Shown: positions 1 through 62,592, numbered from the whole stretch's first letter. The stretch: DNA of 62,592 nucleotides, filler included, from Stramenopiles sp. TOSAG23-3 (GCA_900128585.1; 5 parts of 5 records of this genome joined end to end with filler, not necessarily neighbours in it); one strand, 5' to 3'. The notes: generated from the letters alone by a model not told the origin. Made by a program: numbers and translations.

Positions 1-79
1 AACAGATAAATAGTGTTAGTGTCAGGGTTTCATCAATCGAAACAGATAAATAGTGTTAGTGTCAGGGTTTCATCAATCG
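1..79. repeat. 40-bp tandem duplication at the contig start
   Basis: aacagataaatagtgttagtgtcagggtttcatcaatcg occurs at 1-39 and 41-79. Confidence 0.9.
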
Positions 80-708
80 GATTCAAATATTTTAAGGGAG
101 GGTTTATAAGTACGTTCATTTGTATATGATGTGTAACTTAGATAGGGTAGGAGTAAGGAAAGAGTGAAAGACTAATTTCTAACTTCGAATTGAAAATAAA
201 AATATTTTTTTTTTACCGATGTAAAGATCCCGCCAACTTATATTAGATGCTATGTAATGTATAATAAATAATAATAAAAATGTACAATGATCGAAAAGTT
301 TAAACTTTTGGAAATCCGGTAAATTTGAATAGAAAGGTTTGTATAAAGTTATGTACATGAATAGGGTTATGATTTAATATAGGAAATGTATGAAGATACT
401 AAGTACTTGAACTTAATTGAATGCTTCGATTCTTCAAAAGTAAATTAAATTTTTATTTGTTTTTTAGTTCTCTCGTTCTCTCCTCATCTCATTGATAATC
501 AAGTAAGAAGTAAGAAGTAAAGAAAGGAAGGGTCATGTAATATTTAAGAAATTTACTTACGTTTATATTACGTATGAATTTCATTTTACGGTCAACCTAC
601 CATCATATTACGGTCAACGTGGAAACGAACGAAGTGCATACGTACGTACGTGCATACTAACATAAATACAGAACGAGAGAACGTTAAACGTTAGCAAACG
701 AGAGTACG

Positions 709-1596
709 ATGGCAGTCAGAAACAGTGAGAGTAGTCGGGTGGTGGTCTCGGACAGTTCGGAGGAGAACCACCGGGCGTGGGATTATGGGTTGCATAATAT
801 GTGTTTGATACAGGCCGTGCGAACGGGGGCAATGGAAGATTGCGTAGCAGCGTTGGAAGAGAACGCGATTCTTGAATGGTTGACGCCAGGGTATTATAAA
901 ATTTTGGGAGAAACGGATGATAGTGATTTGGACGAAACCGAGGCAGAGCATCAGCAGAGGACGCTGATGCTTTCGGAAGGGTTCCCAGGGTACGAGCGAG
1001 ACTACATGGCCTCGAACGGGAACACCGCGCTGCACATTGCCGCGCGCCAAGGGAACAAGAGAATGATGAGCCTCTTGCTGAAACATAAGTGGGGTGTAAA
1101 TGTGAAGAATGGTAGGAACCAAAGCCCCATGGAACTGGCCGAGCTTGTGTTTCAGGACGAGAGTGCGGACTACCTACGGGCGCACTTGCGCCGAAAGCGC
1201 CTCTCTCGGTGTTTATTCAAGGTGGCCGTGCAGCTTCGACGTGGGTTGAACAGGGTCCGTGCGAAGCGTGCGGCAGCTGCTGCACAAAAGGACACGGCGT
1301 TGAAACGAAAGCGGGTCAACACGTCGACCAAACGTGGGAAGCAACAAAAGCGAGCAAAGTATGTCAATATCAAGAGCGAGGTGTGCACCAGCGGTCGTAG
1401 GAAATCGCTGCGGTTGAAAACGCCTCCGAGCGAGTACTCGAAACTTCGCAACCCAACAAAAAACAAGAAAAGAAACAACTGTCAACCACAGGCAACGTCG
1501 AAAAATCAGAGGATGAAGGCCAACAGTGAAAATATAACTCCCGTAGACACAGAAGGACGAAGGCGCAGCTCGAGGCTGAAGGCTTTAAATTTTTAA
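709..1596 (+). CDS. Ankyrin-repeat protein with a basic, NLS-rich C-terminal tail
   Basis: ATG-initiated 295-aa ORF in a GC-rich island. Ankyrin consensus NGNTALHIAARQGNKRMMSLLLKHKWGVNVKNGRNQSPMELA; K/R-rich tail (KRKR, RRKSLRLK, RRRSSRLK). Confidence 0.8.
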   Translation: MAVRNSESSRVVVSDSSEENHRAWDYGLHNMCLIQAVRTGAMEDCVAALEENAILEWLTPGYYKILGETDDSDLDETEAEHQQRTLMLSEGFPGYERDYMASNGNTALHIAARQGNKRMMSLLLKHKWGVNVKNGRNQSPMELAELVFQDESADYLRAHLRRKRLSRCLFKVAVQLRRGLNRVRAKRAAAAAQKDTALKRKRVNTSTKRGKQQKRAKYVNIKSEVCTSGRRKSLRLKTPPSEYSKLRNPTKNKKRNNCQPQATSKNQRMKANSENITPVDTEGRRRSSRLKALNF

Positions 1597-1876
1597 AAAA
1601 GGTTTTTAGCTGTTACCCTTCGAGAGCACCACCAAAAATATTGTCGAATTTTCTCCTCTCCAAAAGCACAGTATTGCACTTCTTTACGTGGGGGGGAGGG
1701 TGCGCGCGCTGTATAGACAAATTACCAATATAATCATACATAAACAGATTTTAATAAGAAAAGTAACAAGATATATGAATTTGTTTTTTAATAAGAATAG
1801 CTGTTCAATTTTTATAGTTTTTTCACATTTTTGTTTTTTCATGCGTCGTGTATTTCGTCTCTTCTTCTCTGAAAGC

Positions 1877-4624
1877 TTACACCTTCTTCAACGCGCCCTT
1901 GTCGATGGTTTGCAGGGCGGGGCGCATGATGTCCTGAAGGCGCTTTACCCACTCGGCACGTTCGGCCTTGCCTTCTCTCAATGCTTTCCTCAGATTCTTT
2001 AAATCTTTCTTTTTAAACACACGAAACCATTTCCGAAGGACGTCCATTGCGTCGACAAGTTCCACCAAGTCCTTCGTTTCCCAAGCATCGGTCGTGTCTT
2101 TCACGCTGGCCAGGAGTGCCTGGTCTCTTCGGTAGATCTCGGCGTCCCACGGTCCGGTAGGGGCGTGGTACCCGGACCGAATTGTATCGTCCTGCGAGGC
2201 TGGCAGCCCGTCTTTGTCGTCTGTCTTCTTCGTAATCTCACACTCTCCACAATCTTTCAAATACATAAGGTCAATTTGGAACGGCTTGCATGGAACCTGG
2301 GGCTTTCCAATGTCAGCGTTGACAATATTGTGTAGCTCACATACCCAGGTTGACAGCGCCTGCCTAGATTCTACTCGGGGCGGGCCAAGCGAAGGCTCGC
2401 GCAACTGCTGCTGCAAGTGCTTTCGGCAAAGTTTACAAGGGTACAGTTGCCCAAACGCCGCAATCAGATTGGTCATGGCGATCTTGTCGTCTTCGCCAGG
2501 GTGCTCCGGGTACTTTGCCGCAAAGCTGTGGAGGACAAACCAGGCCCGGCGACCAATGAATTCGCGCCAAGACCCCCCTTTGCTTCCGTAATCCTCGTAG
2601 AACTTTTTCTCCCGCACTTTCTTGTTCCCGTCTTTGCCTATTTCCACGATGCTCTCTCGGTCGAAGAGGCCCATCTCGCTGCCATGAGCATGGACGAACC
2701 TGTCCGTTAGATCCTCGTTTGGCTCCACGCTTATTGGACCTCCCGGGTGGTTGGGAATAAAATCCGTCAAGTCAAACGTTCGACCGTTCACCGTGACAAT
2801 CTTTCGGTCTTCTTGTCCGCCCGCCTTGGCCTGCCCCGGGAGTGCGCCGGTTCCCTCGCCCTCAAAAATCACGTGGGCGACCCCTTTCGCTGAGAACGAC
2901 CCCGTCCCTGTTGTACGCGCTGACAACGACTCTACCGACGACCTTGCCGCCGCCAACCCAAAAACGACACAATCCAGCAGCGAGCTGCCCCCCAAGCGAT
3001 TGATACCATGAACCCCTCCCATAATCTCCCCGGACGCGTACAGCCCCCTGATGGGCGCGTCGGTTTTTGCGTTCAGCACACGGGCTTCCGGGTCGACGCC
3101 AAGCCCCCCCATTGTGTAGTGAAGCACCGGCTCGATAACGCCAACATGGTACTCACCCAGTAACGGAAGCTTTGTGTGCGTGCGCCGGAACGGCGAGTAC
3201 GAATTGTTCAACGTAGTATTCAAGAATGTGTCCCGCACCGCCCTACGAAGAGGGGGGGATCCGCCGCTGTGAAGGCGGTCCATGATAAACTGAGTGATGC
3301 CTTCGTACCCATTCACGGGGTGAAGGAGGCCTTTGCCCGTGTAAATGTTTATGTGTGCTTCAATCTTTGGGGCGGCATGAGGGGGGACGGCAATTATAAA
3401 CTTGTCTCCTGGCCGCGACCGCATTGCTTCTACCACCGTTTTTCGCGTCTCCAGCTCATCAATGAAGCGGTGACCATCACGGTCGAGGATGACACCCCCC
3501 GCGCCCCTCACAATCTCTGCACACAATACGAGCGAACGGTCCTTTCCCTCATCGGCAAAACCCTTTGGCGCGTCACTAAACCCAGTAGGGTGGACTTGGA
3601 CCAAGTCCAAATCGACAATTTTCGCACCCAGCGACCTCCCTAACTTAACGCCGTCCCCAGTTGCAAATTTACCGTTAGTGGAGGACAAAGTTTGTAAGTG
3701 GGGAGAAACTTCATTTAGCAGCGACCCCGGCCCCTTGTCGTTTGCATAACCGCCAGTCGCAAGAATGACTCCGGGGGTTTTCACAAGAACGGTTTCGCCG
3801 GTACGTTCACGCTGCAACGTAAGCCCCCAGCCTCCCGTAGCGCTCTTGTCGCACACGGTTTCACCATTTGCCAGAGTCTCACAAAGACCGTCCTCCCCAG
3901 AGGCACCGTCAACTACCCTACCGTTGTTGTCCAATCGCTGCAATTTAATCAAACGGGACCCTTTCAAGACCACCAGCCCGCCGTCCCCCTCGTACTTCAT
4001 CACCGCCTTTTCCAATCCTGATATGAAGGCGGCACCTGCTAGTCCTGCCGTAGGCCTGTGCGTGCGCGCGAAACTATGCCCCCCTAACTGCCCCACCTCG
4101 TCCAAAGGAACATTGGAACGACTCGCAATCCATTCGACTGCTTCTTTCGAACCGTCAACCATTCGTCGAACCAGTTTCGACGTGAACGTACCGTCCTGTC
4201 GTTGAGAACTCTTTATGGTATCGTCATAAAAGCGATCCGGCGAATCTTCGATTTCAAGCGTTCCCTGCCTTTCAGTTTTGCAGCCATTGATACCGGATGA
4301 AGCATAAGCCGAATTTCCGCCCATAAACTGCCGTTTCTCGATTAAAATGACTTTGTGCCCTTCTTCCAGCAGGCGAAGCGATGCGGTCAAACCAGATAGC
4401 CCACCCCCGACGACAGCGATAGCGTTTGTAATTGGGCTTTTCGACGCCTTCGATGCTTCGTTCACTTTGTGCGTTTCAATTTGTTCCTGTACATCTTTCA
4501 ATTGGTTCAAAAGGTCCACGTGCAAGGCAGAGAGTTCCTCCAACGACGAGGCAGCACTATGGACAGTGGTAGCCAGAAAGAGGAGAAGGGCGACGCAAAA
4601 TAACCACCTGGCCGCCGCTCGCAT
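1877..4624 (-). CDS. Secretory-pathway fusion: FAD-dependent soluble fumarate reductase (Osm1/flavocytochrome c type) + cytochrome b5 + Erv/ALR sulfhydryl oxidase
   Basis: Signal peptide MRAAARWLFCVALLLFLATTVHSA. FAD motif VVGGGLSG..EK...GGNSAYASSGING. Fumarate reductase motifs QVHPTG, EIVRGAGG, DELETR, LHYTMGG, GGVHGINRLGGSSLLDCVVFG. b5 motif VNGRTFDLTDFIPNHPGG...FVHAHG. Erv motifs GRRAWFVLH, YPCKLC, WVCELHNIVN..GKP..PC, plus a C-terminal CGEC. Confidence 0.92.
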   Translation of the reverse strand: MRAAARWLFCVALLLFLATTVHSAASSLEELSALHVDLLNQLKDVQEQIETHKVNEASKASKSPITNAIAVVGGGLSGLTASLRLLEEGHKVILIEKRQFMGGNSAYASSGINGCKTERQGTLEIEDSPDRFYDDTIKSSQRQDGTFTSKLVRRMVDGSKEAVEWIASRSNVPLDEVGQLGGHSFARTHRPTAGLAGAAFISGLEKAVMKYEGDGGLVVLKGSRLIKLQRLDNNGRVVDGASGEDGLCETLANGETVCDKSATGGWGLTLQRERTGETVLVKTPGVILATGGYANDKGPGSLLNEVSPHLQTLSSTNGKFATGDGVKLGRSLGAKIVDLDLVQVHPTGFSDAPKGFADEGKDRSLVLCAEIVRGAGGVILDRDGHRFIDELETRKTVVEAMRSRPGDKFIIAVPPHAAPKIEAHINIYTGKGLLHPVNGYEGITQFIMDRLHSGGSPPLRRAVRDTFLNTTLNNSYSPFRRTHTKLPLLGEYHVGVIEPVLHYTMGGLGVDPEARVLNAKTDAPIRGLYASGEIMGGVHGINRLGGSSLLDCVVFGLAAARSSVESLSARTTGTGSFSAKGVAHVIFEGEGTGALPGQAKAGGQEDRKIVTVNGRTFDLTDFIPNHPGGPISVEPNEDLTDRFVHAHGSEMGLFDRESIVEIGKDGNKKVREKKFYEDYGSKGGSWREFIGRRAWFVLHSFAAKYPEHPGEDDKIAMTNLIAAFGQLYPCKLCRKHLQQQLREPSLGPPRVESRQALSTWVCELHNIVNADIGKPQVPCKPFQIDLMYLKDCGECEITKKTDDKDGLPASQDDTIRSGYHAPTGPWDAEIYRRDQALLASVKDTTDAWETKDLVELVDAMDVLRKWFRVFKKKDLKNLRKALREGKAERAEWVKRLQDIMRPALQTIDKGALKKV

Positions 4625-5133
4625 TTTACAAAATTAAGTCAATACCAAGATTGAAAAACCAATGCCTGCAATAAATTGTTTGAAAGAAGGTGGTTGGAAT
4701 TTCTTTGACCTGAACTTCCGTTTTCGATTAATATATGCATTTGAAAAAAATTCGCAGCCCCCCCCGTCCTTTTCCCCACACCCTATTTTTCTCGCTTTTT
4801 TTTCTCTATTCTTCTTCTTTTTCTTTGTTGTTGTTATTACTTATTATTATTATTCAATTCGATAATAACATTTCTATAGTTTACATATTCGATGACTATG
4901 TTTATTGATAGATTTAATATATAATTATCATATATCTTTTATTGTATATGACGTTTTAGTTAGAACACGTGGCAAAAAAAATAATAATAATAAGTTTTTG
5001 AATGAGAAACTACCATCAAGGAAAGTTGTAGTAAGTTGTGTGTTTATATATATTATAGAAAACGATTGACAGATTATTTGATCTGTTTATTTCTTTCCCT
5101 TGTCTTTTTTTTTCAACGCATGCATATGTGTCA

Positions 5134-8100
5134 TCATAGTGCATTCTTTAACATGGCACGCAATTCTTTGGCCGAGACCCTTGGTCGGCTTAGTTCGAAC
5201 TTGGCACTGGTACCACCTTTCGGTTCATCGGCATTGTCTCGTGCCCTGGCTGGGCTGAAATTGCCATACCCCGCTCGTTGCGGCGAGTAATCTGCGGGGG
5301 TCACCGCGATACCCCAGTCGTGGTCGTGTATGATGTTGTCATGCCTGTCATAGTCGTGTTCGAATCCGTCGTACGCATCGTCGTATGCCGACGAGTCGTC
5401 ATAGTACTCATCGTACTCATCCGTGGCTTCATCCGCCCATTGGTCTCGCACGTAATTAACACGTTTCGTTCTGCTGCTGGCTGTCGGGCGGCGCTTTCGC
5501 GTTGGGGGTTTCCTTAGGTCCACGTATTCGTCTTCGGAAGGGTCGTCGGATGCCGTGGATTCGTCGTCGAACACAAAGCCATCAGCAGACGAGGATTCGT
5601 ACCGCACCTCTTCTTCTTCCTGCACATATTCGTCGGTAAACCGTTCCGCCGCCAATGCTTTCGCAACCGCTGGCGCAGACCGTGGGCGTTTTCCTTTCGC
5701 CGGGGACGGGGCCACGGGCTCGATCTCCATTGGCTGATCTTGAAGTTCGCTGCCATCGCTGCTTCCTTCCTCCAGCTCCTCTTCTGAGGACACGATCGCT
5801 GTATCCGCTTCTCCAAGAGATGCCATTGAAAATGGGTTCAACGCCAGCGCGGCTTGCTTCTCAAACGACCCATCGCCTTCTTCGACAACCACTCCAGCGG
5901 CGCCAAGTTCTGCATCTACGCCCACCTCTTCGTCCAGAAGCTGCTCGTCCTCATCGTCGCCCTCCATGTCTTCGTCCCCTGCAAGAAAAGAGTCCAAGAA
6001 GGCCTGTTCGGGGGGCGCGGGGACAACGGCAACAGAAGATTCAAACACGCCCTGAATAACTGGTCGGTCCGCAAATGCCGGCGCGGTGCCAGCGCCCCGA
6101 ACGAATTCTTCGAGGCTCTGTAGTTCCGCGAAGGCTTTCTCGTGGTCTTCCCACAGCCCCTTGAAATGCGCCGCTGGGTACACCGTCGTATTGGTTTCTT
6201 GCTTGCTGTCCACAAGCGTCTCGAACGGGTTCAAGACGTTTTCTTTCGGTACGGGGCCTCTTGCGTTGTATGCCTTAACTGCAGACTGCACTGCCGGGTG
6301 CCAATCATTTTCGCACATGTCGACAAAGTGACCGGCGTCAAAACCGTGTCGGTTCTTCAGGCAGCAAAGAATGTTGATGGCTGTTAAACGGCATTCCCAA
6401 TCGTCGTCAAACAGCTTCGGCAACACCGCCTTGGCTTTCTGCAGGAAGGTAGCGACAATGCTGTCGTCGTTGCAGATCAGCTCTGTCGTCTGCCCCAGCA
6501 CCCACAGCGAGACACTCCTCAGATTCTTCCACGGCGTTTTCACCACGCTCGCTACCCTTTCCCAAAGCTCAATTTTGTAACCAGGGTCGATGCCATTTCG
6601 CGAAACGAATTTGTGAACCAAGAACACGCATCGCAACCGAAGGGAGGGCGACCCCGTCCCGTCTTCTTCGCGCGCCCCGCGGCCTTCCTTCAGCGCATCC
6701 AGGAGAAAATCAAGCAAATGCTTGCTCAGGATATTTTTCTTGACTCCAGCATGGTTCGTTCGGAACATGACCGTGCTGAGGACGTCCATTATATGGAATG
6801 CTAAGATTTGCACGTCGCTCCTAGGGTGGTCAAGAAGGGACGTGCAGAACGCCGTGATCCGAGGCAAGCTTTGCCAGAGGCTACCCACGCACTCCCGCAA
6901 TCGCGCGGGACTTGATGGTTGGTCGCGTATAGACAGAAGCAACAGCAGCAAGAAAAAAAGGCGTTGCTCTGTGCGGTCCCCTTGCGCAAGCAGAGACGTC
7001 GATTCAAAGGCTCTGTCCCCACTGCTACCTTGCCGCGAAGTTGGCAACGACGGCATGCTGGTGCAGTACTCTACCACGAAGGCAAAGCACTCGAACATTT
7101 TGATGCCTTGCAAAGCTTCGGGCGCCACCTGCTGCGCAGGGATTTCCTCTCCTGCAACACGCTTTGTAACAAGGTCGGCCAACCGTTCCTTTTCGTACTC
7201 GACGAGGTCGGACACAAGCAAATGCTTTCGGTGTCGCTCCATGCCTTGGGCAACACCGCACGAAAGCACGTCCACAAAGTAGCCGACCGTGTGCAGGTAC
7301 GACTTGCTTCGAACGGTGTACTTGTCCAGCAAAGCGGTCAAGATAACTTTTGTCATCTCCACCGTCAGGCTTTCGGCCGTAAAGTGAATGATCGCCTTGA
7401 GCACATGAAAGGTGTCGTCTTTTACACTGTGTGGTACCCACTTCGCAAAGATTGGGAGAAACATAAGGAAGAACTTCTGCATCGTGGTGGCCTCGTCGAA
7501 GCTCAGGTCTTGGTCCATGTTCGCGAATTGCTTCGGGGTTGGGTCGAGAGAGTCTGGGACCCGGCCGAGGGTCTCATTTATGTTGATGATGTCGGGCGTC
7601 AGCAGGGTCCTCAGCACCCCCAGCAGTGCGGTGGAGGGGGCGCGGAATTTGCTTTGCAAGTACGCCCATTTCAGAAGCGGCAACGCCAGCAGGTTTAGCG
7701 ACGGCGCCAACTCGTCCGGGATGGCCCTGGCGACGCTTACCAGGCAGCCCCAAAGCGTCTGGAACGCTACCAAGCCGGTGGTGCTGTTCCCGCGCGCATC
7801 ATGGGGCGGCACAGTGATGAGGTCTTGGGAAAAACAATGCTTCTGTATCCGTTTTACCAACAATGGGATTAGTTTCAGCAGAGAGTCTCGCAATTGGGGC
7901 ACCTGCGCTCGGACGACCGACGGGGACAGCGTGGCCACGGCAGTGGCAAGGGTATCGGTGGAGTGGGCGACGAAGAGCACGGCATCTTGCATTCGTTTCG
8001 TCAGGTTACTCGTCCCACGCCGGGCCGACCGTGGTCGGATCCGGTTGACGTTCATAAACTCGTCTGCGCACCAACTGAGAATTGCGCCGGCTTCCTCTGG

Positions 8101-10785
8101 GCAACGGCGTACACCGTAACCAATGTTGCTGGCAATGGCTTCCCAGCACCTTCGAGAGGACCGGTGGACCACAGCCACTTCGTGGCGGGACAAACGCAGC
8201 AACGCCACCACCAGGCCCCGTCGCAACGGCATGTCCCCTCGCAAGCGGCCTATGATAAGCACCAAGACCCGAAGCAATATTATCGAAAGGCGCGTCGATG
8301 CCGAGTTTCCAAGGGTCGCGCCTGACATTTGCTTAAGGTAAGGCTCGATAACGGTAGTGACCGTGTCGGCAAGAAGATGCCTGGAAAAGTACGGCAGCAT
8401 CCCGTAGCAAGTTTCAAGAAGGAGGACCGCGCGCTCCTCTGGAAGATGCCTTTGGAGATCTTGCGGCTGCTGCAGGTCAACGTCCACGGGGTAAACTTGC
8501 ACCAGGCGTTGGAGAATCAACGGGAACAGTTTCCCAATGGAGCAACCGATGTGGTCCAGGACAAACTGCAAGCCGCGCGCGCCCGCCTCCCGCACCGGCA
8601 GCATCGGGTCTTTCAGGCTGGACAGAAGAATATGGGTCAAGTGGGGCTGCAGAGACTGCAGCCCTGTTTTCACATCCGTGGAGGGGTGGATGGATGCCCT
8701 CGCGCCGCTCCCGTAGCATAGTGCCGCGGCGGCACCCATCAATTCGGCCATGTTGGAGTCGCCGTCGTTGTCGAGCTTGGTGGCAAGCAGGGTGTACTCT
8801 GTCGCCCTATGCAACGCGACAAGCTTTACGTACAGCTGGTTAACGTGCGACAGGCCGTCCGCGGCTAGCAAACTGAACGTCGCAGCGCGCAAGGCTTTCT
8901 TCTGAAACGGAACGTTTGCAGCGTGCTCGTGGAACAAGTTTTGTTCCGCGCGGCGAAAGACTTCGGTGGCCTGCACGACCCGGCGAGTGCGCAGGAGGGC
9001 CAGCCCGCAGAGCATGTCCGCCTCGACCGACTCGCTCACGCGATGGCGTGTTCGGAGGGCCGTCGACACGTTCATCAGGGGCACGACCGCGGCAGGCGGG
9101 GGGGCGTGCTGCAGAGAGAACCCAACGATGGATACTGTCAAATCCTTTTGTTTGCCAATGAGCTGGGGGTCTACGCCGTCGTCCTCCTCCTCGTCGTCGA
9201 GGCCATCGATTATCCCATCGTCGTCGTCCAGTATGAGCCCGTCCTCTTCGTACGCACCATCCGAATCCTCCAAGTCATCGGAATCTTCGTCTTCGCCCAA
9301 AAACCGCTCGTCGTCGTCGTCGTCAGCTAGATCGTTCGCAGGCAACAATCGGTCTGACGGAAGCCCCCGCTGCTTTGCCCGCCCAGGAGACTGCGACGCG
9401 ACCTTCTTGCCCGAGGCTTTCCGGTGGCCCCGCGCCGGCGACGGTGTGCCGCCGCCGCCCCTGCCCAACGCCCCTGCCACGATGCCGTCGGCCGACAACA
9501 TTGGGGCATCGGCGTCGCCAAGGACTGGCCGTTCTTGGGGCGAAGTGGGCAGGCCCGTGGCCCCCGACAGGGGGTCATTGAGGCCTGTGTCCCCCTCTTG
9601 CCCTCCATTTGCCCCGCTCGCCGCCCGTTTGGTGGCACTACTACCGTCCTCAGCGGGCGCGACGGCCCCGTCCGTGTCTTGCTTGAACAGGTGAACGACG
9701 ATCTGCTCTGCCATCCCGGGCGTAAAAACTTTGATGAGCCCGTCCTCGGGCACTAGCTGAGTGGACGGCACCGCAATTTCTTGGGTGGACTTGTTCATAC
9801 CACCCGTGCGAAATTCGACGCTGCGCAGGTTCACTGGCACTGCGGAGTAAATGTTCAACGATTCGATCAGGCACTTCCCAGGGAGCCGCACAGAAATACG
9901 AACGATGCTCCCTTCCTCCCCGTCTCCCAAGTCGACATGTTGCTCTTGGACTTTGAGCATTTCCCCGTACTGCCCTTCGTTTGCTGCCGCCGTGCACACG
10001 TTAAACGCGACCAGGGGCTCCAGTTCCCTCCACATCCCGTCCCGCATCAGCTCCGGGTTGAACAGGTGGCGCCGCCCCCCGCTCCGACGGGAAACCCCAC
10101 TGTCGATCACGTCGTCGACTGGGTTGACCATCTCGCGAGGGTAAGCAACCCGTCGATGTCGGTGGGCACTGGGCGACGACATCGCCGCGACGGTCTTCCC
10201 ATTACTCGCACCGCCTCCCCCCTGGTACGCCCTAGGCCCTCGCTCCCCACTGCGAATGCTCCGACGGGCCACCTTTTCGGAAAGGGCATGGTTGGCCCGG
10301 TGAAGCGTTGCGGACGCGGTCCGTTTGGTCGGCGCAGCCCGGTGCCCGGTGCTGCCCGCCCTTTGGGAAGCCCCTGCGGCCGCCGCGCTATTCTGGGGCC
10401 GGTTTCGGCCGCTTCCCGTGTGGCTACTGCTCGCGGGACGCGTCCGAGATGAATGGTTCGCCCGCCCGCCAGAGAGCCGGCTTCGCCGCTGCTGTTGCTG
10501 GTGCAGCTGTTGTTGCTGCTGCTGTGAGTAATAGTCTTGCTGTTGCTGCATACGGGAGGCCATGTTGCTGACGCTATTGTTCACTAAAGCCACGGACGGC
10601 CCAGACCGTGGCCGCCGCCTTTCTTGGCCAGCCCCGACGGGCGTCGTCCTCTGGATCGTCCTGCGCTGCTGCTGCGCCGACCTAGACGGCGACTCCACGC
10701 GACGAGGGCTTCCCGCCGCAGACGAGGCCACCCTGACAACACCCCCTGAACCGTTCGGGGCGTTACCACCCCCCTTAAGCTCCAT
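5134..10785 (-). CDS. Large (~1880 aa) probable HEAT/ARM alpha-solenoid protein with disordered Q/R-rich N-terminus and acidic tracts
   Basis: Long uninterrupted ORF. First ATG at 10785 (MELKGGG); the upstream extension to 10926 is microsatellite. HEAT-like segments LKDPMLPVREAGARGL, LLDHPRSDVQILAFHIM, LFDDDWECRLTAINIL. No specific family recognised. Confidence 0.7.
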   Translation of the reverse strand: MELKGGGNAPNGSGGVVRVASSAAGSPRRVESPSRSAQQQRRTIQRTTPVGAGQERRRPRSGPSVALVNNSVSNMASRMQQQQDYYSQQQQQQLHQQQQRRSRLSGGRANHSSRTRPASSSHTGSGRNRPQNSAAAAGASQRAGSTGHRAAPTKRTASATLHRANHALSEKVARRSIRSGERGPRAYQGGGGASNGKTVAAMSSPSAHRHRRVAYPREMVNPVDDVIDSGVSRRSGGRRHLFNPELMRDGMWRELEPLVAFNVCTAAANEGQYGEMLKVQEQHVDLGDGEEGSIVRISVRLPGKCLIESLNIYSAVPVNLRSVEFRTGGMNKSTQEIAVPSTQLVPEDGLIKVFTPGMAEQIVVHLFKQDTDGAVAPAEDGSSATKRAASGANGGQEGDTGLNDPLSGATGLPTSPQERPVLGDADAPMLSADGIVAGALGRGGGGTPSPARGHRKASGKKVASQSPGRAKQRGLPSDRLLPANDLADDDDDERFLGEDEDSDDLEDSDGAYEEDGLILDDDDGIIDGLDDEEEDDGVDPQLIGKQKDLTVSIVGFSLQHAPPPAAVVPLMNVSTALRTRHRVSESVEADMLCGLALLRTRRVVQATEVFRRAEQNLFHEHAANVPFQKKALRAATFSLLAADGLSHVNQLYVKLVALHRATEYTLLATKLDNDGDSNMAELMGAAAALCYGSGARASIHPSTDVKTGLQSLQPHLTHILLSSLKDPMLPVREAGARGLQFVLDHIGCSIGKLFPLILQRLVQVYPVDVDLQQPQDLQRHLPEERAVLLLETCYGMLPYFSRHLLADTVTTVIEPYLKQMSGATLGNSASTRLSIILLRVLVLIIGRLRGDMPLRRGLVVALLRLSRHEVAVVHRSSRRCWEAIASNIGYGVRRCPEEAGAILSWCADEFMNVNRIRPRSARRGTSNLTKRMQDAVLFVAHSTDTLATAVATLSPSVVRAQVPQLRDSLLKLIPLLVKRIQKHCFSQDLITVPPHDARGNSTTGLVAFQTLWGCLVSVARAIPDELAPSLNLLALPLLKWAYLQSKFRAPSTALLGVLRTLLTPDIININETLGRVPDSLDPTPKQFANMDQDLSFDEATTMQKFFLMFLPIFAKWVPHSVKDDTFHVLKAIIHFTAESLTVEMTKVILTALLDKYTVRSKSYLHTVGYFVDVLSCGVAQGMERHRKHLLVSDLVEYEKERLADLVTKRVAGEEIPAQQVAPEALQGIKMFECFAFVVEYCTSMPSLPTSRQGSSGDRAFESTSLLAQGDRTEQRLFFLLLLLLSIRDQPSSPARLRECVGSLWQSLPRITAFCTSLLDHPRSDVQILAFHIMDVLSTVMFRTNHAGVKKNILSKHLLDFLLDALKEGRGAREEDGTGSPSLRLRCVFLVHKFVSRNGIDPGYKIELWERVASVVKTPWKNLRSVSLWVLGQTTELICNDDSIVATFLQKAKAVLPKLFDDDWECRLTAINILCCLKNRHGFDAGHFVDMCENDWHPAVQSAVKAYNARGPVPKENVLNPFETLVDSKQETNTTVYPAAHFKGLWEDHEKAFAELQSLEEFVRGAGTAPAFADRPVIQGVFESSVAVVPAPPEQAFLDSFLAGDEDMEGDDEDEQLLDEEVGVDAELGAAGVVVEEGDGSFEKQAALALNPFSMASLGEADTAIVSSEEELEEGSSDGSELQDQPMEIEPVAPSPAKGKRPRSAPAVAKALAAERFTDEYVQEEEEVRYESSSADGFVFDDESTASDDPSEDEYVDLRKPPTRKRRPTASSRTKRVNYVRDQWADEATDEYDEYYDDSSAYDDAYDGFEHDYDRHDNIIHDHDWGIAVTPADYSPQRAGYGNFSPARARDNADEPKGGTSAKFELSRPRVSAKELRAMLKNAL

Positions 10786-10886
10786 ATTTTTCTTTGCCCG
10801 TCGAACGTACGATTGTTCGTCCACAGACAGAACGCACAAAAACAGAACGCAAGAAGAAACAACAAAAACTGCACACACCCGAACAA

Positions 10887-10972
10887 ACACACACACACAC
10901 ACACACAGGATAATAATATAAATCACCCTAAAACCCTTTACTTTCCCTCTCTCTCTCTCTCTCTCTCTCTCT
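10887..10972. repeat. (AC)n and (CT)n microsatellites upstream of the HEAT gene
   Basis: acacac run at about 10887-10907 and ctctct run at about 10947-10972. Confidence 0.9.
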
Positions 10973-11273
10973 AGGAACGTTCAACATTGTCAGCTGAAGA
11001 TAAAGAGATAAGTGAAGGAACAAAGTGATATCAGTTATTTTATTATCAACAATCAGTTTTGTCATCATCATCATCATAGTATTTCTATATATTATTATTA
11101 ATATTATTATTTTTTTTTTCAAAAAAAAAAAAAATATAATTTGAATTTTTTATTTTTTTTATTAATAATTTTATTTATAAAAAAAAAAAAAAAATGAGAA
11201 AAAGAAATAATAAAAAGATGATGATAACCCTGATGATAACACCAATCCAAACGTGTTCCGTGTTCGGTGTTCG

Positions 11274-11450
11274 GTGTTTGTCTATAATGACAATGACATT
11301 ATTGTCCTGTTTCTTGTCTTCTTTCTTCTTAATGACAATGACATTACATTGTCTTCTTTCTTGTCTTCTTTCTTCTTGGTGTTTGTCTATAATGACAATG
11401 ACATTATTGTCTTCTTTCTTGTCTTCTTTCTTCTTGTTTTCTTGTCTTCT
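11274..11450. repeat. Short imperfect tandem repeat (aatgacaatgacatta core, 3 copies)
   Basis: gtgtttgtctataatgacaatgacattattgtc at about 11274 and 11379, with a partial copy at about 11331. Confidence 0.8.
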
Positions 11451-11551
11451 TGTTGTCTTTCACCTTTCACTTACTTCAAAAGACCTTCCTCACAGATGAG
11501 TCTTTTTTAACTCGAGATTTGTGAATTTTATTGAGAATTGAGGAAGTCAAT

Positions 11552-12310
11552 ATTAAGGATATATATAATTAATAAATATGTATGCTATGTATATGTAATA
11601 TAGTTATATTTTCTCACTTTTTAATTCTATTTATATATTATTAATAAGAAAGTATAAATCACTACATCTACATAACCTTATCATAACAAAAGAATATCAC
11701 TTCAATATACTATAAACATATATCCTTAAGTATAGATTATCTTGTCTCTCTTTCTTTCTCTCTCTCTCTTCTCTCTCTCTCTCCAGCCCATCTCCTCTCT
11801 GATGACCTGTGGCTGGAGACGGAACCATCTATAATTAAGGATATATGTATTTATAGTAATTATATGCTGTGTGTATATAGAGAGTGGTTCACTTTGTGAA
11901 TTGTGAATATAGTTTTTATTCTATTTATATATAATTAAAATGAAGAACTGATTTCATCTAAATCCATACATCTACAATAGCCTTATCATTACAAATGGTC
12001 CCACATCATTTATCTTATATACAATATTCCTTAACTTAATGTGATCTTATCTTCTCCCTTTTGGTCTTGTTTCTTTCTTTCTCTCTTTTCTATTTCTTTA
12101 TTTTCTTCTGTCTTCTGGTCTTCTTCTGGTCTTTCTTCTTTCTCTCTTCTTTACTTTATTTTCTTTATTAATTATCTTCTGTCTTCTGGTCTTCTTTCTC
12201 ACTTTTTCATTCTATTTCATTAAAGTATAAATACATTTAGACACAAAGCCTTATCATAAGAAATGCTCTCACTCCATGATCTCTATATACAATTGTCCTT
12301 AATTATGGAT
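11552..12310. repeat. Degenerate ~280-300-bp tandem repeat (two copies plus a partial third)
   Basis: Anchors recur in the same order: attaaggatatat (about 11552, 11834), ttctatttatatat, tacatctaca, ccttatcat (about 11676, 11981, 12249), tccttaa. Confidence 0.65.
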
Positions 12311-12418
12311 GGATTCTCCATCCCTATCACCTAACCCTATCATTAAATCTACTATTATTGTCGTCGATCGATCATCGATCGATTCACAATAATATAAAAA
12401 TAAAAAAGTAGAAAAGAG

Positions 12419-12419
<1 letters not shown>

Positions 12420-12481
<62 letters not shown>
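12420..12481. repeat. (AAAG)n microsatellite at a contig end
   Basis: Perfect aaag array running into the N linker. Confidence 0.95.
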
Positions 12482-12581
12482 NNNNNNNNNNNNNNNNNNN
12501 NNNNNNNNNNNNNNNNNNNNNNNNNTTAATTAATTAANNNNNNNNNNNNNNNNNNNNNNNNNNNNNNNNNNNNNNNNNNNN
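12482..12581. other. Artificial contig-concatenation linker
   Basis: N44-TTAATTAATTAA-N44; the core gives stop codons in all six frames. Confidence 0.97.
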
Positions 12582-13163
12582 GTTATTTTGCCTGCTATTT
12601 ACCTTGTGCAACTTTGTGTTTAACTTTTTCGAGTTGAATTTCCTATCTTATTTACGTACTGGTAATCACTCTACACTACTAATATATCAAAGTGTTTCCC
12701 GTAAAACGTCCCTTTAGTATATATCTTAAGAGACAATACAAGTACATAGTACCTATAAACCGGGTTTCTCTAATTTTTTTGTAAAAATTGTTGATTTTTT
12801 ATATGAATAATATTAAAAAAATAATAACATTTTATAAATAATTTAAAAATGATGAGTGAAGAGAGAGTGTGAGAACACAACATTATAATAACGAACAAAA
12901 AGGAATAAAATACAACAACAAAATTTATGATTATTTATAAAAATGGCATTTTCAAAAAACTATTTATATTTTTTAAGAGTAGTGTTTTGAAAATGTAAAA
13001 TCGTGAAAAATCATATTTGTTTGGTTCAGTACGTTTCCATGTCCCTTGCGAAACAAATAAGCTTTTGCACTCGTCACGGCAGTGTTCCCCATAAGTCACG
13101 CGCCGGCGGCGACACGTTGCGAAGTGATAGGAACGGTTTGGCAATTTTTTAATTTTGTTTTTC

Positions 13164-14798
13164 ATGGTGTCCCGGTCATTGCACTACCTCGCCGTAGCCG
13201 CAGTGCTCCTTACCATTCGTGGAGAATCCTACAAAATTCAGAAGAGCGATTTCCAGACCTCTTCGTCATGGCAATACCTAACCAGGTTTTGTTTCGTCCC
13301 TGGCCCTTCCGCTTCTATATTTCGGTTTAGCGTAACAATGCGATACTTCCCTGGTGCAGCGTTATTGGTGAACTGGGACGACAAGAGGGCCGTATCAAAG
13401 TGCAAGCGCCAACAGTGCGATTCGGACGTGACGTGGTCCAACATGGCAGATCCCAAAACCACATGTTTGGAGAAGAAATCCATCGCGCAGGCAGGGGGAG
13501 ATTCCCTGTCATTCCCTGGGCCCAGCCCTGAATTGTCGACGGCGATGATCGAGGTCATATGCCCCAATGGCATCTCTGACACCAAGATACGAATAGCGAG
13601 GCATGAGAACGGCACATACAGCCCATACGATGCGTGGGTGAACAAATGCAAGGGAAGTGACATCCGTTACAATGTAACGTTGACTTTTGTAGGGCGAGAG
13701 GAACGTTGGTATTTTTTCAGCCTTGGGGTTTGCACGGAAGACAGCGATTACCCGGTGGTGGGCAAAGAGATGGTGCTGAGTGTTTCCAGAAGTGTGGAGC
13801 ACTGGTGGGAGGACGGGTACAGCAATCTGAAAGGCGAGCAAGACCATATTCCAATGTTGAACCTTGTCATGCTGGTGCTGTCGATGTTTACAATTTTCTT
13901 TACCAGTTACATCTTGTACATATATGTGACGAATGGAACTTTCCACCCCATTTTGGAGGTGTTGGTTCTCAACGCGTATGCGTTTGGTGGTGCAAACCTT
14001 CTTTTGTTTTTGGGGGTTTCTTCCACCGTGTCGGATATCATTCTTTGCATCTCTCGTAACGTAACCTTGCTGCTGTTTTACTTCACAGCTTCGGGGTGGA
14101 TGAGAGTGCGCCGAAAGATTGTGCCAAAGTACCGAGTGGCCTTTGCGTTCACGATCGTGGTAAACGTGGTGCTGGGCGTCTTGGTGATCTTTTGGGAATC
14201 CGCTTCCAGCATCGAAGGGTTAGCATTTCACCAATACGGTATGGTACCGTACCCATACAGTAGTTGGCTGGGACGAGTCCTGCTTGTCGTTCGGTCACTG
14301 TCCTTTTCCCTCTTGGTGAGGCAATCGTACACAATCTCTAAAGATTTTAGAAATCATCGACAAACGCTTGGAACACTTTGCCTAGTGTCATTTTTTTGGC
14401 TCCAAACGGTGCACATAGTCTTCCTTTGCATTATAGACGACCACTCGTGCACAAACGAGTCACTAGTAGAATTGTCCGAGAGCATATCGGACCTGTTCGC
14501 ATTGTTTTGTGCATTGCTGGTATGGTACCCTACTAAGGCCCGCCTTTCCCGGATGAAAGAGTTACTGGTCCGGGGACCCTCAAGCCTTCGCGATCAAGTC
14601 CGTTGTTGCTGCTGCTGCTTTCTGGGCGATCGGTCAAATATGTGGGTTGGGGAACGTTTCGATCCATCACAAGGGAGCATTCAGGATTTTCTGTTCTCGA
14701 GGCTTGGGGCGATTCGAAGTGGGTTGCAAACAACCGTAGACATATCTGATGATTTGATTCAGACTCTGGAAACGGCGTTGACTAAACCGCCGCCGTAG
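13164..14798 (+). CDS. GPR180/TMEM145-like (intimal-thickness-related receptor family) 7TM protein
   Basis: Signal peptide from the ATG at 13164. Family-like motifs SWQYLTRFCF and ERWYFFSLGVC; about 7 hydrophobic segments, including FHPIL and FTASGW. Confidence 0.75.
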   Translation: MVSRSLHYLAVAAVLLTIRGESYKIQKSDFQTSSSWQYLTRFCFVPGPSASIFRFSVTMRYFPGAALLVNWDDKRAVSKCKRQQCDSDVTWSNMADPKTTCLEKKSIAQAGGDSLSFPGPSPELSTAMIEVICPNGISDTKIRIARHENGTYSPYDAWVNKCKGSDIRYNVTLTFVGREERWYFFSLGVCTEDSDYPVVGKEMVLSVSRSVEHWWEDGYSNLKGEQDHIPMLNLVMLVLSMFTIFFTSYILYIYVTNGTFHPILEVLVLNAYAFGGANLLLFLGVSSTVSDIILCISRNVTLLLFYFTASGWMRVRRKIVPKYRVAFAFTIVVNVVLGVLVIFWESASSIEGLAFHQYGMVPYPYSSWLGRVLLVVRSLSFSLLVRQSYTISKDFRNHRQTLGTLCLVSFFWLQTVHIVFLCIIDDHSCTNESLVELSESISDLFALFCALLVWYPTKARLSRMKELLVRGPSSLRDQVRCCCCCFLGDRSNMWVGERFDPSQGSIQDFLFSRLGAIRSGLQTTVDISDDLIQTLETALTKPPP

Positions 14799-14970
14799 TG
14801 AGGGGCACTGGACAAGATTTTGGGTTCCGAAAAGGGTTTGGGTCCTATCATATCATTAATCTTAGAGTGTATTAGTGTTTTTGTAACTTTAAAGATTCTT
14901 AATTTTCTTGTAGAATATAAAAAATACCAACAACAACGAAACAAAATTACAGAATCAAGTTAGGATTAGG

Positions 14971-15028
14971 GTATGAGGAAGCTAAATTTAATTACTTAAA
15001 TTAACAGCCAATTTTCTTGTTTTTAAAA
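14971..15028 (-). repeat. Dispersed non-coding repeat, reverse-orientation copy
   Basis: Reverse complement tttaaaaacaagaaaattggctgttaatttaagtaattaaatttagcttcctcatac matches the elements at 18279, 27747 and 40555/40878. Confidence 0.7.
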
Positions 15029-15058
15029 AATATTTTTATCAGAAGTTGCACTTTTACC

Positions 15059-15922
15059 TTACGTGTGGTGGATGTTAAACTGTGAGCCAAGGTGGCGTGA
15101 TTGTCGGTCCGCCAGGTCTTTCATACGGCACCCTTCCTTTGCGGCCAGCTCTACGTCGCGGAAACTATACTGCTTGTACTTGTGCGGTCTTGCGCCCGTA
15201 ATTGGGTTACCGTTCCCTTCGAGCATAATCTCCCTCAGACTCTGTTGAGGCCCACAGAGCGTTTCTGCCTTCTGCCCACTACCGGCAATGCCTCGGTTTA
15301 CGCTTTTGAGCTGGGCATTCGACAAGTCGCTCATATCAAACCGACGTTGGGTCACCTTTCCTGCGATCGTGTCGATCGGGGGCGCCCCCCGCTCGTGCAG
15401 TTTGCGCTGCATGCTTTCCATGGGAACGCCGTTGTTAAGGTAGAATTTGTCTGCAATCCTTGGGGATTTTGTTCCGATTTTTTCCCTGATGTTTCTGGAT
15501 TCAACCCCTACCTTCGGGGCCAAGTCCCAGATTCCCTCACCGGCCGCGGTGACCGATCGTTGCTTAACGTTCCTTTGCCTCGATCGCTGCGTGTATTCCA
15601 TCTTTTGCCGAGGCGAATGGTTTTCCAATGAATTGCGGGCCTGGGTACTGTCCAGCACCCGATTCATGCCATGCCCGGGCTTGTCCCTCTTCTCGTAACG
15701 TGCCAATTGCTGCCGCCTCGAATCCGCTTGCGTCGTCTCGTTGTAGTCAATGATGTCCTTTCTGGAAAAGTTCATTTGGCCTTTTATTTTGCTGGCAATT
15801 TGTCTAGTTTCAGACGCGGCTTCTAAAAACGAGGACTGGTTGTACTGGGACTGCACAACTTTGTTTACTGTGCCACGGTGCATGATCTCATCGTTGATGT
15901 TTCTTCCCACCCGAGGGGACAC
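15059..15922 (-). CDS. Hypothetical hydrophilic protein; start uncertain
   Basis: 287-codon open frame in a GC-richer island. The ORF track starts at a GTG; the first in-frame ATG is at 15883. No motif recognised. Confidence 0.6.
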   Translation of the reverse strand: MSPRVGRNINDEIMHRGTVNKVVQSQYNQSSFLEAASETRQIASKIKGQMNFSRKDIIDYNETTQADSRRQQLARYEKRDKPGHGMNRVLDSTQARNSLENHSPRQKMEYTQRSRQRNVKQRSVTAAGEGIWDLAPKVGVESRNIREKIGTKSPRIADKFYLNNGVPMESMQRKLHERGAPPIDTIAGKVTQRRFDMSDLSNAQLKSVNRGIAGSGQKAETLCGPQQSLREIMLEGNGNPITGARPHKYKQYSFRDVELAAKEGCRMKDLADRQSRHLGSQFNIHHT

Positions 15923-16042
15923 GTTCCCCTGGACATCGTTGGTCCTCCATTGGCGCCCACCGGCCGCACAGTTTCATCAAAAACAGGGCAGCTTGTTGCC
16001 CAGCCGCTCGCTTCCAACATAGAGAAAGAAGACTCAACAAAC

Positions 16043-16948
16043 ATGAAAGTAGAAACAGGGGAAAACAATTTGTATCTAATCCACAGTCTTGATGGGACTT
16101 ACATCATTTTGATAACAGTCCCGATCACCGATTCAGATTGCGCTACCCTCAACTTCTGCAGTGGGCATGGAACATGCGACACTTCTACTAACATATGCAC
16201 TTGCATCGATGGCTACGGCTCACTCACAGACATTTCTTCCGTCCCAAAATCTCCCAAGTGCGATATGAGGGTATGCCCTGTGGGAAGGGCGTGGACCGAC
16301 GTTCCTACGAGCGCAACGAAAGCTCATGCCTTGGCGGAATGTTCCAACCAGGGGATATGCGATCGGGATCAGGGCAAATGCGAATGTTTTGAACCGTTCG
16401 AAGGTCCGGCTTGTGGTAGAATGAAGTGCCCCAAAGATTGTTCTGGGCATGGGCGGTGCGTCAGTATGCGCGAGATGGCGCGGATGGCAAATGCGTTCCC
16501 ACTGAGCTGCAATGATACCTACTACGAAGGTTTTGAAGACGAGCACACATGGGACAGCGACAAGTTGTTTGGGTGCGTTTGCGATTCTACGTGGCCCGTT
16601 GGGTATGGGAATGGCCAGAGGCAACTGGCGGAATGGCACGGTCGCGCCTGCGAGAAAAAGCGGTGCCCTGCTGGCGATGACCCGATGACATCCTGGAATG
16701 AATCGGACTGCCACTTAAAAAGTGGCAACGGGAAAATTGCACATAATAAAAGCCATGCGATAGATGTCCACAGCCACCTCCACGCCCACCCAGAAAGTTG
16801 GCAGTACGGGTGCATGGGCGAAATCGGTAACGAATGCCACGTTGAGTGCAGCAATAGGGGGCTCTGCGACAGTGGTTCAGGACTCTGCTCTTGTTTCAAA
16901 GGGTTTTCAGGCGAAGCGTGCGAAAAGTTTAATACCTTGCAACTGTAG
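16043..16948 (+). CDS. Tenascin-like EGF-repeat protein resembling stramenopile mastigoneme/Sig-type proteins
   Basis: Repeated motifs CSGHGTCD...C.C..GY, AECSNQGICDR..GKCECF..FEG.AC.R..CP.DCSGHG.C, WD..K.FGCVCD, CPAGDDP.T, ECSNRGLCD..SGLCSCFKGFSGEAC. ATG at 16043 chosen as start. Confidence 0.8.
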   Translation: MKVETGENNLYLIHSLDGTYIILITVPITDSDCATLNFCSGHGTCDTSTNICTCIDGYGSLTDISSVPKSPKCDMRVCPVGRAWTDVPTSATKAHALAECSNQGICDRDQGKCECFEPFEGPACGRMKCPKDCSGHGRCVSMREMARMANAFPLSCNDTYYEGFEDEHTWDSDKLFGCVCDSTWPVGYGNGQRQLAEWHGRACEKKRCPAGDDPMTSWNESDCHLKSGNGKIAHNKSHAIDVHSHLHAHPESWQYGCMGEIGNECHVECSNRGLCDSGSGLCSCFKGFSGEACEKFNTLQL

Positions 16949-17219
16949 TTTTAGTCGTCTGGTAATGTCGTTGCAATAGTTTCTGTATAATTACTGCTCA
17001 CTGTACATGTATATACATATTAATAATGATATGATCAGAGTTCAATGTGATTAATTATTTGGATTTATTAGTCTAGTATATATTTTTGTATTATTAACAC
17101 AGCATTGTTTTTATTACGAGGATTTCTATACCGGTACCTGGGTCAGTATAACAGTACAGAAAGAAGAGAAGATTTTTTATTATTGTCCATTATAAGGACA
17201 CGATTAGATAATATAAAGA

Positions 17220-17488
17220 AGAAGGAACACACCATTGAATAATTTCGATTCTTTCTTCACTTGTGGTAAAAATATCTTTTTTTTTTCTCATTTTTTATTA
17301 TTTTGATCGATCGATAAAAATTGTATTATATATAGAAGGAACACACCATTGTAATAATTTCGATTCTTTCTCTTGTGGTAAAAATATCTTTTTTTTTTCT
17401 CATTTTATTATAATATATAGAAGCAACACACCATTGTAATTATTTCGATTCTTTCTTGTTGTTGTTGTTGTGGTAAAAAAATATCTTT
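17220..17488. repeat. Three imperfect tandem copies (~85-115-bp period) upstream of the MAPEG gene
   Basis: gaag(g/c)aacacaccattg(t)aat(a/t)atttcgattctttc...ttgtggtaaaaa...tatcttt at about 17221, 17335 and 17420. Confidence 0.88.
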
Positions 17489-17756
17489 CTATTTTAAATA
17501 ATCTTCTTATTATTACTATGGTATTAGTATGATGTATTATTTTTTAATAAACTATACTACTTTCTTCAAAAAGATTGCATTTATTTATCCCATCATAAAA
17601 ATGTACGAGGAACATTCCTTCTCTCCCACATTCTCTTTCCCGCCAAAGGGCTCAAAAAGTATATAAAGCAATTTCATCCATCTCTTTTCTATAACTCAAA
17701 GCAAAAAATCACAAACGCCGTAGAAAATTTTAACAAAAAAGCAACATTTTATCAAC

Positions 17757-18203
17757 ATGAGCGCATTTGTCCAAAACACACTTGGCCTCGACTGTGGGAA
17801 CGCAGCGGTTATCATTCTGGCACACACCACGTTGTGCAAAGTATTGACGACGTTAATGTACCGTGCGAAACTTACAGACGGGAGCACACCTGTCGAAGAA
17901 GTAAAGAAAATTCAAGGGTCGCTATCGTACAAACGTTGGTGGTCGGCGCAATTGAATGAGGCTGAGTATGCTCCCCTATTTTTGGGAGGGCTGTTATATT
18001 TACATAGCCAAAACATTTCCGCCCCGCTGACGGCCTTTGGCGCGGTTTTCGGACAAATCGGCTACTTTTGGCCTCGTGCATTCGTTGGTCACCCACACGA
18101 GGGCGGGCCAGTCTTTCCACCGCCATACGTACCAGCTGCACTGGCGCGTTACGCAGCACTCGGCAGTCTAGTCTACATCATGTACGGCGCAATGTCCCAG
18201 TAA
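17757..18203 (+). CDS. MAPEG family membrane protein (microsomal glutathione S-transferase-like)
   Basis: 148 aa with about 4 hydrophobic helices. KRWWSAQLNEAEYAPLF matches the MAPEG R...(H/Q).N..E signature. Confidence 0.7.
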   Translation: MSAFVQNTLGLDCGNAAVIILAHTTLCKVLTTLMYRAKLTDGSTPVEEVKKIQGSLSYKRWWSAQLNEAEYAPLFLGGLLYLHSQNISAPLTAFGAVFGQIGYFWPRAFVGHPHEGGPVFPPPYVPAALARYAALGSLVYIMYGAMSQ

Positions 18204-18278
18204 GTTGTTACGAGCAGGAACTGAGCCGGACTTTTAACGAGACGAACGTGACAAGGACGGCGCACATGAAAGTGCTTA

Positions 18279-18359
18279 TTAAAAACAAAAAATTGGCTCT
18301 GTGATTTATTTATAAGAGTAATAATTATTAACATTTAATCTTCTTCATATACCGCGAAA
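18279..18359 (+). repeat. Dispersed non-coding repeat copy
   Basis: ttaaaaacaaaaaattggctctgtg...tttaatcttcttcatataccgcgaaa matches 40555-40623. Confidence 0.7.
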
Positions 18360-18454
18360 GTGAATCTGCTGCTTTTGTCAAATATTGCTATACGTTTTGT
18401 TTCTTCCTCTTCTTCGCAACAAAAGCCCTTCGAAAAGAAAATAATATTCTTAGA

Positions 18455-19762
18455 CTATGTGGGTGCAAGTTGAACGGACGTGGCGTTCACCTCTACTTCC
18501 GACTCTTCTCCTTTCTTCGTCTTGCCCCCTGCCCCGTTGCCACCTTCACCCACCTTTTCCCTGTTCAACACTGCGCGAAACGCAAACGGCGCGAACAGGC
18601 TGGCAAGAAAGACACCCCAAACGGAGCCGGCGTGCCAGCCTTCGTCCAGAATGCCTTCGGCCTTCGCAGTGTCAGCGATCAGAAACGAAAATTCCCCCCT
18701 CCCTTGCATGGCAGAGCTGAATTTGAAAAATGTTCCCCACGTAAGGGGGGTCGCAAACAGTCCCAAAGGGAACGCTTTTCCAACTATTCCTGCAAACAGC
18801 AACCATGCCCCACGAGCTAGAGCGGGCCCAGAAAAGAGCCCACTTCCCGACAACAGGGATGGCACCCCAAAGCCTACAGAGCACGCGAAAAAAAGACTTG
18901 TTCCTACCTTGGTCAGGCGACCAAAATTTGTTTTGAAAGCTTGTTTGCTTGGAATGGAGCCAGAGAAAGCAACCCCCGACATGAAGCACCCCAGCAGATC
19001 CGACGACCCCATTGCGGCGCAGGCCCAGGACAGGCCAAGCACCAGGAGTGACAGCGACGTCAAGATCCCAGCGTCCCCACCGCGAGCCCTTGCACGCCCG
19101 GGCAAGCTGTACTTTTTGAACAACACCGCCACGAGCAACCCGACGGCGATGGATCCAGCACTAGCGATGACCGGCCTAACGTAATCCCACACACTAATGG
19201 CCGTTGCCAGGGCGCGCACAATCTCCAGAAGACACAGCGACAGTACATCGTCGACCACGGCCGCGATCGCGATGATGCTGCCCAGCTGTGTCTGTAACCC
19301 TTCCGGCCCGAGAAGTTTTGCGGAGAACCCCAGGCTTGTTGGGGCTATCGCTGAGCCAGCCGCAAGTCCTACCCTTACGTCTGCTTCGAAAATTACTACC
19401 GCCCCAAACAGTGCCAAGAGGACCGGGAAAATGGTGCCCGACAACGCTGCAGCAAAAGCTCTTGCGCCGTGCTTACGGACCCGTTCGCCGTCTACTTCTA
19501 GCCCAGCCTCTACCACCAACAGCATAACCCCGAGCTTGCCCAAAAAACGCCACGCTTCTGCGTACGGCACAATATCCAGGCACGCCGGACCAACAATAAT
19601 ACCGGCAATTAAATGCCCCAACAATGACGACGTTTTGATGATTCTCGAAAACAACCGTTCAAACCCAAATATAGCAAATGCAAGCGCAAGAGCGCCCGCC
19701 TCTTTTGAGAAAGGAACGGCCACGACCGCAGAAGACCCGCTACTCTGCTGAGACGCGTTCAT
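18455..19762 (-). CDS. CPA2-family cation/H+ antiporter
   Basis: About 12 TM segments; motifs LIAGIIVGP, LGVMLLVVEAGLE, APTSLG, AAVVDDV, LGCFMSG, GIVGK, MQGRGEFS. Confidence 0.9.
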   Translation of the reverse strand: MNASQQSSGSSAVVAVPFSKEAGALALAFAIFGFERLFSRIIKTSSLLGHLIAGIIVGPACLDIVPYAEAWRFLGKLGVMLLVVEAGLEVDGERVRKHGARAFAAALSGTIFPVLLALFGAVVIFEADVRVGLAAGSAIAPTSLGFSAKLLGPEGLQTQLGSIIAIAAVVDDVLSLCLLEIVRALATAISVWDYVRPVIASAGSIAVGLLVAVLFKKYSLPGRARARGGDAGILTSLSLLVLGLSWACAAMGSSDLLGCFMSGVAFSGSIPSKQAFKTNFGRLTKVGTSLFFACSVGFGVPSLLSGSGLFSGPALARGAWLLFAGIVGKAFPLGLFATPLTWGTFFKFSSAMQGRGEFSFLIADTAKAEGILDEGWHAGSVWGVFLASLFAPFAFRAVLNREKVGEGGNGAGGKTKKGEESEVEVNATSVQLAPT

Positions 19763-19998
19763 CCCGGCGTCTACTCACCAATGTACCAGTATAAGGCCGT
19801 ACAAATCCCTCTCCGAACCAAAAGTAGAAACCAAACAGGCCACAAATTCTCATCAATCGTTTTGCTTTATGTCTACATGTCTAAAAAAAAGGCACATCGG
19901 GGTGATTTTAAGTGAATCGTATTATAATTTACAGTATTTCACAATGAAAGCTTAGATACTATGTGTAACTACTGGTGAGACTGTAAAATCTACCGGCG

Positions 19999-20159
19999 GA
20001 AGAAGAAGGAAGAAGAAGAAGAAGAAGAAGAAGAAGAAGAAGAAGAAGAAGAAGAAGAAGAAGAAGAAGAAGAAGAAAAGAAGAGAAAGAAGAAGAAGAA
20101 GTAAAAAGAAGAAGAAGAAGAAGAAGAAGAAGAAGAAGAAGAAGAAGAAGAAGAAGAAG
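19999..20159. repeat. (GAA)n microsatellite between divergent genes
   Basis: Long, nearly perfect gaa array. Confidence 0.95.
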
Positions 20160-20341
20160 GAGAGAAGAAGGAGGAAAAAAGAAGGAGGGTTTTTTTACCC
20201 GGGAGATAATAATACACTGACGACGACAAAGGATTGGCAGGGCAATTAATTGTAAATCCCAACTTTTCTGAACAATGAAAAGATCAAATTATTTCCTCAA
20301 ACATAGCGCAAATCCACCCCGGAATAATTTTGAGCGTACGA

Positions 20342-21655
20342 ATGGCGGCCTTGGCGAAGGACTTGAAACCGGCAGCGACCTTGCCTGGGTTTCTTGACCG
20401 CAGGAGGGTCTGGACCTTTTCTGCCCGGGTAAGGATGGTCGCCGATACGCCAGACACCAGCAACCTTCAAACGTTTACGAAGAATTTCGCCCATCGGTGG
20501 AACGACCCATTTCTGAAAGGGCCGTGCGTTCTCGTGAAAGACGTGGTGACCGGGCGACTCGTTGGCTTGTTGATTGTCCCGGGGCCCCGTGGCACTGAGC
20601 AGAGCAGACGGTGCGTCGTCCTTCCGCCGGGGCCGGACACGTGGCTACCGAAGACTGGGGTTACGGTAGAGTGTCATGGGGTAGCCCTCGCACCGCAAGA
20701 AGGAGAAAGCCCATGGGAATTAACTCAGGAAATTATTGGGGAAAACGAAGCGCTCATCGCTACGTACAATGTTGCCCACCTTTTGGGAGAGCAAAATCAG
20801 ATGGTTGCAGAAAACAAAAAAATAGGTTGTCTTGGGACTTCCGACGACGTTGAGCGGTTTAACAAATTCCACGCGATCGCGCTGTTATCTCTGCAGGCGG
20901 ACGTCATCGTCATGCAGGAGTTTGCGGGTGTGAACAAGCAGGGCAAGGACTGCACAGAGGATGTTTGTTTGGCGCCGATAGTGGAAGAAATGAATAAGAT
21001 GCTTCGGGATAAAATGCACGGGTCCACGGAGGATGGGAACAGGCTGTACGAATACAGCGGTATATCGACGTCGAACGATGCCCGATATTGGCACCCGTAC
21101 GCCATAATAAGTCGTTTACCAATGTCCAATTTCTCGCAAGAAGAGCCCGTGGAGTGCCAAGGAATGTGCGGCGTGACAGTTTCGTTTCCTAGCGGCCAGC
21201 ACCTGAGAATTTACACGTCACATTTGTACTATAAGCCCGAGGAACGGTACCAGACCGATGAAATCAACGCCCACGCAATGTATATGGAGGGGGAATCGCG
21301 AAGCACTAAAATGCTGGACTACAAGAACATCTTGTGGGGTGGCGATTTCAACAACCGGTCTTTGCAGTGCAAGGCCATGAAGCTGATAGGTCGTTATGGG
21401 TTTAAAACGACCCTGCCGTTCCATTACGTGGACACGTTTTTCTTTCGAGCAAGGCATGGGGTGGTGGAGGGTAGTGGGGGTGGTGATCAGGGGGAAGAAG
21501 GAAGCGAAATCCTAGAAACGAAGTATTACAGCCCAGTCGGCAACTTTCGCACCCACAAATATTTTTTGTACAGAGAAGATCGATTGTTTGGGGGAGGGAG
21601 TCATTCGGACCACCTTCCGGTGTGTACCCTAGTCAGTCTTAGAAAGGGCGTCTAA
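20342..21655 (+). CDS. Endonuclease/exonuclease/phosphatase (EEP) superfamily protein
   Basis: Catalytic motifs IATYNV, DVIVMQE, AIISR, TSHL, GGDFN, VDTFF, SDHLPV. First ATG at 20342. Confidence 0.85.
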   Translation: MAALAKDLKPAATLPGFLDRRRVWTFSARVRMVADTPDTSNLQTFTKNFAHRWNDPFLKGPCVLVKDVVTGRLVGLLIVPGPRGTEQSRRCVVLPPGPDTWLPKTGVTVECHGVALAPQEGESPWELTQEIIGENEALIATYNVAHLLGEQNQMVAENKKIGCLGTSDDVERFNKFHAIALLSLQADVIVMQEFAGVNKQGKDCTEDVCLAPIVEEMNKMLRDKMHGSTEDGNRLYEYSGISTSNDARYWHPYAIISRLPMSNFSQEEPVECQGMCGVTVSFPSGQHLRIYTSHLYYKPEERYQTDEINAHAMYMEGESRSTKMLDYKNILWGGDFNNRSLQCKAMKLIGRYGFKTTLPFHYVDTFFFRARHGVVEGSGGGDQGEEGSEILETKYYSPVGNFRTHKYFLYREDRLFGGGSHSDHLPVCTLVSLRKGV

Positions 21656-21930
21656 ACAATAAAGCTGCGCGTAAGGACTATCATACTTGTGTTTATTTTT
21701 TGTAAAATGGAAAAAATAATAATGGTTTTTTTTTAAAGGTGTCAGTTCAAGAACAATATCTCCTCCTATTGCAGATCCTCCCCAAGTTCTGGTCAAGATT
21801 CCAATCGATTGGTCTTAAAAGTAAACTGAATTAGGTTTTTCTTTTTTAGATGGAAAAATCTAAATTCGATTTATGTGTATGTTTTCTTCTTCTTTAACAT
21901 GTATATGAGATAAGATTATTTCCTGGCGTT

Positions 21931-23249
21931 TCATTTGTCGTCGTCGTCTTCTGGTTCACGTTTCTTCGGTGGTATCAGCACGTCGGCAAAGAATCCCTCG
22001 TCGTCAATGTCCAAATCATTGAGACCAAGCTTATCCGCAAACGTGTACCTTGGGGGGTCGATGAAACTAAAGTCTGGGCCAGTGTACACCATGGACATAT
22101 TTGGGGTACGAGAGAGGCGCACAGGCCCTGAGGGCGCGTGCTCGCCACACTCGTTTTTCAGCGCAGGGTCGAACATGTCACGATCTATTGAGTGTGGGTG
22201 CGACCACATGTCTTCCAACGTTAGCACAGGTGTAAGGCAAGTGTCCTTCTCCGCGCATACTTCGTCCCATTCGTCCCTGGTTTTGGTCTTAAAAATCGAG
22301 GAGAACTGCTCTTTCATGCTTGGCCATGTCCCTTCGTCGTCCTGTGCCGGGAGGACCTTAGGGTCGAGGCCCATGCATGCTACAAGGTTTCGGTAGAACT
22401 GCGGCTCGATTGCGCCCACCGCGACAAACTCTCCTGGATTTTTGCACTCGTAAACTTCGTAGAAATGTGCTCCAGTGTCGATCATGTGCGTGCCAGGGCT
22501 TAGGTCGTCCCATCCTCCCTTCTGCATCAAATTGTGAAAGAAGCCGGACATGTAGTTGAGGCCGTCCAGAACGGAAACGTCAACGGTCTGGCCAAGGCCG
22601 GATTTCTCGCGCTCGTACAGTGCAAGCATGATCCCGAAACCTGCACTCAACCCCCCTCCCGCAAAGTCTCCTAAAAAATTGACCGGCGGCATCGGACGGG
22701 AGACTGTCCCGTTTTCCAACTGCCTCGACAGCATGCTGAGAACCCCGCTTATCGCAAGGTAGTTTATGTCGTGCCCCGCCGCGTTCGCAAGCGGCCCCGT
22801 ACCCCCGTACCCTGTCACGCGAGTGTAAATCAAACGTTTGTTCACTTCCTTCAACTTCTTTTCGCCCAGCCCCAAACGTTCCATCACACCCGGGCGGTAA
22901 GGGTCTATTAAAATATCCTGGTCTGCGATCATTTCCAAGAACATTTTCTTGTCCTCTTCGTCTTTCAGGTCCAGTTGCATGACGTGCTTGTCTCTCCCCA
23001 ACGCAGTCGTGCCGTAGTGGGGTTTTCGATCCCGCCTGTCCACCCTTATTATCCGCGCGCCATAGTCCTGAAGGAGTTTGCCAATGAACGGCGCAATGGC
23101 CAGTCCTTCAAGCTCTACAACGTTTATTCCCGATAGCGGACCAGTGGCAAATTTTGCCGTGCGAGAATTGTCCGGAATAACAAATTTTGAAAAAGGGCGA
23201 GCATGGCACCCGCACCCCCCCCCCGAACAAACCGTTTCAGAAGGTTCAT
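21931..23249 (-). CDS. AMACR: Alpha-methylacyl-CoA racemase / CoA-transferase family III (CaiB/BaiF), with a 1-nt frameshift in the presequence at G10 (23215-23224)
   Basis: Motifs DPYRPGVMERLGLG, AGHDINYLA, NFLGDFAGGG, DTGAHFYEVY, VGAIEPQFY. The frame continues upstream of the ORF-track GTG as GPLSGINVVELEGLAIAPFIGKLLQDYGARIIRVD, the family N-terminus. The ATG at 23249 is out of frame by 1 nt. Confidence 0.85.
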
Positions 23250-23749
23250 AGTGCTATTGGTGAGGCAAACGTGTCTTTCTCATACGAGAGTCAGGGAAAA
23301 CAATATGCATTTGTCTCACAAATAGAGTGTTACTAACATTTACGTGTGTGTGCGTATTTGTAATCATCATAAATCTTTTTTCTAATAATAGAAATAGGAA
23401 CGTGTGCTTCGGTCTGTCCTCTGTCCTCTAAACGCTATTTCTATATTATTTATTATATATACGTACACCATACACCAAGGGGGTATGTCATTTAATTAAT
23501 AATAAAAAAATATAATAAAATACCACCTTCCTTTTTTTTGTTCTTTTCTTCTTCTTTTCTTCTCCCTGCCTCCTCTTCTTCTTTCTATTTTATTTGACAC
23601 AGCAGACCTTTTTCAAACATTAAACCACATTTTTCAAATTGGTTTGTATCCCCCCTGTCATTTCCCGCCGTTGTTTTTCTTTGGGTGCGCGGTAGATACA
23701 TACAACAGGCGCATATATAGTAGACCTGGTCCGGTCCATCTAGTGGTGA

Positions 23750-24883
23750 ATGAGAGAGGCGATGCAGGATTTGGTATGGAAGGCTGTCCGAGAGATGTGG
23801 ATACCGAGCAAGGGGCACGTGAGTATCTTGAAGTCACAGCGGGCCCTTCTTGGCCACTTTGTAAAGGTTCCCTTGCACGAGAAACAAGTCGAAGTTTTGG
23901 GCAGCAATAGGGTGCCTTATCTGATGAACTGTGTGGACACGTTGCCAAACTCTAACGATGGTGGGCGTCGCGCGACGGACGGCCGGGCTCTACGAACGGT
24001 CGTTCTTGGCCATGGGCTTGGGAGTGGGCTCGGCCTGTTCTTTCAGAACTACGATGGCCTGTTGAAACACTTTGACCGGATTGTAGCTTTTGATTGGGTT
24101 GGTTTTGGAAACAGCAGTCGCCCAGAGTACGAGAACGGCCCAGAGTTTTTCACAGAGCCTTTGCGGCAATTTTTGAATTCGATTCGGGTCGACTCGGGGG
24201 AAGAGTTTACTCTGGTAGGGCATAGCCTTGGGGGGTATTTGAGCGGAATGTTTGCCAGCAAATACTCGGACATGATAAAACGTTTGGTTCTTGCGTCTCC
24301 TGTTGGGTTTGCCCCCAAACCCCCGGGGGGGGCAGTTACAGAAGCGGAGCTGGGAAGGGGCTTCCAGATGGTGATGGAGGCGTGGAACAGGGGCGTCACG
24401 CCGTCGTTTTTGCTCCGTCTTAGTGGGCCGAGGGGGCCGAACTGGGTCAACGACGTTGTCGAGCGTCGATTTCGAAAGCGTTGGCCAGAGAACGAAAACC
24501 AGCTGATAGCCGAGTACCTGTATCAAATCAACGCCCACGTAGCCAGCGGGGAGGACGCCATGCAGGGACTCTTAGAACCGGTGCACTATGGCGACCGAGT
24601 CGGCATGTTTGCAAAGACTCCCCTCTCCGAAGTGTTGCCGCAGATGGTGGAGGGGAATAGAAACGTACCAGTAAACATTCTGTATGGCGACCATGACTGG
24701 TTGTCTGAGTCGTACAACCCGCTGTACCGCTGCAATGACGCTGCTGCTTCTCTTAATGCGCAGCACGGTATGACTGTGACAATCGATACGTTGCCCCGAG
24801 CCGGCCACCATTTGTACATTGACAACAGCATTGGGTTCCACGAGTATATTTCCCAGGTTGCTTTGGAAGGGCCGCACCAGTAA
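23750..24883 (+). CDS. Alpha/beta hydrolase of the ABHD4/ABHD5 (CGI-58)/Ict1/Cld1 group
   Basis: Motifs LGHGLGSG, DWVGFGNSSRP, nucleophile elbow GHSLG, LASPVG, YGDHDW, and HX4D in GHHLYID. Confidence 0.88.
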   Translation: MREAMQDLVWKAVREMWIPSKGHVSILKSQRALLGHFVKVPLHEKQVEVLGSNRVPYLMNCVDTLPNSNDGGRRATDGRALRTVVLGHGLGSGLGLFFQNYDGLLKHFDRIVAFDWVGFGNSSRPEYENGPEFFTEPLRQFLNSIRVDSGEEFTLVGHSLGGYLSGMFASKYSDMIKRLVLASPVGFAPKPPGGAVTEAELGRGFQMVMEAWNRGVTPSFLLRLSGPRGPNWVNDVVERRFRKRWPENENQLIAEYLYQINAHVASGEDAMQGLLEPVHYGDRVGMFAKTPLSEVLPQMVEGNRNVPVNILYGDHDWLSESYNPLYRCNDAAASLNAQHGMTVTIDTLPRAGHHLYIDNSIGFHEYISQVALEGPHQ

Positions 24884-25056
24884 AAATGAAGGGTGGAGGG
24901 GGCCGATTGGCCTCAATCCTCAATAATATTCTGTAAAAAATATTTAGAGAGTCCTCTAAGAATTAGAACACATCTTAAGAGAAGAAACAGCGCATTTCGT
25001 TCTTAAAGCACCACTTTTTTAGATAATAAAAAGGTATTTGCTGCGTAAAGAAAAGA

Positions 25057-25156
25057 NNNNNNNNNNNNNNNNNNNNNNNNNNNNNNNNNNNNNNNNNNNN
25101 TTAATTAATTAANNNNNNNNNNNNNNNNNNNNNNNNNNNNNNNNNNNNNNNNNNNN
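25057..25156. other. Artificial contig-concatenation linker
   Basis: N44-TTAATTAATTAA-N44. Confidence 0.97.
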
Positions 25157-25223
25157 CCCCCCCCCCGTTTAAATGTCCCTTTTGAACCTGTCGCGCTGCA
25201 ATTCGCTACGGGGCAATAACTTT

Positions 25224-26090
25224 TTATTGCCCCGTGGCGGCAGAAAGTTCTTGCCGTCTTTTCTTAATGGGCGAGACGACCAACGATCCCTGGAGCGAAG
25301 GTGTCGGCTGGGAGCGATGCGCGTGCACATTCGGGTTTAATCCTGCCGAAGGCATGTTCCATTTGACTTGAAGACGAGGTGGCGGACTGGTTCGACGTGT
25401 CAAGGCACTGGGTATTCGTGCCCTCCGTCGAAGTGCCATGTTTCTATTGTGTTCTGCCATGCTATTATGAAGCGAAGGCATTGGTCGCAACAAATTGGGC
25501 TCCGATGACTGGCGGCGCAGCTGGTCTGGAGTTGGGCACCGGTAGTACTTCAGCGACCGTATGCTATTTTTTAATTCGTCCTTCAATGCACTTGATTGGC
25601 TTCCTTCGATCGACGCTTGGAACCTGTCCGATGCCCCAAGGTCAGAGACGTAGCAAGAATTGTCCTCCTCGACGCCGGCGATTATGACGGGGTTTAAATA
25701 CCCTTTGGATCTCATGCTGTTGTAATTACTTCTCGTCAAAGAGATTCTCTGCGGGTTGTTCTTCTGCTTTGCTTCCCGTCGTTTTCGGCTAAGGGCGGCT
25801 TTTTGCCGCTGAAAATACGCGCTGTTTCGCAATAGTGCGCCTTTGAGGCTTGTGCGTCCCGCTGTTTTATTGATTGGTAGTATTTGGATCGAAGATGGTG
25901 TTGGCAAAAGCAAGCTGTCATTTGGCGATTGAGGAAACGGGTTGTCAAACCGTCGACGTTGAAGGGGGGGAACCTTTGGCACCACGCGCTTCTTCAGGAA
26001 CTTCCGTCCTTCTTTCGCCGCAACGTCCGATGCGGGTTTGAAAAACACGCATCCTACCGTCTTGGAGCGCATGGGCTTTCTCTTCGACAT
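25224..26090 (-). CDS. Hypothetical basic, probably disordered protein
   Basis: Open frame covering a GC island; first ATG at 26090 (MSKRKP). R/K/P/S-rich; no motif recognised. Confidence 0.6.
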   Translation of the reverse strand: MSKRKPMRSKTVGCVFFKPASDVAAKEGRKFLKKRVVPKVPPLQRRRFDNPFPQSPNDSLLLPTPSSIQILPINKTAGRTSLKGALLRNSAYFQRQKAALSRKRREAKQKNNPQRISLTRSNYNSMRSKGYLNPVIIAGVEEDNSCYVSDLGASDRFQASIEGSQSSALKDELKNSIRSLKYYRCPTPDQLRRQSSEPNLLRPMPSLHNSMAEHNRNMALRRRARIPSALTRRTSPPPRLQVKWNMPSAGLNPNVHAHRSQPTPSLQGSLVVSPIKKRRQELSAATGQ

Positions 26091-26896
26091 GATGACCGAC
26101 TGAACGATCGACAAATTAGCTGACTGGCCACACTGAGCAAAATGTCGAAAGAGTCCGTGTACAATCGAATTCTCTTTATTTAAGATTTCTTATTAATGTT
26201 TATGTATATATTTGATTACGGGCAATAACTACCTCCCATTAAACATAAAATCTAGCACGTCGCATTTTCCATCACAGGGAATGATGATTTTGCATTGGAA
26301 ACAACCCATCATCCTTTTTTTTTTTATTATATATTTATTATTATTTCGTTACACCAACACCACCACACACCTCCTCCTTTTTTTTTGTTTATTTATATAT
26401 ATTATTATTATTATTATAATATGTAATACCAGGAGGGGGTATAATAGGTAGGTAGTACTTTTTTTTATTTCTTTTATCTTTTCTTCTTCTCGTATGATGT
26501 GTATAAGACGTATTATTATTAAATTTTGATGATGATGTTTTGTAAGAGAGCGTATTATTATAAATAATAATAAAATAATAGAGTAGAGAGATAATAGAAG
26601 AAGAAAGATAATAATAATAATTATTATTATTATTATTCGACTATAATATATTGATTATGCAAGAGAAGTGTAAACTTTCTTCTAATGAAGAAGAAATAAA
26701 CGATATACAAACATATGACTGTATACTTGGTTTGTATTCTATGGCCATAGCGTAGCGACACCGATTATTTATTTCTCTCTCTTTCTTTTTCGAGAGGAAC
26801 GGTCCGTGCAGTATTCATTTGTGGAACGTGCAAGGGCTGGGGAAGGATAGAGCGCATTTATTGAATACTAAGGCTAGACAAATATATTAAACAAAT

Positions 26897-27697
26897 ATGA
26901 ACGTGTGCACACACGCCATGTCCAAAAAACGGCGAACGTCCCCTACGAAGACCACCGGGGACGGGCTTCATACTGGGGCGACTCCACGGTTGTCTGGGGT
27001 CAGCTTAGAGACTCGCAGCGATGGGAAGAAACTGCCGAACCGATCGCCCAACAAAACACCTCGATTAAGTGGGGACAACGACGCGCCGTCCTCACGGACA
27101 CGTGCAATGTCCGAATTTTCCTTGAACGACAGCGAAGAACGTGTAATAGAAGACAGGGAAGGTTTTTTGATTATTTCGCCTTCCGGGCGACAATGTGGCA
27201 AGGAATCGGTCGGCAGCCCGAAGAAAAGCGACAGCGACTCGCCGTCGTCATCCTCGGACTCGGACAGTTCCGACGAAGATAGCATGATGGAGAGGATGGC
27301 GGCGGCGGCGGCGCGGCGCAAACAACAAAGCTCCGGTGGAAAGAAGAGGCCGCCAAAAATCTATCGGAAGAAAATTGTTCTTTTGAAAGGGAAGGCGGGC
27401 AAGGGCGCGGAAGAGGAAGGGTGGGACGAAGTGGTGGGAAAGCCGAAACGTACTCCAAAGCCAAAATCGGAAAAGGAGAAGCTAGCGGAAGAATCGACGA
27501 CGAGAACCCCAACGATCAACCGGTTTGCAGAAGAACACGAGGAGTATGGCATCGCTTACGCCAACGAGGACGATTACGTGGCAAAAAAGGATGGCTCCCA
27601 CCGGAAAATTGGCAAACACGGACGAAATAAAAAATTGGCGTCCGAGAGGGGTTATAGAATCGCTGCAAGGGCCATCCAAAGGGCGCAGAGCCAATGA
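26897..27697 (+). CDS. Hypothetical low-complexity nuclear-type protein (S/D- and K/R-rich)
   Basis: ATG-initiated ORF filling a GC island (alternative start 26918, MSKKRR). Poly-S/D tract and NLS-like clusters. Confidence 0.65.
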   Translation: MNVCTHAMSKKRRTSPTKTTGDGLHTGATPRLSGVSLETRSDGKKLPNRSPNKTPRLSGDNDAPSSRTRAMSEFSLNDSEERVIEDREGFLIISPSGRQCGKESVGSPKKSDSDSPSSSSDSDSSDEDSMMERMAAAAARRKQQSSGGKKRPPKIYRKKIVLLKGKAGKGAEEEGWDEVVGKPKRTPKPKSEKEKLAEESTTRTPTINRFAEEHEEYGIAYANEDDYVAKKDGSHRKIGKHGRNKKLASERGYRIAARAIQRAQSQ

Positions 27698-27746
27698 CTG
27701 CATGCTGTTGGAATGAACCAGCACAACTTTTTATTAAATAAATTAC

Positions 27747-27794
27747 TAGTAATTAAAATTTGTCTTCCTCATGCATACCGCGAAAATATGTCAA
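27747..27794 (+). repeat. Dispersed non-coding repeat copy
   Basis: tagtaattaaaatttgtcttcctcatgcataccgcgaaaatatgtcaa is 42/48 identical to 40584-40631 on another contig. Confidence 0.85.
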
Positions 27795-28276
27795 CATAAA
27801 GCATTTAAGTTAAATATATCGGTAGAACATATACACTATAAAAAAAACTAATGATATAGTATGTTTTAAGACTCTCAAGATTATCCCAATTGTAAAACTG
27901 ATCTAATTTTGCAACTGCTCCTACGATATCGTATCATTCGACCCAGTTCCCAATTATAGTCTTCAAAACTTCGTACCATCTCGTCTGGTGATGTTCCATA
28001 ATTGTATTGATCAAGTGGTTGAGAACTATGCTGTGACTCCGATTTTTCATTATTCAGGCTGTTAATAATTTCCATAAACATACTATTATCATTAGTTTTT
28101 CATAATTTGTTAGCATACTATGTATATAATTTCTTTTTTTTTTCATTAATTTTTGTTTTTCATATGATATCACGAACATTACTATATAATTTGTTTTTCA
28201 CGAACGTGATTTGCTTTATAAAATCACACACTTAAATTCAAAGTTCTTAATAAGTACACCCTGTACACACAAAAGT

Positions 28277-29416
28277 TTACCCAGAGGTGGTGTCAAGCTT
28301 GCGCTTTTTTCCCCCGGCAGTCCTTGGCGCAAAGAACAGTTGAAGCAACGACGTTACCGCTGCGACGTGAAGGCTGTTTCCTGCCAAAGCGTACTGCTTG
28401 TGCAACGGGACGTTGTCCGGAAATGAAAAACTTTTCGGAAACCCCAAAATGTTTGTAATTTCGTGCGGGTCGAAGTATCGAAGTTTTCCCAGGTAAGGCT
28501 TGTACCAGTCCGACCGCTGCCCAACCGCAGTGGAACTGCCCGACATCCCGTCGGCGCTCATCAGCGCGTCTAACGAGTTGGAGAACCCATTCAATAAGCG
28601 TTCCTTGTCCTTTTCTTCCGCTTCCGTAGGCATCAAAATCACCGAGCCGGTGCCTTTCATATAGCGACCATAAGAGTGCGTGAAACAGGCGCTTCGCGTG
28701 GACGCGGGGGAGACGATATCAAGGCTCCAGCTCCCTGCGCTTGCCAGAGTGCCCTCCGGTATCAAAAGCTGTTCTATGTTTAAATCGTGCCGCAGGTAAT
28801 GGCCTACTTCCCTTGTCTTTGCCGGTCCGGGCGGGAAAAATTTAGGAGACAAGTCTACGCCCACGTCCAGCGTAGCAATCATAAACACGCGGGGCCTCGT
28901 GTTCGGGGTTGAAAAATTCTCTGGTGAAAGCATGTGCAGGTGGAATTGGTAGCCTCGCTTTCTCAGCGTTTCCTTCACCTTGTTGCACGAGTCCGAACGT
29001 TCGAAATTTAAAACGTTTTCTAAGAGTATGTACGTTGGCGGCGTTTCAATCTCCTCCAACACCCCGCAAAGGTGCACGAGGGCGTTGCTTCGCTTGTCCA
29101 AAAGGTCCCTCTTTTTTGTTTCGTTTTGCCGGGTATATGGCTGGCACGGCGGGGACATGAGCCACATGTTTGCGCCAAGGGATTGCAAATACTCGCAGCT
29201 GATAGATTGAATAGGTTTCTGAGAAGGCTTTTTCCCACCAAAATTGTGCCTGTACACTTCGTTTGCCGTGGTAGAGAAATCGAACGCGCCAACGACCGTA
29301 CTCTCTGCCCCCCTTACCTGGCCAAGGGCATAGCGCATACCTCCAATCCCAGAGAAAAATTCGACCGCCCTCACCGCAGTGGTTGCGCCGTTCTCCGCCA
29401 CCGTCACAGACGCCAT
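28277..29416 (-). CDS. DNMT2: DNMT2/TRDMT1 tRNA (cytosine-38-C5) methyltransferase
   Basis: C5-MTase motifs EFFSGIGG, MSPPCQPY, LLENV, PNTRPRVF, LRYF, GNS; DNMT2-specific CFTxxY (CFTHSYGRY). C-terminal KKRK. ATG at 29416. Confidence 0.92.
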   Translation of the reverse strand: MASVTVAENGATTAVRAVEFFSGIGGMRYALGQVRGAESTVVGAFDFSTTANEVYRHNFGGKKPSQKPIQSISCEYLQSLGANMWLMSPPCQPYTRQNETKKRDLLDKRSNALVHLCGVLEEIETPPTYILLENVLNFERSDSCNKVKETLRKRGYQFHLHMLSPENFSTPNTRPRVFMIATLDVGVDLSPKFFPPGPAKTREVGHYLRHDLNIEQLLIPEGTLASAGSWSLDIVSPASTRSACFTHSYGRYMKGTGSVILMPTEAEEKDKERLLNGFSNSLDALMSADGMSGSSTAVGQRSDWYKPYLGKLRYFDPHEITNILGFPKSFSFPDNVPLHKQYALAGNSLHVAAVTSLLQLFFAPRTAGGKKRKLDTTSG

Positions 29417-29813
29417 GTTCGAACCGGGTCCCGGCAAGCGTTCAGCAAACGTGCACGCGAAGGAATAGGGTATGAAATGAAGGCAACAAATCGCGGATTT
29501 TTTCGTTTGAATTTAGTCGACGGTATTTTTGTACATGATTATCCCTTCGAGAATAAATACTTTGTTTTCAATGAAAAATATAATACTATTTTTTATTATT
29601 ATCACAGTATATTATTATAAAAATTGATTGATTATTAATTTATTGTGGGTTGTGGTGGTGGGGGGGGAGGATGATTATTGACCACCTTGATGACTGATGA
29701 CGACGACTAATTATTTTGTTGTTGTTGATTGATTGTGTTGTTAGTAGTCTCTATAGTATTCTCATCATTCTTCATCATTCTTCATCATCTTATGCCATTA
29801 TTATTATTATCAT

Positions 29814-32800
29814 CTAAAAAAAAGGAAACATCGGTTCGTCATGAACCATTTCCCATTCCTCCGCGAACACGGTTGGAAGCACCCATTCTCCACTAGAACT
29901 AGGGGACACAACCTCAGCGCGTTCTGGAACTCCTTCAGCTTGGTTTGCGTTAGTATTTGGAGCGTTTGAGCTGCCGCTGCTTGGCGATGCGCCCCCATTG
30001 ACCTTTTCATCAGCATTTGCGTCATTTCCGTCTCGGGCGTGAATGGCCTCAAAACTGGCCCACGCGTTTAGTCCTGCTGTAGAATTGTGCAGGTCGCGAA
30101 CGGTCACAGAATCAACCGGTACGTCAAAGTGAGACGCAAAATTCCGCTTGCTTCGAGCCAAAACCTCTGGGCTTACTGCGATAGCATTTGGAGCTCTTGA
30201 GCTGCCGCTGCCTCTTTGGTGCAGGCTACCCGATGAGTCCAGTCGTGGGCTTGGCAATGCGCCCCCACTACCGCCCTCTTTATCGTCGCTCAGTAGCGTA
30301 ACGGGACGAGCATTTGGATTTCCGTCCAGGGCGCGGGCCCAACCGTTTACTCCTGCTGAAGAATTGTACACGTCACTAACCGTCACAGAAGCGACCGGTC
30401 TGTTTAAGTGCGACGCGAAATTTCGCCTGCTTCGAGCGAACACCTCCGGACTTAGAGTCCATGCCGATATAGGTACTCCTGAACGAAATATTTCCCGGAA
30501 GGTAACTGCCTCAGGGTTTATGATGCCGTCGTTTTCTGCCGCAAAATTTATTTTAGCACGAGCCAGCATCTCCGCCGTCAAACCATGATGTATCGCGTGC
30601 CCTAACAAATTTTGCAGGTCGATGCGGTCCCTGCAATTAATGGCCTCCTCAGGAAAGCCACGTTGTACCAATTCCTGGATCATTTGGACAAGCGTCATCT
30701 CTCTGTGCTCGGGGAATACACGCGCCCTTCTGCGTCGGCCTGGCCGCGGCCTATCCCGTGGATGGCGTTGGTAATTGGCTAGCAAGCGGCGTTCCTCTCT
30801 TTCACGGTGAAATTCCCCTCTTCTACGGTAACGTTCCTCTCTATTACGGTTGTGCACTTCCCTCTCTGCTCTTTCCCGGCCGGCCTCTCTCTCCGCTCTT
30901 TCCCGTTCGGCCAATTTACTCCTCAACAATGTTTCGTTGATTACCAAGTCGTCGTGCGTGAGTCTGCTTGCTGTGGGAGCGTCTGGGCCCTCTGCGGTCT
31001 TCTGCTCAAACATCGTGCGTTGTAGGCGGTGGGTTGCCTCCAGCCTGTCCGCCAAATCACGAAGTCGCCCAAACCCTTCGACAAATTTTGGAGAAGGAAG
31101 CCTCAAGAGCTTGTTCAAAGCGGGCAAAATGTCAGCAAGCTTTTCAGCATTTGTTGAGACTTTCGTGCATGGCTTCCCAGCAAAGTATCTGAACACCAAC
31201 ATCCACATTGCAGTGTCTAGGGAACTTATCAAGCTCTCTTGAATTTGCTGAAGAGCACTTGCGTACAAAGGCACCCCGTCTTTGATTTCTCTGCATTTGT
31301 TCTGGACATTGTTCTGCAGCCGCTGAAAACCCTGAAATTCTGCAAGGGTCCGGTCATACACTGGAACATGGACCAGGCTGGTCATGTCGTTGAAAATGTC
31401 ACCAAATGGATGTTCTACAGCTGCTGCTGCTCGCTGCTGGGCTGCCTGAAGCTGCGAACGATGGAGGGCCAACATGTGCCTGCGTTGGTCTACATTAGTG
31501 CAATGGGAATCGCATTGCCCGGCTTGTCTTCCGTAGTCTTTGAGACAAACCCAGCAGTATTGGTGGCCGCAGGGCTTTTTGCATGTCATGTGGTTGCACC
31601 CCCTATACTTGTGTGTAGGCTTTTTACACTTTGGGCACGGTTTCGCGCCTTCGCCGTATTGATCAGAATCCAAAAAGTTGGAAGTTGCAGCCTCCGCATG
31701 GACCGCTAATCCCAAAAGCCTGGCTTCCACTTGCCTCTGCTCCCTTTCTATATCTTCTAGGCGCCGTTGTAAAATCCCTCTATGCTCTTCTGCGTGGCTT
31801 CGGCATGTCGCCATAATTCTTTCCGAGAGTTTGGACAAGTTATCTTTGATCAAGTCGGACTTATGTTTACCCTCTCGTCCCCATGCTTCAACCATTTTGC
31901 AACTGACGGGAGCATGGCACTTTTTCCTGCAGCCCCAACAGAACGTTGTGCGGCACTTGCAAACGATTTTTCTCGTTTTGCTCCTTTCATCTGGGTAAAA
32001 AACGACCAGGTTGCAGCGTGGGTTTGGGCACCGCTTGCACTGCCTTCCCCCGTCAACAATTGACCGTTTTAAGAACTTCTTGTACTCGAGCTGGACCTGT
32101 TCGTCGCAGACGCCATTGATCAGATTTTCATTGATCAGCTCTTCACAATCTTGTGATATGCATTCTGTGTGGATAAATTCTGGCCCGTTCTCGGCTAACT
32201 TTGACACAATGTACTTGTTCCAGCAAGTCTTGCAGAAGGAATGTTTACACTTCAATGAATACGTCGCGCTGCCGTCGCCACATCGTCCGCCGGAAGGCGA
32301 AGCAGTCCCGGTGGATGGTGGTGTGGACTCCAGCTTTAGAGAACCAGCGGTGGCGTTGCTGTGGGGTCCGCGAAGGATTTTTTGTTTCAGCATGTCTGAG
32401 AATGCATCCTTACTCTCACGGTACTTCGCCGCGGAGACACTGTTTACAGCATGTTCCCAATTTGGATTTCTTACAAGGTCCATCAATGCACGGCCCACGC
32501 CAATTAATCCAGTTTGCGGGTTCCAATTTTCCACAATGCCCAAACAAACGTTGCCGGATTCTGTGCATATGTTTGGGTGTTGAAGGCTTGTGTCCCCAAC
32601 AATTCTTCGGGGGCTTGTGTACGGGAAATTTTCATCCAACGATACAACAAACGAGCAATGGTGCTTCTCCCAAAGGCTATCGATTGGGCCAATGAACGCC
32701 AGCCGTAGCTCGGTCATCCTGTCCTCTACAGGAACTACTTCAAACAGCCCTGCCCGACGAATCCGTCGTATCTCGTCATGGAGTGACATCCCTAAGGACC

Positions 32801-33230
32801 CCCTCTTTTGTCTTTTTGCCCTTTTCTGGTCTTCCTTTCGCGACTTTTCTTTGCCGCGGTTCCTCTTCTGGTTTACACCTCCGCAGCAGCAAAGTTCGCA
32901 CTTTTTCGTGGTTGACTCGTGAAACCCATTAGCGTTACAAACGCTGTCGCCCTCGGTAATGAAGTTCTTTAACGTCAAACGTCGTGAATCCCAGCTGTTC
33001 CGCAACAGCTCCGTTTGCGCAACTCCCCGATTGACGGTGAAAATTTCTACCACCTCGGAGACTTTTTCTTCCCGAATACGATCCATTTCTTCCGTGTTGT
33101 TGATCTGGTACGAGACGTGGCGTCTTACTTTACCAGGGTAGCCCCCAATTAGTTCTTCGTCGCCTGGATCCGAGTAGTAGTTGTACTCGTCGTCCGAACC
33201 AGACGCATCCGCCAGAACTAGTGAAGCCAT
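29814..33230 (-). CDS. Ariadne-like RBR E3 ubiquitin ligase with a UBC (E2) domain inserted in RING1 and C-terminal repeats
   Basis: Acidic N-terminus and UBA-like segment (LLRNSWD). RING1 split as CELC...[UBC: GPIDSLWE, FPYTSP, HPNICTESGNVCL, WNP]...CKHSFCKTCW...CISQDC. IBR CPNPRC..CKC..FCWGC...HAPVSC. RING2 CPKC...GCNHMTC..CGHQYCWVC. ATG at 33230 (MASLVL). Confidence 0.9.
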   Translation of the reverse strand: MASLVLADASGSDDEYNYYSDPGDEELIGGYPGKVRRHVSYQINNTEEMDRIREEKVSEVVEIFTVNRGVAQTELLRNSWDSRRLTLKNFITEGDSVCNANGFHESTTKKCELCCCGGVNQKRNRGKEKSRKEDQKRAKRQKRGSLGMSLHDEIRRIRRAGLFEVVPVEDRMTELRLAFIGPIDSLWEKHHCSFVVSLDENFPYTSPRRIVGDTSLQHPNICTESGNVCLGIVENWNPQTGLIGVGRALMDLVRNPNWEHAVNSVSAAKYRESKDAFSDMLKQKILRGPHSNATAGSLKLESTPPSTGTASPSGGRCGDGSATYSLKCKHSFCKTCWNKYIVSKLAENGPEFIHTECISQDCEELINENLINGVCDEQVQLEYKKFLKRSIVDGGRQCKRCPNPRCNLVVFYPDERSKTRKIVCKCRTTFCWGCRKKCHAPVSCKMVEAWGREGKHKSDLIKDNLSKLSERIMATCRSHAEEHRGILQRRLEDIEREQRQVEARLLGLAVHAEAATSNFLDSDQYGEGAKPCPKCKKPTHKYRGCNHMTCKKPCGHQYCWVCLKDYGRQAGQCDSHCTNVDQRRHMLALHRSQLQAAQQRAAAAVEHPFGDIFNDMTSLVHVPVYDRTLAEFQGFQRLQNNVQNKCREIKDGVPLYASALQQIQESLISSLDTAMWMLVFRYFAGKPCTKVSTNAEKLADILPALNKLLRLPSPKFVEGFGRLRDLADRLEATHRLQRTMFEQKTAEGPDAPTASRLTHDDLVINETLLRSKLAERERAEREAGRERAEREVHNRNREERYRRRGEFHREREERRLLANYQRHPRDRPRPGRRRRARVFPEHREMTLVQMIQELVQRGFPEEAINCRDRIDLQNLLGHAIHHGLTAEMLARAKINFAAENDGIINPEAVTFREIFRSGVPISAWTLSPEVFARSRRNFASHLNRPVASVTVSDVYNSSAGVNGWARALDGNPNARPVTLLSDDKEGGSGGALPSPRLDSSGSLHQRGSGSSRAPNAIAVSPEVLARSKRNFASHFDVPVDSVTVRDLHNSTAGLNAWASFEAIHARDGNDANADEKVNGGASPSSGSSNAPNTNANQAEGVPERAEVVSPSSSGEWVLPTVFAEEWEMVHDEPMFPFF

Positions 33231-34258
33231 ATTGAGTGTTTGTATTACGAAATAGATAACGTAACACAAACTTGACACTAGTTTTAAAACTAACGTTTTA
33301 GTTTCAAATAATCCTTCCTTGCGTTCTTTCGTCTTTTTTCTTTCGTTTTTCATTTGCTTTTCTTCTACTTTTTCTTTCATTCCCAAATCTAACTAAACTA
33401 AAAATGTGAATAGAAAAAGAAGGAGTCGATGAAATTTCGTCCTTCTTCCTTCAGAGTTCAGGTCCTGCATTTCCCCCTTTGCTGTGTAGATGTACGGTAC
33501 GGTACCTTTCAAAGGCAAGAAAAAAATTCCGAAAAACTTCATTAATTGCTTCATTTTTATTAATTTAAGGATGTGTTCAACTGATTAACATTCGAAAGTG
33601 ACTAATATTTAATCGAATATATATATTAATTCCTTATTTGAAATTTCTTATTCGCTGATTCCTTTTTTTTGTCCATGGGTCGGCTTTTCCTTTTGAGTTC
33701 TTCCCTTCTTGATGTCGTTTGCTGCTGCTTTTCGTTCCCTTATTATTTTATTATAATAGAGCTCAACGCTCAATAAAAATAAAAATAATAAAATTATAAA
33801 CCTCTCCTCAACTACTTGATTTTTGTTAGTTTCTTCTTCCCTATACTATATTCCTGTATTAATTATTCCTATTGCAGGTTGTTGGACTATTATTAGCTTA
33901 TCAAAAAATACAACAACTTCAAACTAACAAATTGGATGCAATTTCGATATTATTATTATTATTTAATCTACCCTCCCCCTATTGCTTTGGTACCGTACGT
34001 ACTTGGTAGAAAGAAAAACAAGAAAACGACTACTACAACAACAACTAAAAATTTATTATTATTATAATAATAATTTATTTATTTTTTAAGTGCAATTGAA
34101 TGTAACTTCAGACGACTACTGAACTACACTGGTTTTTACAGTAATAGTTCTTGCAATGGACAACAAGCAAACGACGTAAGGTCAAAATAAAGTCATTTCG
34201 ACAGGGAAAAGTGCAAGAATAAACGAAGCATCAATTCATCGTTGCGACCGAACTAGCG

Positions 34259-34780
34259 ATGACGGACAACACTGGGAACATGATAAACTCTGTGTACGAG
34301 GTGGACGAAAAGCGGTGGGCAGCAACGTCGGTGAAGCACTTGGCATATTTGCTGAAAAATAGTGGTCTTATGAGAGTTGATGCGCTTCAAAAAACTGACA
34401 AGGTCGGGTACCTTCCGGTTGTCTTTGCAGTTCGCAATGGGGCAAAACTGGAATTAGTCCAGTTTATGTACGAGCACAACATTGCAAAGTCTAGGGAGTG
34501 GACGGACTCCTACGGGTGGAATCTTCTCTTTCACGCTGTACATAAAAACCGACACAGCCTTGTCCCGTACTTATTGTTTATGGGTGGAGAAAACGGGGCG
34601 ACTGTGCGTAACAAAAAAGGCCAAACAGCGCTGGACATGGCGGTATTTTTTGCAAATGATGAGTGTGCGGCGAAATTGAAAATTGTGAAAAGAACTATGG
34701 ACGCGGGCAAAGCGCAACGGGCGTCTTACACCGCCTTGAATAAAAAGAAGGGAGGTGGGAAGAAAAAAAGAAGGAAATGA
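34259..34780 (+). CDS. Small ankyrin-repeat protein with basic C-terminus
   Basis: Ankyrin-like units DKVGYLPVVFAV, DSYGWNLLFHAV, RNKKGQTALDMA; tail KKKGGGKKKRRK. Confidence 0.8.
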   Translation: MTDNTGNMINSVYEVDEKRWAATSVKHLAYLLKNSGLMRVDALQKTDKVGYLPVVFAVRNGAKLELVQFMYEHNIAKSREWTDSYGWNLLFHAVHKNRHSLVPYLLFMGGENGATVRNKKGQTALDMAVFFANDECAAKLKIVKRTMDAGKAQRASYTALNKKKGGGKKKRRK

Positions 34781-34937
34781 GTTTTTTCGCGGGGGGGGGG
34801 TAAAAACAACCGGCGCTTGTTTTATATTTTTATGCCTTTAGTTTTGCCATTAAAAAATTAATTTGTTGTGAGCTAATTATACATCATATTATGTATTAAT
34901 TTTTCTTTTTCTAAAATAACCTCTCTCTCTAAAAATT

Positions 34938-36920
34938 TCACAGGATGTCTCCATCAATGTCATCAAAAGGATCTGCCGATGGTCGAGACCCATGCAAAGC
35001 TAAATAGTTAAAATCTTTGTGGGTCCTCGAATCCGACCTGCTCCCAACAGAGCCAGCCCTGGCGCCCTCCGGGTAACTCTCCTGTGGGGCCATGCGACAA
35101 AACACAAAAAATAAAAGGACCAAGGAGATGAAAATAAAGCAAACGGCCGTGACGACCCACCCAACGCCGTAATTTGTGTGCGTTGCGATCGGGGTCCCTG
35201 GGGGGCTGTGCTGCTGCGCCCCGTAAACGTCGCAGTAATCTGGAAACAACGGGCCGACGGTGGTCCCAATGCGCCTGTTCTGTTTGCACCGAAACTCGGC
35301 GAGCCTGACCCTTGCGTCGATTGTGTCCACCACGCTCGAACTGCTCCACAAACGTTCCGCGACGGCGTTTCCGCGCTGGAACAATCGCGTGTCGATGTTT
35401 GTCCGGTCAGCGTTCTCGTCCCAGCTGCTGAGCTCACCGCCAAAGACGCTGGATGGTAGCGTCTCCGGGTACGCGTGCAAGTACATGTCTGTCCACGTCG
35501 ACACGTACATCCAAGGCGCAGGCTGCCCGTCGACGGGGAGGGCTCGGTCCATGTAGGCGCCGTACGACAGGAGAACAGGGTGCGTCTTGCTCGCGTTTTG
35601 CAAATGCGTCAAGTCTTTCCAGATGTTGACGACCAGGGCAGAGTCGTCGTCCATCGAGCCGCTTTCGTACGCCTCTTCCCAAAGAATAACCGTCTTGCGC
35701 GCTCCGACGTGCTTCAGCACTTTCTTTGTAAACCACCGCTGCAGGTTGCTGATATTTTCCTTCTTCATAAACTCCCGGACACTGGCACTCTCGTTCCAGC
35801 ACTTTGCGATGACCTCGTCGCCACCGAGGTGCAAGTAGGGGTCTGGAAAAAGCCCGATGACTTCGTCAAGCAGGGTGTTTACAAAGTTGAAAATTTGGGG
35901 CTGCGTCACGTCCATGCTGACAATGTTGATCGCGCGCTCAAGGACCCCGCCGCTCGACGCGCTCACCGCCCCCCAACAGGGGGTGGTCACCCACTCCAAT
36001 CTATCCGAAAACCCCCAAGACGCCGTGTGGCCGGGAATGTCGAACTCTGGGACGACACGGATGCCGAGGTCCAGCGCATACTTGACAACGTCCTTGACTT
36101 CTGACTGTTTGTAGACAAGGGTTGGGTCGAAGGCCCCACGCTCGCTGAGCTCCGGGAACGCCTTGCTTTCAAAGGGAAAGCTCTGCGCGTCTACGATGTG
36201 CCAGTGCAGCACGTTTAGCTTTGCCATTGCCATCGCTTCCAGGACCCTCAGGATGTCCTTTAAGGGGAAAAAGTGTCGCGCCGTGTCGAGCAAGACCCCC
36301 CTGTGTTTGAAGCGTGGCGAATCTTCCACCGTGACCGGCAAATTTGGCACTACGAATTGGTCGCCGTCGTACACGACCAGTTGCCCGAACGTTTGGAGCG
36401 CCCGCAGGGCCCCGACGAACGAGGACGCGGTGACGACGGCCCCGGTCTCGGTAACGCTTAGCGTGTAGTCTTCGGGCAGGCCCACCAACTTTGCCGCATC
36501 CACGGCCTCCTGGGCCCCGTTCAGCTGGATCTTTAGCATTTTTAAGGGGGGCGAGGAGATTGCTGGGAAGTTCAACGCTGGGTTGGAACTATTTTTTATC
36601 GGCGCAAGGCGGACGCGAAGGTACGGGATTGTCACGCCGGTCTGTACCCCGGTCCGAATATGGGCGAGCAAACGGTGCGTGGCCCGCAGTATTATGTCCC
36701 TTACGGATCCCGGGCAGTCGCCGTCGCACGCTACGGCAACGTCATTGTTTGACGTTTGAAAAATTGACGTCGATTTTTTCCCTTGCGTGTATTTCGTCGG
36801 CTTTGGCACAATCGATGGGTAAGGCGTCGTCGCCGGCGTTGCTGAAACAATAGAAACTGCGACGACCGCACAGAGCACGAGGACGACCACAACACGTGCA
36901 GCGAAGGACCGTTCCGTCAT
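34938..36920 (-). CDS. Beta-N-acetylhexosaminidase (GH20) with signal peptide and C-terminal TM anchor
   Basis: Motifs DSPRFKHRGVLLDTARHF, KLNVLHWHIVDAQSFP, VVPEFDIPGHT, catalytic HLGGDE, GGELSSWDE, AVAERLWS; hydrophobic segment near the C-terminus. ATG at 36920. Confidence 0.95.
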   Translation of the reverse strand: MTERSFAARVVVVLVLCAVVAVSIVSATPATTPYPSIVPKPTKYTQGKKSTSIFQTSNNDVAVACDGDCPGSVRDIILRATHRLLAHIRTGVQTGVTIPYLRVRLAPIKNSSNPALNFPAISSPPLKMLKIQLNGAQEAVDAAKLVGLPEDYTLSVTETGAVVTASSFVGALRALQTFGQLVVYDGDQFVVPNLPVTVEDSPRFKHRGVLLDTARHFFPLKDILRVLEAMAMAKLNVLHWHIVDAQSFPFESKAFPELSERGAFDPTLVYKQSEVKDVVKYALDLGIRVVPEFDIPGHTASWGFSDRLEWVTTPCWGAVSASSGGVLERAINIVSMDVTQPQIFNFVNTLLDEVIGLFPDPYLHLGGDEVIAKCWNESASVREFMKKENISNLQRWFTKKVLKHVGARKTVILWEEAYESGSMDDDSALVVNIWKDLTHLQNASKTHPVLLSYGAYMDRALPVDGQPAPWMYVSTWTDMYLHAYPETLPSSVFGGELSSWDENADRTNIDTRLFQRGNAVAERLWSSSSVVDTIDARVRLAEFRCKQNRRIGTTVGPLFPDYCDVYGAQQHSPPGTPIATHTNYGVGWVVTAVCFIFISLVLLFFVFCRMAPQESYPEGARAGSVGSRSDSRTHKDFNYLALHGSRPSADPFDDIDGDIL

Positions 36921-37605
36921 ACCGCTGTTGGGGGCAAAGCAAGGGGTGTGTGAAAAACAAAGAAACAAACAGGGAAAACCAAACTACCTACCCAAAGAAA
37001 AAGAAAAAGAAAGGTAGAAGTGAAGAAAAAATAAGTGAAACGTCCAATCATCAATATGATTTTTAAATGAATCGATCGATAAAAACTTTTATTATTATGA
37101 TGATGAAGAAGAAGCCAGACCGACCGAACGACGACGAAGAAGAAAAAAGAAGAAAAAAAGAATTCAGTGTATAGGTAGAGTTCATTTTCACCGATTTCTG
37201 AAGAAGGCGGGAAGGGAAAAGGGAAGAAGAATGAAAAGAGGGAAGAGAATAATGTCCAATAATGAATAGACGACTAAAATGCAATAACAACAATGAAAAA
37301 AGTGTTATTTTTACTATTATCGACCTCGTATTTATTCATTTTTAGAAAAAGATAGAAGAAGAAAGAAAAATAACTATAATAAAACGTAGACGACTATTAT
37401 AGAGACTAATATTTCATAGACAACTAAAACTAATTGGAATCCCTATAGTCAGTCTATTTATTATTCCAAGAAGACATATATTTACATACTGGATAATGGA
37501 TGACACTGACACTACGTACGATGTATTTAAAAATAATGTTCAACACGAATCCATCCCAAGCATGTGATTGGTCTTATTTATTTCAATTATTATTATAGTT
37601 AATTT

Positions 37606-37705
37606 NNNNNNNNNNNNNNNNNNNNNNNNNNNNNNNNNNNNNNNNNNNNTTAATTAATTAANNNNNNNNNNNNNNNNNNNNNNNNNNNNNNNNNNNNNNN
37701 NNNNN
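37606..37705. other. Artificial contig-concatenation linker
   Basis: N44-TTAATTAATTAA-N44. Confidence 0.97.
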
Positions 37706-37902
37706 TTTTTTTTTCGATTAATTACGTTAAAATGAATTTATTCACAGTGTATATATATATTTTTTAATGGAAGTTACTTGACACATTGAGGTGGTTTCAT
37801 TGTGACATTTTGACAAAAGATGCACACGTGGGATGCTTGAACTCGCGATATATTGGGAGTGCAACAACGTACGTTGAAGTGGTTTGCCCCTGGATAGAAA
37901 TC

Positions 37903-38988
37903 ATGGACGCCCCTCGTAACATCGGTGTGCCTATCTGGAAACGGCCTCAGCACGTGAAAAAGATTGTCACCATTCGAGGTTCGGTCGCAGACAAAGAAAT
38001 GGTAAATAGTATTGGCACTGCAGTAACGGATGACCTCTGCAACAAAATTCTATGGTATGATCATCCGAAAAATTTGATAGACGTAGTGAAGGAGCATGCT
38101 GGCGCGGTGCCGCCACCAATTCCTTTGGGCCCGTCCGACTTCGAAGATGACGGGAGAATGAAAGTAGACACAATAGAAAAATGCATCGAAAGAGTGTACC
38201 CTGGTGCCTTGCCCAACCCAGCAATACGGAAAGCGGTGAAATCTGTGCTCTCAGATGAAGGTATGAATTTTACCAACACGTACCTAGTCAACTGCAGGTC
38301 CCTTCTCGAAAGCTCTCGCATATTTAAAGACGACTGGCTGTTCAGCATACCAAACTCAGCGAACTCCGGGTATGGGGGGGAGTACATGAATATTGGGGGG
38401 GAGGGGGGGATGCCGTTTGGTGGAAGGCACGCATTAGAGGCGGCGCTGCAACGCGTCCCGGATAGTTGCTGTATGTTGCTGTTGTACACGGCGCATACGG
38501 GGGTAGATCCTGCCGGGAATTTTGGGTTTGTTCAACGGTTAGACGAACAAACTGGGGTAGTTACTCCTCCGATGCAAACGTGCTGGGCAGGTATCAAAGC
38601 ATTCAAATCCTTGGTCAGAGACCCAGATTATGAACTGAGCATCGCGGAACGCTCCGACCGGCAGTATGCAAAAATATTTGACATTGTTAAAGAGCATTTT
38701 GAATTTATTTCCGAATCAGATGTTGTCACCGAAGCAATCGCGCACACCATGATGTCCAGAACACGTACGACGTTGTTAAAATATCTAGCAGAGCAGAAAG
38801 TTTCCCCGAACACCATGGTTATTTTAATGGGCGGAATTCAAATTGAAACCCCGGCTGGAATGCCCGACTATTTCAAGTTGGACAAATTAGAAATTCGCAC
38901 GGGAAATAAACCAGAAAACCTTCAAGACAAATCGGATCGATTAAAGTATTACGTAGACCGCGCACACCTATCTCATCACCACCATTAA
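37903..38988 (+). CDS. LCIB/LCIC (theta-type carbonic anhydrase-like) family protein, divergent
   Basis: Family-like motifs YPGAL, NIGGEGGMPFGG, RVPD, AHTGVD..G.FG.V.R, TCWA, SDRQ, LMGGIQIETP..DYF. ATG at 37903. Confidence 0.75.
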   Translation: MDAPRNIGVPIWKRPQHVKKIVTIRGSVADKEMVNSIGTAVTDDLCNKILWYDHPKNLIDVVKEHAGAVPPPIPLGPSDFEDDGRMKVDTIEKCIERVYPGALPNPAIRKAVKSVLSDEGMNFTNTYLVNCRSLLESSRIFKDDWLFSIPNSANSGYGGEYMNIGGEGGMPFGGRHALEAALQRVPDSCCMLLLYTAHTGVDPAGNFGFVQRLDEQTGVVTPPMQTCWAGIKAFKSLVRDPDYELSIAERSDRQYAKIFDIVKEHFEFISESDVVTEAIAHTMMSRTRTTLLKYLAEQKVSPNTMVILMGGIQIETPAGMPDYFKLDKLEIRTGNKPENLQDKSDRLKYYVDRAHLSHHHH

Positions 38989-39031
38989 GTTTTATAAACT
39001 CACAGAAATTTTATTTTTGTACTCTTTATGT

Positions 39032-39106
39032 NNNNNNNNNNNNNNNNNNNNNNNNNNNNNNNNNNNNNNNNNNNNNNNNNNNNNNNNNNNNNNNNNNNNN
39101 NNNNNN
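39032..39106. other. Scaffold gap (75 N, no linker core)
   Basis: N run without TTAATTAATTAA. Confidence 0.95.
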
Positions 39107-39734
39107 AACAAGAAAACCAACACGATGATGATGATATTTATATGTAATTAATTTTTTTATTTTATAATGCTCTTCTCGTTGTTGTGGCATATAATTCATT
39201 TCGACCTCTATGCTGTGCTATATTGACTTCAAATAAATGCCTTCCTTCAACAAGGCTCAAGGCACGCACCTGAAAAAGGAGAAACCAAATCACGAATTTC
39301 GATAATTAAGGTCATCCCAAATTCATCAATCACTTCATTGTGTTTAAACTACGTGCTTTCTATATTATAGACCGAGTACAGCAATGTAGTATAATATTTT
39401 ATTTATTGTTTTAGGTATCATATAAATACTTAATCTGTGATCGGTGGCCAAAAAAAAGGTGGTAAGTGGGTTAAAAAAATGTCTTTTTTTTGGACGTCTT
39501 TGCTGTGTGCTCCTGCTGTTTTATTGTTGTTGAGAACGGAAGAGAAGAAGAGAGAAGAAAAAAGAGGAGAACTACTATCGGTACAATAAAAAGATGAGCA
39601 CTACCGCCACAAATCACCAAAGCAAAATCGGAAGAGATCACACTATAATTCAGATAGTAAAAAGTATACAAAGGCGTCACTTCCATGTAAAGCACAACAT
39701 ACGTATTTAAAAAAAAGGCATACCGCAAACTGAT

Positions 39735-40313
39735 ATGAATGCAAAGCCGGGAGGAAACAAAGCTAAGAACGCATTTAGGCGGGCCAGGAACGCGATCAAA
39801 TTTGCGAACAGGTTAAGACGTGAGGTGGTAAAAGTAAGGCGAAGTGAGGGTGTAAATGTGGACATAACTATAAACGAAAAAGGGGTGGCCCAAGACGCAA
39901 AATTAAATTTGACAACTCGTGGGCAAAGGAGGAAGAGTCTGCCGTACTCTTTTGGTAGCAGTGTTCACCCACTGACAGATTTGAAAAACAGTGAGGTCAG
40001 CCTTCCAAGCCTCATTCGGTCTCTTGAGAGGGATGTGGACCCAGGGGGCGAACACAGTGCCGAAAGATACTGTGCCGAAGGCCCTGATCTACCAACCGTC
40101 ATTGGGACCAAGCTCCTCGCCAAACACAAGTTCTCCCCAAAAAAGAAAAAGATAAAGAAAACCGCATCACAAAATAACAAATTAAAAATCGTTCGTATTC
40201 CGAAGCGCTGCCGTTGGCAAAGGTCCAAAGTTGTCACTGTTGAATCCCTTTTTACCGCGAGGCTTCGGAAGCACGCCCACTTTGTCGAAAATTGTTACGT
40301 TGTGTACGATTGA
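39735..40313 (+). CDS. Hypothetical basic protein
   Basis: ATG-initiated 192-aa ORF in a GC-richer island; no motif recognised. Confidence 0.6.
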   Translation: MNAKPGGNKAKNAFRRARNAIKFANRLRREVVKVRRSEGVNVDITINEKGVAQDAKLNLTTRGQRRKSLPYSFGSSVHPLTDLKNSEVSLPSLIRSLERDVDPGGEHSAERYCAEGPDLPTVIGTKLLAKHKFSPKKKKIKKTASQNNKLKIVRIPKRCRWQRSKVVTVESLFTARLRKHAHFVENCYVVYD

Positions 40314-40554
40314 GCGTACACCAAAGTATTAGTACGGCACCCCTCGTGCTTGTGCATGCGTGTTTATTGTCATTTGTGTATATTAATTAATTTACTCTAA
40401 AGAGTATTAAGATTGATAACGGTGGCCTTTTGTCCATTTTACATTGATAAATTAATTTTTAATCAGATCGAATTTAGTTTTTATGTGTCATGACAAATAA
40501 GATATATCAAACAATATATATTAACAAGAAAAAATGGCTTCAAGCTTTGAAGTA

Positions 40555-40878
40555 ATTAAAAACAAAACAAAATTTGGCCTGTGTAGTAATTAAAATTTAT
40601 CTTCCTCACATGTACCGCGAAAATTTGTCAATTAAAGGTTTACGTTCCTTCATGTACTGCGAACTTAGCTAGCTCTTGTGGTTTTACTACATTACCATAT
40701 ATCAGAGGGTATCATATCACTTAAAAACGTTTCAAATTTACTCGCGAGCAAAGATAAGTTCGCAGGACATGAAAGGAACACCTGTAAACCTTGAATGTCT
40801 AAATGTCTAGAGTTCAGTTCGCAGTTACATAAATTTTAATGTGTTTACTTAAATAACAGCCAATTATCTTGTTTTAAA
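40555..40878. mobile_element. Putative MITE/foldback element with long imperfect inverted arms
   Basis: 40644-40670 (gttccttcatgtactgcgaacttagct) pairs with 40752-40779 (2 mismatches, 1 indel). Outer pairs: aaggtttac/gtaaacctt, attaaaatttat/ataaattttaat, and aaaacaa..ttggc/gccaa..ttgtttt. The arm sequence recurs at three other loci. Confidence 0.55.
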
Positions 40879-40980
40879 TTTACTCGCGTATCATTTATTC
40901 AAATTTGATATTTTTTTTAATTAAAATTTTATCGGTAAGTTTATGATTTTCACTTTTCGAACTAATCAAATGGGCGCATG

Positions 40981-43900
40981 TTAGTTCGCGGCTCCCGTTG
41001 CACTAGCGCCTTTCACGTCTTTTTCAGTTGGGCCTTGGGGGTCAGATTTTACGGCTTCTGCAGACACACACTGCACAGGGCCTGAAAAGCCATTCTTGTT
41101 CAATGCTGTGGCTAATTCTGAGCACGATTTTACAAAAGTAAGGGCGATCTCGTCTGCCTTGGGAGAAACAACACGAAAGCGGACTTCAACCAAGCCCTCA
41201 GCACGCGCGGCAAGACCGCGAATGTTTCCTAGCAGGCGACGACGGGAGGGTGAGCGAGGCAACGGCTCCCCTTCCTCTTCAACACTGACGACATCGTTGA
41301 TCTGGACGGCGTTGGGGTTGACCTTCAACATGGAAGCTATAGTTTGAACAAACCTTGCTTGCGTTTCATTGTCTTGAAATGCCTCCTTTGTGCTATGTAC
41401 TCTTACTACCGCGCTAACAGACTGTCGCTCATGGACGGGGACAGTCGCTTTCTTCAGCTGGTCTTTAGCGGCGCGCAAATCTGACGCCAGCTTCAAACGA
41501 TCGTCGGCCATCTTAACCAAGCTCGCGGTGGTCTCCTGCAGTTTCTTTGTTCCCTCTTTGATGATCGCATCCTTTTGCGCCATAGTGTGGTCGTCCTTTC
41601 GTTTTTCGTTCATCAAAAACGACGACGTATCACGCGATGACTGAAGCTCCGCGTCCTTGCGGCGCAAAGCATCAGTCTCACTGGAACCCTTCTTGGCGTC
41701 AAAAAATTCCCCTTTCAATTCCATCAATTGCGATCGCATTACAAGCTCCACAGCCATTCTTTCATGCAGCACCTTTTGCGCTGCTTTCAGCTTCATGCCT
41801 TCCGCATTAAGTCGCTGCTGCAGAGTGGTGTGAATAGCGCCGTACGACCTTGATAAATCGCCAGCAATCCGCGCGACAGTTTTCTCTAGTTCGCTGACGA
41901 TCGACTTTTGTGACGTTACATTGCTGACAGCGCGAGCAACTTCGTAATCGGCGCTCTTGATTAAGTTTTCACGGGACCATTTCTCCAAATTTGGTTGGCT
42001 AAAGTCTATGCCAGAACCATCCGTGTGGCTTTTAAATATTGCACTTTCCCCGCTAATATGGGCGGTTCTCAATTGTACAGCTACGAGTTCCCCGGCCGCT
42101 TTTTTCGCGGACGCGGCGGCTTCGTCAGCCATGACGGCGAACGCGTTGGACTCCTCCATTTTGTGCTCAGACACCAACTTCTGTTGCTTATCTCTAGCTA
42201 CGGCCGCGACTGTCTGCAACCTCTGTATTTCTGCCATTAGACTATCGACTGCTTTCATGGAAGCCATTTTGGTTTTTAGTTCCGTGTCTGCGTGTTTCCT
42301 TGCATCTGCTGCCAGCTTCAATTGTGTGCTACGAACCACATCGTTCGCTCGTCGAAAAACCTCCTTCGCCTCGCTGAGCTTGGCAATCGCAGGCTCCAAA
42401 AACTTGCGGTCCGACTCGCACTGTTTCTTTACTCCTGAATACGATACTTTCGCGGCCGCTAATTCCTTATCCCCAGTTGCGCTTGCTATAGCACCCTCCA
42501 TTGATAAAAGTAAATCGCTACATTTTTTGAACCGGGTCCTCATGTTCTGCTCCACTACCGTTGCATCGTCTAGGCGTTTCTTTGCATTTCTCTGCGCGGC
42601 CACAGCTGCCAGCTCTCGGCTCTGGTCGATAATTGATTGACGCTTGATTTTTGCAAGGTCTTCCTTGGACTTCTTCAGGTTTTTCTTAAAATCGACAGAC
42701 GGCATCGAAAATCCGTGGGATTCAAGGTGCTGCTTGGCTTGTGCGTGAGTGCGCGCTGCGTCTTTCGCCAACGACAGTGCGTGCTTCATTTCTAGGTCGG
42801 CCTTTTCTTTCCTCGAGTCGGCTATGGCCTTGGCTTCGGCTGCGCCAGCAATGCTATTATTGAGTTTACGCTGCATACTAACGACCAATTCTTTCTCTGC
42901 CTTCATAATTTTCGCTGCGGAAATTTTCGCCATCTCTACTTGGCCGGACAGTTTAGCTTGTGCCTCTTTCTCCGCGCTTGCCCTCATTTGAGTCAACAAT
43001 TCGTTGATGTTGCTTGGCAAAGCAGCGTCCACAGCTTTGTCTTTTCCTGCCTTTTCACCGCTTTTTCGAAGCCCTGGAACTTCAATCTTGCGTCCCGCAA
43101 GAAGTGCTTCCAACACAGCGCCAATGTCTTTCTTGCTATCGCTGGCTGCAACTCCCAAAATTGCCATTTTCTTCCTTCCTTCTGGGAATTTTTTGCTACC
43201 GCCAATGGAGGCGATAACTCTGCTTCGGAATGAGCTCTCTAACCCTTCCGTAGCGGCGGTCCTTCCCAATTTTTCAATGCTCTGTGGGTCTTTTCCGGCG
43301 ATCACTGCCTCTAACACCAGCGCTTTTTGGGCATCGTTCACAGCCTTTTTGTCAATCAAATCTTTTGCGGCTTGAACAGACGCGTCGTGTTTGTCTTCGT
43401 CTGCTTTCGTCAACGCCTCCTCTGTTGATAACTTCTCCTCCTTCGTCAAGTCTTGCGGCTTGGCTTCGGAGCTGGACGGTCTTAGCTTGAGAGGCACTTC
43501 CGCGCCGCCGCCAGATACAACCGTGCCTTGAAGACCAAAGTGCGTTTGGTCTTTCAGGCGATCTCCGTCGCGGATGCGTTTCGTTGGTTTGGAACTCAAC
43601 CTCCAGAATCCCACAACGCTAGTGTCACGGCCGTGGACAGCAGAGTTGGCAGCGTCCAGTTGCCGCGAGGCTGCACCCGCGTGGGCGGCGACTTCGCTAC
43701 GACCCAAAGCTCTGCCCCAAACTGCGGCATCGCTTAATTCCGCCTCCATACAGCAGGGAGAAGCCGGAACTTCACCGTTGACGCCATACGCCATCAGCAT
43801 AAGCTTGGGCTTCATCGCAAAATGACCACCACTATCACCAAAATCGATTGCACCGGCCTGTTCGCCAGCATTACTGACAGCTTCAGCAACGCCGTTGATA

Positions 43901-46900
43901 AACAGTCGCGCGACATTGTTGTCGTAAGTAGCCGCGATGTGCGTCCATTCCTCCAACTTAACAGGCGACTCACTGCGAACGTACGACAATTTAGGGTTGG
44001 TTCCCTTCGAGCCTTTCACGCCGAAGGTCCAGACAGGGGCCTCGCTCTCGTCGCTCAACGAAGGGGCGTAACCTACTACGAAACCCTTTTTGTATGGGCC
44101 ATTGCCGTCGACCTTCTTGGTCACAGAGTTGTACTTGTTCTCCCCGATCGCAGAAATTACAGCTTGAAATTTCTCAACGTCTACATTGTGGACACGAACC
44201 CATGCCTCGAAACTAAAACCACTGGATTGAGTCGTCTTGATACGCATGGCGTTGAAACCCTTTGTGCCGACATCGACGTACTCTACGCCAGTAAAAGAGG
44301 CGGATCCGATGGCACTTTTGGTATCCGAGGCGGCAGAAGGCGGGGCGGGGGTGTCCGCCGGTGGCTGGAGCGCAGCTGCACCCGCGGAGGGCGCCGTGCT
44401 CTTTATAGAGGACGCTTTGGCCCCAATCTTGACGGTCGTCGCCTTGGCCCCAGTTTTGACGGTCGTCGCCTTGACCTTCGCGGCAGCTTTCAGTTTCGCT
44501 TCGGTCGGGACTGCGGGCATCGCGGCCAACATCTTTGTGATGCCGCTGTCCAATCCCACTTTGCCTTTCGTTTGTTCCCCTATCGATTTAGCGGCCAAGA
44601 CTGCCGTTTTGCATTTCTGCATAGCCTTTTCCGACCCACCGGTGCTTTTCGCTTGCTCACACTTTTCGGCAGCGTCCACTACAAGGATTTTTACCCTTAA
44701 GTTTGACTCCTTCTTCGCGTCTTCCTCTTCTTGCTTGGCCATGCTGCTTTTCAAAGAAGTAATTTGTTTTTGGATTTTTTGCTGCTCTGTCTTGGATGCG
44801 GTTTTCTTCGACTTTGCGATAACCAGGAGCTGGTTCATTGACTTCATCTTTGCATTCAAACGCGCCTTTGCTTCCATCGATCGTGTTTCGCTGCGTTTTT
44901 CTCGAAGTTGAAGTTTCTTCTCTTCGCGATCCAAGTTCTGCGCTTTCAGTGTGGCCGCAGCCTCTTCAGCGGCGAGATGCTTCGCTTTTAAGGCTTCCGC
45001 GTTCGATTTTGCTTTCGCCAAGGCTTCGTGTGCCTTCGCACCGATGGTGTCTGCATGCTTCAGGGCGCTTCCCAACTCCTCGGAACCTTTTGACTTTGCT
45101 TCTTTCGCCGTCTTGGCTTTTGCCGTCAACTTTTTCCCAACTACTTTCTCCGCGCTTTGCAACTTCTTCTTATCGTTCTCGTTCTCGGCTTCGGCAGCAA
45201 CCAAAGTGACATTCCCTTTTACAACGTCTTCCTTCAAGGATTGGATTGACTTCGCGATGCGCACCTTCAAGCGAGCGCTTAAGTCCTTCTTTGCGTGCTT
45301 CAATGCACTAATGACGCTAGCAACCTTGCGGCGCAATTCAGCTTGCTCAACAACTGTTTTGTTGACAATGGAGACGACAGGTTTGCTAAGTGATACTTCG
45401 CCCATTTCTACTTCCATGCCCACGGCCTGAACCTTTTTGACAAACGTTGTCATATTAAATGAACTAAATCTTGATTTCACCGAGGCAGTTTCGGCCTTGT
45501 CCAACTTTGAAATGGTGCAGGAGAAGCGCTTCCCTTGCACAGCTCTGAACCTCATCTCGCCGCTGTTCGGCATGGCCACTGCCACTGTCACTTGGTTCAC
45601 GTGGACACCAAAGTATTTAGCGACGGCGCGCTCTAACTTCTGCTTGATTGAATCACTTTCTTCAACGGTGCCGTTAATGTCCAAAATTGAGGTGATGGAA
45701 CCACTGTATTGTACGGAGTCCTGAATGCGCTTCAAGCTAGCCACAAGTTCCGGGGACATAAGTTTTTCGCCTTGAACGGTGTTGTTCAGAACTACATCCA
45801 GTTCTGGCAAGTTTGGAAGGGTCGCTTCGCTTTCCAAATGATTAAGAAGCGTATTGCACAACGAGATCTTGTCGGAAATTTTCTTCCAGTCCTTGGTTCT
45901 GTTGCTTAGCGGCATGGACTCTACGAACTGAACGACTTCCTCCGGCTGCATTTTGTCTTCCCCAGTTTGCACTGCCTCCGCTTTGCGAAGTATCTCCTTT
46001 TGCTCGTGAAGCAATGCCTCGCTCGCGTCTGCCTTCTTGGTGGCAATGCCCATGTCCCTTTCTGCGACCATCAATTTCACTTCGGCTGGTGTCAATCTTG
46101 ATGTATCTTTCGGCATTGGAAAGCCAAGGTTCGACAAAGGCTCTAAGAATTTGATGGAAGCGGCGAAACCTTTAGGCTTCATCTGGCAATTTTCTGTCCC
46201 TCGTTTCGCACCAGGCACGGCCATCCATACGCCGAGCTTTGGGTACGACGTATTTGCTAGAAGCGGGTTCTCTTCTACGAGAGATTCCTCAGATATGCCG
46301 AACTTGTCGGCGATACTCACCAGACTATCGCCGGGGCGAACTTGATACGAACATTCTTTGGGTTCCTGTTTCGCTACGTGAGCAGGGTGATTTTTCCATG
46401 GGCGTGGGGAAAGCTTTTTTAAAGCTTTAGGTGGTTGGATCAACTCGTGCAAGTGGCCCATGACCTTCTTAAGTGCTTTTTCTTCGACGGCAAAATCGTT
46501 GCCGTTCTTGCTGTTTTCCACGCTGTTCAGAACTTTCGATACCGACTGAACTGCGTCAAGTGCCTTCGATCGCTTCTCCGCCATGATGGCGTACAAGTCG
46601 GCCTTCGCTTCGCAGCGAATGTGATTGCCGTGGTAAAATTTGTGTTGCTTTACGTACAGGCGATCAATGTCGTTTACGCTCACTGTTGCACGATCAGCAG
46701 CCGCCTTGGTGGTCGAAACAAGGAGTTCCAGCCTTGGCATGCGCTTTTCCAAGTTCTTAAGGGCGTTTTCCGAAATTTTGTGCATGTGGGCCATGTCTAG
46801 CGAAAAGTAAGTGGTCGGCTCCGCCTTCGCGGCGGTGCCCGCCCACGAGTCGGCGACGTCACGGATAACTTTGTGGATCGACGCGGCGCTCTCTTTTGCG

Positions 46901-49368
46901 CTTGGCCAGTCCTTGTCGTTGTCCCACTTTCCCCCTTTCTGCAATCCCTTCAACAGATCTTGGTACGCTTTCGAGTCAAACGCCATGTCGTTGTGCAGCG
47001 GGTCCGGCTTTGGCTGGGCCACTGGCCAGTTGAAGAGGTCCTTCATCATGGCCTGGTCGTCCTCGTCCCGGCACGACAAGCACATATCGGGCGCTTTCTC
47101 GTGCCTTTCCTCCTGCTCTTTCGTCTCGTTCATGGCCTCTTTCAACTTTTCTTCGCGCCAGAACTCCGGCGTGCTCCTGTTCGCCTGTTCGGTCCTGTTG
47201 ACTTGCATCAACCCGTCGTCCGCGGCCCCACCCGTGGCGGCGGCAGCACCTTTCTGGCCAACCATTTTTTGGTCGCCCCATCGAACCTTGTCTAGGACGG
47301 ACTCCCATGGTACGCTTTCCTCGGTTTCCACGAAGGAGTTCCAGTCGACTGTATCGACCCAGTCGCGGTCCTCGCGGATGTGGTTGTTTTCGTTGGCGAC
47401 CTTTCCGGCTTGCGGGACGATTTTCTTCGCGAACGGGGCTTCGTGGTCTACGATTTCTCCCATCGTGCTGCTCACTGCGTTCATAAGGGTCTCCGCCCGA
47501 CGCTCCATTTGGTCCGGTTCCTTCTTGGTTGCCGCGATCGTGCGAACGCGCTTCAGCTGTTTTTCGAGGTGCAGGACGTACGCGCGAACCCTCGCTTCGT
47601 GCTCCTGGTTGATCTTGAGCTGCTCCTTCGCTTCGCGCAACGCCCGGTCGGCCAAATCTGCCCTTCGCTTGGCGCCCACCAGGTGCTTCCTAGTCGTCGC
47701 CATGCGCAGCTTCGCGATCTTGTCGGTGGCTTCGCACTCCTGCCAGTCATCTTGGCGGTTGGACTCCATCGTGCGGCTTTCGGCCTCAATTTCCACGGAC
47801 GCTCCTTCCAGCTTCTGCTGAGTGCTTTTGACCCCTGCGGCGCTGAACTTATTCTCGGCGTGGTGGAGCATGCGGCCCAAAATCTCCATGGTCCCGTGCA
47901 GGACGCTGTACCCAGCCTGCTGCATCTTCCCGGTGAATTGCAGGTCGTCCATGGCCTTCTCTACCTCCATTTTGCGGTGCTCGGCATCTTTCTGCGCGGT
48001 CATTGCACGGGCATAGGCGCTTTCCGAGTCCTTCAGGCCGGCAGTGGCGGCGGACACGTTCGCGCGCCGGCCGTTCATCGCCATCGCTTTCACGCGGTTG
48101 AACACTTCGCGGTGGGCCTCCCTAGCTTCGCGAGCGTGGTCGACGACGTCCTCGCGGTGCCCGACGACCTGGTTCGCTTTGTTCAGGTCGTTGACCATCG
48201 CTTCGGAGCGGTGAACGTTCTCCATGCCTGCGTGGGCCATCTTGATTTCGTCCAGGCGTGCCATGGTATCGGCCGCGTTGGCCACCTTGTCGGTCAGTGG
48301 CGCGTCCGTGAACTGCTTCGGTGTTGCCGGCCGATGCGCCAGCTTCGGCTTGGCGTTCAGGTCGCCCACCCACGCCGGGGCGTTCACCCCGCGGGCGTGG
48401 GCGACCAGCTTGTGCAAGCCTACGTCCGCAACGGTGGAGCCTTTCCCTTCTTGGAACGGGAAGAATACAATGGGGCCGTCCTGGGTCTCCTGGGACCCCC
48501 GGGTGACCGTTGCTTTGTACAGCTTCGCGGCGCTCGTGCGGCGGGACACCGCCAGCTTGCGGACCTCTACCGGCAACAGGGCGCGGTCCCACATGGCCAC
48601 GTCCCCGATGACGCCCTCCGTCGTTACGTGGCGGGCACGGTCTTTGTAGTGCATGAAACTAAGCTTGGGCAGCTTGTTCAGCTCCCTGCCGTAGTCTATG
48701 GACCTCGCCTTGTCGGCGAAGCGCAGGATCGACGACGAGGTCCGCTCGCCGTTCACGTACAACGTGGTCCGGGCGGTTCGCGGGGAGTACGAGGCCGACA
48801 GGTACGTCCAGCGGTGCGGGACGACCTTGGCGTCTTTGCTCGCCACCTTTACTAACCCTTCGGATCCTGGCACCGAGATGCTGAAGACAAATTGGTTGTC
48901 GCTATTCATTCCCATCCACCAGCCGCGCACGTTGTCCGGCTTTAGCCAAGACATTACGGGGCCCGAGTCCGAGACGGCGGACAGAAACGTGGAGAACCCG
49001 ACTTTCCCCGTCCCGTTCAGCGGGTTGGCCTTTGGCTTGACCCACACCCCCACGGTGAAACCGCTGAGGCCCGACAAGTCCACTGGCAAGCCCTGGGCGG
49101 TCTCGAAATAATTGGTGCCATCTAGCCCACACGAGAAGAGGCCTTCGTCCTCCTCTTGGTCGACGACGTCTTTCCTGGGTGTCATGCTACTATTGTAAAT
49201 TCCCTCTCCCTCACTACTACTATTGCTCATCGTGGCGTTCCGTTCGGCCAGCGTGGCTGGGGACGGCGGCACAAACGAGCCTTCCACCCCAGTCGCGGCG
49301 CCCAACTCTTGCCCCACACCAAACGTCACTGCAAGGCTGGCAACAAAAACAAACAAACATACCCTCAT
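40981..49368 (-). CDS. Giant (2795 aa) secreted protein: two LamG/ConA-like domains, one LysM domain, long coiled coils
   Basis: Signal peptide MRVCLFVFVASLAVTFGVG. LamG-like FTVGVWVK...WTYLSASY...LYVNG...IGDVAMWDRAL and FSFEAWVR...WTHIAATYD...LFING...LSDAAVWGRAL. LysM YQVRPGDSLVSIADKFGISEESLVEENP. A/K/E-rich heptads; RRRLL near the C-terminus. Confidence 0.88.
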   Translation of the reverse strand: MRVCLFVFVASLAVTFGVGQELGAATGVEGSFVPPSPATLAERNATMSNSSSEGEGIYNSSMTPRKDVVDQEEDEGLFSCGLDGTNYFETAQGLPVDLSGLSGFTVGVWVKPKANPLNGTGKVGFSTFLSAVSDSGPVMSWLKPDNVRGWWMGMNSDNQFVFSISVPGSEGLVKVASKDAKVVPHRWTYLSASYSPRTARTTLYVNGERTSSSILRFADKARSIDYGRELNKLPKLSFMHYKDRARHVTTEGVIGDVAMWDRALLPVEVRKLAVSRRTSAAKLYKATVTRGSQETQDGPIVFFPFQEGKGSTVADVGLHKLVAHARGVNAPAWVGDLNAKPKLAHRPATPKQFTDAPLTDKVANAADTMARLDEIKMAHAGMENVHRSEAMVNDLNKANQVVGHREDVVDHAREAREAHREVFNRVKAMAMNGRRANVSAATAGLKDSESAYARAMTAQKDAEHRKMEVEKAMDDLQFTGKMQQAGYSVLHGTMEILGRMLHHAENKFSAAGVKSTQQKLEGASVEIEAESRTMESNRQDDWQECEATDKIAKLRMATTRKHLVGAKRRADLADRALREAKEQLKINQEHEARVRAYVLHLEKQLKRVRTIAATKKEPDQMERRAETLMNAVSSTMGEIVDHEAPFAKKIVPQAGKVANENNHIREDRDWVDTVDWNSFVETEESVPWESVLDKVRWGDQKMVGQKGAAAATGGAADDGLMQVNRTEQANRSTPEFWREEKLKEAMNETKEQEERHEKAPDMCLSCRDEDDQAMMKDLFNWPVAQPKPDPLHNDMAFDSKAYQDLLKGLQKGGKWDNDKDWPSAKESAASIHKVIRDVADSWAGTAAKAEPTTYFSLDMAHMHKISENALKNLEKRMPRLELLVSTTKAAADRATVSVNDIDRLYVKQHKFYHGNHIRCEAKADLYAIMAEKRSKALDAVQSVSKVLNSVENSKNGNDFAVEEKALKKVMGHLHELIQPPKALKKLSPRPWKNHPAHVAKQEPKECSYQVRPGDSLVSIADKFGISEESLVEENPLLANTSYPKLGVWMAVPGAKRGTENCQMKPKGFAASIKFLEPLSNLGFPMPKDTSRLTPAEVKLMVAERDMGIATKKADASEALLHEQKEILRKAEAVQTGEDKMQPEEVVQFVESMPLSNRTKDWKKISDKISLCNTLLNHLESEATLPNLPELDVVLNNTVQGEKLMSPELVASLKRIQDSVQYSGSITSILDINGTVEESDSIKQKLERAVAKYFGVHVNQVTVAVAMPNSGEMRFRAVQGKRFSCTISKLDKAETASVKSRFSSFNMTTFVKKVQAVGMEVEMGEVSLSKPVVSIVNKTVVEQAELRRKVASVISALKHAKKDLSARLKVRIAKSIQSLKEDVVKGNVTLVAAEAENENDKKKLQSAEKVVGKKLTAKAKTAKEAKSKGSEELGSALKHADTIGAKAHEALAKAKSNAEALKAKHLAAEEAAATLKAQNLDREEKKLQLREKRSETRSMEAKARLNAKMKSMNQLLVIAKSKKTASKTEQQKIQKQITSLKSSMAKQEEEDAKKESNLRVKILVVDAAEKCEQAKSTGGSEKAMQKCKTAVLAAKSIGEQTKGKVGLDSGITKMLAAMPAVPTEAKLKAAAKVKATTVKTGAKATTVKIGAKASSIKSTAPSAGAAALQPPADTPAPPSAASDTKSAIGSASFTGVEYVDVGTKGFNAMRIKTTQSSGFSFEAWVRVHNVDVEKFQAVISAIGENKYNSVTKKVDGNGPYKKGFVVGYAPSLSDESEAPVWTFGVKGSKGTNPKLSYVRSESPVKLEEWTHIAATYDNNVARLFINGVAEAVSNAGEQAGAIDFGDSGGHFAMKPKLMLMAYGVNGEVPASPCCMEAELSDAAVWGRALGRSEVAAHAGAASRQLDAANSAVHGRDTSVVGFWRLSSKPTKRIRDGDRLKDQTHFGLQGTVVSGGGAEVPLKLRPSSSEAKPQDLTKEEKLSTEEALTKADEDKHDASVQAAKDLIDKKAVNDAQKALVLEAVIAGKDPQSIEKLGRTAATEGLESSFRSRVIASIGGSKKFPEGRKKMAILGVAASDSKKDIGAVLEALLAGRKIEVPGLRKSGEKAGKDKAVDAALPSNINELLTQMRASAEKEAQAKLSGQVEMAKISAAKIMKAEKELVVSMQRKLNNSIAGAAEAKAIADSRKEKADLEMKHALSLAKDAARTHAQAKQHLESHGFSMPSVDFKKNLKKSKEDLAKIKRQSIIDQSRELAAVAAQRNAKKRLDDATVVEQNMRTRFKKCSDLLLSMEGAIASATGDKELAAAKVSYSGVKKQCESDRKFLEPAIAKLSEAKEVFRRANDVVRSTQLKLAADARKHADTELKTKMASMKAVDSLMAEIQRLQTVAAVARDKQQKLVSEHKMEESNAFAVMADEAAASAKKAAGELVAVQLRTAHISGESAIFKSHTDGSGIDFSQPNLEKWSRENLIKSADYEVARAVSNVTSQKSIVSELEKTVARIAGDLSRSYGAIHTTLQQRLNAEGMKLKAAQKVLHERMAVELVMRSQLMELKGEFFDAKKGSSETDALRRKDAELQSSRDTSSFLMNEKRKDDHTMAQKDAIIKEGTKKLQETTASLVKMADDRLKLASDLRAAKDQLKKATVPVHERQSVSAVVRVHSTKEAFQDNETQARFVQTIASMLKVNPNAVQINDVVSVEEEGEPLPRSPSRRRLLGNIRGLAARAEGLVEVRFRVVSPKADEIALTFVKSCSELATALNKNGFSGPVQCVSAEAVKSDPQGPTEKDVKGASATGAAN

Positions 49369-50126
49369 CTTTGTGTTGGCCTGATTCTAAAGAGTGAACT
49401 AAAAGAACGCTTCAAACAAAAAAAAGTCGACGAGAAGCAGCGCTATAGGTGCTATAGATACTCACTCTCTCTCTCTTCCGTTCCGTTCAGTCAGAGGACT
49501 ATTACAACTATCTTTCTACAATGTGAACAAAATCCAAATAGAAAGGAGCAGAAACTTGTTCACCAAAGCAAAGGCAAACACTCACGTCCTTTGCGTAATG
49601 ATTTAGGTAATCTAATTTCTTTTGGTAATTCTTTCTCTGGGGGTGGTATGGTCGATGAGATTATTCTTTTTTCTTTCTTTCTTTCATTAAACCCCTTGTA
49701 GTACTTATTAAAATAAAACAATACATAATATTAAATAGCATTTAAACACACCGTATTCTATTCTTTATCCTATCTATTATCCAATACAACTATTAAACCT
49801 TTAGTATACTATATACAATAGTACCCTTTCTATAGGTATTCTAATGTACTTTATTGTATATTTAAATTAAAGTTTTTGGTCATAAACCCTATTTCTAACT
49901 AACCCCCCCCCCATTTTCGTAAAATCTCGTTTTCTAAATTGGAAATCCTCCTCGATTTGTATAATTAATAAATCCCTTATTTAATCATATATCTATTCTA
50001 CTATAATATATAATATTCCTATATAATTAAGGTTAATAATAATATCATTCTCCCCCCCATTTTTTTTTCTTTTCTTTTTCTTTCGCTTCTTCGACTCTTC
50101 CTCGTTTTGATGAAAGAGTTGATTTA

Positions 50127-50226
50127 NNNNNNNNNNNNNNNNNNNNNNNNNNNNNNNNNNNNNNNNNNNNTTAATTAATTAANNNNNNNNNNNNNNNNNN
50201 NNNNNNNNNNNNNNNNNNNNNNNNNN
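50127..50226. other. Artificial contig-concatenation linker
   Basis: N44-TTAATTAATTAA-N44. Confidence 0.97.
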
Positions 50227-50621
50227 CAAAATCATTCTTCTTCTTTAAAATAAAATTATTGATTGTACGTACCTGTACCTGTACCGGTATACGTGATCGA
50301 GAGGAGGAGTAGAGGTAGGAGGTAGGTACCAGGTATTATACCAGGTACCGGTATAATAGGAGGGATGGAGGTAGTATATGTGAGGTCAAAAATATAATTA
50401 ATGTGCTGACTTGATGATACTTTTTTTTTAGACGACTTTTTGAATTTTTTTTGCTGTGCTTTGATTGATGCTATTAATATAACATTAAGCTGTTACATTG
50501 TATAGGAAGAAGCTTTTTGTTTTTTACTATATTAACAACATCTTTTTATTACCGAGGTAATAACTTTTTTGTGTTTCTTTTAATATTATAAAAAACAATA
50601 TTTTTCGGAGGAGATGAATAT

Positions 50622-53600
50622 TTAAAGTTTGACGTACGAATCATAGCCTCCCCCTCCACTTTTTCGACGCACATGCTCCGAAAAGGAGCCCCCTTTTTCT
50701 CTCGGCGATGCATCAATTCGTTCGTACCCAGAACTATTTGTCTGCTTCGAGCCAAGAGCAGATTGCCCCTCGCGTTCTTTTATCGATAGCCCCGCCTCGT
50801 AGATGACAATTTGAGAAACGACATTCGAAATTATGGCAGAGCAACACATCATGAGAAGCCCTCCCCAATGGAACTGGCCGTCTATTTGAAAGCAATTCCC
50901 GTCGTCAGGCACAATGAATCCAAATTTAATTAATTCTTGAAACACTGGCTTAAGGAATGTGCACTGTCGGTCCAGCACGGAATACGATATGAATTCAATT
51001 TGCAGAATCGTGAAAACTGTACCAAGAAACCAAACTTCAAGTGCCGAAAATGCGGATAAGATCTGAGCTGCCAAGTACGTTCGTTTCAGCCCAAACAGTG
51101 TCATGCGTCTGTACCAAAGCACCAACAGAACCAGCAGGTGCACCACGGGAATTACAAAGGCAAACGAGAGGTACACAAGGGTAATAAAAATGGTGCCCGC
51201 CCCAGTCCCTTGCGTTGCCTGCAGAAAAAGTTGGCAGACTGCCGTCCACATGGAATGCTGTCGAATCGTAGATCCGCTGTTTCCAAATTCAGCGAGAAGG
51301 CCCGCAATTCCGTGCGTGATGAATGTCCATCCTGGGATAAACGCGCCAGCAAACATGAGCCCAAGTGCAATTACTATATAAAGTGCAATGGCGCTGCAGT
51401 GCCCTTGAACACAAACGCGGTACATATTAGACAAGAAAGGTTTAGCGTTCAAGCTCTTCTTGTTCACATCGCTGGCAACTGCTCCCAGTTCAGCATTATC
51501 CTTGCCAACGTCAGTCCACGCTAGAGCACGCATAGAACCCCCAAAGCGATTCTTAAATTCATCTGATGTGACGGCATTCAAATGATAAATGACCTGGACA
51601 TGCGACAAGACGAGAGATAGCACAACCGCAAAGCAAAACGAGTACAGACCGTACACTGGCTGAACGAGAATTTCAACGTGATAGAATTCCTCAGGAAAAA
51701 TGCCAAGTTTGGGGTTATTTATTTGGACATAAAAGGCAACCATTGCATTGACTAGGACGTACAGGTCCAACAAAGACCATTTTCCCATTACATCTAACCA
51801 GTGGAAATATTTTCCTCGCTGCTTGGGGGTCAACATTGCTGGTGGTGCACACCACAGCGCAGCCATAAGCAATAGTTTTAAATACGGCCATGCGCCTGAG
51901 AATGTGGCCATAAAACCAACAAGGAGCACGGCACAAGCGGTCCATAAATTAACCAAAGAGTAACCCAGACCAAACGGAAAAGCTGCTTTATCGTGAAATG
52001 TATCCCCCAGAACATTTGCAACAACATCCACGGAGGCGGCTGTGAGAGCATGATCGGTAAAGAACAGACAAATGTTGATGAAAATCATTACCATTACCCC
52101 ATATCTCACCTTTTTTGGAATGGCCGGGTGAAACAAAAGCGCTTGCCCAGTTTGACTACTGCCCACTTCTTTTTCAATATTGATATGTGCCCCTTCCCCA
52201 GGTTCATGTGCGAGGGCGCTCTCAAAATCTAAAGACAACAGCGACCTTTCATCAGTTTCCCGAACGCTTTCAGGGCAAAACCACCTCCTGCAGCAAATGA
52301 TATTGAAGCATGATTGACATGCTGTGCATTTGCCGCGACAACAGTTGACGCAAGAACAGCACGTTCGGCATCCTTTGCACAGGCACTTCCCTTGTTTATG
52401 CTCTACTTGAAAATATTTCACGAAGAACAATATGCCAAAGTAGATCAACGCAATAGAGCACATTCCGCTGTAAGCGAACATCAAACCCTTAGAGGCAATG
52501 CACTGCGGGGCAATCCACTCTGGCGCCAGAGGAACAAAGGGGGTACGGCAACCATCAGCGCCTAAATTACGCTTATTCTGCAGAACTTCTGCCATGTGTT
52601 TACGGAACGTTTCGGACGAAAATGTTGACATCAGTTTCGCAACATTGTCGTTGACAAATGTTTCTAGGTCCTTTATGTTCGTCTGAACTTTGCTGCGGTC
52701 GGCCCATTGGGGCAACCCCGGGCTGGAGCATGTCAAGTGATCATCAGTACGGAACTGGTGACCCTTACAGGCAACATCAAGGGTCTGCAATGTCGACTGC
52801 AATAAGGAGCGTCCGTCTGGCTTTGAAAGTATTTCGAACTTATCCAGTGTGCCCAGCCAGCAATTTAAATACTCTGTGGACTGGATTGGCATGGCACCAA
52901 AGCTGTAGCCATCTATAGCGACAATTAAGTCGGCTATCATGGTCAAGTTGTTTAGCGATACTCCAAACCGAAATGTGTTTCTGACGTCTTCCCCTGTTCC
53001 CGGTATACGCTTAACGTCCAGCGTGACGTCCACCGATACCCGTAGTGGATAGTCTGCCCGTGGTGCAGCTTTAACCTCCGAGTCCAAACGCACGGGGCCC
53101 TGGGGAGTGTCAAAGGCCTTCAGAACAGATATGGCGTCTAAATGTTCCAGCGTCAAATTTCCAAGTGCAAGGGTTATGTTTCCAATCTGTGGGACTTTAT
53201 CATAATTCGTTACCACGATCGTCGTGGGGCCAACGAAGAGGCCTTTGGTGTCTAGCCTGGCATGTTCCCCGTTGATCCCACATGTTCCGTTGTGAATGAG
53301 ACCGTTTACTTTAGGAAACAAAACACTTTCAATCAACCCACTGAGGATTATGATCGGAAAACTACTAGCGAGATCCACCGGCGATTGCTCCACTGTTGGC
53401 CGAGGACCAATTGACGACCCGTTGCATATCGCAGTGCTTGCCGTTTCCTCTATTGTGTGGCGAATCAGATTTTCTAGCCCTTGGTTGACAACCGCGAGCG
53501 CATAGTTATTAACGATGCGTTGCAGGCCCTTGTCCTTGAGTAGCGAGCCTTGGTAAGCATCGTTCACGGCTTTTGCGAGTTGGTCCACAACATTGTCTAC

Positions 53601-54938
53601 GGCCGCCGAAAATATCCCATCGACAACAGGCTCCTGGGCGCTGTCGGAAATACCAATTGTAGTGGCGGTCACATCAATTGCGTCTATTCCGCGCATAGAG
53701 CACCCGACGGCGTATTTCAGTGCCTCGCTCAGGGGCAGATTGGCGTAGAAATCATAATCTATTGCAGCTAGAGTGGAAAGTTGCACAAAAATATTTCTAA
53801 ACGTCGGAAGCTCAACGACAACATGTTCCAGAAAAGTGGGTGCACGACCCCCAGAAGCCTCATAAGGCGACAGCAGCACCGTAAAACCGAACGAAATACC
53901 TAGACGGTCGAGGGCAAACGTATGGTTCAACGTCGTATCACTCACAGGTTGAAAAATGTTAAATTGAGTAAACGTGTCGAGTCCTCTGACCTGGACTGAA
54001 GTCAAGTTGACATCCAAGTCCAGCATCTGGTTGCGAAGGCGAAGGAGGGGGGCATGTAGTTTTGAAATGTTCACTGCATCCCCCTCCGCCCCTTTTCTTA
54101 TAATACCCTGGATAATTTGGTTTATCCCAATAGGAAGGCCGCAGACTTCAGTATCCAAAAATAACTTTACGCCGGCATTAATCAGCTCGACGATCGGGCT
54201 TTTTCGAAGATTTATCTCGTTGTCCCGAGTAACATTTTTCAATCGTAAGATGTTCTGTTCTTCCCACTGCCACTGTGGCAGTCCCTCGTGGTTCGGCAAT
54301 GGCTTGGTGATCACTTGAGCTATGTCTTGCAGGACGACGGTGAGATTGTTCGACAATCCAGTAATCACGTTGCACACCGCTGGGTTTACAATTTTATTAA
54401 TTTCCGATTTTATCAAGCCCTTGAAAATGTTCAAAATAGTCCCAGTAAACGCGAGGTTGTCAACCTCTACGGTAGAGTCGCAGTCTTGGATGCTTGCTTT
54501 GCTTGGAGGGTCGTTCAGCAAGCTGTTACCCTCATTTGAGTCTATGTTAACGACAGCGGCTATTCCACTGTTTGTGGAAGACGCAGTCATGTTTCCAAAA
54601 AACGGGAGACCGTCCAACGCGACCTTATACGTCGATTGGCACGATAGCGTAATACCAGAAACGGCAACTTTGATGGAAATTTCCGTGCGAGCTTCATTTT
54701 CCTTTGACGCTACCGTCAGCCCCCCGATCGAAATACCACCGCAGTGTAAGGAATGCAGGTCCACGTTCGCGGTTTGTCCTAATTTTTTAACCGACAAATG
54801 AAGATCTGGCAGCGGCACAGTTATGTCTCCCAACAGCGCGTTGAGTTGGCTCCAAGGATCTGGCGGACTCCCCAACGCAATGGCCACGCAGGAGAGGAAC
54901 ACACCGACCCTGCACAATGTGTAAGGTTCACGAACCAT
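50622..54938 (-). CDS. Membrane protein with BPI/LBP (TULIP)-like ectodomain and two C-terminal PqiA/LetA-like TM domains
   Basis: Signal peptide; ~800-aa beta-rich ectodomain with BPI-like N-terminus (VPLPDL...LHSLHCGGISI...IQDC...IKSEINKIVNPAVC); a TM helix; a Cys cluster; PqiA-like motifs FSGAWPYLKLL...GKWSLLDLYV...GLYSF and FAFVIPVVHL...AFSALEVW. Confidence 0.72.
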   Translation of the reverse strand: MVREPYTLCRVGVFLSCVAIALGSPPDPWSQLNALLGDITVPLPDLHLSVKKLGQTANVDLHSLHCGGISIGGLTVASKENEARTEISIKVAVSGITLSCQSTYKVALDGLPFFGNMTASSTNSGIAAVVNIDSNEGNSLLNDPPSKASIQDCDSTVEVDNLAFTGTILNIFKGLIKSEINKIVNPAVCNVITGLSNNLTVVLQDIAQVITKPLPNHEGLPQWQWEEQNILRLKNVTRDNEINLRKSPIVELINAGVKLFLDTEVCGLPIGINQIIQGIIRKGAEGDAVNISKLHAPLLRLRNQMLDLDVNLTSVQVRGLDTFTQFNIFQPVSDTTLNHTFALDRLGISFGFTVLLSPYEASGGRAPTFLEHVVVELPTFRNIFVQLSTLAAIDYDFYANLPLSEALKYAVGCSMRGIDAIDVTATTIGISDSAQEPVVDGIFSAAVDNVVDQLAKAVNDAYQGSLLKDKGLQRIVNNYALAVVNQGLENLIRHTIEETASTAICNGSSIGPRPTVEQSPVDLASSFPIIILSGLIESVLFPKVNGLIHNGTCGINGEHARLDTKGLFVGPTTIVVTNYDKVPQIGNITLALGNLTLEHLDAISVLKAFDTPQGPVRLDSEVKAAPRADYPLRVSVDVTLDVKRIPGTGEDVRNTFRFGVSLNNLTMIADLIVAIDGYSFGAMPIQSTEYLNCWLGTLDKFEILSKPDGRSLLQSTLQTLDVACKGHQFRTDDHLTCSSPGLPQWADRSKVQTNIKDLETFVNDNVAKLMSTFSSETFRKHMAEVLQNKRNLGADGCRTPFVPLAPEWIAPQCIASKGLMFAYSGMCSIALIYFGILFFVKYFQVEHKQGKCLCKGCRTCCSCVNCCRGKCTACQSCFNIICCRRWFCPESVRETDERSLLSLDFESALAHEPGEGAHINIEKEVGSSQTGQALLFHPAIPKKVRYGVMVMIFINICLFFTDHALTAASVDVVANVLGDTFHDKAAFPFGLGYSLVNLWTACAVLLVGFMATFSGAWPYLKLLLMAALWCAPPAMLTPKQRGKYFHWLDVMGKWSLLDLYVLVNAMVAFYVQINNPKLGIFPEEFYHVEILVQPVYGLYSFCFAVVLSLVLSHVQVIYHLNAVTSDEFKNRFGGSMRALAWTDVGKDNAELGAVASDVNKKSLNAKPFLSNMYRVCVQGHCSAIALYIVIALGLMFAGAFIPGWTFITHGIAGLLAEFGNSGSTIRQHSMWTAVCQLFLQATQGTGAGTIFITLVYLSFAFVIPVVHLLVLLVLWYRRMTLFGLKRTYLAAQILSAFSALEVWFLGTVFTILQIEFISYSVLDRQCTFLKPVFQELIKFGFIVPDDGNCFQIDGQFHWGGLLMMCCSAIISNVVSQIVIYEAGLSIKEREGQSALGSKQTNSSGYERIDASPREKGGSFSEHVRRKSGGGGYDSYVKL

Positions 54939-55155
54939 CTTATCTGGTCTGATACAATCAAGACTGTGTCTATCTGGGCAAGGAACACGTTCGAAAAAAG
55001 TAACTAAGGTAACATTTTCGTTGCTTATACATCACATTATATATATAATACTACACACGCATACACCACATAAACTTCTGTCAGTTGTTGATCGGTCATA
55101 TTCTCATCCTTTTTTGTTATTTTATTATTTTTTATTATAATATTATTAATAAATT

Positions 55156-55420
55156 TCTTTTTTCTTCTTCTTCTTTCTTCTTCTTCTTTTCTTTTCTTCT
55201 TCTTCTTTTCTTTTCTTCTTCTTCTTCTTCTTCTTTCTTCTTCTATTATTTAAATTATACCGGTGGTATTTTTTCTTCTTCTTTTTTTATATTTCTTTTT
55301 TTTATACTTTCTTCTTCTTTTTTTATTATATTTCTTCTTCTTTTTTTTTATATTTCTTCGTTCTTCTTAAAATTATTTTTTTTCTTCCTTCTTCTTCCTT
55401 CTTCTTCTTTCTTCTTCTTC
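55156..55420. repeat. Imperfect (TTC)n low-complexity tract
   Basis: ttc/ttt-rich runs between divergent genes. Confidence 0.85.
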
Positions 55421-55991
55421 GATGATTATAATATTATACTGCCGCCTGCCGCCTCTCTCTCTCTACTTATTACTGATGCAGCTGAGGAGGACTGAGGATG
55501 TACAATGTACAGTGTCAATATAGACTAATTATATTGAAATTCGAAATTTTGAGATTCCAGAGTTTCTTCTTCTTCTTGCTTTTTTTCTCTCTTGTCTCTT
55601 CTCGCTATTTATTTGGTTCATATTTATATAGTGTCATAGACTAGTATAAAAAATTAAGGGAGAAAGAAAGATGAAATTTGAATGATTCATTTTTTAATTC
55701 CTATTATATTGTGTGTTGAAGAATAATAATTAGATTATTATATTTTTTTTTTTATTATCAATTTATTATTATAAGATATCTAATCGTATTATCAGTGAGT
55801 TTGTTTTCTTCTTCTTCATTCTTGCTTCTTTGCTTGCTTTTTTTGTATGTATATAGTAGTAATAATATACTCTTATTGCATGATTACACGACCGTTTTTC
55901 TCCGTGCTTGATGAGTTTCCAATGCACCGAATTTCTCATGTTGTCGAGACATCGTGTGTTTTTTTACGAAATCCATCCGGTCAAATAATCA

Positions 55992-58442
55992 ATGAACCGG
56001 GAGAAGCGGGCAATCGTTCCTAAAGGGGGAAACGACTTTTCGATACCTAAGCCACCCCCGGGGCCTTTGCCTTACACAACAATGCCACGTACGGAGCTCC
56101 CAAGCGTCGGTGATACCGGGGAAATTTTGGGCGTTGAGATGATGCAAACAAATGGTCTTCCAACAGAGTTGGGGCCCATCCGAGTCCATGTCGATGCTGA
56201 TGTGGTCAAGCGAGACAGTGTGAAGAAAACGGTTGCAAAGAAATCCCAAGCAGAGGCGTGGCAATACTATCTCGGGAAACGACCAGTACAGAACGAGCTA
56301 ACTGGTATTCCTTTTGGATTCAAAACGAACGAGAGCGGCATGGCTGTTCAGTGCGCAGAAGCAGACGGAAAACCCCTGTACGACTGGCAGAGCCTGGCAT
56401 CCGTGCCCCTTAGCGAGTTAGCCGATCTGGGCACAGCTATCAAGCTAACTTTTGACTTTATGTGGCACACCTCTATTTTTTTTGGAGTCATATGGCTGTT
56501 CGGGACCATTGGTTGGATCATGCAAGTGATCAACCCGAAAAACATAAATTGGGTTAGCGTAACGTTTGTGTGGGACGTAATTTTTGTTTGGTGCTTTGCG
56601 GGGTTCATGGTCTGGCTCCGGCGCTCGATGAAGCTTCACGAGCGCGAGGTCCAATACAGAAATATCAATGCTTCCGATTATGCGATCCAGGTAGATGGGC
56701 TCCCCGACGACGCGACGGAAAACGAAATCCATGACTATTTCTCAAAATTTGGAGAACTCCATAGTGAGCCAGGACCGTTCACACCCAACATTTATCAGAC
56801 GCAATTCGACAAGACGGGGGTGTACGTGGTCCGTAACGACACAGATCTGATAACAAACGCGTACGCAATCATTGAAATAAACAGCGCAATAAGAAGCGCA
56901 GACCCAGCGAACAAGTTGGTCCTTAGGAAGCTAGAAACAAATAGAAAACACTTAATTGAAACGTACCTGCGCTTGAAGGGGTCGTCGTATCGGTGCACGG
57001 GGAAATCGTTTGTTGTGTACAAATTCAGCAAAATGCAGAGCAAGGTACTAGCAAACTACAAACAGGACGCAAAACATTTCCTGTTCCGTGGAAAAATACC
57101 ACTCAGCATTGTGGAAGCGCCAGATCCGACGGATCTGCTTTGGCGGAACCTGTCGTCCAGCCACACCATAGTTCTATTGCGTCAAATTATAATCGGATTG
57201 CTGAGCTTCGTCTACTTGTACTTCGTCAGTCTCGTAATGGTATACTGCGCAGCGTTCAATAAAGCGAACGCTAGCAACTTTTTTGTAGCCCTTCTAGGGA
57301 CAGTAGGAAACATACTCTGTTGCATCACCAGCATCGTGCTCCTCATGCCGCTGGCCAGTGTGCTGGAGGGGGTGCATACGCGCTCAATGCTTGAGGTCGT
57401 GGCGTTCCTGAAATTGAGCTGGTTTCAGTGGGCCGGGACCATATTTGCGACGCTCTATGTATATGGGTTGGACGATAACGCTGTACTGTTGGAACCACTA
57501 TCGGAAGCGCAGAGGAAGGTGTGGGGAAGCGGGCTACCCACTAAAATATGCAATACGACCAGGTTTAACTCAAGTTCAAGCATTCGTTCCGCTGGCTTTC
57601 CAGATAAGCTTATGCCGAGCGATGTTGCCGCATATGGTGAGGTGGAGTGCTGGGCATTTACGCTGCACCTGTTTGGGACAGGATTGTCCAGTTTTTTAAT
57701 TGGGAACTTGGTTGGAGACGTCTTGCTCATAAACATGATCGATTGGCTATGCCCACCGTGGTGGGGGGCAACCATAGGAGGCATAAAAAATGCATTTTAC
57801 CAAGAGGATCTTAATAAAGCGTTTGAGGGGGCCGATTTCCACCCCTACCTACGATACCAAATTTTATTGAAGTTTCTGATGGTCGGCATGACAGCATCTT
57901 GCATCGACAACCCAAGGGTCCTGTCCCTGTTCGTGGCTATATGCTTCATTCAGTGCTATGGGATTGAAAAGTACAATTTTTTGTTGCGGTACAGGGAACC
58001 TCCGGCATATGGAGCGTTCATGTACAACGTGGTGGTGCTGTATGGTCTTCCCTCTGCGCTTTTGATCCACTGCGTGATGGCAGAGATGATGTTCGGGTTT
58101 ACCTATGGGCTCACGGCGGACTTTTCGCTGATTGTTGAAACCAACGAAGTCAACGGAACGCGGTACGGCACGATCTCGCTTGTATTTTTTTTCATCGCCC
58201 TCACCTTTTGCATCGTATGGTTACTCCCGTTTAAATTTTGGGAATTTGAATCGCCAAAGAAGAAAGATCAAATTTTCCCAGAAGAAGATTCTGTGCAGCG
58301 CTTGGCAGCAGAACTTTCGTTCTACCAAGGTCTCGTTGCAGTGCAGGACAAACTTGAAATAACCCGCCATAGAAACATTAAAGTTGTGAAGTACATGCCA
58401 GACCCTACCAGAAGAGAGTTTGGTGTTCTCAAGCTTAATTAA
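55992..58442 (+). CDS. OSCA/TMEM63(CSC1)/TMC/anoctamin-superfamily channel
   Basis: Cytosolic RRM-like domain bounded by ASDYAIQVDGLP and EAPDPTDLLWRNL; about 10 TM segments; IEKYNFLLRYREPPAY motif. Confidence 0.8.
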   Translation: MNREKRAIVPKGGNDFSIPKPPPGPLPYTTMPRTELPSVGDTGEILGVEMMQTNGLPTELGPIRVHVDADVVKRDSVKKTVAKKSQAEAWQYYLGKRPVQNELTGIPFGFKTNESGMAVQCAEADGKPLYDWQSLASVPLSELADLGTAIKLTFDFMWHTSIFFGVIWLFGTIGWIMQVINPKNINWVSVTFVWDVIFVWCFAGFMVWLRRSMKLHEREVQYRNINASDYAIQVDGLPDDATENEIHDYFSKFGELHSEPGPFTPNIYQTQFDKTGVYVVRNDTDLITNAYAIIEINSAIRSADPANKLVLRKLETNRKHLIETYLRLKGSSYRCTGKSFVVYKFSKMQSKVLANYKQDAKHFLFRGKIPLSIVEAPDPTDLLWRNLSSSHTIVLLRQIIIGLLSFVYLYFVSLVMVYCAAFNKANASNFFVALLGTVGNILCCITSIVLLMPLASVLEGVHTRSMLEVVAFLKLSWFQWAGTIFATLYVYGLDDNAVLLEPLSEAQRKVWGSGLPTKICNTTRFNSSSSIRSAGFPDKLMPSDVAAYGEVECWAFTLHLFGTGLSSFLIGNLVGDVLLINMIDWLCPPWWGATIGGIKNAFYQEDLNKAFEGADFHPYLRYQILLKFLMVGMTASCIDNPRVLSLFVAICFIQCYGIEKYNFLLRYREPPAYGAFMYNVVVLYGLPSALLIHCVMAEMMFGFTYGLTADFSLIVETNEVNGTRYGTISLVFFFIALTFCIVWLLPFKFWEFESPKKKDQIFPEEDSVQRLAAELSFYQGLVAVQDKLEITRHRNIKVVKYMPDPTRREFGVLKLN

Positions 58443-58513
58443 ACCCAAAACCACAAAGGACCGAAAGTATTTACAGAACAACAACAGCAAGGAGTCTATT
58501 CTGCTCTGGTGTA

Positions 58514-61500
58514 TTATTTCTTTTTTTTCTTCATGTTCTTCCTGCTCAAAGCAAACCGCTTCTGTTCTTGGAACACCCTTTGGACGAAAAGTTCTTCCAT
58601 GCGAACGTGAAGGGGTATGTAAGGGTTTACTTTCTTGTAACACGTGACAGCCCCCCAAGCTTCCAGGTACTCCAGGTAGATCATTTCATCTGCCCCGCCT
58701 CCCGTGTCTGCGCTTCCTTCTTCCTCTTCTTCCATCTGAACGTTCATGAATATTTCGCGTGCTGCTAGCTCTGGCATATCATTAGGGACGTCTGACTTTC
58801 GAGTGACGAGTTTGCAGTCTTTCATCATGCCAAGCCATATCGGGCCGTCCATGGACGGTTCCATCGGCGGCTGGCCCGGGGCAGCGGGGTGTTCAACGGC
58901 ATAGTGCAAGAACATTGTCATGAGCTGTGGTTTGTATTTCTTGAAGACCGCTTGGACTTCGTCCATGCTGAGTTCGCCGCGAAAATTATCCGTGTTTGAT
59001 TTGCATGCGTTAGGGACGATAAACTCCGTTACGAGACGTTTTATCCGCTTGGACATGGGCTGCACGGTAGGGTAGCGACGAAATGCCATATGTACAATCC
59101 CCTCTACCCATTCAGTGGGCTGTATTTCTCTCTCGTCCTCGTCCAGCGTCCAACTATACTCTTCTTCTTCTTCCTCCTCTTCCCCCTCTTTCTCTTCCCC
59201 ATCATCGCCGTCCCCATCTTCCCCTTCTTCTTTCCCCTCCTCTGGTGCAGGCACATCTTCTTCTGCTTGAACGTCGGCGTCTGAGTCCTCGCTATAGTCG
59301 CTTTCACTATCAGACCATACCATTGCTTCCGGTTCGATTCCGTCGTCGGTAGCGTCAAAGATCTTGCTAAAATCGTCTTTTTCAACGATGTCTGTTTTGT
59401 GTGCAAATTTGCAATCGTCGCAAAATCTGTGCCATTCGGCATCAGAAATATCTGTTGGGGCACCGCCTTCCCCCCCTGCGGCGTAGTATTCAAATATTTT
59501 CTTCAGGTCCACGTAGTGGTCCCTTAAAATCTTTTCAATGTCGGCTACTTCCTGCTCCGCATCCTCTGTCGGCATTAGGGGGGCTTTGATTGCGGCCACC
59601 TCTTCCGGCGTGAGTTCCCTCGGAGGCGTTTCGTTCGCCGCCGTTCGTTTTTCTTTCCTCACCAAATTGGTCTGGTTCACCGCATCCATTAATTTTCGTA
59701 TTCGTTCTCGCTTTGTTACTGTATACCTCAAGAACTTGATCTCGTGCCGATAATCTGCTAGCATGATGGGGCATTCCCCGTTGTCTGTGTTTGGAAGGTT
59801 GCCGTGCTCCGCGTGGTCTTCTTGAAGCACTTTTGCCCCGTACAAGGTGGTCAGGAAACCGTCCATACGGCGGTATAACATCGCCCACGCCTTCCGGCCC
59901 TGTGTGGCCCTTTCCATGAGCTCGTTTACCTGCTCCTGCACATTCGACACGTCAGCAGAGACGACTTGCAGGAACGATAAGACTGAGTCGAGGCCTTCAT
60001 CATCGTGTTTCATACGAATTGCTTTCCAAGTTTTGAAATCGCACAGATCCATCGCAGTTTGCCTCGCGTCGCCCCACTTTTCTCGGACAACTTTTAGCTG
60101 TTTTCTGGCTTTCTTCACAAATATTTCTCCCAAGTTATGGGGTCGGGTTAAAAATAATCTCGTAAGGAAGGCGGCGTTTAAGAACTGGTCGAATCCCATA
60201 ATGTGACCCCTGGTAATAAATCCAACTGCCCTTGGTTTTATTTGTGCTGCCATGTCCATAACCGCGTCTATCCGTGCTTGCGGATCAATTTCACTGTCTA
60301 AGGCATCCCCGGGCCACACTTCCGGGGCCAGTTGTCTCATCATTACTGTGTACGTGACGCCATCGCGGAGATCGTTTCCAAAGTTTAAGCACTTGCGCCG
60401 GTAGGGGTAGCCATGCCTCGTCGATCGTCTCAGCGTATACTTTATCCAACGCAGAAGCAGGCGATCTTGCGGGTACTCGGGAAGCTTTTCTAGCGCTTCG
60501 TCGATGTCAGATTCTTTCATTTTGTTGTCTTTCCGGGCCATCTTGTCTTTGAACTTCTTTTCCATCTCCTTCTGCTGCTCAAACAACCGAACGCGTGCTT
60601 CCTGCTCTTTTTCTTCTGCCAAATAGTCCTCCTTCGCCCACGCCTTTTTGGCATCGTCCATGATTTCCATTCTGGCCTTCTTGGCCGCTTCGTCCATCGC
60701 TATGTGCATGTTCTCCATCGTTAGCTCCCCAATTGCCTCGCCGGCTTCTTGCCGTGCTGCAAGCTTCTCTTTCCACTCCGTTTCCACCCTCTCTTTTACC
60801 TCCGCCTCCGCCTGTTGACACTTGTTTTCCGCCACGTTTTGTTGTTTGACTCTCCGTCTGTCGGCTTTGGCCTGCTTCTGGGCCTTCAACAGATCGTTTT
60901 GCTCCTTTTTCTCCTTTTCCTTTTCTTGCTGTTCTATCTCTGCCTGCTTCGCTTTCAACTCTTCCCTGTCAATCCAGAATACCTTTGCCAACTTCATGAC
61001 GCTGGGGGACGCGGCGCACCACTTTAAGATTTTGTCCATCTCGTTCAGGATTAAGTCCACCGAATCCAGCAGGGACGTTGCCAGCGATTTTACCAATGCC
61101 ATGGTTTCCGGGTGCCGCTGTTGGTGAATGGCCTCCAACGTTTCCTTTAACTTTTGTTCCGCATCATCCCGGCGTTTGATTTGTTCGACAAGGTTTTCGT
61201 TCATCGTCTTGTTTGTGTCCTTTGCATCAATGCAAGAGTGCTTTAGGTTTTCAAGGTTCATCTGAAGATTTTCCCGCTCGTTCATAAATCGCTCCAGCCT
61301 CGTCGACACTAGCCACGTTCGCCAAGCTTTGAATATCATGCCGACAGTCTTTTCGTGGGCCTTTTGAAAGTGGGACAACAGCGACTTTCGCTGCGCTTTT
61401 AAGGCATTGATAGTATTGTGCCATTGCTGAAAGAAATGGTGCCTTAGGTTGTTTTGCCATCGCATTGTTGTCCTTATGATGGCCTGTTTTCGCCTGGCCT

Positions 61501-62089
61501 TCCTTTCGTCCGCGTTTGCTTTCGCTTCTTCCATCAATTCCCGTTGCCGCACAAGCGCTTTGGCCTTTGGCCGGAGCACGCGTGCGATTTCAAAGTGCGG
61601 CGTAGCGTGGATTAAATTTTCAAACCCGTGCAGTGATTCCAACCCTTGCACGTCTTCTTCCATATCCTCGGACCCACCAAGGGCGCCATCTCCGACCGCA
61701 TCTGCGCGGGGGGCAGAATAGATGCAGCGCATGAGGGCCCTCTTGACTTGGTGGAGGTGCCCATAGTGAGTTACTCGGTCAATCGCGTGTGCAAGCACAA
61801 CGACACATAGTGCTGTAGTTGGACGGTGCGGCCCTCGGCCTGCAAACTCTTTGCAGGCCTCTGCCAGTATAGCCTCTAGTTTCCTTTCTTCAAAATCATT
61901 TTTCTCTGCACGGTCGCAAAGTTTTAACAGCTTTTTCCCGGGAGGGGATGCTAGCCATTTATCCAATGCGTTTTCAAAATCTTCCGCATCATCATCCAGT
62001 GCTTCAAAACCGAGCCGGAACGTCAGCTCTCCCACAGCCTCCACAAGGTCGTCAAACTCGGTCGTTTCTTCGCCTTTCTCGTCCGACAT
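58514..62089 (-). CDS. Coiled-coil protein with a calponin-homology domain, Sfi1-like repeats and EF-hand-like C-terminus
   Basis: Fimbrin-like CH segment DRLLLRWIKY...NFGNDLRDG...LAPE...FITRGHI...LNAAFLTRLF; FFQQW/IFKAW repeats; LKKIFEYY...ISDAEWHRFCDDC and LMTMFLHY...MDGPIWLGMMKDC. Confidence 0.75.
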   Translation of the reverse strand: MSDEKGEETTEFDDLVEAVGELTFRLGFEALDDDAEDFENALDKWLASPPGKKLLKLCDRAEKNDFEERKLEAILAEACKEFAGRGPHRPTTALCVVVLAHAIDRVTHYGHLHQVKRALMRCIYSAPRADAVGDGALGGSEDMEEDVQGLESLHGFENLIHATPHFEIARVLRPKAKALVRQRELMEEAKANADERKARRKQAIIRTTMRWQNNLRHHFFQQWHNTINALKAQRKSLLSHFQKAHEKTVGMIFKAWRTWLVSTRLERFMNERENLQMNLENLKHSCIDAKDTNKTMNENLVEQIKRRDDAEQKLKETLEAIHQQRHPETMALVKSLATSLLDSVDLILNEMDKILKWCAASPSVMKLAKVFWIDREELKAKQAEIEQQEKEKEKKEQNDLLKAQKQAKADRRRVKQQNVAENKCQQAEAEVKERVETEWKEKLAARQEAGEAIGELTMENMHIAMDEAAKKARMEIMDDAKKAWAKEDYLAEEKEQEARVRLFEQQKEMEKKFKDKMARKDNKMKESDIDEALEKLPEYPQDRLLLRWIKYTLRRSTRHGYPYRRKCLNFGNDLRDGVTYTVMMRQLAPEVWPGDALDSEIDPQARIDAVMDMAAQIKPRAVGFITRGHIMGFDQFLNAAFLTRLFLTRPHNLGEIFVKKARKQLKVVREKWGDARQTAMDLCDFKTWKAIRMKHDDEGLDSVLSFLQVVSADVSNVQEQVNELMERATQGRKAWAMLYRRMDGFLTTLYGAKVLQEDHAEHGNLPNTDNGECPIMLADYRHEIKFLRYTVTKRERIRKLMDAVNQTNLVRKEKRTAANETPPRELTPEEVAAIKAPLMPTEDAEQEVADIEKILRDHYVDLKKIFEYYAAGGEGGAPTDISDAEWHRFCDDCKFAHKTDIVEKDDFSKIFDATDDGIEPEAMVWSDSESDYSEDSDADVQAEEDVPAPEEGKEEGEDGDGDDGEEKEGEEEEEEEEYSWTLDEDEREIQPTEWVEGIVHMAFRRYPTVQPMSKRIKRLVTEFIVPNACKSNTDNFRGELSMDEVQAVFKKYKPQLMTMFLHYAVEHPAAPGQPPMEPSMDGPIWLGMMKDCKLVTRKSDVPNDMPELAAREIFMNVQMEEEEEGSADTGGGADEMIYLEYLEAWGAVTCYKKVNPYIPLHVRMEELFVQRVFQEQKRFALSRKNMKKKKK

Positions 62090-62515
62090 CGTTTGGCGTA
62101 GTTTAGTCGAGGACCAATCGTTTCGTTTCGCCGACTTCCTCGGTGCCTCCTAAAGGCTTTACTTTTTAAAGAAAATTTAGCAACAACAAGATCAAGTGAC
62201 CGAACATCCGGTTTCTTTTTCCCGTCGTGCCTGTGGCGATGTTTAATTGCTTTGAGTCGTATAAATGGAAGAACTCGTCTTTTTTTAAATAAATGATGTG
62301 TTGTTAGCTATAATTAATAATATTGTTTTAAACGTATACAACAACAACAACAACAACAACAAACAAAAGCAACAAATTCTTCTTTTCTTCTTCTTCTTCC
62401 GGTCGTCCTCCTGTCCTGTCCTCCTCAATGTAATTTTCTTGCTGCTCTATAACCGTTTGCAACTTACAACCTGCAAGCAGCAACCTTCAGTTGCTACCGA
62501 CCGGTATTATAAATA

Positions 62516-62525
62516 TTCTTTCTTT

Positions 62526-62592
<67 letters not shown>
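62516..62592. repeat. (TTTC)n microsatellite at the contig end
   Basis: tttc array running to the window end. Confidence 0.95.

What the first reader, a model, noticed from the sequence alone, without database searches (positions are those of the whole stretch)
1877..4624. Single-chain fumarate reductase-cytochrome b5-Erv/ALR fusion: candidate oxygen-independent disulfide-forming machine
Seen: one 915-aa ORF with a signal peptide and three redox modules. The fumarate reductase keeps the residues matching the flavocytochrome c3 catalytic set (H in QVHPT, E/R in EIVRG, R in ELETR, H in HYTMGG, R in HGINRL). The cytochrome b5 has both candidate heme ligands (HPGG H626 at 2747-2749; H645 or H647). 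The Erv domain has the redox CKLC (C730/C733, 2426-2437), CX16C and the HN.VN FAD motif. Established: yeast Osm1 fumarate reductase accepts electrons from Erv1 and supports Ero1-dependent folding anaerobically, as separate proteins; fumarate reductase-b5 fusions also exist. Inference: the chain hard-wires substrate dithiol -> Erv FAD -> b5 heme -> FRD FAD -> fumarate in the secretory pathway, making disulfides without O2 and without H2O2. I know of no description of this three-domain architecture but cannot search to confirm.
Basis: partly seen in the sequence, partly recalled or inferred. Interest (0 to 1): 0.92.

Follow-up and report, generated by a model that had tools for sequence, protein, structure and literature searches.

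The report
Fumarate reductase–cytochrome b5–Erv fusion protein
A marine protist makes one secreted-pathway protein that joins a disulfide-forming enzyme to a heme domain and a fumarate reductase, which probably lets it form protein disulfide bonds by passing the electrons to fumarate instead of oxygen.

Summary
Window 1877-4624 (-) is one intronless 915-aa ORF. It holds a signal-peptide-like N-terminus, an Osm1-like soluble fumarate reductase (FRD), a cytochrome b5 domain and an Erv1/ALR-type sulfhydryl oxidase. All six Osm1/Fcc3 catalytic residues, both heme histidines (H626, H647; not H645), the Erv CXXC, the CX16C and HNxVN are invariant in 17 full-length relatives (45-60% identity).

Secretory Trx-Trx-Erv proteins share both.

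It is not a chimera. Contigs from polyA, oligo-dT and other marine RNA libraries of three studies bridge both junctions without joints, and a Triparma transcriptome holds a complete homologue.

The strongest new support is a second, independent fusion, ERO1-FRD-b5. It has signal peptides and an intact CxxCxxC, and its FRD forms a separate clade. Two different disulfide-generating flavoenzymes were therefore each fused to the FRD-b5 cassette.

Best reading (about 0.6): a thiol:fumarate oxidoreductase, dithiol -> CGEC -> CKLC -> Erv FAD -> b5 heme -> FRD FAD -> fumarate. Cofactor binding, ER residence, fumarate dependence and cofactor distances are untested. Eight full-text searches found no description of it.

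The parts
1877..4624 (-). Whole CDS, 915 aa plus stop (stop at 1877-1879); intronless
   Evidence: An in-frame stop lies 4 codons upstream of the ATG. No joints appear in 3 RNA runs and 1 DNA run.
1799..4670 (-). Approximate extent of RNA-library contigs (transcript with short UTRs)
   Evidence: RNA contigs end at 1799-1834 and at 4636-4670. All three RNA runs have zero depth over 4748-5100, where DNA run X6 continues. Contigs cannot show true transcript ends, so this is a weak hint.
4556..4624 (-). Signal-peptide-like N-terminus, aa 1-23 (MRAAAR + hydrophobic core + VHS|A)
   Evidence: Sequence. The top hydropathy windows all fall in aa 1-28. No signal-peptide predictor was run, so the cleavage site is inferred.
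4433..4555 (-). N-terminal helix, aa 24-64, with nearly invariant L49/L53/L57; role unknown (possible coiled coil)
   Evidence: conservation. (helix 2-60, pLDDT 39-66).
2909..4432 (-). Soluble fumarate reductase domain (Osm1/Fcc3 type), aa 65-572. Catalytic H345, E370, R373, R394, H502, R543. Variable insert at aa ~238-275.
   Evidence: Pfam 2.8e-59. Osm1 5glg 7.8e-73. Foldseek hit Osm1 6ku6_B, E 3.8e-36, TM(target) 0.89. The six residues are invariant in 17/17.
2819..2908 (-). Linker 1, aa 573-602; low complexity and variable length
   Evidence: pLDDT <50 over aa 572-605. Length 35-64 aa across 17 members. A strain variant G591R lies here.
2609..2818 (-). Cytochrome b5 domain, aa 603-672; axial ligands H626 (HPGG) and H647
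   Evidence: Pfam 23.2 bits against a 23.7 cut-off for this protein. 15 of 17 family members match Cyt-b5 at E<=0.001, best 6.1e-9. The best PDB match is the flavocytochrome b2 heme domain 3ks0, 3.5e-5, with NHPGG and the second His aligned. H626 and H647 are invariant.
2570..2608 (-). Linker 2, aa 673-685
   Evidence: pLDDT <50 over aa 674-692.
2255..2569 (-). Erv1/ALR-type sulfhydryl oxidase core, aa 686-790. Redox C730-K-L-C733, structural C762/C779, H765-N-x-V-N769.
   Evidence: Pfam 3.3e-24. Yeast Erv1 4e0h 9e-20, ALR, AtErv1 2hj3 2.9e-18, Erv2 6e-12. Residues invariant in 17/17.
2240..2251 (-). C792-G-E-C795, an invariant second CXXC just after the Erv core; candidate shuttle disulfide
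   Evidence: C792, G793 and C795 are invariant in 17/17. Also present as CGEC in the Trx-Erv relative P0169 and as CAEC in P0174. The function is inferred.
1880..2239 (-). Conserved C-terminal tail, aa 796-915 (GPWD, Y831, TDAWE, then helices); unknown role
   Evidence: G824, W826 and Y831 are invariant. The tail is shared with Trx-Trx-Erv proteins. No PDB hit and no Atlas hit. Helices 844-908, pLDDT about 70-76.

Best explanation
The gene encodes a secretory-pathway, single-chain thiol:fumarate oxidoreductase that forms disulfides.

Proposed path (inferred):
1. A reduced client or a PDI-like carrier reduces the exposed C792/C795 disulfide.
2. That pair reduces the C730/C733 disulfide next to the Erv FAD, probably across an Erv homodimer as in other Erv enzymes.
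3. The Erv FAD is reoxidised in two one-electron steps by the b5 heme. The b5 domain sits between two flexible linkers and can swing, as the heme domain does in flavocytochrome b2.
4. The heme reduces the FRD FAD.
5. The FRD FAD reduces fumarate to succinate, using the Osm1/Fcc3 catalytic set.

Net reaction: 2 R-SH + fumarate -> R-S-S-R + succinate, with no O2 consumed and no H2O2 made.

What is shown: the domains, their intact catalytic and ligand residues, their conservation, the single transcript, and the independent recurrence of the same logic with ERO1.

What is inferred: every electron-transfer step, cofactor loading, the compartment (ER or secretory) and the physiological substrate.
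For: 1. All three modules are intact.
- Six of six Osm1/Fcc3 catalytic residues are present.
- Both b5 histidines are present, aligned to the flavocytochrome b2 heme domain.
- The Erv CXXC, CX16C and HNxVN are present.
- All of these are invariant in 17 of 17 full-length proteins of only 45-60% identity.

2. The three modules lie on one transcript.
- X3 record 13 spans 1834-3489, across both junctions.
- X13 (polyA) records 6 and 8 span 1822-2854 and 2825-3647.
- X11 (oligo-dT) record 1 spans 1799-2797.
- No joints were seen, and the RNA runs are silent over 4748-5100 where DNA continues.
- Six 915-aa members of its 90% cluster come from separate contigs, and a complete MMETSP transcript of 878 aa exists in Triparma.

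3. An independent fusion of the same logic exists.
- Eight of the 120 listed rows are ERO1-FRD-b5.
- The four I scanned have the order ERO1(N)-FRD-b5(C).
- Eight of 8 keep the Ero1 CxxCxxC motif.
- All 6 whose N-termini I printed (P0028 and P0039 were not) start with a hydrophobic, signal- or anchor-like stretch.
- Their FRD domains form a clade (99*) separate from the Erv-fusion clade (100*) in a 51-row tree.

4. FRD-b5 is also fused to an acyl-CoA oxidase (P0113) and an acyl-CoA dehydrogenase (P0036). The cassette therefore recurs beside flavoenzymes that need an electron acceptor.

5. There is precedent for each pair.
- Osm1 plus fumarate accepts electrons from Erv1 in reconstitution about as well as cytochrome c (PMC5638582, abstract and passages).
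- Osm1 takes electrons from Ero1 anaerobically (PMC6242907, abstract and passages).
- Erv1 has cytochrome c reductase activity, so flavin-to-heme transfer occurs in this family (PMC7155059 and PMC7764442, search-listing abstracts only).

6. The thermodynamics run downhill. Erv1 disulfides lie at about -150 to -320 mV and its FAD at -148 or -215 mV (PMC7318334 abstract). Fumarate/succinate near +30 mV and b5 near 0 mV are values I recall, not from any call.

7. The compartment fits.
- The N-terminus is signal-like, and about 13 of 17 relatives have hydrophobic N-termini by eye.
- The nearest outside relatives of the Erv+tail module are Trx-Trx-Erv proteins. The four whose N-termini I printed look signal-like.

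8. Osm1's second, free-flavin pocket is changed. Residues W295 and F297 correspond to S364 and V366 here (hand count; pocket residues from the PMC6242907 passage). This fits a different electron input. Only 3 of the 9 pocket residues were checked.

9. A strain variant in X11 carries 3 synonymous changes inside domains. Its 3 amino-acid changes fall only in the N-terminal helix and linker 1.
Against: - No step of electron transfer, no cofactor binding and no activity is shown.
- The window protein's own b5 score is just under Pfam's cut-off (23.2 against 23.7 bits), and 2 of 17 relatives miss Cyt-b5 at E<=0.001.
- None of 17 members ends in KDEL or HDEL, so ER residence is unproven. The protein could be secreted or act in a later compartment.
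- A fumarate supply in the ER lumen is not established.
- The organism's RNA is found in runs labelled marine, seawater or aquatic metagenome. I would presume such water to be oxygenated, although no run record here gives oxygen, so an 'anaerobic' purpose is not obvious.
- The AlphaFold2 model is mediocre (pLDDT 69.7, pTM 0.57) with linkers below 50, so it says nothing about domain docking.
- Erv enzymes can use O2 directly, so the Erv FAD may bypass b5.
- Whether the same organism also has a normal ERO1 or QSOX could not be checked, because no genome is held.
Confidence: 0.6

Rival explanations
1. A dual-acceptor oxidase. The Erv domain mainly reduces O2 like other Erv enzymes. The FRD-b5 arm is an overflow or low-oxygen acceptor, or a way to limit H2O2, rather than the obligatory route.
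For: Erv1 uses both O2 and cytochrome c (PMC5638582 passages; PMC7155059 listing). The transcripts come from runs labelled marine, seawater or aquatic metagenome. Nothing in the sequence excludes O2 access to the Erv FAD.
Against: The FRD catalytic residues and the heme ligands are strictly invariant over 45-60% identity, so the arm is under strong selection. The same cassette was recruited independently by ERO1.
Confidence: 0.2
2. The b5 heme is not on the Erv-to-FRD path. Electrons pass flavin to flavin, or through free flavin as proposed for Osm1 with Ero1. The b5 domain instead links FRD or Erv to some other partner.
For: Osm1 works with Erv1 and Ero1 without any heme domain (PMC6242907 and PMC5638582). 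In ERO1-FRD-b5 the b5 is at the far C-terminus, not between the two flavoenzymes.
Against: The b5 is kept in all the fusion types I scanned, with the FRD-b5 order always preserved, and both His ligands are invariant. Osm1's free-flavin pocket residues W295 and F297 are replaced. Long flexible linkers make chain order a weak guide to geometry.
Confidence: 0.1
3. A redox-balancing or metabolic enzyme rather than a folding catalyst. It would oxidise small thiols (glutathione, cysteine) with fumarate to set luminal or extracellular redox, or act on an enoate other than fumarate.
For: No thioredoxin or PDI domain is fused, so the thiol substrate is unknown. The soluble FRD superfamily includes urocanate reductase (6t85, 1.2e-34).
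Against: All six fumarate-specific Osm1/Fcc3 residues are present. Osm1 (4.2e-72) is a far better match than urocanate reductase. The Erv+tail module is shared with Trx-Trx-Erv proteins built like protein-disulfide oxidases.
Confidence: 0.08
4. An assembly or gene-model artefact: three separate genes joined by misassembly or read-through.
For: The window appears to come from small DNA runs of 7-16 million letters, and such data are prone to chimeras.
Against: RNA contigs from three studies bridge the junctions. Six 915-aa copies lie on separate contigs. Sixteen further full-length relatives have the same order, including a complete Triparma transcript and three Triparma genome models.
Confidence: 0.01

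Closest known systems
Yeast Erv1 + Osm1 (and Ero1 + Osm1) anaerobic disulfide pathway (PMC5638582; PMC6242907)
   Same: The same two enzyme families and the same proposed net chemistry: a thiol reduces a sulfhydryl-oxidase FAD, which passes electrons to a soluble FRD FAD and on to fumarate. The FRD domain is closest to Osm1 in sequence and fold.
   Different: In yeast they are separate proteins with weak binding (Kd about 150-200 uM, PMC6242907 passages) and no heme. Here they form one chain with an inserted b5 heme domain. The Erv has a C-terminal CGEC instead of Erv1's N-terminal shuttle (the Erv1 detail is recalled). The protein has a signal peptide rather than IMS targeting.
ERO1-FRD-b5 fusions (P0046 Hondaea fermentalgiana, P0346 'Stramenopile-MAST_4', P0037 Prasinococcus capsulatus, P0074 MMETSP transcript)
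   Same: A disulfide-generating flavoenzyme fused to the FRD-b5 cassette, with a signal- or anchor-like N-terminus and intact active sites.
   Different: The oxidase has a different fold (ERO1) and sits N-terminal of FRD-b5. The FRD domains form a separate clade, so the fusion arose independently. I found no paper on these either.
Stand-alone and other fused FRD-b5 proteins (fungal 'fumarate reductase (NADH)', Chromera velia P0031, ACOX and ACAD fusions P0113 and P0036)
   Same: The same FRD-b5 cassette in the same order.
   Different: They have no signal peptide and start at the Rossmann motif. They form a third FRD clade (100*). They have no Erv or ERO1.
Trx-Trx-Erv secretory proteins of protists (P0169-P0175, e.g. 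Hanusia phi P0174), built like QSOX
   Same: They share the Erv core, the second CXXC, the GxW motif and the helical tail: 35-40% identity over aa ~660-910. The four whose N-termini I printed look signal-like.
   Different: They carry two thioredoxin domains on the substrate side and no FRD-b5. Solved QSOX structures do not match the window's Erv domain at E<=0.01.
Flavocytochrome b2 and Shewanella flavocytochrome c3
   Same: Both are single-chain flavin-heme enzymes with a heme domain that relays single electrons. The b2 heme domain is the best PDB match of the b5 region. Fcc3 is the bacterial FRD homologue.
   Different: In b2 electrons go from flavin to heme to cytochrome c, with lactate as donor. 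Fcc3 has four c-type hemes, and the window protein has no CXXCH motif (Cys list). Neither has a thiol oxidase domain.

Membership tests
Soluble fumarate reductase (Osm1 / flavocytochrome c3 flavoprotein) | FAD_binding_2 fold with an N-terminal dinucleotide-binding motif | tested here: met
   Pfam 2.8e-59 over profile 2-414 of 414. Foldseek hit Osm1, TM(target) 0.89, rmsd 2.7. G73, G75, L76, S77 and G78 are invariant.
Soluble fumarate reductase (Osm1 / flavocytochrome c3 flavoprotein) | Six catalytic and substrate residues (Osm1 H281, E301, R304, R326, H435, R477) | tested here: met
   H345, E370, R373, R394, H502 and R543 align to them (residue list from the PMC6242907 passage). All are invariant in 17/17.
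Soluble fumarate reductase (Osm1 / flavocytochrome c3 flavoprotein) | Fumarate-to-succinate activity with bound FAD | not testable with these tools
   Needs purified protein.
Cytochrome b5 (heme-binding type) | Match to the Cyt-b5 profile | tested here: inconclusive
   The window protein scores 23.2 bits against a 23.7 cut-off, covering profile positions 10-58 of 74. 15 of 17 family members match at E<=0.001, best 6.1e-9. The PDB best hit is the flavocytochrome b2 heme domain, 3.5e-5.
Cytochrome b5 (heme-binding type) | Two axial histidines (the HPGG His and a second His about 20 residues later) | tested here: met
   H626-P-G-G and H647 are invariant in 17/17. Both align to the b2 heme domain's NHPGG and its later His.
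Cytochrome b5 (heme-binding type) | Heme actually bound | not testable with these tools
   Needs spectroscopy.
Erv/ALR sulfhydryl oxidases | Erv1_Alr helical FAD-binding core | tested here: met
   Pfam 3.3e-24. Yeast Erv1 9e-20, ALR about 3e-18, AtErv1 2.9e-18.
Erv/ALR sulfhydryl oxidases | FAD-proximal CXXC, structural CX16C and the H-N-x-x-N flavin contacts | tested here: met
   C730/C733, C762/C779, H765, N766, V768 and N769 are invariant.
Erv/ALR sulfhydryl oxidases | A second, mobile shuttle disulfide outside the core | tested here: inconclusive
   An invariant C792-G-x-C795 lies 13 residues after C779 in a low-confidence, probably flexible segment. Its role as a shuttle is inferred.
Erv/ALR sulfhydryl oxidases | Homodimer | not tested
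   Only the b5 partner was scored, so no dimer test was made.
QSOX | Thioredoxin domain(s) fused N-terminal of the Erv domain | tested here: not met
   No thioredoxin family appears in the Pfam scan at E<=0.01. No QSOX chain appears among PDB hits at E<=0.01. Relatives of the Erv+tail module do have two Trx domains.
Flavocytochrome c3 (Shewanella Fcc3) | N-terminal tetraheme c domain with CXXCH motifs | tested here: not met
   Of the 12 cysteines only C730/C733 and C792/C795 form CXXC, followed by R and E rather than H. The PDB alignments start after the heme domain.

The most novel reading that the evidence does not exclude
The FRD-b5 cassette is a portable 'fumarate terminal' that protists have repeatedly bolted onto flavoenzymes that normally hand electrons to O2 or to an electron carrier: Erv, ERO1, acyl-CoA oxidase and acyl-CoA dehydrogenase. 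On this reading, widespread marine stramenopiles carry hard-wired, peroxide-free, oxygen-independent versions of oxidative protein folding and perhaps of fatty-acid oxidation. The Erv and ERO1 fusions would then be natural proof that fumarate is a physiological terminal acceptor for eukaryotic disulfide formation in the secretory pathway.
Probability: 0.4. Interest if true: 0.85.

Novelty: new variant of a known kind. Interest (0 to 1): 0.74.

Why it matters
How eukaryotes make disulfide bonds without oxygen is still open. The only molecular proposal rests on weak, debated contacts between separate yeast proteins (Osm1 with Erv1 or Ero1); the discussion of PMC6242907 calls direct transfer controversial. 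Listings for PMC3840938 and PMC8065220 show the question is also open in mammals.

Here nature has joined the two partners in one chain, with a heme relay, and has done so twice independently, once with Erv and once with ERO1. This is comparative evidence that the oxidase-to-fumarate link is physiological.

It also gives a single recombinant protein in which the whole path can be measured. The readouts would be heme reduction, succinate formed per disulfide and H2O2 suppression. If it works as proposed, it is also a self-contained, peroxide-free disulfide catalyst of practical interest for anaerobic or low-oxygen protein production.

Tried and rejected
1. b5 docking on the Erv dimer (complex prediction). 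I sent Erv+tail x2, 2 FAD, heme and b5 as the partner. The result was score 0.00, 'no answer'. My alignment was not used and the controls were not run. This is neither support nor evidence against.

2. Cofactor distances. The AlphaFold2 model has unreliable linkers and its coordinates are not exposed to scripts, so no distances were computed.

3. Own genome search for ERO1. No genome is held, so I cannot say whether this organism also has a canonical ERO1, QSOX or a mitochondrial Erv1.

4. Earlier findings of this scan. Nothing was found by sequence or by words. One search was a formatting error, corrected.

5. ESM Atlas on the tail, aa 796-915. No usable hit.

6. A foraminifer anoxia paper (PMC13561418). 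Its one passage mentions an expressed soluble FRD, with no link to Erv or Ero1.

7. Stand-alone b5-Erv forms. The short hits that I scanned (P0178, P0181, P0168, P0019, P0020) keep the C-terminal end of the FRD domain and so look like gene fragments. P0179 and P0180 show no FRD remnant and may be fragments or true b5-Erv proteins. This is unresolved.

8. Chimeric assembly. Rejected.

9. Reverse flow, with succinate oxidation driving disulfide reduction. Rejected on thermodynamic grounds, using the potentials in the PMC7318334 abstract and a recalled fumarate/succinate value.

10. Opposite-strand ORFs inside the gene (2214-2591, 3176-3643, 3765-4205 on +). I did not pursue them. I take them as by-products of a GC-rich coding region (GC 0.556).


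Full report
**1. What is there**

Window 1877-4624 on the minus strand is a single 915-aa ORF.
- An in-frame stop lies four codons upstream of the ATG, so there is no hidden N-terminal extension.
- The coding stretch is more GC-rich than its flanks: 0.556 against 0.42-0.48 in 2-kb windows.
- The window looks like a compact eukaryotic nuclear region. Neighbouring ORFs hit ankyrin repeats, a Na/H exchanger, a UBC+IBR protein and a GH20 hexosaminidase.
- No whole genome is held for it.

**2. Domains**

Pfam finds three domains:
- FAD_binding_2, aa 69-549, 2.8e-59.
- Cyt-b5, aa 604-649, 23.2 bits, just below the 23.7 cut-off.
- Evr1_Alr, aa 693-783, 3.3e-24.

Against solved structures:
- The first domain is closest to yeast Osm1 (5glg, 4.2e-72 for the whole protein, 7.8e-73 for aa 1-565).
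- Next come the Shewanella flavocytochromes c3 (e-55 to e-50).
- Urocanate reductase is far weaker (1.2e-34).
- The Erv region is closest to yeast Erv1 (9e-20), ALR and Arabidopsis Erv1 (2.9e-18). Erv2 follows (6e-12), then mimivirus R596. No QSOX chain matches at E<=0.01.
- A Foldseek search with the AlphaFold2 model returns Osm1 first (E 3.8e-36, TM on the target 0.89, rmsd 2.7 A).

The 72-aa b5 region on its own best matches the heme domain of flavocytochrome b2 (3ks0, 3.5e-5). NHPGG aligns to NHPGG, and H647 aligns to the second His of that domain.

**3. Residues**

- Counting along the alignment (chain index + 30 = Osm1 numbering), H345, E370, R373, R394, H502 and R543 pair with Osm1 H281, E301, R304, R326, H435 and R477.
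- A passage of PMC6242907 calls these six completely conserved with Fcc3 and reports alanine mutants of each.
- The R326A mutant chain 6ku6 has Ala at the column of R394.
- There is no CXXCH motif, so no c-type heme (Cys list).

**4. A conserved family**

The first protein search scored 8000 candidates, found 603 with E<=0.001 and listed 120.
- Seventeen rows are full-length proteins (801-988 aa) with both FAD_binding_2 and Evr1_Alr: one identical to the window and sixteen at 46-60% identity.
- Five more rows are 508-663 aa with both families. Three of them (P0019, P0020, P0168) proved to be gene fragments when I scanned them.

In the 17-row alignment, the following are invariant although mean column identity is 48%:
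- the six FRD residues;
- H626-P-G-G and H647;
- C730/C733 and C762/C779;
- H765, N766, V768 and N769.

H645 is not conserved, so H647 is the second heme ligand. Scanning each member separately, 17 of 17 match FAD_binding_2 and Evr1_Alr, and 15 of 17 match Cyt-b5 at E<=0.001.

Named members are four Triparma species or forms. UniRef automatically calls them 'Sulfhydryl oxidase' and JGI calls others 'flavocytochrome c'. All other members are unnamed marine sequences.

In the library of 1.84 billion representatives, aa 601-915 finds 4628 proteins at E<=0.001 but only 44 at E<=1e-30. The fused family is therefore small.

**5.

- *A second CXXC.* C792-G-E-C795 lies 13 residues after the Erv core and is invariant. 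It sits in a segment the model leaves disordered (aa 789-825, pLDDT <50). In Erv enzymes a mobile second disulfide carries electrons from the substrate to the FAD-proximal CXXC. From recall, it is C-terminal in Erv2 and plant Erv1. I take CGEC as that shuttle; this is inference.
- *A conserved tail.* It holds GPWD, Y831, TDAWE and then helices 844-908. It has no PDB or Atlas match.
- *The Erv+CGEC+tail module occurs elsewhere.* The search with aa 600-915 gave 26 proteins at E<=0.001 among 2247 candidates. Nineteen are FRD-Erv forms. Seven have two thioredoxin domains followed by this same Erv module. P0169 is 40% identical over aa 666-905 and Hanusia phi P0174 is 35% identical over aa 658-910. 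The N-termini of the four I printed look signal-like. The module therefore belongs to secretory-pathway thiol oxidases built like QSOX, although its Erv core is of the Erv1/ALR type.
- *An N-terminal helix,* aa 24-64, with conserved leucines.

**6. It is not a chimera, and it appears in RNA libraries**

The stretch is held at half or more of its sampled words by 20 of 24 listed runs from 11 studies. All carry marine, seawater or aquatic labels. Six are RNA libraries, and two rows may be the source sample.

I laid three RNA runs from three studies and one DNA run on window 1400-5100.
- RNA contig X3-13 covers 1834-3489, across both junctions.
- X13 (polyA) contigs cover 1822-2854 and 2825-3647.
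- X11 (oligo-dT) covers 1799-2797, with further pieces up to 4636.
- No joints were reported, so there is no intron.
- All three RNA runs have zero depth over 4748-5100, and X11 and X13 have zero over 1400-1771, while the DNA run covers everything. This serves as the silent-stretch control.
- Contigs cannot give true transcript ends or expression levels.

Six 915-aa members of the window protein's 90% cluster lie on separate contigs, and a Triparma MMETSP transcript encodes a complete 878-aa homologue.

The X11 strain differs at six bases. Three are synonymous and lie inside domains (L76, D641, I815). Three change residues, and only in the N-terminal helix (E47K, T51M) and linker 1 (G591R).

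**7. The comparative argument**

Eight of the 120 rows carry ERO1 together with FRD and b5.
- The four I scanned have the order ERO1(N)-FRD-b5(C), with ERO1 E-values of 1e-82 to 1e-90.
- All eight keep the Ero1 CxxCxxC motif.
- All six whose N-termini I printed (P0028 and P0039 were not) begin with hydrophobic, signal- or anchor-like stretches.
- Named members are Hondaea fermentalgiana, a 'Stramenopile-MAST_4' protein, Prasinococcus capsulatus and an MMETSP transcript.

I built a tree of FRD domains from 51 rows: all 17 Erv forms, all 8 ERO1 forms, the 2 ACOX/ACAD forms and 24 other FRD(-b5) rows. I picked those 24 by hand from about 90, so they are not a random sample. It was a quick search with SH-aLRT support only and a midpoint root for drawing. 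It gives three well-supported groups:
- the Erv fusions (100*), which also hold P0021, a 607-aa row without an Erv domain that I take for a fragment of a P0012-like protein;
- the ERO1 fusions together with four FRD-b5 proteins that have N-terminal extensions (99*);
- the fungal and Chromera-type FRD-b5 proteins, with the acyl-CoA oxidase (P0113) and acyl-CoA dehydrogenase (P0036) fusions among them (100*).

Chain order differs and the FRD clades differ, so Erv and ERO1 were joined to FRD-b5 independently. Two unrelated-looking disulfide-generating flavoenzymes fused to the same cassette is the strongest evidence here that the cassette serves as their electron acceptor.

**8. Mechanism**

The established facts are these:
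- Osm1 plus fumarate accepts electrons from Erv1 in a reconstituted Tim13/Mia40/Erv1 system about as well as cytochrome c (PMC5638582, abstract and passages).
- ER-resident Osm1 can take electrons from Ero1's FAD through free FAD or by direct contact. Affinity is only about 150-200 uM, and the authors call direct transfer controversial (PMC6242907, abstract and passages).
- Erv1 has cytochrome c reductase activity (PMC7155059 and PMC7764442, search-listing abstracts only).
- Erv1 potentials are about -150 to -320 mV for the disulfides and -148 or -215 mV for FAD (PMC7318334 abstract).
- Fumarate/succinate at about +30 mV and b5 near 0 mV are recalled textbook values.

On this basis I propose: dithiol -> C792/C795 -> C730/C733 -> Erv FAD -> b5 heme -> FRD FAD -> fumarate.

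The b5 domain lies between two linkers that are variable in length (35-64 aa and 38-103 aa across the family). The model leaves them disordered (aa 572-605 and 674-692). This fits a swinging heme domain of the flavocytochrome b2 kind.

Osm1's second, free-flavin pocket residues W295 and F297 correspond to S364 and V366 here (hand count; pocket list). Only three of the nine pocket residues were checked. The change fits a different way of feeding the FRD flavin.

**9. Weak points**

- Nothing biochemical is shown.
- None of 17 members ends in K/HDEL. Three end in long acidic runs. ER retention is therefore open, and the enzyme may act later in the secretory pathway or outside the cell.
- A luminal fumarate supply is unknown.
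- The transcripts come from runs labelled marine, seawater or aquatic metagenome. The selective advantage may therefore be avoiding H2O2, or coping with transient low oxygen, rather than strict anaerobiosis. A dual-acceptor model is the main rival.

**10. Novelty**

Eight full-text searches found the two yeast Osm1 papers and general reviews, but no description of an FRD-b5-Erv or an ERO1-FRD-b5 protein. The searches covered about 8.1 million PMC papers and 0.36 million bioRxiv preprints. Subscription-only literature and supplements were not searchable.

The proteins themselves are already in public databases under automatic names. I file this as a new variant of a known kind. The parts and the pairwise link are known. 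The hard-wired three-module chain, its Erv module with the CGEC and tail, and the parallel ERO1 version appear undescribed.

**11. Verdict**

- Confidence in the three-domain identity: about 0.97.
- Confidence in the proposed electron path: about 0.6.
- Interest: 0.74.

Noticed in passing
P0026, P0027, P0028, P0037, P0038, P0039, P0046, P0074 (not in the window): ERO1-FRD-cytochrome b5 fusion proteins of about 1100 aa. They have an intact CxxCxxC, and the six whose N-termini I printed start with signal- or anchor-like stretches. They occur in Hondaea fermentalgiana, a MAST-4 stramenopile, Prasinococcus capsulatus and marine metagenomes. I found no paper on them.
   Followed up: partly
P0113 and P0036; P0031 (not in the window): FRD-b5 fused to an acyl-CoA oxidase (P0113, ends AKL) and to an acyl-CoA dehydrogenase with two b5 stretches (P0036). 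The Chromera velia FRD-b5 (P0031) ends ARL. These endings look like peroxisomal PTS1 signals (a recalled rule) and hint at fumarate-linked fatty-acid oxidation.
   Followed up: no
P0169-P0175 (not in the window): A protist family with two thioredoxin domains followed by an Erv1/ALR-type Erv core, a second CXXC and the same helical tail as the window protein (e.g. Hanusia phi). It is built like QSOX, but its Erv module does not match solved QSOX chains at E<=0.01.
   Followed up: partly
P0010, alignment A1 columns about 820-880: One family member has an insert of about 60 aa after the b5 domain. It looks like a second, partial b5-like repeat and contains 'HPG'.
   Followed up: no
P0008, P0009, P0011 C-termini: Three family members end in long poly-Asp/Glu runs instead of a retention signal.
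   Followed up: no
window 5134-10926 (-): A 1930-aa ORF directly upstream of the gene has no Pfam match at E<=1e-5.
   Followed up: no
window 29814-33386 (-): A 1190-aa ORF combines a ubiquitin-conjugating (UQ_con) domain with IBR domains. It may be an E2 fused to RBR-type E3 parts.
   Followed up: no
window 40981-49368 (-), 50622-54938 (-), 58514-62089 (-): Very long ORFs of 2795, 1438 and 1191 aa were not examined.
   Followed up: no
window 4757-4856: In the intergenic stretch upstream of the gene, the DNA run X6 shows small insertions and deletions and a contig that runs on unlike the window. I take this as strain variation, not as part of the gene.
   Followed up: no
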